Positions 1 to 64,000 of a stretch of DNA of 64,000 nt are shown here, one piece after another; the stretch's first letter is position 1; every line of letters begins with the position of its first letter. The translations under genes were made by a program, and so were the position numbers. The notes below the pieces were generated by a model. The model searched no databases and was not told where the DNA came from. It saw only the letters and a program-made list of their open reading frames with translations. This DNA is from Dipteris shenzhenensis (Eukaryota), in NCBI GenBank assembly GCA_047967505.1, contig CM106538.1, one strand, 5' to 3'.

Positions 1-12
1 CGACACATCGAT

Positions 13-815
13 CTAGCATTGTTTTTGAAGATGAGGCTGTGGTAATGCATGGTCTTCGAGAACTTTCTTTAATGTTGCGGCTATATTTATAGTGCTTCCA
101 TGGCATTTAAGCTTGTAGGTATTTCCATGAATTGTATGAACCACTTTTTCTTTCACCTCTACCCAGATGGTCCAGTATGTGCCATGTGATAGTCTAGTTA
201 ACCATTGATATCCTCGATTGCAAATGGGTCTCCCATTAACCATGGGTTTCAATCTAGGTTTACAGTGTCCTGTGCTCAAATCTTGATTAGCACCTTGATG
301 AAGAAAGCATGAAAACTCTTGAAGAAGATAGTTATGTCTATTAGGCACTGTCTTACTCCAAATACCAAGGTGTATGGCTGCACAATCATCTTTCCCAACT
401 TTTCTAATGCAAAGTCTCTTGCAACAAACTTGCATAAGCATCCTTTCCATATTCTCCTCGGATAACATCACATGTCTCTTTAAATCTGGAATTGATACCA
501 TGATTCTTCGCCTCTTCACACTCACATACTTTCTTTTTGTAAATAGTGTCTTGCGTTTTCTAGTTGTAAGCCCATCAGACCTCGAATCCATTTCCCTTGA
601 ATCTTCATCTCTATAATCAAATGCTGTGTGGGCTTGAGAATTATTTGATACCTTATAATATCTTGGAAATGGCAATCTGGTAGTCATCAATTCCTGTTAT
701 TGCATCACTTATCCCATCGATATTTGCGTGTATTTTTCTTTGTGGTCCCATCTTATTATTCTCAACACAAGACAAGTCTTCTATATCAGTAAGCATGTTT
801 GAGTCACTTGCAACA
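13..815 (-). pseudogene. Disrupted transposase of the same family as 1950..5318 (host copy interrupted by the giant element)
   Basis: ORF 13..690 aligns by eye with the large transposase: VCCKRLCIR/TCCKHTCMR, NGRPICNRGY/NGKSICNNAY, LSHGTYW, IHGN, ALPQPHL. Reading 815->~660 on the minus strand gives VASDSNMLTDIEDLSCVE...ISDAITGIDDY, which matches the SDVLSGIDEF repeats of the large ORF. A frameshift near 660 separates this from the 13..690 frame. Confidence 0.85.
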
Positions 816-841
816 AACACTTATTTCATTAATTTTGGACT
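816..841 (+). repeat. Left 26-bp terminal inverted repeat (preceded by TSD AACA at 812-815)
   Basis: Perfect inverted match to 19515-19540. A secondary TACTTTTGGACTA motif lies just inside both ends in inverted orientation. Confidence 0.95.
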
Positions 842-1590
842 CATATGTCTACTTTTGGACTATTCCTTAAAATCCTTCCCAACTGAAAAGTTTACTTTAT
901 GAAACTGTCATTCGAGAATCAAAAGTTTACTTTCTGGCACTATCATTTTCACATAAGACATTTCAAAATATCTCTCTACAATGTTGTACAAATAATGCAA
1001 AAACTACTATTAAATCCTAAATTTGTATTTCTTGTTTATAAGAATCATATTCTTAAAATAAAAAATCCGAGTTATTAGTTTAAATCCATGAAAAACCATG
1101 CTATTGAGGATTCGCAACATTTTAAAAATGTATACATAAGAGACCTGTAAGACTCTTTTTACTTTCAATGCAGAAAACTATAACACTCTTGAATATTCAA
1201 GAAATTAAAAGGTTTATATACACATGAGACATGATGGAAGCCTCTTTTGTACTCCAAAAAATAGCAATAGCTATGCTTGCAATTTTACATTATCATGTCA
1301 TAAGTTTTACAACAAATATTTCTCTGGATGAGTCTTTGTACAAAGGATCTCCTGTGGCCTTTTCAATAATTTAATTTTTCCTTTACAATGAGTTTAGTAC
1401 AAATGGGCGATCCAAACATTTGCTTGTTTGAATGTCCTTTTCTATCATGATCACAGAAATGAGCGATCCAAACATTTGCTTGTTCAGAATGTCCTTTCTG
1501 TCGTCACTTGTCACTTGGGTGCCATCTTCATTCACTCTCATCTGACAACCACCACCACCTTCACTCTTTCTCGATATTTGAATGGTGTTA

Positions 1591-4500
1591 TCATGGGCAT
1601 TCTTCATTTGCGCTATCTCCTTCTACTTCCTCCCGGGCGAGCATCTTTGTGAACTCTGTAATGTGCGTAATAATTGGTTGTGGTAATTTTATTTTGTCTT
1701 CTACATCATACCCCATGTGCTTCTTTGTTTTCTTTGACCTTGATTTCCAGGATACTATGACTGTCTCTGTGGAAAGTCTTGAAATTGCTTCATGGTTTGG
1801 GACCCATTCCTTTTTCAAACAACTACTATACAATGTACTGTTATCTTGGTTCTCCTTCCTGCCCCTTGGCTCATACCATACCGCTGTAAATGTTGTAGCT
1901 CTCCCCCGGTCATCCATGCTCACGTCAACTACTTTTGCAACCCAAAACTTCACGTTCTCATGTTCAATGGTCGAACTGCAACAAAACAATGGACATCTAT
2001 GTCTATTTGTGGCATAAACTCTCTCTTCTTGGGTCCACAATATGGACGTGGGAGCAACGATTCAAACTCATTTTCAAAGAGACCACATGCTGGACGCAAG
2101 TCATTACCAACATTTGGCCAAAATAAAGGCCGTTCTGCCTTAATATCATCTTCTCGCATTTTTGCAAGGTCCTTTATCAATTGGTAGGTCTTGCTAATTA
2201 CAACAGTAGTGTGTTCCTTCCAAGAGGGCTTCCAATCAGGAAATCTCCGGAGCATTTCCTCTTTGTATGCAATAAAAGCTTTTAAGCCTTCTATTTCACC
2301 TTTGGATTTCTCGCTAAATTCTTTTATAGGAGCCCATGTTGGATGCATTTCTTTGCTCGGGATTGAAGTTAAGAGAGAGTAAGGTTCTTCAGGTTCCCAT
2401 TTTGTATCAAGAGAATAGTGTTGCCATTGCATCATTGGTTTTTCATCCTTTAAGAAAAATCGAAAATAGTGTGGAGCGCTATGACCAATCAGGGCATCAC
2501 CACCTTTTTGTATGAAAGGTAGAATAAAGCTCTTCCAATCATACATCCTCTCAACCATTGAGCATATTGTTCCTTCCTTACGGCCACCAACTTGCCTCCC
2601 GCATTTTCTTATCAAGTCATCCATTGTCTCCATGTCCTTGTGTTTTAGTTCTCTTGAAACTGTGCTAAATACCTGATCGATATCCTCATGTGTGTGCCCA
2701 ACCAACAAAAACCCAACTTCAATCTCATTGAAGATTCTATGAGCGATTAGCATTGAGCAAAATGCAAAGAAGAGTACATTCTTATTCTCTCGTCCGCAAT
2801 TGTCTGCTTGTATTCTCAAAGTTGCTAGTAGGCGACCTTTTTCTGCATGTACATTGTGAATTGCCTTCATAACGGATGTTACAACTTGATTGCTATCGTG
2901 TAGATGCAAGGAATCAATCCATATGTCTGCAAAAAACTTAAATCCGTGCACTAACACTCCACATAGATGTGTCTTTAAAAAGTATTTGCCTTGTAGCTTA
3001 GGTGGAGTGTTAACGAATCGAGGTAATGTTGTTGTATTTTGATCCATACCATCTACAATAATGCACATGTACTCATTTGGGTGAGAAATAGCTTGCTCCT
3101 TCCAAAATGCATATTTTATTCTAGAATGTCGAACAAGTCCATGATGAAATTCTCTCTTTCTTTTGTAAGCTTCTTTTTGTTCTAGAGATGTTGCACTCTC
3201 AAGTGCTCGCTTTAGATCATCACAGTCGTTGCACTTTGACATTTTTTGCCTCTTTGGGATTTTAACATGTCCAAAGCTTTTTTTCCAAAGAGTATACAAA
3301 GTATGAAAAGATGCCGGTGTATGCCCTCTTTGCCTCTGTGTTTCTCCAATAGAGTTAAATACTTCTTTTTTGGTCAAACCTATCGGAAGATGCATTTCTG
3401 ATAGGTGGGGTTGCGGTAAAGCATTTTCATAAATGTAATCTTTCAAAATTGCTATTGCCGCAACCGTTGAGGCTCTTGTTTTGGGCCTTCCTATGTTTCC
3501 ATGAATGTTAAATTTAACTCCATACTTTGCTTTATTAGCCAAATTCCAATATGTGCCGTGTGATAATCCTGTGATAATGCGATATGCATTATTGCATATA
3601 CTTTTTCCATTTATACGAGGCCTTATTTGATGTCCTGAACTTCGCCTTCTCTTATCATTTACAAGAAAGCAAGACAATCTCGTGAGTAGGTATTCATTTC
3701 TTCTGCTTCCTTTCCTTTGCCAGACATGTTCTCTACAACCCTTGATGTCATGTAAGTTAATGGATCGCATACATGTATGCTTACAGCATGTAGATCGCAT
3801 TGCTTTTAGCATAACATCTTCATTCATTACTCTTATTCTCTTTGGTTGCTTTTCTGGATCTGCCTGCACTCGTTGTCTTTTCATGCATCTGTATGTCCGT
3901 TTTGGGACCTTCTGTTCATTCTTATTTGGATTTGTGTAGTTCTCCTTGTAAGATTTATTTGTCACGTTGTTTTCATGAGATGTTGCATCCTTGATCTTAT
4001 CACTCTGACAGTCAAATACTGAATATTCCTTTGTTGATGTCATCCTTGCTTTTGATACATTCGTCAAACCATTTGTAACATTTACAAGTTCACAATCAAA
4101 GTCAAACACCGAATAGTCCTTTGTTGATCTCATCCCTACTTTTGATACAATCGTAGAACCACTTGTCACAATGGCATTAGAGTGTCCCGAATGGTCTTCA
4201 AACTCATCTATTCCTGAGAGAACATCACTCATTGATGCACTTTCTATGGATTTCATAACTCCATAGTCAGTGGTGATAGAGTGTCCAGAATGATCTTCAA
4301 ACTCATCTATTCCTGAGAGAACATCGCTCATTGATGCACTTTCTATGGATTTCATAACTCCATAGTCTTGAAACTCCTCTACTCCAGAGAGAACATCACT
4401 CATTATACTATCGTGCATGATTTCCATAATTCCATAGTTACCTGCTTTGACTCCAAGAACTTTATCAGTATCCATGAAGCCATCCATGCTTGAAGATATA

Positions 4501-5318
4501 ACACTTTTCACATCTTTGCCCAAGTTCTCAATGTGCATGAACTCATCCACCCCGGATAAGGCATCACTTGTGAAATATTTTTCTTTCTCGGTACCAATGA
4601 ACTCATCGACTTCTGATAAGACGTCAGTGCTATAGTTGAGTGCATTGGAATCATCCATCTCTGAAGGAATAGAGCTTGGTACATTGGCATATTCTTTCAA
4701 TTCTTTGATGTTGTAGTATACATTATGTTTATCATTAAAAACCACATGCCGAGTCTTTCCAATCTTTAAAAATTGCATGCTCCATCTCAAATCCTTACCT
4801 ACCTCATAGTAGGGACCATCCAATGACATTGAGTTATCATCCATACCATCATCAGTAACTTTTTGAATTCTCATCTGTGCAAATGTCCAGTGTTCAACTT
4901 GTTCAAATCCCAAGACTTGACCTTCTGCTACATACTTATTTGTAAATGATAACATTTGTAAAATATCTCCCACTCTAAAATCCAAAGATATGCACTTTGT
5001 ATTCCTGATGACATGTGTTGGATAAGTCTCATCTCTGTCCCATGCAATAAATGCTTTGTTGGAAGTATTATAGGGCATAACATCTCCAAGGATTTCCATA
5101 TCCCCACACTTATGCTTTAGCTCAACATGTGCACTAAGAATCCTTGATACGATAACCGCTACCTTATCTTCGCCAAGTCTTCTAAAGTGACAAATAGAAT
5201 TTCGATCACTTTCATGGATTGTAGCAAATGCAACTACTTCTCTTTTGCAACATAAAATCACCTCCATCCCCGGAATAAATTTTGTAGCCATCTCCTTTGT
5301 GAGTTTCCTTGCAAACAA
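1591..5318 (-). CDS. DDD-type transposase (DUF7869/Sola-like), with a frameshift near 1968 separating the C-terminal domain
   Basis: The 1122-aa ORF has CC-x3-C and C-x2-C...H zinc-finger-like motifs. Catalytic-type motifs are IIVDGMDQN, LRIQADNCGRENKN and FLLVGHTHEDIDQVFS. The C-terminus (...HCFVAVRP) continues in another frame as IEHENVKFWVAKVV... (ORF 1591..2040). The related remnant at 22701..23036 has both parts in one frame (DFVLVRPLDPIYPIWL...). The ORF opens right after a minus-strand acceptor-like TACAG, so an upstream exon is possible. Confidence 0.88.
4181..4640 (-). repeat. Coding repeats in the transposase N-terminal region (SDVLSG[IV]DEF-like)
   Basis: DYGVMKSIESASMSDVLSGIDEFEDHSGHS occurs twice. 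Related motifs are TDVLSEVDEF, SDALSGVDEF and SDVLSGVEEF. Confidence 0.9.
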
Positions 5319-5419
5319 GCTGTAACAACCATTATAAAGAACATTAGTCTCTTCTCAATAATCTACTTTATTAATGATTTAAAAATCCAGAACGTGTTTG
5401 AAAATTTAATTAGACACTA

Positions 5420-6400
5420 ACCAATAACAACCGTAAACCAATAACAACCCTAAACCCTAAACCGTAAACCAAAACAACCCTAAACCCTAACCAATAACAA
5501 CCCTAAATCCTAAACCCTAACCCCCAAACCCCAAACCCTAAACCCTAACCCCCAAACCCCAAACCCTAACTCCCAAACCCTAAACCCTAAACCCCAAACC
5601 CTAAACCCTAACTCCTAAACCCTAAACCCTAACTCCCAAACCCTAAACCCTAAACCCTAAACCCTAAACCCTTAACCCTAACCCCCAAACCCTAAACCCT
5701 AAACCCTAACTCCCAAACCCCAAACCCTAAACCCTAACTCCCAAACTCGAAACCCTAAACCCTAAACCCTAACTCCTAAACCCTAAACCCTAAACCCTTA
5801 ACCCTAACCCTCAAACCCTAAACTCTAAACCCTAACTCCTAAACCCTAGATCCTAAACCCTAAACCCTTAACCCTAACCCCCAAACCCTAAACTCTAAAC
5901 CCTAACCCCCAAACCCTAAACCCTAACTCCTAAACCCTAAATCCTAAACCCTAAACCCTAACTCCCAAACCCTAAACCCTAAACCCTAAATCCCAAACCC
6001 TAATCCCTAAACCTTAAACTCTAACTCCCAAACCCTAAACCCTAACCCCCGAACCCTAAACCCTAAACCCTAACTCCTAAACCCTAAACCCTAAACCCTA
6101 ACTCCCGAACCCTAAACCCTAACTCCCAACCCTAAACCATAAACCCTAAACCCTAAACCTTAAACTCTAACTCCCAAACCCTAAACCCTACCCCCAAACC
6201 CTAAACCCTAAACCCTAACCCCCAAACCCTAAACCCTAAACCCTAACCCCTAAACCCTAAACCCTAAACCACCAAACTCTAAACCCTAACCCCCAAACCC
6301 TAACCCTCAAACCTTGAACCCTAAACCCTAAACCCTAAACCCTAACTCACCAAACCCCAAATCCTAAACCCAAACCACGAAATCCTAAACCTTAAATCCT
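5420..6400 (+). repeat. Interstitial degenerate plant telomeric repeat array (CCCTAAA)n inside the transposon
   Basis: About 1 kb of AAACCCT units with variants (CCCTAA, CCCCAAA, CTCCCAAA, CTCCTAAA, TCCTAAA), fading at both edges. Confidence 0.95.
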
Positions 6401-6477
6401 ATGAGTGTTTTCAAGTAATATCATTTATTTAAGTAATAGTTTTAATTAGAATTCATAAGTAATAGTGGAATTGATAG

Positions 6478-7375
6478 TTGGGAGGGTGGTAGTGGGAGAA
6501 AGGGAGAGTGGGAAAGTGGAGAAAGGGAGTGTGGGAGGGTGGTAGTGGGAGAAAGGGAGAGTGGGAGAGGGAGTGGGAATGGGGGCGGTGGGGGTGGGGG
6601 TGGGAGGATGGGAGTGGGAGTGGGAGAGGGAGTGGGAATGGGGGAGGTGGGGGTGGGGGTGGGAGAATGGGAGTGGGAGTGGGAGAGGGAGTGGGAATGG
6701 GGGAGGTGGGGGTGGGGTGAGGGTGGGAGGATGGGAGGATGGGAGTGGGAGTGGGAGGGGTGGGGAGTGGGAGTGGGAGGATGGGAGTGGGAGAGGGAGT
6801 GGGAATGGGGGAGGTGGGGGTGGAAGTGGGAGGGGTGAGGTGGGAGGATGGGAGTGGGAATGGGGAGGTGGGGGTGGAAGTGGGAGGGGTGGGGTGGGAG
6901 GATGGGGGAGGGAGTGGGAGTGGGGGAGGTGGGGGGGGTGGGAAAATGGGAGTGGGAGTGGGAATGGGGGAGGTGGGGGGGTGGGAAAATGGGAGTGGGA
7001 GTGGGAGTGGGAGAGGGAGTGGGAGGATGGGAGTGGGAGGGGTGAGGTGGGAGGATAAGGGTGGGAGAATGGGAGTGGGAGTGGGAATGGGGGGGGAGGG
7101 GTGGGGGTGGGAGGATGGGAGTGGGAGTGAGAGGTGTAGGTGGGAGGATGGGAGTGGGTGGGAGAATGGGAGTGGGAGTGGGAGTGGGAATGGGGGAGGT
7201 GGGGGTGGGGTGAGGGTGGGAGTGGGAGGGGTGGGGTGGGAGGATGGGAGTGGGAGAGGGAGTGGAAATGGGGAAGGTGAAAGAATGGGCGTGGGCGTGG
7301 GAGTGAGAATGGGGGAGGTGGGGTGGGAGGATGGGGGTGGGAATGGGGTGGGAGGATGGGAGTGGGTGGGAGAGA
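6478..7375 (+). repeat. G-rich (GGGAGT/GGGAAT/GGGGT)n array, potentially G-quadruplex forming
   Basis: Dense GGG tracts separated by 1-4 nt, with almost no C on the + strand. Confidence 0.9.
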
Positions 7376-7452
7376 GAGAGAAGATAATCTAATAGAGAGG
7401 CCAATGGGAGAGGAGATAATGTTATAGAAGGACCAATGAGAGAGAAGCACTT

Positions 7453-7492
7453 AAAACCCTAGTTTTTCTTATATATACTCTCCTTCTCTCAT
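7453..7492 (+). promoter_or_regulatory. Candidate core promoter: telo-box AAACCCTA, TATATATA and a pyrimidine patch
   Basis: Sequence AAAACCCTAGTTTTTCTTATATATACTCTCCTTCTCTC, followed ~110 bp later by a donor-like CAG/GTACT at 7598. Motifs only; no expression evidence. Confidence 0.3.
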
Positions 7493-7929
7493 TGTTTCTC
7501 TCATTTCAACAAGGAAGAGCAAGAGGAGAAGCAAAAAGAGGAGGAAGAGCAAAAGCAAGCACAAGCAAGCACAAGCATCGATTTCAACTTTTTTCCAGGT
7601 ACTTTTTTAAAAATTTGTATTCTTTGAAATTTTATTATAGAGAGAGAAAAGTGAAGGAAAGATTTTTAGAGAGAGAAAAGAAGAGAGAGAGTCTTGCTGC
7701 CTCGGCAGCAAAAGAGAGAGAGAAAGAGAGAGGGAGAGAGAGGAGAGAAGGGGGGGGAAAGAGAGGGGAGAGAAAGGGAGGGGGGAGAAGAAGAAGAAGA
7801 AGAAGAATATATTATCGTCCTCTGAAGACCAAAGCCGGCCTATGGGACCTGAGCAATACAATATCACAAGTACATGAAAGCTCCTCCCGAAGATGGGAGG
7901 GTGGAAAGAGAAACCACCTTCTAGGATTA

Positions 7930-9830
7930 TTCAGGTGGAGAGAAGGGGGAGGGGGGGAAGAGAGGGGAGAGAGGGGGGAAGCCACGAGGGGGGGGAGAGA
8001 GAGAGGGGAGGGGGAGGCCGCTACCGCGGCAGCGCAGAGGGGGGGAGGGAGGGGAGGGAGAGGGGAGGGGAGAGGGAGGGGGGGCGGCGAGAGAGGGAGG
8101 GGGGGCGGGGAGAGAGAGGGGGGAGAGGGAGGGGAGGCGAGGGGGGAGAGGGAGGGGAGGGGGCCGCTGCCGCGACAGCGGCAGCGAGAGAGGGGGAGGG
8201 GGGGGAGAGGGAAGGGAGGGGGGGCGGGGGCAAGGGGGGGGGGGGCGAGAGAAGGGGGGGCGGTGAGAGGGAGAGGGGAGAGGGAGGGGTGGGGGCCGCG
8301 GCGAGAGAGGGAGGGGGGGCGGTGAGAGGGAGGGGGAGAGGGAGGGGAGGGGGCCGCTGTCGCAGCAGCGACAGCGAGAGAGGGGGAGGGGGGAGGGGAG
8401 GGGGAGGGGAGGGGGGAGAGGGAGGGGAGGGGGCCGCTGCTGCGGCAGCGGCAGCGAGAGAGGGGGAGGGGGGGGAGAGGGAAGGGGGGGGCGGGGGCAA
8501 GGGGGGGGGAGAGAGAAGGGGGGGCGGTGAGAGGGAGAGGGGAGAGGGAGGGGAGGGGGCTGCGGCGAGAGAGGGAGGGGGGGCGGTGAGAGGGAGGGGG
8601 GAGAGGGAGGGGAAGGGGCCGCTGCCGCGGCAGCGGCAGCGAGAGAGGGGGAGGGGGGGGAGAGGGAAGGGGGGAGGGGGGGGGCAGCGAGAGGGAAGGG
8701 GGGGAAGAGAGAGAGAGGGGGGGGCCGCTGCTGCGGCAGCGGCAGCGAGAGAGGGAGGGGAGGGGAGAGAGAAGGGAGGGGGGAAAGGGAGGGGAGGGGA
8801 GGGGGAGAGAGAGAAGGGGGGGGGCCGCGGCCGCTGCCACGGCAGCGAGAGAGGGGGAGGGGGGGAGAGGGAAGGGGGAGAGAGAGAGGGAGAGGGAAGG
8901 GGGGAGAGAGAGGGAGGGGGGAGCGAGAGAGGGGGAGGGGGGGGAGAGAGAAGGGGGGGGCCGCTGTCGCTGCCGCGGCAGCGAGAGAGGGGAGGGGGGA
9001 GAGAGAGGGAAGGGGGGAGGGGGCGGGGGCAGCGAGAGAGAGGGGAGGGGGAGAGAGAGAGAAGGGGGGGGGCCGCGGCCACTGCCGTGGCAGCGAGAGA
9101 GGGAGGGGGGGGAGAGAGAGAAGGGGGGGCGGCGAGAGAGAGGGGGGAGAGGGAGGGGAGGGGAGGGGGAGAGAGAGAAGGGGGGGGGCCGCGGCCGCTG
9201 CCGCGGCAGCGAGAGAGGGGGAGGGGGGGAGAGGGAAAGGGGGAGGGGGCGCGGGCAGCGAGAGAGAGGGGAGGGGGAGAGAGAGAGAGAAGAGGGGGGG
9301 GCCGCGGCAGCGAGAGAGGGGGGGGAGAGAGAGAAGGTGGGGTAGCGAGAGAGAGGGGAGGGAGAGAGAGAGGGGGAGGGGGGGGAGAGGGAAGAGAGAG
9401 GGGGGGCCGCTGCCGTGGCAGCGAGAGAGGAGGGGGGAGAGAGAGTGGGGGGAGATGCGAGAGCGAGAGAGAGGGGGAGGGAGAGAGAGAGAGGAGGGGG
9501 GGCCGCTGCCGCGGCAGCGAAAGAGAGGGAGGGGTGGAGAGAGAGAGAGAGAGAGGGGGGGGAGAGAGAGAGAGGGGGGGAGGCCGCTGCCGCGGCAGCG
9601 AGAGGGAGAGAGGGGGGAGAGAGAGAGAGAGAGGGGAGGGGGGGGGAGGTCGCGGCAAGTGAGAGAGAGAGTGGGGAGGAGAGTGGGGAGCGTAAGTGAG
9701 AGAGAGGGAAAAGGTGAGGAGAAAGGGAGAGAGAGAGGGGAAATGAAGAGGAGGGGAGAGAGTAGACTAAGATGAGAGGAAACGTAGACTAGAGCGGAGA
9801 GGAAAGAGAGAGAGAGAAGAGTGAGAGAGA
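7930..9830 (+). repeat. GA-rich polypurine array punctuated by GCCGCTGCCGCGGCAGCG(GC) palindromes
   Basis: Long G/A-only runs with recurrent CG-rich dyads. GCCGCTGCCGCGGCAGCGGC at 8618-8637 is a perfect 20-bp palindrome. A short composite copy recurs at ~10855-11085. Confidence 0.9.
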
Positions 9831-10236
9831 TGAAAATTTAGAGAGGGAGGACACGAGAAAGTACGATTGAGATAGAAAATCTTACCAATGAAGAGGAGAA
9901 ATGAGTGGGCGACGATCGAGACAAGATGAAGAAGCTACGATCAATGAGGCATATGAGAGGAGATTGGTATGTGATTTAGTCTAAACTTAAACAAACAAAA
10001 CTATAAACCTTGGTGTTTGATGAAAATTTAGAGAGGAAGGGCACAAGAGAAAGTACGATCGAGATAAAAAATCTTACCAATGAGGAGAAAAAATGAGTGG
10101 GCAACGATCAAGAAGAGATAAAGGAGAGATGTTTTGATGGAAGAATTTGGGAGCTATGATCAATGAGGCATATTAGAGGAGATTGGTGTGTGATCTAGTC
10201 GAAACTTAAACAAACAAAACTATAAACCTTGGTGTT
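9828..10236 (+). repeat. Imperfect ~200-bp tandem duplication
   Basis: GATGAAAATTTAGAGAG...AAATCTTACCAATGA...AAACTTAAACAAACAAAACTATAAACCTTGGTGTTTGA occurs twice. Confidence 0.8.
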
Positions 10237-11083
10237 TGAAAAGAGAAACGTGTGGAAACTAGAATTTCAAATTTCCCGCCTTTTTTTAAACTATGAATCC
10301 TTGTGTTTGAAAAGATAAACGTGTGAAAACTTGAAAATTGTGATAAAAGACAACCTTGTGTTTCAAAAGACAAATGCGTGGATGTGAAAAGACAAATGTA
10401 TGCTAAAAGCAAAACTTGTAGAAACTTGAATTTTAAATTTTTCTTTGTTTTTGAATTTAAAATGAGTTTCACTTTCATTTTTAATTTACTAGTTTAATTT
10501 AGACTATAATGCATTTTGTTTTGGAATATAAAAAGTATAATTTTAATTTTATTACATTTTAAATTAAAATTTTAAAAGTAGTTTAACTTACATTCGTTAT
10601 TATTACTTTAATTTATTTCTTTTTAGGGAGAATTAATATATTCTTCTAGGTAAATATTAAATTTTTAATTTTAAGTCTTGTTTTCTTTATTTTACGTTAT
10701 TTTTTCATAAACTTTAAGTTAAACTACTTTATAGTTTTTATTATTTAAATTCAAATTTATTAAGATTTTAACTTCTTATTAATGTGAATGTTCAATTCTT
10801 ATGAGTTGTAAGTAAATTAGTTTTTGAAAATATAAATTTTATCTTTTTTAAAATGAGAAGGAGAAGGGAGAGAGAGAGAAGGGGGGGGCCGCTGCCGCAG
10901 TAGCGAGAGAGAATGGGGGGGGAGAGAGAGAGAAAGGGGTGGGAGGATGGGAGTGGGAGAGGGAGTGGGAATGGGGAAGGTGAAAGAATGGACGTGGGCG
11001 TGGGAGTGAGAATGGGGAAGGTGGGGTGGGAGGATGGGGGCGGCAGCGAGAGAGAAGGGGGGGGAGAGAGAGAGAGAAAGGGG

Positions 11084-11133
11084 TGTGAGTTTAAAAAAGA
11101 TAAAATATAAATTTTATCTTTTTTAAACTCACA
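11084..11133. repeat. Perfect 23-bp hairpin with 4-nt loop
   Basis: TGTGAGTTTAAAAAAGATAAAAT-ATAA-ATTTTATCTTTTTTAAACTCACA. Confidence 0.9.
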
Positions 11134-11616
11134 ACCTTAGTGTATTAAAAAGAATAATGGAAAATAGATTATTTTTTGCTTTTAATTTGCAACCTAAGGA
11201 TATTAAAAAGAACAATGGAAAAGAAATTATTTCTTGCTTTTCTTCGCTTCGACGGTTGGTGTAGTCTAGATTAGCATAGATTAGTTTGTCCTTAGAGGAG
11301 AGAACTCCAAAAAAACCAATCAAAGCCATGCTCAAAATTTCCCGACTAGTTCCTAATCGGAGTCAGTCCATTCGTTCACATTCGGTTTCACAGTCACAAC
11401 AACCCTACCATTTAAGCAACGATTAAGGTTTTTAAACTTTCAAGATGATTGAAAGTTGTATCAGTGGACATGACAGATTACAGATTACAGTTGTGGAAGT
11501 TGACAGAGCATTTTACACTTATATCAGTTGCGGGAGTTGACAGAGCATTTTGTACTTATATATGACAGACTTCAAATTTATATTCAGAGATCATTGTAAA
11601 TCCTTATTTTTTTTCA

Positions 11617-11757
11617 CATTTATGCTCTAAGCCTTGTAAAGCCTTTTAGGCTATTCCCAAAGCATTTATGCTCTAAGCCTTGTAAAGCCTTTTAGGCTAT
11701 TCCCAAAGCATTTATGCTCTAAGCCTTGTAAAGCCTTTTAGGCTATTCCCAAAGCAT
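11617..11757 (+). repeat. 46-bp tandem repeat, 3 identical copies
   Basis: CATTTATGCTCTAAGCCTTGTAAAGCCTTTTAGGCTATTCCCAAAG starts at 11617, 11663 and 11709. Confidence 0.95.
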
Positions 11758-11889
11758 GAAATTGATACTTATATGATTGGGAAGAATAAAAACTTGAGGT
11801 GTATTAATGGGACTCATTGTACTTTTGATTTTTCAAAGTAATTGTAGTTTGTCAAAGTACTTAAAATTTGTGTTGTGCTTGAATACAGG

Positions 11890-14800
11890 ATGGATCTTGA
11901 GGCTACAGCATTTGTCAATGGTATGACACTGAAATACAATGGAAGAATTTATGCCCCAAAGGACTTCACAAACTGGACAGTTGTTGACACAACAAAGAAA
12001 GCATGGTTCTTGGTCTTAAGTAAAGGAAATCTCATTCTAGTGATGACAAAGAGAGAGTTGGAGAAAGATGAGTGCGCATCAAATGTATCTTTCTCAAAGA
12101 GCAATTTGATTCAAGGGGGCACCTTAGTAGGAATAAAAATTGAAAAAGACAGCAGTACAATGATGATTTACACAAAGTCAAGAATGAGCAACAGATCGTT
12201 TCTTCTTTCTAAGAAAGATGCAGTGCACTTTGTGATGCCGCCGCCAAAAGCACCTAGATTTCCTAAATTGGTTCCTGCATTGGAGATCCTTCAACATGTG
12301 TGGGAGGAATTTCCCATTGAGGAAGCAAGAAAAATGCAGTCAAAGATTATCCTTGAATACTTTCAGGGTGTCATCCAACAAGGTTCAACTTCATTGGAGG
12401 GACCTAAGGTGCAAGAATCCACACATGAGAAAGGAAGTGATGAGACACGCCATGTAGATTTGGTTCATGGTAATACAAATGAGAGAGGAAGTGGAGTGGA
12501 TGAGACAGAACACATTGTAGCAATGGATGAGGGTCTTGTACACGTGGATGCTTACAAGGGATCTACATCTGAGACAGGAATTGAATTGGTGGAGACCGGA
12601 CATGCACATGCATCTCAGACAGAAATTGAATTGAGTGAGACACGACATGCATCAGATAAGACAGGACATGCACACACATCTCTTGTTCATGGTATTACTC
12701 ACTTAGATGGTGTAACTCATGAAGTTGATGGAATAACAGAACAAGTGAAGCCCTTAAGTATACCTGAAGTTGAGGCAATAGAAGAAGAAGTAGGGCGATC
12801 TAAAGCAGTTCACATTGAGCCCCTAAAAAGTAAACCTCGACGTCAAATGCAAAAGGCAAGTACTTCACGAGCTACAGTTCCAAGTCCTATAACTGGAAAA
12901 AGAGGTCGTTCATATACAAAGAAAGGGCAAAGAAGAGAAGAGGAAGAACATGAAGAGGATGCGGAGGGTCTTGAAATGGAGTCAGATCTAGAAGCAGAAA
13001 TGTTATCAATGAAGAACCTAAATCTTCGCTTGAATGAGGCTGTGACAGATGAGGATCCAGGATATATATGGGGCCAGAAGACTCAAGTTATACATGCTTC
13101 AATAGTGGTCAAAGCAAGTGTCTTCACCAACAGCAGGACCTTAGATACAGCCTATGCTGAAAAGATTTTTCAGGCTTTGATTGATGGAAAAAAACCAGTT
13201 GTTTCTAATTTGGTACTCCGTCCAAGAACATTTTGGCCAGTCATGGGAGATTATAGTCAATCCATCAATTTCTCTCAGCCTATAGATTTTGAGATGCAAT
13301 TCACTAAGTTCCTCGGAAAACAAGTTCCCTCACTTCAAGAAGGACAGAGTTTAGTGAATGATCCAGAACGACATATAAGGGATGCCAAGAGAAATTTCTT
13401 AGCTCATTGTACATTTGAGGCAATAGATGGTCAGCACTATGCCGATGCTTGTAATGAGCGCTCTAGAGATGCATACAAGAAAGGAGAAATTACTTATCAA
13501 ACCTTCGCGAGTGTGCCTCAATTTCACTACTATTCTGCATGCATCTGTATCTTCAAGAACGAGAAAACATATTTGATTGAGTCGGAAAGACTTAATCATG
13601 ACATTTATGCACTACGAAAAATCACCTCCACTTCAGAGATGTTGCTCAAAGCTAGGACCATATGGAAAACTTTTAATTCTCCTTTGACCACTCTCAAAAG
13701 AACTGCAACTAAAGTGGAAGCGGATAATCTTGTTGACTTCTACACATGCTTGAGTGCCACTATACCAAGGGGAAAACAGGGAAGAGCTGAGGTGATTACA
13801 AGCTTCAAGACAGTAAGGGATAGGTATCAAGACTACACAAGCATACTTTTCCGTAGTGATGAAGTTTTTCATCAGATCAAAGACGTGTGTCTTGCATGTG
13901 AGAAAGGAGATGTTACATATGAGGCTCCATCATTGATTAAAGAGAAGGCAAAGAAGATTGAGAAAAAAGAGATGACAGCTCGGATGTGGAGGCCTTTAAG
14001 AAACCTACCAGACAAATACGCAAGTCTTGCTGTAGAGAAATTAATGTCCAAAGAATGGTTTTTTGGCAAAAAGGATAAAGATCATTGCATGGAAGATAAC
14101 ATCATCCAACAGGTCAAGCGTGATGCAGTAAAGAGTGCAATTGAATATTTATTGAGGCAGATGGCATCAGCTTTACCGTCAGCTAAACAGAAGGCTTGGG
14201 CGCATAAATGGGTGAAGGTAGAAGATGATGGATCTGAAATTACTCCCTCTATGAGAAGTGACATTCCGGAAAATGTGTATGCATATGCACAAAAAGTCAT
14301 CAATAACCACACTCTCAGAAAAGAAAAGACTTTGAACAAGGGCTTTTATTTCATACATGAAATCATTTCAGAGTCTGGAAAGAGTGTTGAGTGCAAGGGA
14401 GTTTCATTGAGTGATTTTTTGTCCGACGACACTGCTTGGGAGAGACCTCAGCTTTTCTTTGTCTATGAAATATCACCGGATGACATCCATCCACTCCTTG
14501 ACAGAATATTACATACCACCATTGGTAGAGTGGGACAATGTAATATAGTCATATTTGCTGATAAAGATGACAAGGAACAAATGTGTGCTACCCTAAAAAA
14601 ACAATATGGCAATGAGCTCAAGATTTACAATGGGATATACTCAAGAAAAAGGGACAAGAGAGAATGCGGTCTCAAGATACAGAGTCTAGAAACCTTTTTC
14701 TGGTGCATGAAGAGCCCTTACAATGATCACTCCTTACAAAACAATATAAGAGGGAATGCAAAGAGATTGCAACTACTGCTGGAAGAGCATGAAGCTCCAA

Positions 14801-17675
14801 GTCCCCTCCATCACAACGCAAATCACTATGAAAGGCCAGCAAAAAGTGCTGATCTTTTAATTAGTATGATGGAATTTTTGCTACTGTCCGGATGGGAAGT
14901 CACATTGTGCCGAATGGGACATCTGTTTGAAGCTCTTATCAGAAAAGGACACAATGTAAATATTATTGAGAGCCCTGCTTGCTTGGAATACCTTGATACC
15001 GTGGCTTCTCTCACAATAAAGTTTGATAAGGAAGGTCCGATCTCACATGAAGAGGATGACATAGAGCAGATCATGTATGATGAGAGCAAGAAAGATGATG
15101 AAAATGATCAAAGCTCTGGATATAATAGTGAGGAAACTAGCGATAGCAAGGAAGCAGAAGAAGATGGATATGACACTGACCTTGCCTCTGAAGGTTACAT
15201 AAAAAGACCACGAAGATATGTAGAGGTATGAAGACTTATGTTTAATTTTCTTTATTCATTTAAAGGTCTTTTTTAATTTATAATTAATTTAAAATTTTGA
15301 ATCTCATAATTATTTTATCCTTTTATAGGAGAAGGGAGAGGAGGAGGATGAGGAGGACATAGTTGGAGCAGAGAATATAGAAAGCTCATCTCAAGAAAGC
15401 AAAGCTGCTCTGGCTATCCATCGGATGACTCTAGAAAATAATCATACATTGCAACAAATGGAGAAGTCATTTCAAGTTAGGTTTCAAGTTCGAGAACAAC
15501 CTCTTACTTTTATATTCGATGAAGAGGACATTTCAATCCTCATAAACTTCAAGAAAGAGGTCAATGACAAGGTTATAATAGCCATCCTCAGGTTTGACAC
15601 AAACTTTTTACTGACTTTATGCTTTTGTATTTCCATTGGATCAAATGAACTAATATTCTTTTCTTTTTATTGCAGTATGGTTTTAAAACAGCTTCCGCTA
15701 TATATACAAAGATGTGCATATATGGTCGATCCTCTTGTTTCTAGTGTACTTAGCAATAAGCAGAAGACCATAGATGACGTTTTTAAGTGGTTGCAACCTA
15801 TTGATTTGACTGCGGCGCGAGTTATCTTTACCGCATATCACAAGGAGTGAGTATCAATCCCTACCTAGCTTATCTCTTACATTGTGGAGGATTATATCAA
15901 ATAATAATTATTCTTAATTGATAATGCAGCTTGCATTGGAGCTTGGTAATTGTGGACATCTTAGCCAAGCAATGCTTCTTTGTCAACTCAATAGCATCTA
16001 TCCATGGCAGTGTGTCAGAGTAAGTATAACCTACTTGTGTCATAATTATGTCAATGAGATGCATCCTATGCAATGCGCACATTCATTTATGTTTTCTATT
16101 TTGATGTGTAGATCTGCTCGAAAGTTGGTAAGTGCTATAGATGCACTTATGCAAATGGAGGGTGACTTGGAAGATCAAATAGAGTATGTAACATGCCCTG
16201 CAGCGAAGCAGAATGATGACCACAGTTGTGGGTGGAGAGTTGGATATAACTGCTTCTTGCTCCTTGCTCAAATTTTTGATTTGAGAGGCGGTGAAACCTC
16301 ATTGTCCACATATACAGACTTGCATCTATATGCATTTATGTCATCTATCATTAAGGCATTTATTGATAACGTGGTGGAGCATCTAGAGGAAACATTGGTT
16401 GCTACGTCCATAAGTTGTCCTGATGTAACCGCTGTATTGGACGAAATGGGGAGCTCTTCTGAGGTTAAGGTCATCATTAGCAAGCAACCTCGTGTTTTGA
16501 CTTTTGGTAGCGAGGAAGTTACAATCCTCTCCGACCCTTTGAAAGAGGCTAATGACAAAGTCATGATGGCCATCCTCAGGTTTGATATGAACATCTCTTG
16601 ACTTGATACTTCAATCATTTGATTCAATCTGCTTCTAACATTTGTTTATTTATTGCTGCAGAGTACGGTTATATCTCATTTTCCTAGATCAGTACAGAAT
16701 CGCGTCTGTATGCTCGATTCTCTTCTTTCAGCTGTACTTAGTGATACCAAGAAGACAGTAGATGATGTTTGTTCAATTCTACAACCTTTAGACTTGGATG
16801 GCATACTACTTGTCTTTATGCCATACTATGAGAAGTAAGTATGGTCTCAATCTTTCTTTTACTCTCTTATTTATAATATTGTGTCAATTAATACTTAATA
16901 TTGTGATAAATCTTATCGCTCTTTATTGGTGATGTAGTTCACATTGGAGCCTGATAGTATGGGACCTTGATGACAACCATTGTTGGTTTGTCAACTCAAT
17001 TACAGGCTTTCACGGGGTGTTCAAGTAAGTGTTCTTTTATCATATCATTATGAACATGCATCTTACTATTTACTACACAAATTCACTTTGTCATATGTCA
17101 TGATGGACAGGTCTGCAAACAAGTTAGTTTCTGCGATTATGAAAACCAGGGAGCATCAAGACCAACCAAATTTCCAGACACGCCTCGCAGTGGACCAAAA
17201 AGACATGTTTAGTAGTGGGTGGAGAATTGCCTACAACTTCATGTTGTATCTCAATGAAATTTTTGAACATGTCTCCATAGAAGCATATACCAAGCTCGAG
17301 CTACAAGATTTTGTGGCTAAGACTGTTCACTATCTAACTGCTATCATTGGGAAACAACATGATGGACTCAATGAAGAACTTGAGGGAGCCAAAGAAAAAG
17401 AAGAGATAATTCAGTCTCCTTCTGTATCACAGCCTCAAGTAGAAGCATTACAGTCTACACTTGAATTAGAGACTCAATGCATTCTTCCTACACAAGAAGT
17501 GGAGACTCAATGTGCATCTACAACATCACATCTTGTAAAGGAGGAAGAGATTAAGTCTATCCCGATTGCACCAGAAGTAGAATCTCAATGTACACCATCC
17601 ACACAAGTAGAGACTCAATGTACTCTTAGAGAATCACAACCTCAAGAGGACTCATCAGACTCTATTCAGTTGTAA
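11890..17675 (+). CDS. Multi-exon transposon cargo gene: large exon (ParB/DGQH-like and degenerate DNA-MTase-like motifs) spliced to two tandem Ulp1/peptidase C48-like domains
   Basis: Proposed exons are 11890-15225, 15329-15591, 15676-15846, 15930-16019, 16112-16579, 16664-16834, 16938-17024 and 17111-17675. All introns are GT-AG and frame-consistent, although 16664 needs the second AG of CAGAG. The spliced product has DLHWSLVIVD..FFVNS..KQNDDHSCGWRV and NSHWSLIVWD..WFVNS..DQKDMFSSGWRI. Exon 1 has RTLDTAYAEKIFQAL...FEAIDGQHY and KSADLLISMMEF...G..V...G...ALIRKGHNVNIIE. Confidence 0.75.
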
Positions 17676-17859
17676 AACATGTAGAAAGAAACATGAGTTC
17701 TTGAAGATTTTTATCTTGTTTGTATTGATTAATGATAGTGTTTTTAAAACTTATGTTAAATGTTGCAATACATTAGGATATTTTATGATATTTATTCATT
17801 ACAATACATTAGGTTTTACTTTTTTGAAAGTCTAATTTATTATGTACAATAAATATCTT

Positions 17860-18110
17860 ATGATGAGAATCTAATAATTATATCATTCTTATGTTCCATC
17901 ACTTTATTTTATAGATTTCAATGTACTCAAAATCTATCATTTATTATGTACAGCAAGTCTAACTTATATTATATTAAAAGAATATCTCATGATGAGATTC
18001 TAATAATTACTAACTTATATTATATTAAAAGAATATCTCATGATGAGATTCTATTAATTATATCATTCTTGTGTTCCATCATTTTACTTTATAGATTTCA
18101 ATGTACTATC
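17860..18110 (+). repeat. AT-rich local duplications downstream of the cargo gene
   Basis: AACTTATATTATATTAAAAGAATATCTCATGATGAGATTCTA is tandemly repeated. TAATTATATCATTCTT...ATAGATTTCAATGTACT occurs twice. Confidence 0.75.
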
Positions 18111-18279
18111 ACTATCTTATATGTCTCAAATGTCTCCCATTACGGTCTTGCATCCCATCATTTTATTTTATAATGTCTCGCATTACGATCTTGCATCTAG
18201 TCATCTCGCATTACGGTCTTGCATCTGTAGTTCTATAAATTCCCTAGTAGTCGTTCATCTTCTATATCTCACCCGCAGC

Positions 18280-18670
18280 AGACACTTCTTCCACTTTGCT
18301 CTTCTTACCTTACTCCTCTCCTCAAGCTTGCTCCTTCCTCTCCTCAAGCTTGCTCCTTCCATCTTGCCCGCAGCCTTGCCTCCTCTTCTCAAGCATACTC
18401 CTTTCATCTTGCCTTATCTCCTCTAGTTACCTTCCTCACTCTCGTTACCTTCCTCACCTCGTTCGTCTTCTATATCTTTCCTCACTCTCGTTACCTTCCT
18501 CACCTCGTTCGTCTTCTATATCTCACCCGTAGCAAAAACTTCTTCCACTTTACTCCTCTCCACACTTCTTCCACTTTACTCTTCTTACCTTACTCCTCTC
18601 CTCAAGCTTGCTCCTTCCATCTTGCCCGCAACCTTACCTCCTCTTCTCAAGCATACTCCTTTCATCTTGT
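18280..18670 (+). repeat. Pyrimidine-rich duplicated segments upstream of the small ORF
   Basis: CACTTCTTCCACTTT...CTTCTTACCTTACTCCTCTCCTCAAGCTTGCTCCTTCC...AGCATACTCCTTTCATCTTG is present twice. TTCCTCACTCTCGTTACC repeats lie between the copies. Confidence 0.8.
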
Positions 18671-18677
18671 AGCCATT

Positions 18678-19112
18678 ATGGATCTTTTTAAGGTAATCGA
18701 TTCTGTCGAGCAAGCCATTAGCAGCCTCAAAGAATGGATTGCCGAGAACCAAGGAAAGAGAGAGGAGAGAAAGCAAAATCCAGCTTCATTAACCCAGTAC
18801 GAGAAGGATGACTTTGCTTGTCAGAAGGGCTTAGAGAAGGAAGAGGAAAGAAAAATAAGTATGGCTACTACTGAAATAGATAAATTGCAGTCATATAGGA
18901 GAGAGTTGATAGACTTTCAAAGTGAGATATCTTCGCGTGTGGCTCGTTATGGAAGATTTTCCCCCGAGGAAGCGCAAGCCATTCGGAACAAACAAAGTGT
19001 TATGCAGGAGAAAATTCATCAATCCTTACTTCTCTTCTATAATTTTAACTACATCGATGAGGAAGAGATGAGCTCAGCTCTTGAATGGGTTGAATTTAGG
19101 CTAAGGACTTGA
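18678..19112 (+). CDS. Small charged, coiled-coil-like protein (144 aa), possible third transposon gene
   Basis: Clean ATG-to-stop ORF, E/K/Q-rich with heptad-like pattern. TATA-like CTATAAAT at ~18233 and a pyrimidine-rich leader lie upstream. No family recognised. Confidence 0.5.
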   Translation: MDLFKVIDSVEQAISSLKEWIAENQGKREERKQNPASLTQYEKDDFACQKGLEKEEERKISMATTEIDKLQSYRRELIDFQSEISSRVARYGRFSPEEAQAIRNKQSVMQEKIHQSLLLFYNFNYIDEEEMSSALEWVEFRLRT

Positions 19113-19140
19113 AAATAGAAAATTCATCAAATTGAATGGC

Positions 19141-19352
19141 TGTAGTCTTGAAAATCTCAGGCTTAACTTTTGAAGGTGTTTATTAACACCATTAAATATT
19201 AAGAGAGTTTACAACAACCGAATCTTATTTTTTCATGTAACTTATGTAGTCTTGAAAATCTCAGGCTTAACTTTTGAAGGTGTTTATTAACACCATTAAA
19301 TATTAAGAGAGTTTACAACAACCGAATCTTATTTTTTCATGTAACTTATGTA
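19141..19352 (+). repeat. 104-bp tandem duplication in the right subterminal region
   Basis: TGTAGTCTTGAAAATCTCAGG...CATGTAACTTA starts at 19141 and 19245. Each copy contains the dyad GGTGTTTATTAACACC. Confidence 0.92.
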
Positions 19353-19514
19353 GGCTGCGTTAAATTTTATAATTTTAGTTTCATGTCCTTAAAAAATATA
19401 TATAAAAATGCTTGTTTTTATGTTTTTATATGTGCTTTGAAGATTGGGTTTTTCTTAAATTTTATCTAAAAACTAGTCCAAAAGTATATGTAAAAATGAA
19501 TTTGTACATTAACA

Positions 19515-19540
19515 AGTCCAAAATTAATGAAATAAGTGTT
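19515..19540 (-). repeat. Right 26-bp terminal inverted repeat (followed by TSD AACA at 19541-19544)
   Basis: AGTCCAAAATTAATGAAATAAGTGTT is the reverse complement of 816-841. Confidence 0.95.
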
Positions 19541-19713
19541 AACACAAGACAAGTCTTCTATACCAGTGAGCCTGTTTGAGTCACTTGCAACACAGGACAA
19601 GTCTTCTATACCAGTGAGCCTGTTCGAGTCACTTGCAACACAGGACAAGTCTTCTATACCAATGAGCCTGTTCGAGTCACTTGCAACACAAGACAAGTCT
19701 TCTATACCAGTGA
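19541..19713 (-). repeat. 48-bp tandem repeat (~3.6 copies here, one more at 764-811); coding repeat of the interrupted host transposase
   Basis: Unit AACACA[AG]GACAAGTCTTCTATACCA[AG]TGAGCCTGTT[CT]GAGTCACTTGC starts at 19541, 19589, 19637 and 19685 (partial). The minus strand reads TGIEDLSCVASDSNRL. Confidence 0.9.
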
Positions 19714-20026
<313 letters not shown>

Positions 20027-20027
20027 A

Positions 20028-22151
20028 ACCAGTCGGAAGGCATTAGGAAAAAAGGGAGCTCATTTTGGGGCCCTATAAGAAATTCATTATTTTCTCTTTT
20101 CTCTCTCTACAAAAGCAAGAAAATATGGATACTTGCGTGAGAAATGTCAGTGTGAAAAGGAATAAATGTATTCTTTCACATGCTTTACATTCAATGTTCA
20201 TATAAGAGCAACACTTTTTTGTGCAGAATTTGGTGATTCTGACACCGTAGACGCGTCCAGAACGGCCCAAAACCCCAAGAACGACACTAGAAATGCTAGA
20301 ATCGAACATCCGGAGGCCCGAAAACGGTCAAAAAAGACCGAAAAGTGAGATTTGCAGAAAAACGCGATTTGGTACCTTTCAAGATCTCTAGAAAAGCACG
20401 AAAATATGGATACTTGCATGAGAAATGTCAGTGTGAAAAGGAATAAATATATTCTTTCACATGCTTTACATTCAATGTTCATATAAGAGCAACACTTTTC
20501 TGTGCAAAATTTGGTGATTCTGACACTGCAGACGCTTCCGAAACGGCCCAAAACCTTAAGAATGGCACTGGAAACGCTAGAATCAGACATTCGGAGGCCC
20601 GTAAATGGCCAAAAAAGGCCGAAAAGTGAGATTTGCAGAGGTATTTTTTCTACAAATCTCACTTTGCGGCCTTTTTTGGCCGTTTTTGGGCCTCCGGATG
20701 TCTGATTCTAGCATTTCCAGTGCCGTTCTTGGGGTTTTGGCCATTCCGGACACGTCTGCAGTGTCAGAATCACCAAATTCTGCACAGAAAATAAAATTTT
20801 TAAAGATTCAAATTAGATCACCTCATTAATGTGACATGCTTCTACGAACATATAGTACTATTTCTTTTTCTTATTTTCATCTTCTTTTGTTGAATTTTCA
20901 ATGTTACGTTGGCCCATGGTTGAGAGCCTATTTTCTCTCAATTCTAAAAGGCCCCAAAATGAGCTCCCTTTTTTTCTAATGATTGGTATACCTCTCTACA
21001 TCCGGTAGGGAATGACATCCTGGTAGCAGTCAACAATGATGCAAAATGTCTAGCAAAAGGAAAAGGTACGATTGCTCTCAAGTCAGATGGAGTTATAAAA
21101 CAGTTGTCCGATGTTCTTTATGTGCCAGATATCAAGAGGAACTTGTCCATTTCTGCGATCACAGATCGGGATCTCAAAGTTCACTTCGATAAGAATGGCA
21201 CACAGATTTTGGATCTTTAAGGGAAGGTCATTGGTAAAGGTACACGGCGTAACAACATCTACGAACTCTCAGCTTTCAGTGCGCAAGCTGATGTGAGCAA
21301 CACTAAGCTATGGCATGAGAGGTTTGGTCATCTAAACCTTAGTTCTTTAAAGGAGATGCATAAAAGTGGAATGATTGCAGACCTACCAAAAATTACAGAT
21401 CTGCCCGATGTATGTGAAGCTTGCATGATGGGCAAGTAGCATCAGCAGCCCTTTCCTAAAGAGGCCAGTAGGGCAAAGGCTCCTCTAGAGCTCGTTCACA
21501 CGGACCTCTGCGGAAAGATGGAGACAGAAGCTTTGGGTGGTTCCTACTACTTCATGATGCTGATCGATGACTACAGTAGAAGGATATGGATATACTTCCT
21601 AAAGACTAAAGATGAGGCTTTTGGTAAGTTCAAAGAATGGCATGTAATGGTCGAGAAAGAATCAGGGAGGAAGGTGAAGAAGTTGAGATCTGAGAGAGGT
21701 GGTGAGTTCACATCAACAAGTGAATTCGAAAGTTACTACAAAAGTCACGGGATCGAGAGGCAGAAACCCCCACCACATACGCCACAGCAAAATGGAGTAG
21801 CAGAGTGCAAGATGTGCATCATCTGCGAAATGGGAAGGAGTATGATGAAAGGGAAAGATTTGCCAAAGACTTTCTGGGCTGAAGCATGTAACACAGTAGT
21901 TTACATTCTCAATCGTAGCTACATGAAGGCTGTGAATGGGATGACTCCACGGGATGACTCCACTGCAGGCCTTTTCTGTTAAGAAACCTTCAGCTGCACA
22001 TTTCAGAGTTTTTGGATGTGACTGTTTTGTGCATGTCCCTGATGCTAACAGGACCAAATGGGAACCGAAGAGCCAAAAGTGTATTTTCTTGGGCTACAGT
22101 GAAGAGGCAAAGGGTTACCGTCTCTATAATCCTATTACCAAGAAGGTAATA
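20028..22151 (+). mobile_element. Ty1/copia internal fragment (protease-integrase), same family as 55553-59790, split by a TIR element
   Basis: 20028-20040 (ACCAGTCGGAAGG) plus 20982 onward (ATTGGTATACC...) reproduce the contiguous sequence at ~57308-58462. Integrase motifs LIDDYSRRIW and TPQQNGVAE are present. It has stops and a 13-bp duplication near 21940-21963. Confidence 0.92.
20041..20981. mobile_element. Non-autonomous TIR (MITE/foldback-like) element, ~940 bp
   Basis: 32-bp TIRs: CATTAGGAAAAAAGGGAGCTCATTTTGGGGCC (20041-20072) and GGCCCCAAAATGAGCTCCCTTTTTTTCTAATG (20950-20981). It has an internal ~281-bp direct repeat and an inverted third copy of a ~140-bp block (~20650-20790). Confidence 0.88.
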
Positions 22152-22677
22152 ACACAGTATTAGATAAAGTGGGACAAAAGTTGCATTTTGGGAATTTCGA
22201 AATTGGGTGGATTTCATTAAAATTGGAAAAGGCTTCATTAAATTTGGGAAAATTTTCATTGATTGTGGGAATTTTACCAATATTGAATATGCTAATATTT
22301 GGAATTCCAATGATTATGAAAAACTTCATTGGTTGTGAAACAGTTCATTGCATATAAAAACCAGAACAAAGCATTTGTGGTAGAGTTTGAAAATCATGTA
22401 TTTGGTGGTGTTAATAAACATCGTCTAGGGACAACATGTATATTTTACTTGAGGTGTTAATAAACACCAGTTGGTGGTGTTAACAAACACCATGCATAGT
22501 GAGTTCCACTAGAAACAAAGCAGTTGTTGGTGAAGGTCAGCTTCTAAAAATTGTCATATTGATAATATGCAAATACCCATTGACAAGATAACAACAATTG
22601 AGAAACATCACATGAGAACACACCTTACAATGGAAGTTTGGGAGATTAAAAGGGAGAAAATCGACACCATTTTCTAT

Positions 22678-22689
22678 GCTCTGATACCA
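22678..22689 (-). other. Isolated tRNA-iMet primer-binding-site motif (LTR retrotransposon remnant)
   Basis: GCTCTGATACCA is the reverse complement of TGGTATCAGAGC. No LTR is recognisable next to it. Confidence 0.5.
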
Positions 22690-22700
22690 AGCAAGCTCTC

Positions 22701-23558
22701 CTATGCTTTGATACATACACTCTGTGGAATCTTGATCTTCTTGGGTCTATTTATGGATTTTGATGTCCATGACCAGACAATTGCATCAATACACTCCCAT
22801 ACCTGTGGATCCAACCTATTCTCTACCCAATACTTGTTCCAGCAATCAACATAGGCATCTGCATCATTGAGCCCCTTTCTCTTAACTGATGGTGTCCAAT
22901 ACTGAATTAATAATTTCTTCAAATTAGGAGAAGCAGCATCCATCTCGGCACTTGATATGGCAACCTCAAGCCATATGGGGTATATAGGATCTAATGGCCT
23001 CACCAAGACGAAGTCACCTTGCTTAACATCCACCATTGGTCTAAACTCTTCCCTCAGCTTACCTTTTAGAGGCCCACAATAGTGATCATTCCATTCCTCA
23101 TAGCCTTGGAAATCATTAATGCAAGCATCTATATCATCCTCCTCATCAGGAGATTGTGTTCTTGGCCAAAACTCTCAGTACGCTCCTATCTCTGAGATGT
23201 TTTCCTGTTCGAGCTCACCGATCATGGTTTTCCAATAGTCTATCACTAGCCTAATGTAGTACTCTACGATGCATTCTTTCCACTTGCACATCTCTCCCAA
23301 AACTTAATGTAATCCTTTATCCTTGATATTACTTGCAAGTGATCTCTCACAAATGCAGCCATTGGCAGTATATCCGGACAACCTGTTGGCAACAATGATC
23401 GACCCTCACTATCTTTCTTCCATAGCTCAATTCCCCCTTCAATGGGCATCCAATTCGGTGATTTTGGATGCACCTTGTACTGCATCATTGGTCTGTCACC
23501 TTTATTTATGAACAAATACAACCAAAGAATTTCATAAGACCAACAAATTTGTCCTTGT
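22701..23558 (-). pseudogene. C-terminal remnant of a third DUF7869/Sola-like transposase
   Basis: YLFINKGDRPMMQYKVHPKSPNWMP resembles FRFFLKDEKPMMQWQHYSLDTKWEP. VDVKQGDFVLVRP...IQYWTP...CWNKYWV...IVWSWTSK...KIKIP resembles the large transposase C-terminus. In-frame stops are present. Confidence 0.8.
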
Positions 23559-23559
23559 A

Positions 23560-24786
23560 GCGGGGGGAGAATGGCACCAGTGCCATTCTCCATGTGGGAT
23601 TGTGGAGAATGGCATTGGTGCCGTTCTCCATGTGAATTTGGCTTTCCTATGAGAATTGCATATCCCATCTTCCCTATCACTGATATATTACCTACCCCAA
23701 TCTTCACACCACTACATCACCCATTTGATTCGATTACACAAATTTAACCTGTTGCAACCACTTCATTACCCACCAACATCTTAACCTTATCCCCACATCT
23801 AGTAGCCATTCCCTATCATTTCAATTACGAAAAATAGGAAAGCGAGCAGATTATAGCTAAAGGGATTCACAAGCCTAGTCTAATGACATTCAAGTGTGCA
23901 AATTCTAGCTTTATAAAATGAGAGAGCCAATCTTTTGAATTACAACAATGCAATGGGAGAATGGACCTAGGTGCCATTCTCCCATTACAAAGCTCTCAAA
24001 TTTTCAAATTTGCAGAGGGAGAGTGTCACTAGTGCCATTCTCCTGTTACAATGTCCTAAATTTTTGCTTTGCAACCGGAGAATCGCACTAGTGCCATTCT
24101 CCCACTACAATGTCATGATTAAAAATTTGGGCTTTGAGATGGGAGAATCGCATGAGTGCCATTCTAGCATTGCGATGTCCTAATTTTAAAAAATTTATTT
24201 GAAAAGGGGAATGGCACTAGTGCCATTCTCCCCATGCATTGACTTGAGAAAAACATTTGTCTTCATAAGAGGAGAACACACTGGTGCCATTCTTCCTTTG
24301 GAAGACAAAATTTTGACTTGGGACTTTGCCTTGGGAGAATGCCAATGGTGCCATGCTCCCTTTGCAAAGCCAAAATTTTATATCAGGACATTGCAATGGG
24401 AGAATGGCACTGGTGCCATTCTCCCTTTTTGAAGGCAAACTTTGAATCAAGACATTGCATTGGGAGACTAGCACTTGTGCCATTTTCCCTTTGCAAAGCC
24501 AAGATTTTGAATCGTGACATTACAATGGGAGAATGGCACTAGTGCCATACTGTCTTTGTGAAGTAGAAATTTTGAATCACGACATTGCATGGGGAGAATG
24601 GCACAGCCAAAGTTTTGAATCGAGACATTGCAACGGGAGAATGGCAGTGGTGCAAATTTAAAATTTAAAATTTTTGTCTTTGTAATAGGAAAATGGAGAA
24701 TGGCACTAATGCCATTCTCTCATTGGAAAATGGAGAATGGCACTAGTGCCATTCTCCCATTGCAATGCTGAAAATTGAAACCATAC

Positions 24787-24828
<42 letters not shown>

Positions 24829-25270
24829 CATGGTACTCCTTTGAAACCATACACTATTTTTATCTTTAGGACATTCCAATGGGAGAATGGCACTGGTGCC
24901 CTTCTACTTTTGTGAAGCCAAAATTTTGAATCAGGACATTCCATTGGGAGAATGGCACTGGTGCCATTCTCCCAATGCAATACCTTGACTCATATTTTCA
25001 CTGGTGCCATTTTGACTCTGTGAAGCCAAAACTTTGAATCTAGGAGAATGGCACTAGTGCCATTTCCCCTTTGCACAGCCAAGATTTGAATCGGGAAATC
25101 ACAATGGGAGAATGGCACTAGTGCCATTCCCCCTTTGCAAAGCCAAAGTTTTGAATTGGGACATTGCAATGGGAGAATGGAAGTGGAGCAAATTTAAAAT
25201 TTAAAAGATTTTAGCTTTGCAAAATGGGGAGATTGGAGGATGGCACTAGTGCCATTCTCCCATTGCAATA
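23560..25270. repeat. Degenerate ~64-bp minisatellite built on the palindrome GGGAGAATGGCACTAGTGCCATTCTCCC
   Basis: About 20 full or partial copies of the 28-bp dyad. Spacing is ~61-65 bp between ~23955 and ~24600, with mutually related linkers. Confidence 0.9.
24791..24825 (+). repeat. (TG)n microsatellite
   Basis: About 17 uninterrupted TG units. Confidence 0.97.
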
Positions 25271-25274
25271 TAGA

Positions 25275-28200
25275 TCTTTTTACAAGCTACAACTTTGTCG
25301 TTTACAGCTTTGGCATCCCGTCTTTCAGTGAAAAGATATCGCTGTTCAAAGATAGGGACAGCATGTTATTTTGCCCAAAGTGGCTGTGAGGTATTGTTGT
25401 AGGAATTTCTCTTGCACAATAGTGAATTGGGAACTCACAGTAAATTACAGAAAGTGATTGGGATCTCACTTCAATCCAAGGGCATTATTGGCATTTTGGC
25501 AAGTCTCTTTGGCACATTTGGCAAGTGGTGAATGTTTGATTTTGTTGCCAAAGGATTGCACACTTGAGGTGATGCATTGGTAATGCAGTAAATGCCATTT
25601 CGATGCATAATGGATTTGCATTGGTGGATGCCGCACTGATGTTTATGGATAGTTGAGTTGGGCTCCTATTGCCATTGGTTGAGCAGGCATTGCTCATTTG
25701 GTTCAGTGCATTTCTTACTTGGATTGCCAGGTATTGGCAGGTTACTGGGCTGCATATATTCTTGTTTATGACTCTTTATGGCTGAGTGCTTTTGAGCATT
25801 GGATCAGCCAGTTTATTTGGAGACCTAATTGGTTTGGACAACACTATATTTTTTGGTCATTTGGGTTGCCTATTGCACTATACTACTCTTTGGTTGTGAG
25901 CTATTGTGCCACAGATATGGCGTCTACAGCTAGTAGTGCCCTCTTTGATATTGAGAGGTTGGATGGATCAAACTTTTAGTATTGGAAAGAGTAGATTTAT
26001 GATGTGTTAGTGCAAAAGAGGCAGCATAAGCCCATTCAATGCAAAGGTGTCAAGCCTAATAGCATTAAACAGAGTGATTGGGATGACATGGATGAGCAAG
26101 CATGCTATATCATTCAGTCATCACTCTCGAAGTCAGTCTACTTGTAGGTACATGATGGTGTACAGGGTGTAGACTGCCATGCATATGAGTTCTATACTCA
26201 TATATGCCGGATGTATGACCATGATAGTGTTATGTTATAGCATGATGGGCTGAAATGTCATGATGGGCTGAAATACAGCCTTGATATGCACTCCAGAGAT
26301 AGATCAATTGGTAGAAACAGGTCATGTTCAAGGGGGAATTCCAAGAGCAAGTCTAGCTCTCGACTTGTGTTAGATGTTTCTATTGTGGAAAGTATGGCCA
26401 CATGAAAAAGTATTGCTGGAAATGGCTGAGAAAATGCAAGAAGAAGAGCAAGGTTAAGAATGACAGGAAGAAGGAGAAGAACATGTTGAGCTTCAGGGTG
26501 TGGATGCTAGGGTTTCCACTGACAGTAGCAGTGATGAAGGCATTCTTTTTTCTATGTCTGACACCTCCTTCTTGGCCACCGATGTACCCATTCTCGGTGA
26601 TTGGATGTTAGATCCATGTGCTTCATGTCATATGACCCCTCATAGGTCATGGTTCAGTGCATATTAGGAATGCATTGTGGAGAGTGGTTTGATGGGCATT
26701 GATCATTCTATGGATGTCTATGGTTATGGGGATATCCACCTTGTTATGCCTAGTGGCTCTATTCTTGTTCTACAGAGGGTTAGACATATATCAGGACTTG
26801 CTACGAGCAAGATCAGTACTGGACAGTTGGTTGAGGCAGGTTATCATGTCTCTTTGGGTGATCATGCATGGAAGATTTCTAGAGGCAATCTGGTTATGGC
26901 TAGGGGATCACGGGTTGGATTCTCTTATGCATTGCATGTATCAGGTGTCCAGGATAAGATGCTTATGATTAGTAAGTAGCCATCGGTTAGTTTATGGTAT
27001 GCCAAACTTGGACATATGTCTACTGTAGGTATGGAAGCCCTTACAACATTGAGATACATTCCTGTTATGGATGTCTCTCAAATTTTATGTCATGATTGTG
27101 ATGATGATCAGCAGTCAGGATCCTCTTTTTTGAGAAAGACAGTCAGTAAGAGGTATGTTAAGCCATTGCAGTTGGTTCATAGTGCAGTTTGTGGGCCTAT
27201 GCCTACCATTTCACTGGGTGGCGCCTCTTACTTTGTGACATTTATTGATGCTGCTACAAAGTACATATGGGTATATCCGATTCGTCAAAGGCATGATGTA
27301 TATGATACATTTCAGCGCTTCTTGGGTAATGCTAAAAATCAGTCAGGAAAGAAGCTATTGAGCTTGATGACTGATGGTGATGCAGAGTTTACCTCTCCTA
27401 GATTTCAGCATCTATGTGATACACTTGGTATCAGGAGGGTGTTGACCACTCCTTATCTTTCTGCTCACGATGCCTTGGCAGAAGGCATAAATCGGATTCT
27501 ATTGGACAGGATTGGTAGCACGCTACGATATGCAAGTCTTACCGAATGCTATTGGGCTGAGGCATGTAAGACAGCTACATACTTGCTTAACAGGTCACCC
27601 AGGAGATCTCTGAATGGTAGAGTGCCATTTGACTTCTTGACAGGTAGGGCACCATGTTATGAGCATTTACGTGTGTTTGGCTACGAGGCTTATGCTCATG
27701 GTTGCCGATCGAGGAGGTGTATCTTCCTTGGATACAGTGAGTTCAGTAGGGACTACAGCTTATGGGATTCTTCAACTAGAGAGTTGATACGTAGCCATAA
27801 TGTCTATTTCAGAGAGGATGCAATGTTTAGATAGCCCAGGACTGTGGATTGCAGGTAGGAGAGTGGTGTTCCAAGAGGGTGTAAGTGCACTGATACCTCC
27901 GAATTCTTTGCAGTGGCAGCCCATATCCCTTGGAGTGGGAGGTTTTTCCCACAGTGAGCAGGTTATAAAGTTGGGGCAGTCATGATTACTTCCTGATTTT
28001 GGTCAGAGACGGTCAAATGTCTTGAGTTTTCCACAGGTTTATACTCCTATGGAGATTGTTGATGCATCTTCTAATCTTGGCTAATGATGCCCGGTATGAT
28101 CCATTGGCTGGTTATGCCAGGACAAATGTGGTTTCTGCATTTATTGACTCGAGTCATATTGCGCATGGGCAAGAATAATTGATATGTTTGCTTCATAAGT

Positions 28201-29260
28201 GCCTCCATGGCCAGAAGCAATCCCCTCGAGCTTGGCTTCATAGGTTTGATACCGTTATGAGAGCTTAGGATGTGATGCGCAGTGAGACAGGTTATGGTCT
28301 TAGTATTCAGGAGGTTGCTATCCTTCTGAGGTTACTTGCCATATGGTACCTAATGGACAAGGATGCTTTGTAGTGGGAGCTGCATGGTCTTGATGATGTT
28401 TGTCAGATACTTGGTTGTTTCAGATGGAGAGGGGGAAGTTACTGAGTACTCCATTGCTTGTATTGGCTCCACACTTGAAACACAGCAGGTTTGACGATCA
28501 CAGATCAGTTGAGCAACAAGTTGTGGTTGATATGGCAGCCATAGTACTTCATGCATCCATGACTGTGTTGAGACTTGGTTCTCACATGTTTGCCATTGGG
28601 GCTACACTTCCGGTTCTTGCTTTCGTTGTAGTGGGAGTTGGTAGCATGATTATGGCAGATTTTGGCAGTAGGTAAGCGGTTGTGGACATCAGGCCCTTAT
28701 GCTTCCAGGAGCAACATGTAGGTGATGCAGGTTGGGTAGACCAATATAGGTCTACTGTAGGGCATGTGCTTATGGTCACAGGTGGTACAGAGACATTTTC
28801 TTTGCACAGTGACAGTTTGGGTGCTATGGACTTAGCACAGGAGCACGTGATGGTGAGAGTTCACTCTCCCAGTGAGATCTCCCAGTGAGATCTGGCATGA
28901 GATTTTGGTTGATAGGCATCTACAGCTTGTCATTTTCTATCCTGCAGACCTGATGTCTGCTAGCAGCTTATCCTCTATGCACTTTGCACATTGTAAAGTG
29001 CCGATGGGCATAGGATGACGGTCTAGTCATCTTGTTTTTCAGCCTATGGTTGATTGTATTATATGTGTACTATACTCCCTTAAAGGCACATTGCCTTTAA
29101 GTGGGAGGTTGTTGGGGTAAAGGGTAGTGTGCCCACCCACTTGTACTGTGCCCATGTATACTCATATATATATATGATAGAGGAATAAGCTAGAGTAGCT
29201 TTTGCTCCACCACTTTTGGTGTCTCCTTAACCCTTTGTGAGTGCTCCCTCTTCCCCCACA
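25275..29260 (+). mobile_element. Decayed Ty1/copia element with internally deleted RT and a short 3' LTR; 5' LTR not found
   Basis: gag start MASTASSALFDIERLDGSNF (~25917), zinc-knuckle remnant, and integrase LQLVHSAVCGPM...YFVTFIDAAT...WAEACKTATYLLNRSP...HLRVFG. Ends MGIG* at ~29018. PPT AAGTGGGAGGT is followed by an LTR TGTTGGGG...CCCCACA at 29110-29260. The left boundary is approximate. Confidence 0.85.
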
Positions 29261-31400
29261 ATGCCATTCTCTCTAATATTAAATTTAAATTCAAATTCAT
29301 ATTGATATTTTTAATTTTAATTTGTATTTCAAATTGAAATTAATCTTTTTGAAATTGTATTTCAAAACCTAAATTCTAGTTTTCAAATTTTGATTTCAAG
29401 TTAAACTTCAATCTCAATTTTGATTTTCATGATTGAATGGCAAATTTAGAGATTGAAATTTTAATTTTAAATGGAGAATGGCACCAGTGCCATTCTCCAA
29501 GACCTCATAAGAAGTCCTTGAGAGTGGCACTAGTGCCAATATCCCTTGAGATAAATAAAATTTAAAAAATAAAAATTTCTAGTTATAAAGTGAAAGAGTT
29601 GGAACACTGATCAAGATTTATGTGTAAGATTTGGTACCAAAATAAAAAATATCAATGATACACTACCAATAAAATCAATGGAATGCCAATCTACATGTTG
29701 AGTTTGTGTAGATTTCCACTAGTGGAGAATGACAGTGATGCCAATATCATGCAGGGATCTACATAATGGAACTGAGATCCCCAAGCTAATATTAGGGCAG
29801 ACATTTCTACCAGTGGAGAATGGCAGTGGTGCCAATATCTTATTGGGCCCTAGAAAATGGCACTAAGAAGCCTAAACTCACATGTGCATTATTCTATGTT
29901 CCACCGGTGGAGAATGGCAGTGGTGCCATTCTCTAAAACATCATTCTTCTAGTCCGATCTGATCAATGTATAGGATAGATCATGTGAAGAAGTGCAACTT
30001 TGAGTATGCCATTCTCCAACATTGTGTCAATGTCCATGTGAGCTTATGTAGGTTGTGGCCTTGGATTTCCTATAAGACTCTCTCAGTGATATCTTGAAAT
30101 TCATCTTTGAAATTCCATTCTCTCAGTGATATCTTGATCAATACATATGGCAGAATATAGCCAAAAATGTGAAATTCAACTTTTAAATGCCATTCTCCCA
30201 CTACCATAGTGGCCCAAAATGTATAGGGTAGATTATGGCAAGATATTCTTCTTTTAGATGCCAGTCTCCAATTGTAGAGTAACTTCATCTTTGAAATGTA
30301 TCGGGTAGATGAGGAAAATTCAACTTTCCTCCTATGTAGTGATCATAGTCTCATTTGTGTAGAGATCATATGGATTTCTGTCAATCTTTGTGGAGAATGC
30401 CACCAGTGGGAGAATTGTAGTACTACCGATCTCATACCAGTGCTGCACAAGGAATCCTAAACTCGCATGTGCATTAGAACTTTTGCCATTATCCTCCTAC
30501 CAATAAAATCAGTGGAATGTCAATCCACATGTTTAGTTTTGGTAGATTGCCACCAGTGGAGAATGGTAGTGATGCTAATGTCATGCAAATACCTACATAA
30601 TGGCAATAATATCCTCAAACTCACACATGGATTGGGACCGGCGGGCACCATTCTCATATGATGACTAGAATACCCCTCCTAGAATATAGGGTAGATTAGG
30701 GAAATTCAACTTTCCTCCTATGTAGTGATCACAGACTCATTTGTGTAGAGATCAAGGATATGTGTCAATCTTTGTGGAGAATGCCACCAGTGGAGAATGG
30801 CAGTGGTGCCAATCTCATACCAAGACCTAAAAAATAGCACAAGGAATCCTGACCTGAAAACATGCACAGGGAATCCTAAACTCACATGAGCATTGGCACT
30901 TTTGCCATTATCCTACTGCAGCCAATAAAATTAGTGGAATGCCAATCTATAGGTTTAGTTTGTCTAGATTACCACTAGTGGAGAATGGCAGTGATGCCAA
31001 TCTCATGCAGGCACCTACATAATGACACTAAGATCATCAAACTCACATGTGGATTGGAATCGGACACCATTCTCCTATGATCACTGGAATACCCCACCTA
31101 GAATAGTAGTGTAAACATTTGTACAAGTGGAGAATGGCAGTGGTGTCAATCTATTATTAGGCCCTAGAAAATGGCATTAAGAAGCCTAAACTCACATGTG
31201 CATGCTTCTCAATGCCATTTTCTAGGGCCTAATAAGAGATTGGCCCCACTGGAGAATGGATTTGTGTCAATCTTTGTGGAGAATGCCACCAGTGGAGAAT
31301 GGCAGTGGTGCCAATCTCATACCAAGACCTTAAAAATGGCACAAGGAATCCTAAACTCACATGTGCATTGGCACTTTTGCCATTATACTGGAATACCCCT
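29261..31400. repeat. Degenerate GGAGAATGGCA-dyad repeats grading into the 465-bp satellite
   Basis: Scattered GGAGAATGGCAGTGGTGCCA motifs and partial or rearranged satellite units, including a short inversion near 31205-31250. Confidence 0.75.
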
Positions 31401-34400
31401 CCTAGAACAGTAGGGTAAACATTTGTACAAGTGGAGAATGGCAGTGGTGCCAATCTCTTATTAGGCCCTAAGAAATGGCATTGAGAAGCCTAAACTCACA
31501 TGTGCATTCTTTTATGTAGTGATCACTGTCTCCGCTATGTAGAGATCATATGGAATTGTGTCAATCTCTGTGGAGAATGCCACCAGTGCAGAATGGCACT
31601 GGTGCCAATCTCATACCAAGACCTGAAAACATGCACAAGGAATCCTAAACTCACATGTGCATTGGCACTTTTGCCATTATCCTACTGCAGCCAATAAAAT
31701 TAGTGGAATGTCAATCTACAAGTTTAGTTTGTCTAGATTACCACTAGTGGAGAATGGCAGTGATGCCAACCTCATGCTGGCACCTACATAATGACACTGA
31801 GATCATCAATCTCACATGTGGAATGGAATCGAACACCATTCTCCTATGATCACTAGAATACCCCTCCTAGAATAGTAGGGTAAACATTTGTACAAGTGGA
31901 GAATGGCGGTGGTGCCAATCTCTTATTAGGCCCTAAGAAATGGCATTGAGAAGCCTAAACTCACATGTGCATTCTTCTATGTAAGGACCATAGTCTCCGT
32001 TGTGTAGAGATCATATGGATTTGTGTCAATCTCTGTGGAGAATGCCACCAATGGAGAATGGCACTGGTGCCAATCTCATACCATGACCTGAAAACATGCA
32101 CAAGGAATCCTAAACTCACATGTGCATTGGCACTTTTGCCATTATCCTACTGCAGCCAATAAAATTAGTGGAATGTCAATCTATAGCTTTAGTTTGTCTA
32201 GACTACCACTAGTGGAGAATGGCAGTGATGCCAACAACCTCATGCTGGCAACTACATAATGACACTGAGATCATCAAACTCACATGTGGAATGGAATCGG
32301 ACACCACTCTCCTATGATCACTGGAATACCCCTCCTAGAATAGTAGGGTAAACATTTGTACAAGTGGAGAATGGAAGTGGTGCCAATCTCTTATTAGGCC
32401 CTAAGAAATGGCATTGAGAAGCCTAAACTCACATGTGCATTCTTCTATGTAGTGATCACTGTCTCCCCTGTGTAGAGATCATATGGAATTGTGTTAATCT
32501 CTATGGAGAATGCCAACAGTGGAGAATGGCAGTGGTGCCAATCTCATACCATGACCTGAAAACATGCACAAGGAATCCTAAACTCACATGTGCATTGGCA
32601 CTTTTTCCATTATCCTACTGTAGCCAATAAAATTAGTGGAATGTCAATCTATATGTTTAGTTTTTCTAGACTACCACTAGTGGAGAATGGCAGTGATGCC
32701 AATCTCATGCTGGCAACTACATAATGACACTGAGATCATCGAACTCACATGTGGATTGGAATCGGACACCATTCTCCTATGATCACTGGAATACCCCTCC
32801 TAGAATAGTACAATAAACATTTGTACAAGTGGAGAATGGCAGTGGTGCCAATCTCTTATTAGGCCCTTAGAAATGGCATTGAGAAGCCTAAACTCACATG
32901 TGCATTCTTCTATGTAGTGACCACAATCTCTGCTGTGTAGAGATCATATGGAATTATGTCAATCTCTATGGAGAATGCCACCAGTGGAGAATGGCAGTGG
33001 TGCCAATCTCATACCATGACCTGAAAACATGCACAAGGAATCCTAAACTCACATGTGCATTGGTACTTTTGCCATTATCCTACTACAGCCAATAAAATTA
33101 GTGGAATTTCAATCTATAGGTTTAGTTTGTCTAGATTACCACTAGTGGAGAATGGCAGTGATGCCAATCTCATGCTGGCAACCACATAATGACACTGAGA
33201 TCATCAAACTCACATGTGGAATGGAATCGGACACCACTCTCCTATGGTCACTGGACTACCCCTCCTAGAATAGTAGGGTAAACATTTGTACAAGTGGAGA
33301 ATGGTTGTGGTGCCAATCTCTAATTAGGCCCTAGAAAATGGCATTGAGAAGCCTAAACTCACATGTGCATTCTTCTATATAGTGATCACTGTCTTCGCTA
33401 TGTAGAGATCATATGGAATTGTGTCAATCTCTGTGCAGAATGCCACCAGTGGAGAATGGTAGTGGTGCCAATCTCATACCATGACCTAAAAACATGCACA
33501 AGGAATCCTAAACTCACATGTGCATTGGCACTTTTGCCATTTTCCTACTGCAACCAATAAAATTAGTGGAATGTCAATCTATGATCACTAGAATACCCCT
33601 CTCCTATGATCACTGGAATACCCCTGCTAGAATAGTAGGATAAACATTTGTACAAGTGGAGAACGGCAGTGGTGCCATTCTGTTATTAGGCCCTAAGAAA
33701 TGGCATTGAGAAGCCTAAACTCACATGTGCATTCTTCTATGTACTGATCACAGTCTCTGCTGTGTAGAGATCATGTGGATTTATGTCAATCTCTGTGGAG
33801 AATGCTACTAGTGGAGAATGGCAGTCGTGCCAATCTCATACCATGACCTGAAAACATGCACAAGGAATCCTAAACTCACATGTGCATTGGCACTTTTCCA
33901 TTATCCTACTGCAGCCAATAAAATTAGTGGAATGTCAATCTATATGTTTAGTTTGTCTAGACTACACCTAGTGGAGAATGGCAGTGATGCCAATCTCATG
34001 CTAGCAACTACATAATGACACTGAGATCATCAAACTGACATGTGGATTGGAATCAGACACCATTCTCCTATGATCACTAGAATACCCCTCCTAGAATAGT
34101 AGGTTAAACATTTGTACAAGTGGAGAATAACAGTGGTGCCAATCTCTTATTAGGCCCTAAGAAATGGCATTGAGAAGCCTAAAATCACATGTGCATTCTT
34201 CTATGTAGTGACCACAGTCTCCACTGTGTAGAGATCATATGGAATTGTGTCAATCTTTGTGGAGAATGCCACCAGTGGAGAATGGCAGTGGTGCCAATCT
34301 CATACCATGACCTAAAAACATGCACAAGGAATCCTAAACTCACATGTGCATTGGCACTTTTGCCATTATCCTACTGTAGCCAATAAAATTAGTGGAATGT

Positions 34401-36319
34401 CAATCTATAGGTTTAGTTTGTGTAGACTACCACTAGTGGAGAATGGCAGTGATGCCAACCTCATGCTAGCAACTACATAATGACACTGAGATCATCAAAC
34501 TCACATGTGGATTGGAATCGAACACCACTCTCCTATGATCACTGGAATACCCCTCCTAGAATAGTAGGGTAAACATTTGTAAAAGTGGAGAATGGCAGTG
34601 GTGCCAATCTCTTATTAGGCCCTAAGAAATGGCATTGAGAAGCCTGAACTCACATGTGCATTCTTTTATGTAGTGATCACACTCTCTGTTGTGTAGATAT
34701 CATATGGAATTGTGTCAATCTCTGTGGAGAATGCTAATAGTGGAGAATGGCAGTGGTGCCCATTTCACACCATAACCTGAAAACATGCACAAGGAATCCT
34801 AAGCTCACATGTGCATTGGCACTTTTGCCATTATCCTACTACAGCCAATAAAATTAGTGGAATGTCAATCTATAGGTTTAGTTTGTCTAGACTACCACTA
34901 GTGGAGAATGGCAGTGATGCCAATCTCATGCCGGCGACTACATAATGACACTGAGATCATCAAACTGACATGTGGATTGGAATCGGACACCATTCTCCTA
35001 TGATCACTGGAATACCCCTCCTAGAATAGTAGGTTAAACATTTGTACAAGTGGATAATGGCAGTGGTATCAATCTCTTATTAGGTCCTAAGAAATGGCAT
35101 TGAGAAGCCTAAACTCACATGTGCATTCTTCTATGTAGTGATCACTGTCTCCCCTATGTAGAGATCATATGGATTTGTGTCAATCTTTGTGGAGAATGCC
35201 GCCAGTGGAGAATGGCAGTGGTGCCAATCTCATACCATGACCTGAAAACATGCACAAGGAATCCTAAACTCACATGTGCATTGGCACTTTTGCCATTATC
35301 CTACTACAGCCAATAAAATTAGTGGAATGTCAATCTAGAGGTTTAGTTTGTCTAGATTACCACTAGTGGATAATGACAATGATGCCAATCTCATGCTGGC
35401 ACCTACATAATGACACTGAGATCATCAAACTCACATGTGGAATGGAATCAGACACCATTCTCCCATGATCACTAGAATACCCCTTCTAGAATAGTAGGGT
35501 AAACATTTGTACAAGTGGAGAATGGCAGTGGTGCCAATCTCTTATTAGGCCCTAAGAAATGGCATTGAGAAGCCTAAACTCACATGTGCATTCTTCTATG
35601 TAGTGACCACAGTCTCCGCTGTGTAGAGATCATATGGAATTGTGTCAAGCTCCTTGGAGAATGCCACCAGTGGAGAATGGCAGTGGTGCCAATCTCATAC
35701 CATGACCTGAAAACATGCACAAGGAATCGTAAACTCACATGTGCATTGGCACTTTTGCCATTATCCTACTGCAACCAATAAAATTAGTGGAATGTCAATC
35801 TATAGGTTTAGTTTGTCTGGACTACCACTAGTGGAGAATGGCAGTGATGCCAATCTTATGCTGGCAACCACATAATCACACTGAGATCATCAAACTCACA
35901 TGTGGAATGGAATCGGACACCACTCTCCTATGATCACTGGAATACCCCTCCTAGAATAGTAGGGTAAACATTTGTACAAGTGGAGAATGGGAGTGGTGCC
36001 AATCTCTTATTAGGCCCTAGAAAATGGCATTGAGAAGCCTAAACTCACATGTGCATTCTTGTATGTAGTGATCACAGTCTCCGCTGTGTAGAGATCATAT
36101 GGAATTGTGTCAATCTCTGTGGAGAATGCCACCAGTGGAGAATGGTAGTGATGCCAATCTCATACCATGACCTGAAAACACGCACAAGGAATCCTAAACT
36201 CACATGTGCATTGGTACTTTTACCATTATCCTACTGCATCCAATAAAATTAGTGGAATGTCAATCTATAGGTTTAGTTTGTCTAGACTACCACTAGTGGA
36301 GAATGGCAGTGGTCCCAAT
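31400..36319 (+). repeat. 465-bp tandem satellite, ~10.5 units
   Basis: Homologous points at 31500, 31965, 32433, 32898, 33363, ~33724 (shortened unit), 34189, ~34654, 35119, 35584 and 36049. Each unit has several TGGAGAATGGCAGTGGTGCCAATCTC and AAACTCACATGTG sub-repeats. The array is cut by a copia LTR at 36320. Confidence 0.96.
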
Positions 36320-37941
36320 TGTGGGGGTTAAAGGTCACTGTGCCTTTACCCCGGTTATGTACAATAGTCAAACACATATATAAATGAATGAAAAAGAAGA
36401 TTAGGGTGGTTCTACACCCACCAAAACTTGTGTGGCTCTCTGTTTCTCTCTCTCCCTCTTTCGTTATTACTTCCGCTGAGAGCACTCTCAACTGGTATCA
36501 GAGCCCAGGTGATCTAGCTGAGCATGCATGAATGCTTGAAGCTCAGCAGCTTTGTGGGAGGAAGGTGAAGCTCTGTGGGAAGCTTTGTGGGTGACTTTAC
36601 TTGCATCCGAGTGTCTAGAGACCTTGGAGGAACCTTTGGAAAAGTCACTTTGGTTTTGCGAAGTGGTTTTGAGAGCATGTTAAGTGTTTTTAAGAAAAAG
36701 TCGTTTTTTGAGCTTTTCCCTATTCCGTTCGATGACAGAGACTCCGTATTGACTTATAGAGGCAACTATTGCTTGCTTTTGGTGTCCACTTCACTTCAGG
36801 AGCTTGGAAACACCTTCATTCTTGAATCTAGGATCATTTCATTGGATTTCTGACTCACTCTGTCAATTTCTATGTTTTTTTGCCTGGGTGTTGGAACTCA
36901 AGTTTGGAGCAACCATTTGCAGATCTGTCAGTTCCGATGGACTCAAGAGATCCTAAAACTTCTATGTTGCTCATCATTCACACTCTGGTGGAGTTTACAA
37001 ACAGCTCTGTTTCCAAAAACGTTTTTTAGTCCGTGTGTTGGACCCAGTGATTGAGACCACGGTTTCCAAAACCATCTGTCCCATTGCATTCCGGATGCCC
37101 AAAAACCCCTACCTATCAGTTCTTACGCAATTCGGTGAGGATTTTCAGAGTTATAGATCTGTGTGTATTCGATTTCGTCTCTCTTTTATGCATTTTTCAT
37201 TCTAAGGTTTTGAAACCTTAGATTTATGCCACATGGCAGTGGATAAGTGTTAACTCCCATTTCTCACTCATCGGTTGGGATTTTGGAGTTTCGACAGAAG
37301 AGAGATATTTGCAGATTTTCTTGTTGAGTCCGATTATGCAATGGCGCCCATGTTTTGAGGCATCTCAAGTTCTATTTTCAGTAGCGGTCATTACCATGGG
37401 ACTATGATTTCTTGAGCATACCTTATGCAGATCACTCTGGTTGCAATTTGAGCAGTGTGCACTCATTCGTGGTGTGCATTGGGTTGCAGTGGATGATTTA
37501 TAGGCCATTTTGATGCATTGTAGTCCTTATTGGATGCGCTGATAGGCCCAAATTGCCTTGTGGGATGCTATTTTTATGGACGCTTTGCACATGGATGCTA
37601 TTTTATGCTGAGGGACAGCTTTAACACATTGCAGGTGATGCACTGATAGTGCTATGCTCTCTTGGATGAGATATTATTAATGCATATGCCAATGGACGGT
37701 GTTTATGCTTGAGTCATTTGGCACTTATTGGCATTTTGGATTGCCATTGTAGTTGGCATTTTCTTTTGGGCCAGATTTGATCATATGGATGCATAGTATA
37801 TGCACATGAGTCAGATGCTTTGAGACATGAGTTTTGGTGATATTTCACTCTATTGTGGCATACACATTTGGGTCCACCTGGTATTTGGTGTGATTCTCTC
37901 TTGTAGGCACTAGCATTTGGGATTTTTGCTTCATTTGCATC

Positions 37942-40900
37942 ATGGCATCCTCTTCCTGTCTAAAAAGGAGTTTTTTAGCATTAAAAAGTTTGATGGGACA
38001 AACTTTTCTTTGTGGAAAGAACAAATAAGGGATGTGTTTATTCAAAAGAAGCAGATTAAACCCTTGGCAGGGATTGAAGCTAAGCCTACAAATATGTCTG
38101 AGGATGATTGGAATGAGTTGGATGCATTAGCAAAATCTACTATTAGACTTCATCTTGCAGAGTCAGTTTATTTCACAGTAGTAAATGAGCAGACTACGGA
38201 AGATTTGTGGAAGAAACTGTGTGCCACTTATGAAAAGGAAACCGCCTCTAATAAAGTTTACCTCATGAAGAGGTTGTTTGAGCTGCAGATGAAGGAAGGG
38301 GTCTCCATTGCTTCTCACTTGAATGAATTCAATATTATTTTCAGCCAGCTTCAGGCTCAGAAGATGAATTTTGATGCGGAGACTAAGGCAATATTTCTCT
38401 TATGTTCATTGCCATCCTCATGGGATACCTTTCGTACAGCTGTCAGTAACTTTGCACCTAGTGGAGTACTGAAATTTGATGATGTTGTGGGTAGCTTGTT
38501 GGCCGAGGAGATTAGACGAAAGTCTATGGATGGCAACAAGCAGGATGCAGCCTTAAATGTGGAAAGGGGTAGATCACAGTTCAGGGGGAAGTCCCAAGAA
38601 AGAGGGAAGTCTCGTAGCAAATCCAGGGCACGGAACATTGAGTGTTACCACTGTGGCAAGGGCCATATGAAAAAGGATTGCTACAAGCTGAAAAGAGAGC
38701 AAAAGGATAAGAAAAAGAATGCAAATTGGGGTGCAAATCAAAAGGAAGAGAGTACAAGGGAGGACAAAGGAAAAGTGAAGATCGAGGAGATCAATGCAAT
38801 CACACATGATAGTGACAATGACGTTCTCTTCATGTCTAGTTTATCTACAAAGTTGCTTACCACTTCAGATGATGCATATTCCTAGGATTGGATTTTGGAT
38901 TCTGGTGCTTCATTCCATGTTACTCCCCATAGGGAATGGTTCTCCACTTATGACAGTGGAAAGACAGGTTGTGTCCATTGTGTCCATCTTGGAAATGACT
39001 ATGCATGTGACATAGTGGGAGTAGGTGACATAAATTTTTCTTTTGCAAATGGGTCTGCATTTATTTTGAAACATGTGAGACATGTGCCTAAGTTGACCAA
39101 GAGTCTTATTTCAGTGGGTCAGCTAGATGATGTTGGTTTTCACACCACTTTTGGCTTTCAGAGTTGGAAAATTCAGAAGGGCTCTATGCTTTTGGCCAGG
39201 GGTGCCAAGTGTGGGACTTTGTATCCCTTACATGTATCAGGGGTATTTGATCATGTTGTTGCAATAACCGAGCAGCCAAGCACTTCTTTGTGGCATTGCA
39301 GGTTGGGGCACATGAGCCAGAATGGAATGAAACTCTTATGCCGTTTGGGTTATGTACCGCATTTGAGTTTCTCTGATTTTGAATTTTGTGAGCACTGTCT
39401 CTATGGGAAGCAGACTAAATCAGCCCATAAAAGAAGGGGAAATAAAGAGTTTGAAAAGCTTGATTTGGTGCATTCAGACGTATGTGGTCCCATGCCTACA
39501 CGGTCATTAGGCGGGGCTGAATACTATGTGACATTCATTGATGATGCAACTAGGAAAGTGTGGGCTTATGCTATAGCTCGGAAGAGTGATGTGTTCCAGG
39601 TATTTCAGAAATGGCTGGCCTTGGTTGAGAATCAGTCAGGTAGAATGCTTAAATGCCTACGGACTGACAATGGTAGAGAGTCTCTCTCTCATGACTTTCA
39701 GCATTTCTGTGATACACGTGTGATTAAAAGGGAGCTCACATCCCCTCGTACTCCATAGCAAAATCTAGTTGCAGAAAAGATGAACTGTACCATTCAAGAA
39801 AGGTTGCAATGCATGCTTTCCAATGCAAGTCTTTCTGGTGGTTTTTGGGCTGAGGCAATGAAGACTGCAGTGCATGTGATCAATAGATCACCTAGTAAGA
39901 GTTTGGATGGTGGTATTCCTGAAGAGGCATGGAGTGGCAAGAAGCCCTCTTACTCTCATTTGCATATATTTGGATGTGAGGCATATGCACATGTGCCAAA
40001 AGAGCTTCGAAAGAAGCTAGATCCTAAGTCTAGGAAATGCATCTTTCTGGGTTATGGTGAAAGTGGAGAGATGGGCTATCGTCTCTAGGATCCAGAAGCA
40101 AAGAAGATCATACGTAGCCATGATGTAGTCTTCAATGCGAAGAAGATGCATAAGGCACCCATGAGGGATGTGGAAATGAGGAGAATCACTTTCCAGGATG
40201 TGAATCCACCTGCATATGTTGATAGACAACAAGCTGTCCATGCACCAAATGTGCAAGAAATGGTACCACCAAGTACTCCCACAGGTATACAATCAAGGGT
40301 AGATGATGGATCATCTATTGGTGGAGATGATGAACCAAATGTGGCTGATATGCAGGTGGGACAGCAAGCTGAAATGCCCTTGAGAAGATCATCTAGAGTA
40401 TCTAGACTGCCTGATAGGTTTGTTCCAGTGGTAGAGTATGTGATGCTTACTGATTGCGAGGAGCCTTCTTGCTACAGAGAGGCTATGATGCGCGAGGATC
40501 AACGCAAGTGGGAGTATGCTATGCAATCAAAGATGAGTTCACTTATGAAGAATAAGACTTGGGACTTGGTTTCTTTGCCACATGGAAAGAAAGCATTGCC
40601 ATGTAAATGGATCTACAAAATGAAGGTCACAGGTGATGATGTGCCTAGGTACAAGGCCCGTTTGGTCGCTAAAGGTTCAAGCAAGAGAAGGTTGTGGACT
40701 TTGATGAAATATTCTCTCCAGTTGTGAAGATGACCACACTTAGATGCATGCTTGGACTAGTGGCATTAGAGGATATGGAGCTTATGCAGATGGATGTCAA
40801 CATAGCTTTCTTGCATGGGGATTTACATGAGAAAATTTACATGGTGCAGCTAGAAGGCTTTGAAGAAAAGGGCAAAGAGCATTTAGTTTGCAAGCTGAAG

Positions 40901-42022
40901 AAGAGTCTCCATGGTCTTAAGCAAGCGCCTAGAGAATGGTATCAGAAGTTTGATGCTTTCATTCGGTCCCAGGGTTTTAAAAGGAGTGAAATTGATCACT
41001 GCATCTACACTAAAAGGGCTAAGGATAATAGCCTGATAATCTTGGCACTATATGTGGATGATATGCTATTGGCTAGCAAGAATACTTATGAGCTAGATGC
41101 ATTAAAGGCCAAGTTGCATGAGGCCTTTGATATGAAGGATTTGGGACTTGCAGGTCATATTCTTGGTATGCGCATCACGCGTGATCGGAGTAGGAAACTC
41201 CTTTGGCTTTCACAAAAAGAGTATATTACAAAAGTATTGCAGCGTTTCAATATGGAGGGGGGGAAGGCACTGAGTACTCCATTGCCTCCATATATGAAAC
41301 TGAGTCATACAGATAGTCCCAAATCAGATGAGGAAAGGGCCATGATGGCCAAGGTTCCTTATGCATCAGCGGTTGGGAGTCTTATGTATGCTATGATAGC
41401 TACTAGACCAGACAATGCATTTGCAGTGGGAGTTGTTAGCCGGTATATGGTTAATCCAGGAAAGAGGCATTAGGAGGCAATTAAGTGCATCATGAGATAC
41501 ATGAAGGGTACCAAGGAGATGTGCATCTGCTTTGGTAGAGGAGACATGCGTGTACTTGGGTACATAGATTCAGACTATGCAGGGCATGTGGATAGTAGGA
41601 GATCCACTTCTGGTTATGTGTTCACCTTTGCAGGTGGTGTAGTGTCGTGGATGTCTCGTGCACAGAAGTGCATTGCTTTGTCTACCACAGATGCTGAGTA
41701 TGTTGCAGCCATAGAGGGTTGCAAGGAGGCTATATGGCTTGATCAGCTAGTGGGAGATTTGGGGATTCATACAGGTATACCGACATTGCATAGTGATTCC
41801 ATGAGTGCTATTCAGCTAGCACGGAATCTGGTCCTCCATCTGGTCTTTCATGCAAAGACCAAACACATTGAGGTGAGGTACCATTTCATCAGGGAGGTAC
41901 TTGAGGACAAGCGCATAGAGCTTGTCAAGGTTCATACAGATGATAACCGTGCAGATATGCTGACGAAGAGTCTACCTAATCAGCAGTTTGAGTATTGTCA
42001 TGTATTCATGGGCATTGGATAG
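37942..42022 (+). pseudogene. Copia gag-pol (Gag, CCHC knuckle, protease, integrase, RT, RNase H) broken by stops and frameshifts
   Basis: Motifs KFDGTNFSLWK, CYHCGKGHMKKDC, DSGASFH, LWHCRLGH, VHSDVCGP, FIDDATRKVW, YKARLVAKG, LYVDDML, DSDYAG and AKTKHIEVRYHF appear across successive ORFs. Confidence 0.95.
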
Positions 42023-42069
42023 TATGCTCACTGGTTGTTCTCCCTTAAAGGCATATTGTCCTTTAAGTA

Positions 42070-42936
42070 GTGAGTACTCCATTGCCTCCATATGTGAAAC
42101 TGAGTCATACAGATAGTCACAAATCAGATGAGGAAAGGGCCATGATGGCCAAGGTTCCTTATGCATCAACGGTTGGGTATGCTATGATAGCTACTAGACC
42201 AAACATTGCATTTGTAGTGGGTCCACCACAGCCACACGGACTCGGGGGGCTCCTGCCGTAGTCACCGCATCGGCGAAAGTGTCGTGCATAACCCAGCCAA
42301 AAGAGTTGTTAGCCGGTATATGGCTAATCCAGGAAAGAGGCATTGGGAGGCAGTTAAGTGCATCATGAGGTACATGAAGGGTACCAAGGAGATGTGCATT
42401 TGCTTTGGTAGAGGAGACATACGTGTACTTAGGTACACAGATTTAGACTATGCAGGGCATGTGGATAGTAAGAGATCCACTTCTGGTTATGTGTTCACCT
42501 TTGCAGGTGGTGCAGTGTCGTGGATGTCTCGCGCACAGAAGTGTGTTGCTTTGTCTACCACAGAGGATGAGTATGTTGCAACCACAGAGGGTTGCAAAGA
42601 GGCTATATGGCTTGATCGGCTAGTGGGAGATTTGGGGATTCATACAGGTGTACCGACATTGCATAATGATTCCATGAGTGCTATTCAGCTAGCATGGAAT
42701 CCGGTCTTTCATGCAAAGACCAAACACATTGAGGCCAGGTAACATTTCATCAGGGAGGTACTTGAGGACAAGCGCATAGAGCTTGTCAAGGTTCATACAG
42801 ATGATAATCCTGCAGATATGCTGACGAAGAGTCTACCTAGTAAAGCAGTTTGAGTATTGTCATGTATTGATGGGCATTGGATAGTATGCTCACTGGTTGT
42901 TCTCCCTTAAAGGCACATTGTCCTTTAAGTGGGAGG
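42070..42936 (+). repeat. Tandem duplication of the copia RT-end/RNase H/3' UTR, with an ~80-bp foreign insert
   Basis: 42070-42936 repeats ~41272-42068 (STPLPPY...MGIG* plus hairpin). An extra GC-rich segment at ~42222-42303 interrupts GTGGG/AGTTGTTAGCCGG. Confidence 0.9.
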
Positions 42937-45900
42937 TTGTGGGGGTTACTTTACTAAAAAGAAACCCCTTTCCCCCCCTCCCCTTCATTCCTTCTCTTTT
43001 CTCAAGATCTAGGAATGCAGGATGCTAAGTGAGGTACTCAGCACCACTTGCCTTAACTTAGCCTGCAGCTTGCCTTGCCCTCCTCTTGGTCTCTAGCTAA
43101 GTATAGCCAACAAGCTTAGGCCTCATCTAGTCTGGCTTCTTACGTTTTCTCTAATTCTAGCTCCTGCTCCCTTTTTGGGATTTGCTTTTTCACTCACCCG
43201 AGGCTAGGAAAGCTTCTTACAGAATATTCTTTCTTCCAAGCCTTTTGCTCAAGATTTGAGGCTAAAATGCAAGCTGGCTGTCTCTCCTGGCCACCCAGAC
43301 CCTTACAGCCTTTGGAGAGGGTTGAGATTAGGATTGAAATCTAGGCTGATCAGCCTTCCCAAACACCTAGGCCCTTGCAGCCCCACATGTTTCGACATTA
43401 TGTAGCCACCAATGCCTATTACCAATTTAAGTAACAAATATCTTGCTATGTATGTCTGGAAAATGTGATGACAATAAGACACCAAAAGGGGAAATGACTC
43501 TGAGGACTAATGGAGAACTGTGTGATCCATTGGTATGAAGGAATAGCTTTAGTAATGTACAATCTTTATTTAATCACCTTTACTAAATGTTGTGTGTCAT
43601 TACATGGATTGCCATCTCACGCCATGTAATATCATGTGGGGAATGTCTTGCAATGCCATCAAGATAAGGATTCATTATCATGTGCCATGCCATTCCTAAT
43701 TCCTCTCAAAATCATCCATATTTATGCATTGTCAATATTGCATCAATAGAGAAATGCCACATGCACCTTAAAATGATATCCAGCATGAAAACATGGTAGT
43801 GGAAATCTTAATCATCATATGTATAGATTTATTTTTTTCTTTGTTGACAAATTAATGTACAATTTTTAAGCTTGTGAGTGCACTCCTTCCTCCTCTCCTT
43901 CTTCACACTCAATTCTCTCTTTCTCATTTTGACATGGTATCCAAGATTCATGCTCGCTTTTCGAGTGACATCATGTGACTTGCTCCCTTTGACCTTGTGA
44001 AGTACTTTGTGAATGAATTATAATTAGTAGAGAGTTCTCTAAGTGAGAAAGATAGTAAGGAAACTTCATTTTAGACTTTAGCTCATGAGAGACTTCATAG
44101 CTTCCATTTCAAGTTCACGAAGTCTACACATCACTTGACATGAGCACTACATGGTGCTTGATGTGAGCACTATGAGAAAATTTGCTTCTATGTAGTTTCC
44201 TTCTACATCTCATTTCTTTACTTACTTGTGCAAGTTTTATGAATCTAGCTCATCGATTGTTTACCCATTTGGCCCAATATAAACCAACACCTAGCTTTTA
44301 GTTGGAGTTTTAACTAGAAACTATGAAACAAGTTTGGATTCCCAAGTATCTCTTGTCTTTAACTTCAAAAGGCAATAAGTTTGTAGTTTTCCAAAAGCCT
44401 TTGAGTAGTTTTCAACAATCTACAACCCTTAGGATAGATCATACCATATTTGCAGTAGCCAAGAGCCTTCCTATATCAAGAAATTTTCATGTTATGTGTA
44501 TGAGACAATATCTTCGCTTGAAATCAATTGGATACACCATAGAAATTCAAGGAATAAAATTTGGAAGAATCATTGTGTGTAAAAGATTTAGATTCAATCT
44601 AAAAGCAAGTCACAAAAGCTAAAGGATAAAGTAGTAGAGTGAAGTCAAATGTTTGGAGCCCATTTTCAAAAGAAAGAACCACTACATGACATTGGAACAT
44701 AGAGAATATTTCAATTTTATTCCATATTTCATGTCTCCATATCAAACATAACTTATGGTTGCTTAGGCTTCTTGCAATAAAATTTTGCCATGTGCCACAG
44801 TATAGTACAATAAAAACAATCTATCTTAATTCTGGTCATTGACTTTTGTCTTTCATTGCACCAAGGACATTGGTAATCCCATTTGTTATTTTTTTATTTG
44901 GGCATTATACTATTGTCTATTTGATGAGGCTTCTTGCCTTAAAAGTGCAAATTACACACATCTTTGCACCTAAGGCTCCATAGAGAGAAGGGGAGAGGTT
45001 GTTATAGGTGGGTGTGGGGCAAATGGAGGATAGGTTAGAGGGAGGGAAGACTAGAGGGTGAAGCTTTCTCTAGCAGAGGAAGATAATAAAGAAATGCCAT
45101 GGCATCATGATGGGTAAGTTGCTAGTTTAGGTGTACAAGCATCAATATAACCATTGACATACATGTTGCAAAAAAGAATCGGTAGTATTAGTATAAGCAT
45201 AAAAAATCAATAGTATTAATATAAGCATAAAAAATAATTTTAGAAGGTGATTCAATGGATTTATCAACAATTATATTAATTCTTGTCTTGGGAACATAAC
45301 AATGGTTGTATCAATAGTTATGTTGATCATCTACAGGAGAAGATGTTATATCAAATTATATCAATGGACACAATGCAAGGGTGCCATGAGTTAACAATTC
45401 ACATAGCCAATAATCTTATTCAAGACTATGGATGATTTGAACTATAGGCAAATGTGCAAGACAATGAGGAGGTATGGCAATTCATACTTGTAAGAACCAA
45501 TGGTCTTTTGTGAGATTTGAAGTTTATATCGATATGTGGATATCCTATTTCAAGGTGGTGAGGGGGAACTAGATAAAAGGTCACATGTTGGATTCCATTA
45601 TGAACCTCATGAATCACAATTGTATTTAAAATATTTGATGTTTGAAGAAGCATGAGTAATGAGGAGAAGGCACATGAGGGAAGTCTAAGAACAAGAACAT
45701 GTGCCTATACTGGAGGAGAGTGATCATGAGTAACATGATGCAACGTACAACATGATACATATGTATTTTGATCTAGATACAAGAAATGAAAATGATGAAG
45801 AAAATCTTCCACGAGATGTTGAACAAGAATAACTACACCCCATGATTCATAAGAAGACTTTATTAAGAGATGGGACGAATACAATGTTGTACATTTGATC

Positions 45901-45999
45901 ATGGAGTCATGGAAAACTTCTTCTACGAGCGTTGAGTTAGTGCTAGGGATACTCAAACCATGGAAAGTGATCTAGATAACTTTGGAACAATACAAGCTA

Positions 46000-46320
46000 T
46001 CATGCAAGTGAGATTTCATGAATTCAGCATGTTTATATTGGATGTGAAATAATTAGAAATCATGAAAGAGAGCTTTTGCAAATTCAACATGATTATATTG
46101 GATGTGAAATACTATAAAATCATGAAAGTGATCTTTAGAGAGTTCAAAATGTTTATAGTAGATGCAGATGGGTTCAAAACAATGTGTAAAAGTGCTCTAG
46201 AGCCCCCAAAATGTCTATATTGGATGTGAAATGCTTCAAAATCGTGTGTAGAATGGCTCAAGCAACTATCGAGATTTAGAGGGTTCAACATGTTTATATT
46301 GGATGAAAAATGGTTCAAAT
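46000..46320 (+). repeat. Degenerate ~60-bp repeats
   Basis: TTCA[AG]CATGTTTATATTGGATGTGAAAT-like block recurs about five times. Confidence 0.65.
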
Positions 46321-46977
46321 TCATGCGTAGAGAAAGTATTTGAAGGGTCTTTTCCCCATTGACTCATTTGAAATTTGGAATGACCTTATGTATAAATATG
46401 TGCTACTTGATCATTGTTAATATGTACATACATTTTCAAACTATTCTTATTAGAGATAGTTTGCACAATAGGTTTTAGATTCTTGATGAACCTAATAATA
46501 TAAGTTGTCCTTAGGTTATTTTCAACAACTAGGTCACTTGGACTCAACGTGGTAGAATGTGATTTAAGATGCACCAAGAGGAAGAGAACTAGAAAGAGAT
46601 ACAAAATGTCACAATAGATGACATGGAAGCACATACTCCCAATGCTCTCCTTCTGTGCTTCATGAGCTAGTAGTTATACAACTTCCACAATATGCTAATA
46701 ATTGAAGCTCCTCATAGAATTACTCAGATCTAGATGTAGGTGATGTAGTATTTGACATTGAGGACATTTGGCACATAGGATGAACAAGATGGCATTTGAT
46801 CTGTTATTATGGGATCATGTGGAAGGTTAATCTAATGATTACATGATTAACATCACACACAAATTTGTTATGCCATATCACCTTTTAAGAGTTCATCCTT
46901 TGCAAAAGTGGAACTTCCCCCATTGTGGCTATTCCTGTCTCCAAAGTTTTAGGAGTTTATAGATTCTATCTGGCCAC

Positions 46978-47990
46978 TTAGTCAAAAGTCTCTTCATAAT
47001 CAATGCCATATTGTTGAGCATACACTTTAGCAACCAAACGGTCCTTGTACCTACTCACACTACCATTTACATTATGCTTCACCTTGTAAACCCATTTGCA
47101 ACCTATGACATTCTTGCCCTCAGGCAAGTCAACAAGTGACCATGTCTCCCGCTGCTCAAAGGCATGCATCTCCTCATCCATGGCTGTATCTACTGTGACC
47201 ATGTTCTTGCTGCTCTAAGGCATGCATCTCCTCATCCATTGCTTGTATCCACTGTGGCTGCTTGATGTCATCCTCAAACTTCTTGGGTTTTGTATCTTGT
47301 AACACATTTGTCATGTAGGCATGGTGCACTGCCCACAAACCCATCATAAGTAAGCCTTTGCACTGGATATCTTACCCGAGTGTACCTATGAGGTAAAGTG
47401 CTTTCTAATGTACTTTTAGCATGAGGTTTTAAGCCAATTTGGGACATGAATGCATGGATTGACCACTCAAAGACAAGCCTCAACAACCAAATGAAGAAAA
47501 ACCCAACTCACCCCGTTGGAATCATGGGATCAAAAACCAAAATATACCAATCCAAAGTGTGGTGTCCCAACTAATACTTGTGGTAATATGGAGCCAAAAA
47601 GAAGTAATATAGCAAAAATTTCCTTCTAGTCAAGAAGCAAAGATATCAAGAGATAAAAAGGCTCTTATCCCATAGCTTTCAGCTTTGGGATTTTTTGGAG
47701 TCATGTGTGTTTGTCACATGTCATGCAAAAACTTGATACTCGAAAATGCCCTAGCAACTCTAGCATTTTCCTCCACACCTTCTTGAATGACTTTTTATTC
47801 CTTTGTGATTCCCACCATGACCCGTAAACATCCTCATTTAGGGCACATAAAGCTCAAGGAATTGTATTAACAAGCCCATTCTCAATCATGGGAAGATTGT
47901 TATGGTGGACCCATTCCTCTACCAGAGCCCCTTTTATCCCATGAGACCCTCCAAGTTTGACACTCCCATATGAGTAGCTAGAGCTAAGAG
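46978..47990 (-). pseudogene. Copia RT N-terminus and degraded integrase remnant
   Basis: AMDEEMHAFEQRETWSLVDLPEGKNVIGCKWVYKVKH...RYKDRLVAK...GIDYEETF. The upstream boundary is approximate. Confidence 0.8.
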
Positions 47991-48806
47991 GCTTCCATAT
48001 AGAAACACATATTGAGAAGAAAGCAAAGGGAAGTAGAGAGAACGATAGTCTTCATTGTAAAATCTCAAACAGCTATCATGTTTGGCAACATTTCCACCCA
48101 TCTATATACATCAACCTCTTTTTTTAGAATAGAAAGGAAGCTTTGTGATAGCAAGTTTTCTCTTCATTTGCCTATTGTATTTTGTACTATTACCATCGAC
48201 AGGATGCGTCAATTTTACGAGCAAAAACCTATGAGCAAGTTTATACCAGCGTGTTTTTCAAGAGATTTTAAAAATAGTATTTCTTTAGGAAACATGGTTT
48301 TTACACTTTTATTTTCATTAGAACTAGATCCCTTTATCATAAAAATATACAAACTAGTCGATGTTCATTTTTACATAACATAAATCTTCTTATTCATAGA
48401 CATCCCTTTGTACCCTTGTTATTACCTTAAAAAAGTATTGAAAAATAATTCATTTAAGAAACGTCCCTCATAATCACTCTCAACATAATAATATTATACA
48501 TAAATAATTACTATTAAACACATTTATATCATATGGCAATATCTTTCAAGTGTTTTTATAGTATTAATAACAATATATTTATGGACATGTTTCTACAGAA
48601 GTTTAAATTACTGTAAATAAGTATTAACTTGGGCTTATATATCGCTCTCATAAAATACATGTAATATTTAATACTATATATGCAAGGTTTTCCAAAATAT
48701 AACACCATAGATGTGCTCAAATGGGGTTTTTCGATCAATTTGAGTGGCTGAATGACTATATTTGGACATTGGATGTGAAAGTTATGTCACTTTTAAAAGT
48801 GCTGTC

Positions 48807-48878
48807 CAAGGTAGTTTCGCCAGCGAAACTACCTTGAAAGACCTTGTTCAAAGGGGTTTCGCTGGCGAAACTACCTTG
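48807..48878. repeat. Two adjacent dyad-symmetric sites
   Basis: CAAGGTAGTTTCGC-CA-GCGAAACTACCTTG has perfect 14-bp arms (48807-48836). A degenerate second copy GTTTCGCTGGCGAAACTACCTTG follows. Confidence 0.85.
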
Positions 48879-49639
48879 ATGGCTTGCTTCAATGAGTTTT
48901 CTTTGGAGAAACCCTTTCATGAAGATAGGGTGAGAGAGGTTTTTCAATGTCACCCCCTATTAAGTAAAAAGTTGTAAGAAGGATCATAAGGGAATTTTCA
49001 TAGAGAAGTCTACTCTACATGTGGGTTTCTTCAAAAGCCATCCCATTATGTTCTCACCATTCCCAAAGATTCACATAAATATTCGTGTATAAAATAGGCA
49101 TTCCTATAATACTTTTCATATTTCTAAGTGAAACTATGTTTTCTTCTGATCCATTTTTGTCATATTTTTGCATAGTTGGAAGCTTTTTTTTTCCTTCGCT
49201 CGGACGCTCGGAAGATTTCGCTCGGAAAATGCTCGTCCCCCCATCGACATACTATGCTATAGTTCTCAAAAAGGTTAATTCAAGGATTTGTGGAGTTTAC
49301 CTATTATGATTTTTTGTCTTTTCAAGTCTCATGCTACACTTTATGGTGAGTGTCCCATTCTCATGACCCATTCTATTTCCTTAATTTACCCATGTCTCAA
49401 TTGACCCTATAGCTCACCACTCCATTAATGTGTCCCAAAAAGTCATGGAAGGTAAGCATCCACTTGGATGATTCATCTTGGGTTCTACTCTATGGGACAA
49501 CTACCCATCTAAGTAGTCCTAGCACTAGATTTAGGCATCTAGGTCGTCAAATATTGCCAAGGATCCAACCCATTGGTTGTCACACTCAATTGGGAGGCCT
49601 TACTTACATTACGATTAGCTTTTGAAAGGGGCGATGCTT

Positions 49640-50370
49640 AAAAATTATTCCAAGATTCATTAAGTGGATTAAAGCCTGCTAGAAGCACAGCAAAGATCCT
49701 GCTATGAAAATGTGATCACACGATATCCCATACAAATTGTGTTTTTGTTAATGAAGTAGTTGGGAAACATTTGATTGGAGTTTTGGCCATCCATATAAGA
49801 GCATAGCCTACTATCCCAAAGCTGACAAACAAGCAAAGTTCACCAACACATACTTTGCAAATCCTCACCAAAAAAGTGAAACCAAAGCATTGTGATTGGG
49901 CAAGAAAACTAAATGCACCCTTATGGGCATATCATACCATGCTTAAGGTTATTATAGGATGTACACGTTTTCAATTGGTATACATACTTAAAGAATTGGT
50001 CCCCCTAGAATTTATTACACCAAGCCTATATGTAGCAGTGCAAGAATGCTAGAGAGATCAAGAATCCATTTAAGAAAGGTTGCACCAACTTGAGAAGCAC
50101 AAAGGGATAAGGTTAATAGCCTACCATGTCATGATAGAAAAAAATGATGAAGGAAAGCATGCTTTGATAAAGACATTAAGAATGAATAAAGGGAACATAT
50201 TTTTCTCTACAATACCAAGATCCACAAGGGGAAGCTAAAATATCTAGGTCAAGGGCCTTATAGAGTTGAAAACATGAATCTAATGGAGCCATAGTGCAAG
50301 AAATCCTTAATAAAGTCTAGTTCACCTCAATGATCAATGGAAGCAGACTCAAGTGCCAATTAGAGATTTG
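49640..50370 (+). pseudogene. Ty3/gypsy integrase remnant
   Basis: QILTKKV...DWARKLNAPLWAYHTMLKVIIGCTRFQLVY...LVPLEF matches the gypsy integrase pattern DW..KL...LWAYRT..K...G.TPF.LVYG.E...P.E. A GPY-like motif and an NGSRLK-like motif lie downstream. Heavily decayed. Confidence 0.75.
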
Positions 50371-53300
50371 GGAGTACCAAATACTCACTGGTTACTATTA
50401 AATGATCACATGAACACTCACTTGAATATGTACGGGTAGGAATCAATCAATTTGAGCTTGAGACCTTGGGTATGGGTATTTTTTTTCATAAACTTCCCAG
50501 CAATAATCTTATAGGAGGTACCCCACTTCATTAGACATGCATACAACACTCAATTTCATGCACCTAGGTGATAGGGTTGCACTAATAAAGGTCCATAAAC
50601 AAGAAATATCATTTTGATGCTTAATACACTAGAAAAATAAGGAGTAGAGATGTTGTAACTATACTCACTCACAAAAGAGGCATGCCCTAATGATGAGGAA
50701 TATGCAGCATGGAGTTTGTAACTTATCCCCCATGGTTCCCAATGCCAAGTTGAACATAGATCAATATGAAGGCAAAAAGGTGTGAAGTACAACAATTGAA
50801 GAAGATCTAGGTCAAGGGACAACATCTTCATCACCAAGATCCAGCTACCAAAGGATGAAAAATTTCCCAAACAATCCCAAAGGAGATCCTCCTTATATGA
50901 TGGACCAAAGAGGGTAACTTGGACATAGACATGGAAGAAGAGATGCAAAAAGAATCCCAAGATGACCTCTAACCAACCATCATTGGTGACCCAATAGTCC
51001 TTATGCAAGTAGGGAAGGGACAATAACATCTTTAACATCAGGGATAGTACCAGAAGAGCCAATGCTATATCTTATGTGGCTAAGGACATCCATGTGTAGA
51101 TGATACAAATCAATACCTAAAGTATAAGGGATTGGGAGTGCTCCTAGAGAGGTTGCAGTTCCTTACCAAATGCATAAACACATACCAAGGGAGGGAGTCA
51201 TAAGTGGAGAAGTATGGTACAATGATCTATATACAAAATCCTCTTCAAATATAGACCTTATCACTACAATCTTTGCATTTTTAATTCAAATATATTCTAT
51301 GACCTCTTGATGTAATACTTTAAGAGGATCAAGATTGGTTAAGGCACAAACTATTGGGCTATGACACATCATGATCTTGGATTCAATGTACCATGAGGTA
51401 GCTAAGTTTTTGGCTGAAGCCTTGAACCATAAGGGAAATACAAAGAACTATCTCTATCAAAATTTAAGCCCCTATACATTGACCAATGCAACAAGAGTAG
51501 GCTAGAAAAATAGCATTGATGTTAAGAATATATACAAAAAATCACTTATAAAAAAAATGTTAGATTCTTGATCTACTCACAATCATCATTAGCTTGGAAT
51601 TCCAATAAGAAGTAGCCTCTACATCAGACTCACCACATGGCATAGAGGATCTAAAACTTGATACTAGTAGGGGAACTAAGAGTCTCATCTAGCCTTAAAG
51701 AAATCACAATGACAGGCTTCAAGAAGCACAATTGCAACCTATTGAGTCTTAGAATGAAATTTGAGAAGAGAAGTCCTATTACTCATTACAACACTTTTGT
51801 CACTAGAGCCATTGTACCCCAATGTTCCTGGACAATTGCAAGATGTCACATTATATTTGCACTATTATATTTGCACTCTAGCTCTTAAGCACTTTTACAA
51901 TAGCAAAAGAGCAGACCTCATAAAGGCATACAAAAAGCTAACACAATACAAACAAGGAAACACACCACTGCAACATGATAGCCATCAAATGCAACAAATC
52001 AAAACTATTTACTAGCATAGCACGACAAGAATAATGGAAAGGCAAATGATACATCACTCAAAGTTGACAAAGTTAACAAAATATGCCAAAAACTACTAAA
52101 AATAACATGTCCAAGTAGATTTAAAATAATGCTAACAACTTGTACTTTTAGTGTGTGAAACCATGATTCAAATAGGTTCAAGTTGGATTAGAAATGGGGA
52201 TATAGGCTTCTAGGATTCAAAAAACAAAGTCGATTAATACATCTATTTCCACTACTCAAGATCACAAAAACCAAATGTCCCTACTCCCAATCAATTTGTT
52301 ATAATTTAATCATTCACAATATAAGGAGAAAGGAGACACATACTTGATTGAAATGCTCTTTTGTACTATACTGCTCAATTATCTTCTAGATTGCTCTTTT
52401 GTCTTATTGATTGCCTTGGATTGTAAACTAATCCCCTTAATGTGTACTTGCTTGTATGATTACGAATTCCATACTTATCGAATTTGGGATATTCTATAGT
52501 CTAAATACAATTGCTTGGCATGTTCTAAAGTCTAAATACAATTGATTATCTAACATGTGCTTGCTATTTTGGTCATGTTCCAAATCGCACCCCTCGTTTG
52601 AATCTTATTACCTTCTTTGAATTATATCTACCACTTTACTTTTTTTGCTTAGATTTACCTTGGCTAAAACCTTTGCTAAAGTTGCAATATGCATGTTGAT
52701 CCTTTTTTGATGATCTTGCCTTCTTGGTTAAATGCAAAGATTCTATTTCCACCTCTTGGACTTTTTTCCCTTACAACAATATTTTGTAACATTCAATGTA
52801 CTCTTGGTGAAATGCTTGCCAATTTGATTTGCATTTGTCAACCTATTTTGTTATAGGTTCTTAAATGGTCATTTTGTGAACCGTGCCTTCAATTGATGCT
52901 TGTAATTTACTAAATCAAAGTTTTGCCATTAATTGTTCTCACTATGACTTTAGACATTCTGGAGCTTGTTTAAAATCATTATTACATTGAATTTTCCATG
53001 TGAAACATCACACTATTTTTTGCAAATTTCATTTAATGTTAGAGTTGTCAAAACTATGATTTAGTATATTGAATGCCTAGTCAATTCGCAACGATCACAA
53101 AATTTTTGTAAAATTCCAACGTATGTATCGAAGGTGGTCCTTTCTAGTGTGAAATTTCACTTAAGATTAGGCCTAAAATCATGTATGAATGGACTATAAT
53201 CTAAGGAATATTCCTTCGATTATTCTATGCTAATGTGGCATGTAACCTAAGGCTGGATAACCTAATTTGCCTTGGTTTGATTAGCTATACTTGGGTTCAA

Positions 53301-55552
53301 TTGACTTGACCTAGGTTTATTTAATTAGGTTTAGTTGAATTAGGGTTAACTTGACCTAGGGTTAAGCTAATAAGCTCAAGTAACCTAGAACTTGGGCATA
53401 ATTGACCATGGCTATAGTTAACCATAACATTGCTTAAGTTTACCATTATTATATGGACTATGATGTGGCACTGACTTTCTAACTTAAAGGGAAAATAAAT
53501 GTTTCCTTGATTTTGCAGGGTGAATGTATCACCGGAGTATGCCATGGTATCGCTGGAGGTCATGAGGTGTGTTGTAGGTCAATGAACATTCGTAAGCCAT
53601 GTTGTATAGTTATTTAGAGATAGGGATCACCCATTGTAGCCCTTGCTTAGTGTTGGTGCTCTATTTGAGGAATGTTCTAAGTATGCTCACTTGTTGAGCC
53701 TATCTTGGTCGCTAGTGTTAACACATGCTACAATAGTTTCTTCAAGATTGCCCCTAATTTCTTCCAAGGAAAATTTGTAATGTCAAACTCTAGAATTAGA
53801 AGGTCTCATTAATTGATGGTAGAAAAAGAGGGATGAACTGAGTACTAGTGATGACAGCGCAAGAAAGTGCAAAGATATAGCTAGTTATGGCCAACTTGGT
53901 TAACACCCAGTTGTTGAAAATGCTTGTGGGAGATGGAGTGCTTTTTGAATTGTGCTCTCTTGCAAGCCTTGCTTGCTCTTTAGACACTTAAACTAGAGGC
54001 ATGCAAGTGTACCAACTTGTTGAGGCTTGTGATTTTTGAGCCCCTATCCTTGTTTGAAGGTTCCTTGGTTGGGTAAACCTTGATGATGGACATTTTGCAA
54101 ATATCTACTAACTCACATGATTTTTAAACATTTTTCCTCTCCTTGTTCCATTTATGGGCTAAGCTCTTTTTGCTCTTTCATAAGACCTTGGAATTGGCTC
54201 CATGGTAAGTGCTAGGGGTGCTTGTTATTGCCAATGTTGATGAAGCCCATTTAGCTACCTGTTACAACTTGTGTCATGCTAATGGCTTGAATATGGCCCC
54301 TATGCTACCCTACTAGGTGCTATGATGTTTTGTGTATGTTGCTCCAAGTTTCTCTTATTATCTTGCCTTTTTGCAAGTGTCATGACTATAGCTCGCACCA
54401 AGTTGGAGTTTCAATCATGGGCACAAGTGTTTTTGCTCTCTAGATTGAGAGCTTTATATTGAATTGGGATTTGATTTTGTGTTTTCTTTTAAAGTCTAGA
54501 GGTCTTGTTGTTGCAAATTGCCTTGGAATCTTCCTAGTGAACTTATGGATTTAGTTGTAAGACTTATTTTATTGGATATGTGAGCTTTTGTTCACACTTG
54601 ATTGCTTTACTCTTGTTGGTCTATTGCTTAGCTCCTCACGCTTTATTGGCTCCATTTTAATGTTGATGTTATTGTAGTACTACTTTGTGCATGAGGCATT
54701 GCCTTCATCTACTATCACATAGCTTCTATTGCTACTCCACTGGACTAGCACTACGGATTCGCTTTTGAGACCCTTTGCCTTTGTAGCTTCACTAGTTAAT
54801 TGCAATAGCTTTGTGGTTGGGCCTTTTATTTGTAGTTGTTTCTCATCTTTTTGGTTGTTCCAAGCCCTAAGAAGAGACCTTGTCAAGCTTTGTCAAGCCT
54901 TGGAAGATTCCCTATGGAGTTTCAAGCCAAAAATATCTCTTTCTCACTTAGTAAAGCTCTCTACAAGGGTATTCTACTTCCCACATCTCACTAATGGAGG
55001 GGAGGGTATTGTAATACCACGATAAGATGAAGATGTGAGAAGAGGAAGTACTCAGACACACACAAATGAGAGGAGGAGGAGATAAGGTGAGAGAGGAAGG
55101 TGAGCACACATAATGTAACCCACAAAATAGCCCATAATGTAACCCATAATAATACCTTGCTTATTCTAACATAAAGATGAACCTTTACACAAAACTCTCT
55201 TTAGGGTTAAGGCTTCTTGACTCTAAAGATTATTTTTAACCAGTCTCTGATGTATTCTATATTAGCCATCCTCACAGAGTGTTCAAGCACCTACAATGTC
55301 CTTTCGAGTTAGATTTGACTTCCAAGTAGAGATTTGAATGGTCTCTCAATGGTCTTTAGACAGGATTCATTTGATGCTTGGTAGAATAACATGATAGGAT
55401 GAAAAATGGGCAAATAGAGGTTTTGATTCATGTCAGGTTACTACATGTGCTTTGAGAGAGTGTAATGGGATAAGCTAGAGAAAGGGTTTAGGGCCTTCCC
55501 ATGGTCAAATGCCTTGGGAAGAGGCAAAGTGCATATTGTATCATGGGAGGCG

Positions 55553-58500
55553 TGTTAGATATCAATGCTCCACTCTCGTGTAACTACGCGGGAACCAGCT
55601 AACTCTACTTGTAAGCCCCCCATATGAGGAGAAGGTATTTGAGTAGCTCGATTATCCGGTAGGTCCTGGTTTGGATACTAGATGGGGGCCATGTGTGGCC
55701 TGATGGCTAGACGGCTTCAGGTAGAGTTGGCACACCGCCAATTAGGCTACATGCAAGTGCAGGAAGGCATCCCTTGACTGACTGCACTGAGGGTAGACGG
55801 AGCATTTCTCGGGGCAGCCCACTCTCGGGTTGCGGGGCCCGTTTGGAGCCTCAGATGATCTCGGATGGCTGTGGGCCAAATGGATACCGTAGGTTAGTTG
55901 CTCTGTTTTGCACATTGGTTCTATCGTATGGTCGGTGGCCTATTTTGGGGCCGACCCCCAGTCGACCGTTTTGGGTGGACTGGGTCGGCCACCCAATTGA
56001 GCCTAACTGACTACGACTGGTGGCTATATAAGAGCAAGCCCATGAAGCCCATTTCATCACTGGCTACAGCAACCTTGATTCCTTAGCATTCAGCCTCCGT
56101 CTTCTACTATTTCTAGCATGCCATCGAAGCTTCTTTCACAAGAGTACACAGCTGGGAGGCAGCGCTATCTATTGTATCAATTCTACAGTAATCAAATTTT
56201 TGATTCTCCATACTATCTTGTTTTCTCTCTTGCGTACGAGATCCTGTTATCTGTTGAGCACAGACGTTTTATTATTTTCTTACATGGTATCAGAGCCTGG
56301 ACTCTAGCAAGAAGATTTGGTAGTGTGTTTGTTTCTGTTTGCGAGCAGATTGTGAGAGATGGCCCACCCCGCAAGACTGCGAATCCTACCGTTCAGCGAA
56401 AGCGAAAAGTTGGACGGCTCTTACTATCCTCTCTGGAAGTTCAAGATGAAGACCATCATAAGCGCATATGAGCTTTGGGACACTGCTACTGGGGTGGACG
56501 TGAGGCCGGTTCCGAGACCGAATCCAGCCAATGCAGGACAACAGATAGTACCAACTGCGGATGAGATTCTCACATGGACAAGAAGAAATGCAGATGCGAT
56601 GTATTCTATTGTCTGCAGTGTTAGTGATTCCATCATGGCATTAATTCAATAGGTCACCATAGCGGAGGAGGCATGGACGGTCTTGAAAAATCAGTACGAG
56701 ACCAGGAATCAGACGTAGATTCAGAATCTGGAGACTCAACTCGCGAATGAAAAGTTGTCTGAGTCTGAAGCAGCAGAGAAGTTCATCACCAGGGTGAAGA
56801 ATCTGCGCGATCAGATGACTGCGATTTGCATCACCATCACCAGCGAGAATCTAGCACGAAGGTGCATATGGATTCTCCCACCAAAGTACGACGGTCTTGT
56901 TACGGCGCTGAATACACAGAACAGAAATCTGCCCCTCAACTTTGAGGATTTCAGCGCGATGCTTCTGGAGGAGGAGATGCATCAAAAGACGAGGACTGGA
57001 GAAGATTCGGCTTTTTGGACCGGATCAAAGAAAGGTAAGGGTAAGGACTCTGGTAACCCATCTTCTGATGATAAAAAGAGAAAGAAGAAGATCAAGTGCT
57101 TCTATTGCAACAAGGCAGGGCACAAGCAGAATGAGTGCTGCAAGAAGATTGCAGATGAGAAGAACGGAGTGAAGAAAGAGTCCAGCAACAGCACGCATGC
57201 AGTACCCATAGAGCTATTCATCGCAATTGAGGAGATTTGCATAGAGGCAGTTCATGTACCTGCAGATGAACCTTGGATCATTGAAAGTGGTGCATCGCAC
57301 CACATGACCAGTCGGAAGGATTGGTATACCTCTCTACAACCGGTAGGGAATGACATCATGGTAGCAGTCGGCAATGATGCAAAATGTCTAGCAAAAGGAA
57401 AAGGTATGATTGCTCTCAAGTCAGATGGAGTTGTAAAACAGTTGTCCGATGTTCTTTATGTCCTAGATATCAAGAGGAACTTGTTGTCCGTTTCTGTGAT
57501 CACGGATCGGGACCTCAAAGTTCAATTCGATAAGAATGGTGCACAGATCCTGGATCTTCAAGGAAAGGTCGTTGGTAAAGGTACACGGCGCAACAACATT
57601 TACGAACTCTCAGCTTTCAGTGCTCGAGCGGATGTGAAGAACACTAAGCTATGGCATGAGAGGTTTGGTCATCTAAACCTTAGTTCTTTGAAGGAGATGC
57701 ATAAAAGTGGAATGATTACAGACCTACTAGAAATTTCAGATCTACCCGATGTATGTGAAGCTTGCATGATGGGCAAGCAACATCGGCAGCCCTTTCCTAA
57801 AGAGGCCAGCAGAGCAAAGGGTCCTCTAGAGCTTGTTCACACGGACCTATGTGGAAAGATGGAGATGGAAGCTTTGGGTGGTTCCTTCTACTTCATGACA
57901 CTGATCGACGACTAAATAGAAGGATATGGATATACTTCCTGAAGACGAAAGACGAGGCTTTCAGTAGGTTCAAGGAATGGCATGTAATGGTCGAGAAAGA
58001 ATCGGGGAGGAAAGTAAAGAAGCTGAGATCAGACAGAGATGGAGAGTTCACATCGACTGAATTCGAAAGTTCACAGAATCAAGAGGCAGAAACCCCCGCC
58101 ACATACATCATAGCAAAATGGACTAGTAGAACGCAAGATGTTCGTCATCTGCGAAATGGGCTGAAGTATGATGAAAGGGAAAGATTTGCCAAAGACATTC
58201 TGGGCTAAAGCATGTAACACTGTAGTTTACATCCTCAATCGTAGCTACACGAAGGCTGTGAATGGGATGACTCCACTGCAAGCCTTTTCTGGTAAGAAAC
58301 CTTTAGCTGCGCATTTCAGAGTTTTTGGATGTGACTGTTTTGTGCATGTCCCTGATGCTACCAGGACCAAATGGGAACCGAAGAGTCAGAAGTGTATTTT
58401 CTTGGGCTACAGTGAAGAGGCGAAGGGTTACCGTCTCTATAACCCTGTTACCAAGAAGGTAATTGTAAGTCACGATGTGGTGGTCTCAGAAAAACCACAT

Positions 58501-59790
58501 CAATTGGAGGAGGATGCTTCCTTCCCAAACAACCAAGACCAGGATATCCATCCAGTACTGCCACCAACAGCAGACCAAACTCCCCCAACGGTGCTTGGGA
58601 GGATTCAAGACAAAGAAGATGAAGAAGAGCCTGCAGAACCACAATGGCAACGGCCATTCCCGAAGTGGGTAAAGCAGCTTTTGGGCGGCAGAGAACCTCC
58701 AGCAATTGAGGAGGAACCATCCGAACACCATCGGTCCAAGAGATTAGAGGAGCAAAGAAGGGCGCAGGAACACTTGGTCAACTATGCTTTGATGACAGAA
58801 GTGATCCGTGCTGATGAACCCAAGTGTCTTGAAGAGGCACAAGGCGATGATAGGTGGATGGAGGCTATGCAGTCGGAGTATGGCTGCATAATGAAGAACA
58901 ACACTTGGGACCTTGTCGATCGACCACCAAAGCGCAAGGTAATCGGAACCAAGTGGGTGTACAAGATCAAGTACAAGTCCGACGGCACGTTGGATAAGTA
59001 CAAGGCTCGGCTCGTGGCAAAAGGATTTGCACAGGTACATGGTTTTGATTATCAAGATACTTTTGCTCCCACAGCTCGACTAACCACAATTCGTAGTGTT
59101 TTAGCTTTAGCTGCCCAGGGAAGTTGGCCCGTGTTTCAGATGGATGTGAAATCCGCCTTTCTGAATGGAGATCTCAAGGAGGAGGTATACATGGAACAAC
59201 CACCAAGTTTTGAGATCCCTGGTTCAGAAGGTAAAGTCTGCAAACTAAAGAAGGCACTTTACGGGCTGAAACAGGCCCCACGAGCATGGTACCAGCGAAT
59301 TGATGCCTTCTTTCTGCAAAATGGGTTCAGGAGGAGCCCATCTGATGCAAATTTGTATATCTTCAAAGAAGGAGGCAGGTGTATGATCGTGGTCCTTTAT
59401 GTGGACGACCTTGTCATAATAGGGAACCATGAAGAGAAGATCTCGCAGACAAAGCATTTGCTAGCAAGAGAGTTTGAAATGACAGACCTCGGACTGATGC
59501 ATTTCTGTTTGGGGATTGAAGTTTGGCAGGAGCCGAAACAGATCTTCATTTCATAGCTGAAATATGCTGGAGAGATACTGAAAGCATTTGGCATGGCTGA
59601 GTGCAAAATAGTTGGTACCCCTATGGAGGTTGACGCGAAGCTCTCAAACGAGGATTCATCACCACTTGTGGACGAAGCGAAGTACAGAAGGCTTGTGGGC
59701 AGCTTGATCTACCTGTGCAACACACGGCCGGACATCAGCTTTGCGACTGGTGTACTAAGCAAGTTTTCCAATAAGCCCTGGGAGAACCCT
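55553..59790 (+). mobile_element. Ty1/copia element: LTR, PBS and gag-pol truncated at the end of RT
   Basis: LTR TGTTAG...TTACA at ~55553-56284 with TATATAA at ~56026, and PBS TGGTATCAGAGC at 56285-56296. Motifs: KLDGSYYPLWK, CFYCNKAGHKQNEC, WIIESGASHH, LWHERFGH, VHTDLCG, YKARLVAKG, QMDVKSAFLNG, LYVDDL and TRPDISFA. Stops and frameshifts are present; there is no RNase H or 3' LTR. Confidence 0.93.
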
Positions 59791-60399
59791 TTGAGATAAC
59801 CGCTCTTCAAATTGAATGATGGTATGCCATTCAAAGAGACATTTTGCGTTAAAGAGAGGCAAAAAGAATCGTTGGTGTAAATGCTAGAATGGTTCCAAGA
59901 TGGTGGCCCTTTAATACCATTAGTCTAGAAGAAAAGTGGGAGAGAAATGGTTGGTGGATGGTCCACCCTTAACAAACTCTCCTTGATGACTATTTAACTA
60001 TATTTAGTAGAGAAGAGACTAAGTCTTAGAGCAAAAGATTCATAAGGGTATGTAAAGGCCGTTGCACCAATCTAGCCAAATGTAATATGTTGCTCTTCCT
60101 ATCATAATGACTCATGGTTAAGGTCCACCTTAGACATTGGATTGGGACTGAATTTAATGCCTTCTGCAGACATCTTGGAATAAAGAGAATTCATTTATAG
60201 ATACACTCCCAAAGCACAATGGAATTGCAAAAGGAAAGAATATATTGATTATAAGATATCTAGATGCATGATGGACAAAAAGAAAGTACTCTTCCTTATT
60301 GGGGTAAAGCATGTGCCAGTGGAGCTTATTCAATGAGAAGAGAAGTCCTATAGCATTCTTATAAAATATAGAGGAGAAGAATGAGTAAAGCCTTCAATA

Positions 60400-60500
60400 A
60401 ATCATTTGAGAGTGTTTGGCTCTCATGCCTATGTACATGTTCAAAGCTGTACTTTGTAGCAAATCAAATGTAAATAAGTCAAATGCATTTTCAAAGGTTC
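60400..60500 (+). pseudogene. Small copia integrase remnant
   Basis: CATTTGAGAGTGTTTGGCTCTCATGCCTATGTACATGTT translates as HLRVFGSHAYVHV. Confidence 0.55.
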
Positions 60501-61054
60501 TTAAGAAATTTGTCTTTCCTTATCTTTGTACACTTCGGTAGTTCCTCCTCGTTAGAGCACTTCCTTGTGCCAACGTTGGAACTAGGGAGGACGTTGGATG
60601 GGCAAATGACACTTCAAGGGAATCGCTTCCTTGTGTGTCCTAGATTCAGAGCTAGCACAATGATACTACCAACTGCACTGGCTACCAGCAACAAATAGCG
60701 TTCAAGTTCAATGAAAGCACCTAGCGGTTGATTAGAGTGCTTCCCCGTGAGTGCTAGCAACATTGAGTGAGCATCAAGAAGGAAAAATTTGGAAAGAAAT
60801 CCCTGCTAGTCTAGCATTGCACTGCCAGGCTAGAGTTGCAGATTATCAGGATTTTGGCTCAGCATTGAGTTGCTGAAACATGCGTCAGAGTTTTCACCAA
60901 TGAACATCTAGGAGAGAGTCTTTGTAACCAATGAAGAATCTGAAGCACAAGGATGTACTTGATTGCTCTATTTATTGCCAAGCCCTGGCATTCCAACGCA
61001 GGGACGTAAAAAGGCTAGGATCTATCGGCCATCCCCACTAACTAGAGCGTGGGA

Positions 61055-61455
61055 GGGTATTCTTAGAGGGCATTCCCGCGTGGGCATTAGTGTCAGGGAA
61101 TGCCCGTAATGGGCGGATATGCTCCAGGAATGCAACGTTCCCACCATCCATGCCATGCCAAATTCAAGCGTTAATCCGCCCCGCTGGAGACGAAAATTGT
61201 GGCTCTCCAACCGGGCATTTCGGTGCCCGCTGGCTGGCAACTTGTTACATCCGGTCCCCTTGATGGGAGTCTAGAGAAGGCTGGTTGACCGGTTGGGAGA
61301 AGGAGGATTGCAGGTTGCCTCTGTCAGAGGCTGGAGATGTGGTGCCAGTGGAGACATGCAGGAAGAGGGCGAGCAGAAATGCCCCCTAGCATTGAGATGT
61401 CCGTCGAGCGGGCATTACCTGGCGTTGAGGCCATCGCGGGAATGCCCTCTTAGCA
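61055..61455. repeat. GC-rich segment with GGGCATTCCC/GGGAATGCCC inverted motifs
   Basis: TAGAGGGCATTCCCGCG-like sequence at ~61064-61080 faces CGCGGGAATGCCCTCTTA at ~61435-61452. Further GGGCATT/AATGCCC motifs lie between them. Confidence 0.55.
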
Positions 61456-64000
61456 AGTCGAGCAGCGGAATGCTAGGCTGGAATTCTGAAAAATCCAAGC
61501 GAGTAGTCCAATGCTAGGGAAAGTGGAGAGCTTAGTAGTTTTGAGCCATGGGGCTTCGAAATCTCCTTACCACGGGTGCGCCACTGATTGGCATGGGAAG
61601 CCCTCTTGAGTCTTAATAAATCTAACACACATTTTCGTCATTGTTCGCTACGCATAAAAGAGTGTCTCAGCATGTGATTGTTTAGGAACCGCCAGGTACG
61701 AACGGTTGGGGAGCCCGGAAAAAGCCTACGAATTTATAAAACGAGCAAAGCTTTGCAGGTACACATTTGGGCGGAAAGCGGACCGGCCGCAGAAGTGCTA
61801 ACTTAGAAGCGGATTGAAGTGCAGAGGATAAGGACGGGGACGAAAAGTAGCTGCGTTCTGATTGAATGACAGTGAAGACTCGGCAAACCCAACAGAGATC
61901 TTGGAAGAGCGAGTAAAAAGAGGGGGATAGATTGTCTTTTGAGAGTCCTCAAAAGAGGGCATTGAATAGCTGTAAAATCATGGATGGGCGGAAGAGCAAT
62001 TGGGTGTTTGTGAGTGGAGGTTGAGTGGACGAAGTGACAGGAGGGGCACTGGCGCAGCAGCATCAAATGGAGCAAATTGCAATGCTTCTTTTGCGTGGTG
62101 TGTTTCAGAGGCAATGAGAGCTGAGGCCCATGTGCCATTGCTGTTTTTCACCGTACGTTGATCCAAAGCCAAACTGACTGAGTGGAAGTTCAAGGAAGAA
62201 CGCCGATGAGCATGTGCGTTGTGGGAAGCAAGGCCTGCCTGCCGCCTATCACCTCAACAAAAACAAGTCAGCCATGAATGGGGAGTCTGAGACTCTGAGA
62301 GAGAGGGCCGTGCTTCTTCGTGTGTGTTGGGCTGTGGAACGAATGACAAGAAGGCCAGCTGAAAGTTGATGATTGTTTTGTGCTCATCATCTATTGAACG
62401 TTTATTTGTCTGTTTGTTTTTGGCTGAACGTTTATTTGTATGTTTGTTTTTGGCCTGCCACAGGCGAGGGCTCTTCAAAGCGAAAAATCATTTTATTAGT
62501 TTTATTTTGTAAATACTGTTTTCTTTTCCTCATTTGTATTTCAAGGCCCTCTCTCTCTCTCTCGCTCTCAAGTTTCTCCCCACCCTCGATCTCCATGCCC
62601 ACATTATCGCAATGCAGGCAAGAAGCTACACCCTTGCTCCTCCATCGCTTCCAACTCCTTTTGGGAAAGCCTATGAATGACAAAAGTCAGTCAACTTGTT
62701 TCTTCAATTAAGTTGGAGACTGAGCCGCATGGGTGATGTGCAAAGACTCAATAAGCATATATGAGCTATGCAAGGATGTGATGTCATACCTCCATCATCA
62801 AAAGACTAAGGAAGATTGTACCTACCCTTTTGTCTACCCCACTTTAGGTGCCTGTTAGGCCTGTTTCCACCCACCTATGGCACTGAGGGTTGTCACTTCT
62901 ACCCTGGCTATGGGGTTGCCCAACCGCCACCCACCTTCCCGTTTATGCGCTATGTTTCAAAAAAATGGCAGGTGGGGAGAGCAGATTGGGTGATTGGGTG
63001 GATGCCCTGCCTGAGGCTGGAGGTTCACCTTTCGCTGCAAGTGGCACTCTGACAGCCCATAGGATCATAGGAAATCTGCTGGATTCATACCACCACCGAC
63101 GGCTCCCTGCGCCCACTCCTCTTGGCACTTGGGAATTGTCCAAATGGGTTGTCCCGCATTCAAATGGGCCATTTGCCCCTGCGTGGAAACGAGAACTTAG
63201 CAAAAGCCAATGTAGGCCATGGGCTAGATGTGTCCCTTGTAGATGGCCACATGTGTGTGAGTGCAGAAAGAGAACGACCACAAAAGATTTATTTATTTAT
63301 TAAGCCTACCCTACAAACACTCTCAAAGATAAGATGCAAACCATCTCCATTTAAAGTTCACACCTCCCATGTGAATAGAATATTTTGACATTTGAAAGGA
63401 AATCAACTGTCGAGATTAGTTGCCTTGCTAATCGAGATTAGAGGCCTTACTAAAACGAAAAGTCTCAAGTCACTCATTGTGACGATTTCATCACACAATA
63501 CTTATGCAATCACGGCTCAATGATCGTCTTGCCAAAATGCAAAGTTACTTCGTAGTGGAATGAGATGCATATCTTCTGGGAGTGTTTGATGGTTAGGGAT
63601 GCCTAGTGGAAAGTAAGCAACTGGCTCGAAGTTTTCTCTGTTTTTATTAGACCGAATTGGAAGTTGGCTCTACTGGGTGATGGAGGGAAACTCAATAATG
63701 TACTTTATGGAATCTTGCAGCTTACCAGGGCTCTCATTATGCTCCATATATCAATGCTAAAAAATCATGACCATGACAGTCAAGTATTTTGCTAAAAAGC
63801 ATGAAATGCTTTGTCAACTGTCGGTCGTTATTGGCCCCATTGAGACTTTCTGTTGTTGCCTTCCTGTCTCAGGAGGTTGTTCTCTTTAATTTTTTGTATA
63901 CTCAAATTTTCCTGTCTTAATATAGTTTCCCCCTCTTTTTATCATGAAAAAAAGGTGTGGACTTTGGATGAGTCCTAGCTATCGTCATGCACTTACATAA

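What the first reader, a model, noticed from the sequence alone, without database searches (positions are those of the whole stretch)
816..19540. An 18.7-kb cargo-carrying TIR transposon with intact ends: transposase, telomeric array and a ParB-like/MTase-like/Ulp1 cargo gene
Seen in sequence: perfect 26-bp TIRs, a 4-bp AACA TSD, flanks that rejoin seamlessly, two large divergently oriented genes, a small ORF, and ~6 kb of telomeric and G-rich DNA between the genes. Established knowledge: Sola-superfamily DNA transposons make 4-bp TSDs and use DDD catalytic residues, and most cut-and-paste elements are only a few kb. Inference: this is a giant Sola/DUF7869-type element with its own chromatin- or SUMO-modulating toolkit. 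I do not recognise this architecture as described. Perfect TIRs and long open frames suggest recent activity. This is the best candidate for an undescribed system in the window.
Basis: partly seen in the sequence, partly recalled or inferred. Interest (0 to 1): 0.92.

Follow-up and report, generated by a model that had tools for sequence, protein, structure and literature searches.

The report
Large Sola-like transposon with Ulp1-type passenger gene
This is a real, recently inserted 18.7-kb cut-and-paste DNA transposon in a plant-type genome that carries, besides its transposase, a large gene with two protease-like domains and long simple-repeat arrays; it is an unusual member of a known kind, not a new kind of system.

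Summary
There are perfect 26-nt inverted ends at 816-841 and 19515-19540. A 4-bp AACA duplication flanks them, and removing the element restores a 48-bp satellite unit.

The minus-strand 1134-aa ORF matches Pfam DUF7869 (E 5e-49). Its modelled core is a DDE/D RNase-H-like transposase fold. A degenerate relative in metagenome contigs has ends 22/26 identical and a 4-bp ATAT duplication.

The plus-strand gene is an intact 8-exon, 1716-aa model. It ends in two tandem Ulp1-like units with the catalytic spacing of Ulp1, but Asn replaces Asp in both, and Ser replaces Cys in the second. The "ParB-like/MTase-like" label has no profile support. It rests only on weak language-model leads and a conserved DGQH motif.

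Between the genes lie a degenerate TTTAGGG-type array (136 units) and about 3.4 kb of G-rich arrays. No nested element was found there.

One correction: the transposase's conserved C-terminal domain is out of frame, so this copy may be defective.

Sola membership fits (4-bp duplication, acidic triad) but could not be tested against Repbase. No second copy with this cargo could be examined. Verdict: new variant of a known kind, moderate interest.

The parts
812..815 (.). Left copy of the 4-bp target site duplication (AACA)
   Evidence: the flank is a 48-bp satellite unit, and the empty site is restored when one AACA and the element are removed
816..841 (+). Left terminal inverted repeat, 26 nt
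   Evidence: 100% complementary to 19515-19540; 2 matches against 0 expected
853..861 (+). Subterminal TTTTGGACT motif. Further copies lie at 833-841 (+), 19475-19483 (-) and 19515-19523 (-). Candidate transposase-binding sites.
   Evidence: all 4 of 4 occurrences in the window lie within 70 bp of the two ends, in inverted orientation (1.13 expected). A binding role is inferred.
1591..1956 (-). Conserved C-terminal domain of the transposase, in a different frame from the main ORF. The frame change lies at about 1957-1971.
   Evidence: the C-termini of homologues P0004, P0005, P0009 and P0013 align here in frame -1 (E 4e-6 to 5e-8), while the main ORF is in frame -2. No Pfam family.
1953..5291 (-). 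Transposase ORF (Met at 5291, stop at 1950-1952). DUF7869 covers residues 788-981, which is 2412-2993. Candidate catalytic residues are D768, D851 and E890/D891, with a CxxC at C708/C711.
   Evidence: (PF25273, E 5e-49, 166.9 bits)
5446..6401 (.). Degenerate telomere-type array, (AACCCTA)n on the plus strand, 136 units, 77% matches. It begins about 155 bp upstream of the transposase start codon.
6480..9836 (.). G-rich and GA-rich tandem arrays (GC up to 0.77, G on the plus strand). A small island of the same repeat lies at about 10853-11080.
11617..11757 (.). Perfect 46-bp x 3.1 tandem repeat, 130 bp upstream of the second gene's start codon
11890..17675 (+). Second gene: 8 exons (11890-15225, 15329-15591, 15676-15846, 15930-16019, 16112-16579, 16664-16834, 16938-17024, 17111-17675), 1716 aa. 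It holds a conserved DGQH core near residue 513 and two tandem Ulp1-like units (His 1259 and His 1502).
   Evidence: 7 of 7 introns are GT-AG, 83-103 nt, with no internal stop. The model comes from sequence only; there is no RNA evidence.
18690..19112 (+). Small 140-aa ORF, coiled-coil-like, of unknown role
   Evidence: only sub-threshold coiled-coil families
19515..19540 (-). Right terminal inverted repeat, 26 nt
19541..19544 (.). Right copy of the target site duplication (AACA). It is the first 4 nt of the next 48-bp satellite unit.

Best explanation
Bases 816-19540 are one young insertion of a cut-and-paste DNA transposon whose transposase belongs to Pfam DUF7869. This is a DDE/D RNase-H-fold enzyme, and it most likely corresponds to the Sola superfamily (inferred).

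Shown:
- Perfect 26-nt TIRs.
- A 4-bp staggered-cut footprint (AACA).
- An empty site that can be reconstructed.
- A transposase core with invariant acidic residues in the expected positions.

Inferred mechanism:
- The transposase binds the TIR and the subterminal TTTTGGACT motifs, excises the element, and integrates it with a 4-bp stagger.
- The element also carries a divergently oriented, apparently intact 1716-aa gene. Its conserved middle (DGQH motif) belongs to a rare eukaryotic family, and its C-terminus holds two tandem, possibly weakened or inactive Ulp1-like (SUMO-protease-type) domains.
- I read this as an element-borne accessory or passenger gene of the kind known from plant MULE/CACTA elements. 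Its function is untested.
- The 6.5-kb space between the two genes is filled by tandem arrays (telomere-like and G-rich). I read these as expansions of a repeat-prone central spacer, not as a proven functional module.
- In this copy the transposase's conserved C-terminal domain is out of frame. The copy may depend on another copy's enzyme, unless the shift is an assembly error.
For: TIRs and TSD: TIRs; TSD and restored satellite junction.

Transposase family: DUF7869 at E 5e-49. 31 homologues were found at E<=1e-3, the best 35-36% identical, and all 31 carry PF25273.

Catalytic residues: in an alignment of 25 sequences, D768, Q849, N852, K858 and H887-I892 are invariant; D851 and D893 are conserved in 90% or more.

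Fold: the AF2 model of the core has pLDDT 79.3. Of the 24 best VIA-align rows, 23 are retroviral or Ty3 integrases or Mos1, Metnase, Sleeping Beauty, IstA or TnsB transposases and one is a TnsABCD transpososome chain. Z runs from 10.4 to 7.5, typically at rmsd about 3 A over 125-180 residues, and the matches span residues 223-409, which hold the three acidic positions. Foldseek gives the same families weakly.

Relative: L066 (the same insertion as in L069 and L071) has a DUF7869 remnant, ends 22/26 identical to these TIRs, and ATAT on both sides. L078 has the same 20-nt terminus at its right end.

Second gene: model. The two Ulp1-like units are 38.7% identical (E 4e-51) and have His, +17 Asn, Gln, +6 Cys/Ser geometry. 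ESM features of exon 5 point to Peptidase_C48 clusters at 0.87, which is a lead only.

Single unit: no internal TIR-like sequence and no nested coding element.
Against: - Only this one copy could be studied. Copy number, TSD consensus and conservation of the cargo are therefore unknown.
- None of the 80 fetched metagenome loci with DUF7869 relatives holds a relative of the second gene by tblastn at E<=1. Most of those contigs are short, and the two TIR-related ones are decayed.
- AACA does not fit the AWWT target preference reported for Sola1/Sola2.
- Pfam Peptidase_C48 does not hit any contiguous piece of the gene at E<=10. The catalytic Asp is Asn in both units.
- The transposase C-terminal domain is out of frame.
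- The G-rich arrays could not be checked against reads.
Confidence: 0.72

Rival explanations
1. The element is a cut-and-paste transposon, but DUF7869 transposases are not Sola. They would form a separate, not yet named DDE/D superfamily that also makes 4-bp duplications, or they would belong to another known one.
For: - Homology to Repbase Sola1-3 was never tested here, because no Repbase is available.
- A full-text search for 'DUF7869' found 0 papers.
- AACA is not AWWT.
- The third catalytic position could be E890 rather than D891. That would make a DDE and not the DDD reported for Sola.
Against: - A 4-bp TSD was seen in 2 of 2 elements where both ends could be read (this one, and L066 with ATAT, which does fit AWWT).
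- The size, the variable TIR length and the occurrence in non-seed plants agree with the review's description of Sola.
Confidence: 0.2
2. The second gene is not a lineage gene of this transposon family. It would be a host gene, or a fusion of host gene fragments, captured recently by this one copy, as in Pack-type elements. It would have no role in transposition.
For: - No relative of it lies beside any of the 80 DUF7869 loci.
- It keeps introns while the transposase has none.
- Its family occurs in other eukaryotic sequences, including a lycophyte protein.
Against: - It is complete and long (1716 aa, 8 exons, no stop), not a fragment as in most Pack-type captures.
- Ulp1-like domains are a recurrent transposon-borne feature in plants. 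This is recalled knowledge; the two papers holding ULP1 with transposon terms were seen only as search listings.
- The two best ESM clusters have 62 and 55 members, which suits a multicopy gene. This is a lead only.
Confidence: 0.3
3. Part of the interior (the telomere-like and G-rich arrays, 5.4-9.8 kb) is an assembly artefact or a post-insertion expansion private to this copy. The true element would then be about 12-13 kb.
For: - The block is extreme in composition (GC 0.77, G-skew 0.74) and is pure low-complexity sequence.
- It could not be checked against reads.
- The relative L066 is 11.3 kb.
Against: - L066 and L078 also carry internal tandem arrays upstream of the transposase, with a different sequence (a GGTGGCCACC-type unit). 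A repeat-rich central spacer therefore looks like a family trait.
- The telomere-like array has a higher-order variant structure, not read noise.
Confidence: 0.2
4. This is not a transposon. The inverted repeat and the 4-bp repeat would be chance features, or the block would be a composite of two elements.
For: Only one instance was seen.
Against: - 0 of 100 shuffles give even one 26-mer match.
- The insertion splits a satellite unit exactly.
- No internal TIR-like site exists at up to 7 mismatches.
- A homologous terminus bounds a DUF7869 remnant in other contigs.
Confidence: 0.02

Closest known systems
Sola superfamily DNA transposons (Sola1/2/3; Bao et al. 2009, not readable here; described in PMC10741241, passages read)
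   Same: TIR-bounded, with a 4-bp TSD and an acidic-triad transposase. Sizes are 2-9 kb with some over 15 kb, TIRs are 11-1124 bp, and the superfamily is present in the moss Physcomitrella and in ferns. The relative L066 has an AWWT-type TSD (ATAT).
   Different: The TSD here is AACA, not AWWT. Homology of DUF7869 to Sola transposases was not tested. No paper in the searchable library holds both 'Ulp1' and 'Sola1'.
Sola2-Fanzor chimeric elements of dictyostelids (PMC3627910, passages read)
   Same: A Sola-type transposase arm plus a second arm that encodes an unrelated large protein. They have short TIRs and 4-bp TSDs, and some have a 7-kb transposase arm.
   Different: The passenger there is a Fanzor/TnpB-like protein. 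Here it is a DGQH-core protein with two Ulp1-like domains, and tandem arrays lie between the arms.
ULP1-carrying plant MULE and CACTA elements (e.g. grapevine, PMC2528002; review PMC13317346; both seen only as search listings; KI-MULEs and Zisupton recalled from memory)
   Same: A cut-and-paste transposon carries a Ulp1/C48-like protease domain in addition to its transposase.
   Different: The transposase superfamily and the TSD length differ. Here the Ulp1-like module is duplicated in tandem, has Asn for the catalytic Asp, and is fused to a 1100-aa N-terminal part of unknown family.
Transposon-internal tandem repeats that seed satellites (review PMC6947457, search listing only)
   Same: Tandem arrays lie inside a DNA transposon, between the coding region and the ends.
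   Different: Here one array is telomere-type (TTTAGGG variants, 136 units) and lies directly upstream of the transposase gene. I found no description of that in the searches run.

Membership tests
Pfam DUF7869 (PF25273) | Match to the family HMM above the gathering score | tested here: met
   166.9 bits against a cut-off of 26, E 5e-49, residues 788-981 covering profile positions 4-190 of 192
DDE/D (RNase-H-like) cut-and-paste transposases | RNase-H-like catalytic fold with three conserved acidic residues (after beta-1, after beta-4, and on the following helix) | tested here: met
   D768 is invariant, D851 is conserved in 90% or more, and E890 and D891 are invariant in 25 sequences; these residues sit at the end of strand 243-251, after strand 326-331, and at the start of helix 371-386 of the model. 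Z 10.4-7.5 to integrase, Mos1, IstA and TnsB cores. Catalysis itself was not tested.
Sola superfamily | 4-bp target site duplication | tested here: met
   AACA here; ATAT in the relative L066
Sola superfamily | AWWT-type target preference (reported for Sola1 and Sola2) | tested here: inconclusive
   1 of 2 readable insertions fits (ATAT fits, AACA does not). The preference is as stated in PMC3845634 and PMC3627910. Two sites cannot define a preference.
Sola superfamily | Significant sequence similarity of the transposase to Repbase Sola1, Sola2 or Sola3 transposases | not testable with these tools
   No Repbase or Sola alignment is available. Bao et al. 2009 and Yuan & Wessler 2011 are not held.
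Sola superfamily | DDD (rather than DDE) triad | tested here: inconclusive
   E890 and D891 are both invariant and adjacent. Sequence alone does not say which of them binds the metal.
Peptidase_C48 (Ulp1/SENP) | Match to the Pfam PF02902 profile | tested here: inconclusive
   No hit at E<=10 on contiguous exon pieces. The domain is split over 4 exons in different frames, and the spliced protein could not be handed to the profile tools. ESM features of exon 5: the best named clusters carry PF02902 at score 0.87, which is a lead only.
Peptidase_C48 (Ulp1/SENP) | His-Asp-Cys triad with a Gln six residues before the Cys | tested here: not met
   Unit 1: His1259, Asn at +17 where Asp is expected, Gln1320, Cys1326. 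Unit 2: His1502, Asn at +17, Gln1558, Ser1564. The spacing equals that of yeast Ulp1 (H514, D531, Q574, C580; recalled from memory), but the Asp is missing in both units and the Cys is missing in the second.
ParB_N (PF02195) / N6_N4_Mtase (PF01555) | Profile match; the DGxHR-type ParB motif; the (D/N/S)PP(Y/F/W) methyltransferase motif | tested here: not met
   - 0 of 12 family members match either profile at E<=10.
- PHROGs and NCBIfam gave nothing relevant; tblastn against 50,697 phage records gave 2 chance-level hits.
- The PP(Y/F/W) motif is absent in the gene and in 4 homologues.
- A conserved V/I-D-G-Q-H...A-C motif resembles the ParB core but lacks the Arg.
- ESM leads reach only 0.76-0.78.
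- The AF2 model is poor, at pLDDT 43.5.

The most novel reading that the evidence does not exclude
A lineage of Sola-like transposons of non-seed plants or streptophyte algae has a fixed three-part design:
- a transposase;
- a conserved 1700-aa accessory protein, combining a ParB/Srx-like DGQH nucleotide-binding or nuclease core with a double Ulp1-like SUMO-recognition or protease module, which acts on host chromatin or on SUMO-dependent silencing;
- a telomere-repeat array placed at the divergent promoter, which recruits host telomere-repeat-binding (telobox/TRB-type) factors to control or shield the element's expression.

In other words, the transposon would borrow telomere chromatin identity.
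Probability: 0.1. Interest if true: 0.8.

Novelty: new variant of a known kind. Interest (0 to 1): 0.5.

Why it matters
Sola-type elements are rare and poorly described in plants. One survey counted Ginger and Sola together as only 9 of 3203 recently active TIR clusters in 1007 plant genomes, and it searched only elements of 2-12 kb. Elements like this one would therefore be missed.

This copy has exact boundaries, a checkable empty site, and an apparently intact 1716-aa passenger gene of a family with almost no relatives: 10 hits among 1.84 billion representative proteins.

If further copies show that the gene and the telomere-like array are conserved, three things would follow:
- The recurring but unexplained link between plant transposons and Ulp1-like domains would extend to another superfamily.
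- There would be a concrete case for testing whether transposons use telomere-repeat chromatin.
- Pfam DUF7869 could be given a function (transposase).

Tried and rejected
**Whole genome.** None is held.

**Sequencing runs.**
- The look-up of sequencing runs on 11500-19540 listed 3 DNA holders in 2 studies, with word shares 0.64, 0.40 and 0.07. No RNA holder was listed.
Empty sites, other insertion sites, read support for the arrays and expression all remain unseen. The unlaid shares are not used as evidence.

**Homologues of the second gene.**
- The word-based searches found none, at near length or shorter.
- The full HMMER search found 10 hits, 4 of them at E<=1e-10 and mostly fragments.

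**Relatives in metagenome and viral contigs.**
- Run instead with the transposase alignment, it kept 80 loci out of 432 confirmed relatives. None of the 80 holds a relative of the second gene.
- A script looking for TIR/TSD pairs was run on 34 of the 80 loci (the longer ones). It gave only two usable cases: L066 with ATAT, and L028 with AAAA inside an A-run, which I do not count.
- A TIR pattern scan of viral contigs gave 3 matches, all without a transposase nearby, so they are chance.
- The records behind L066 and L078 could not be searched for the missing left end of L078.

**Structure and profile searches.**
- AF2 of the cargo core was poor (pLDDT 43.5). Its best structural matches are generic Rossmann-like domains at Z<=7.0, which the tool says may mean only a common arrangement. 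No methyltransferase or ParB is among the 50 rows.
- PDB sequence searches gave only low-complexity matches.

**Other checks.**
- The GGTGGCCACC repeat of the relatives is absent from the window.
- Earlier-findings look-ups gave nothing relevant.
- Papers by Bao 2009 and Yuan & Wessler 2011 are not held.
- A short intron as the explanation for the transposase frame change was rejected. The only in-phase GT...AG pair would be 44 nt long and would delete conserved residues (my reading).

Full report
**1. The observation**

The arms 816-841 and 19515-19540 are 26 nt long and 100% complementary. The 26-mer with up to 3 mismatches is found 2 times in the window, against 0.00 expected in 100 shuffles. 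Even at 7 mismatches it is found only at these two places.

The element sits inside a short 48-bp satellite: one unit at 764-811, then 3.6 units at 19541-19713. AACA stands on both sides, at 812-815 and 19541-19544. Removing the element and one AACA gives the same unit-to-unit junction that is seen in the uninterrupted units. This built-in control fixes the target duplication at exactly 4 bp.

A 9-nt motif, TTTTGGACT, occurs 4 times in the window. All 4 lie within 70 bp of the two ends, in inverted orientation. I infer that they are transposase-binding sites.

**2. The transposase**

ORF 1950-5354 on the minus strand has 1134 codons, with Met at 5291. It matches Pfam DUF7869 with 166.9 bits, E 5e-49.

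A word-based search found 31 relatives, the best 35-36% identical. All 31 carry PF25273, and nearly all come from unnamed metagenome or Logan contigs. One is a nemertean protein.

In an alignment of 25 sequences, the following are invariant: D768, Q849, N852, K858 and the run H887-I892, which includes E890 and D891. D851 and D893 are conserved in 90% or more. A CxxC pair (C708, C711) is also invariant.

An AlphaFold2 model of residues 520-1134 has mean pLDDT 79.3. D768 sits at the end of a strand, D851 just after a strand, and E890/D891 at the start of a helix. This is the RNase-H-like arrangement.

Against about 48,000 PDB representatives, 23 of the 24 best rows are retroviral or Ty3 integrases or Mos1, Metnase, Sleeping Beauty, IstA or TnsB transposases, and the other is a TnsABCD transpososome chain. 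Z runs from 10.4 to 7.5, typically with rmsd near 3 A over 125-180 residues, across the part that holds the three acidic positions. Foldseek gave the same families at E about 1e-3. DUF7869 is therefore a DDE/D transposase domain.

One correction is needed. The homologues have a further conserved domain of about 120 aa at the C-terminus. In the window it lies at about 1591-1956, in a different frame from the main ORF. The C-termini of P0004, P0005, P0009 and P0013 align there at E 4e-6 to 5e-8, whereas P0003 gave no hit. The change of frame lies at about 1957-1971. A plausible intron does not explain it. This copy therefore has either a frameshifted transposase or an assembly error there.

**3. 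Relatives and the target duplication**

A scan of metagenome contigs with the transposase alignment confirmed 432 relatives, of which 80 loci were kept. A script that looked for inverted repeats around the match was run on 34 of these 80, the longer ones.

- **L066.** This is the same insertion as in L069 and L071. It is an 11.3-kb element with a decayed DUF7869 remnant near one end. Its termini are 22/26 identical to the TIR of the window element, and ATAT stands on both sides.
- **L078.** It has the same 20-nt terminus at its right end. Its left end lies outside the fetched DNA.

The terminus is thus conserved over a family, and 2 of 2 readable insertions have 4-bp duplications.

According to passages in PMC10741241, Sola elements encode a DDD transposase and make 4-bp TSDs. 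They are mostly 2-9 kb but sometimes over 15 kb, have TIRs of 11-1124 bp, and occur in Physcomitrella. Passages in PMC3845634 and PMC3627910 give AWWT as the typical Sola1/Sola2 target. ATAT fits that preference and AACA does not.

Direct homology to Repbase Sola transposases could not be tested. Repbase is not available, and the two defining papers are not held.

**4. The second gene**

ORF 11848-15231 continues through seven GT-AG introns of 83-103 nt. The result is an 8-exon, 5151-nt coding sequence of 1716 codons with no internal stop, spanning 11890-17675. This model comes from sequence only.

*The middle part.*
- No Pfam, PHROG or NCBIfam family matches.
- A full HMMER search of 1.84 billion representatives gave only 10 hits, 4 of them at E<=1e-10. 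Most are fragments, and one is a hypothetical protein of the lycophyte Diphasiastrum complanatum.
- The family shares a conserved V/I-D-G-Q-H...A-C motif.
- ESM-Atlas features put it beside two unnamed Streptophyta clusters (0.97 and 0.93; 62 and 55 members; 813 and 1673 aa). It lies at only 0.76-0.78 from phage ParB_N/N6_N4_Mtase clusters, which the tool rates as leads only.
- The methyltransferase PP(Y/F/W) motif is absent.
- The AF2 model is poor, at pLDDT 43.5. Its best matches are generic Rossmann-like domains at Z<=7.
- I therefore do not accept 'ParB-like/MTase-like' as shown.

*The C-terminal third.* It consists of two tandem units that are 38.7% identical (E 4e-51).
- Each unit has an NDKV(I/M) motif, an HWSL motif, Asn 17 residues after the His, and Gln-x5-Cys (unit 1) or Gln-x5-Ser (unit 2).
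- The spacings (+17, +61, +67 in unit 1) equal those I recall for yeast Ulp1 (H514, D531, Q574, C580; from memory).
- ESM features of exon 5 give Peptidase_C48 clusters as the best named hits at 0.87, which is a lead.
- Pfam does not hit the contiguous exon pieces. The spliced protein could not be given to the profile tools.

I read these units as Ulp1-like domains with a changed triad. They are possibly weakened or binding-only.

**5. The interior**

Between the two divergent start codons (5291 and 11890) lie, in order:
- a degenerate TTTAGGG-type array of 136 units, 77% matching, with a higher-order pattern of variants, starting 155 bp upstream of the transposase ATG;
- about 3.4 kb of G-rich and GA-rich arrays;
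- an AT-rich stretch with a roughly 200-bp duplication and a small island of the G-rich repeat;
- a perfect 46-bp x 3.1 repeat just upstream of the second gene.

No TIR-like sequence, LTR-like direct repeat or nested coding element was found inside. The interior is therefore not a set of nested insertions.

The relatives L066 and L078 also have internal tandem arrays upstream of the transposase remnant, but with another unit that is absent here. A repeat-prone central spacer thus looks like a family trait. The telomere-type content is so far known only from this copy.

**6. Context**

The window is rich in transposable elements. Copia-type gag, integrase and RT fragments lie at 21.4, 27, 37.9-42 and 56.7-59.6 kb.

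At the left edge, 13-696 on the minus strand encodes the N-terminal part of a second DUF7869-family transposase. It is 32% identical to P0001 residues 440-653 (E 3e-33) and is cut by the window start. The 48-bp satellite lies directly upstream of it. The 18.7-kb element may therefore have landed in the upstream repeat region of an older, distantly related element. This is inference.

The TTTAGGG-type repeat, the short GT-AG introns, the Copia elements, the lycophyte homologue and the Streptophyta clusters all point to a plant or streptophyte host.

**7. How it most likely works**

- **Shown:** the ends, the 4-bp footprint, and a DDE/D-fold transposase.
- **Inferred:** the transposase binds the TIR and the subterminal motifs, cuts the element out, and joins it to target DNA cut with a 4-bp stagger.
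- **Age of the insertion:** it is young. The TIRs are 26/26, the TSD is 4/4, the 8-exon gene is intact, and several internal tandem duplications are 100% identical.
- **Autonomy:** because its own transposase lacks an in-frame C-terminal domain, this copy may have been moved by another copy's enzyme.
- **The second protein:** it is most likely an element-borne accessory or passenger protein. By analogy with other Ulp1-carrying plant transposons, a role in SUMO-dependent processes is possible but untested.
- **The arrays:** I read them as neutral expansions. A regulatory role for the telomere-type array is the bold alternative.

**8. Novelty**

The kind is known: a Sola-like TIR transposon, large Sola elements, passenger genes in Sola2, and Ulp1 domains in plant transposons. 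The combination was not found in print in the searches run:
- 'DUF7869': 0 papers;
- 'Ulp1' together with 'Sola1': 0 papers;
- interstitial telomeric repeats together with DNA transposon, TIR and plant: 10 papers, 9 listed, none on such an element judging by title and abstract start.

Supplementary files of papers were not consulted. I rate it a new variant of a known kind. The main open point is that only one copy could be studied.

Noticed in passing
window 13-696 (minus strand): N-terminal part of a second, distantly related DUF7869-family transposase. It is 32% identical to residues 440-653 of the element's transposase (E 3e-33) and is cut off by the window start. The 48-bp satellite that received the insertion lies directly upstream of it.
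   Followed up: partly
L066 1203-12475 (same insertion in L069 and L071); L078 right end at 13337: Decayed elements of about 11.3 kb in metagenome contigs. Their termini are 22/26 identical to this element's TIR and are flanked by ATAT. They carry internal tandem arrays built on a palindromic GGTGGCCACC-type unit.
   Followed up: partly
window 20041-20981: Foldback or MITE-like structure: 37-nt inverted ends (92% complementary) around a 281-bp x 1.9 tandem repeat and long internal inverted repeats. No clear target duplication is visible at the ends.
   Followed up: partly
window 21440-21982, 26980-27834, 37914-42022, 56719-59556: Copia-type LTR retrotransposon fragments (gag, integrase, RVT_2), several with broken frames. 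The region is a transposon-rich stretch.
   Followed up: no
window 10827-11136: A 230-bp island of the G-rich repeat is bracketed by AT-rich inverted repeats (26 nt, 92-96% complementary). This may be a trace of how the G-rich repeat spreads.
   Followed up: no
window 4178-4438 (transposase N-terminal region): A 99-bp in-frame tandem duplication (96% matches) repeats a Ser/Asp-rich 33-aa unit in the non-conserved N-terminal half of the transposase.
   Followed up: no
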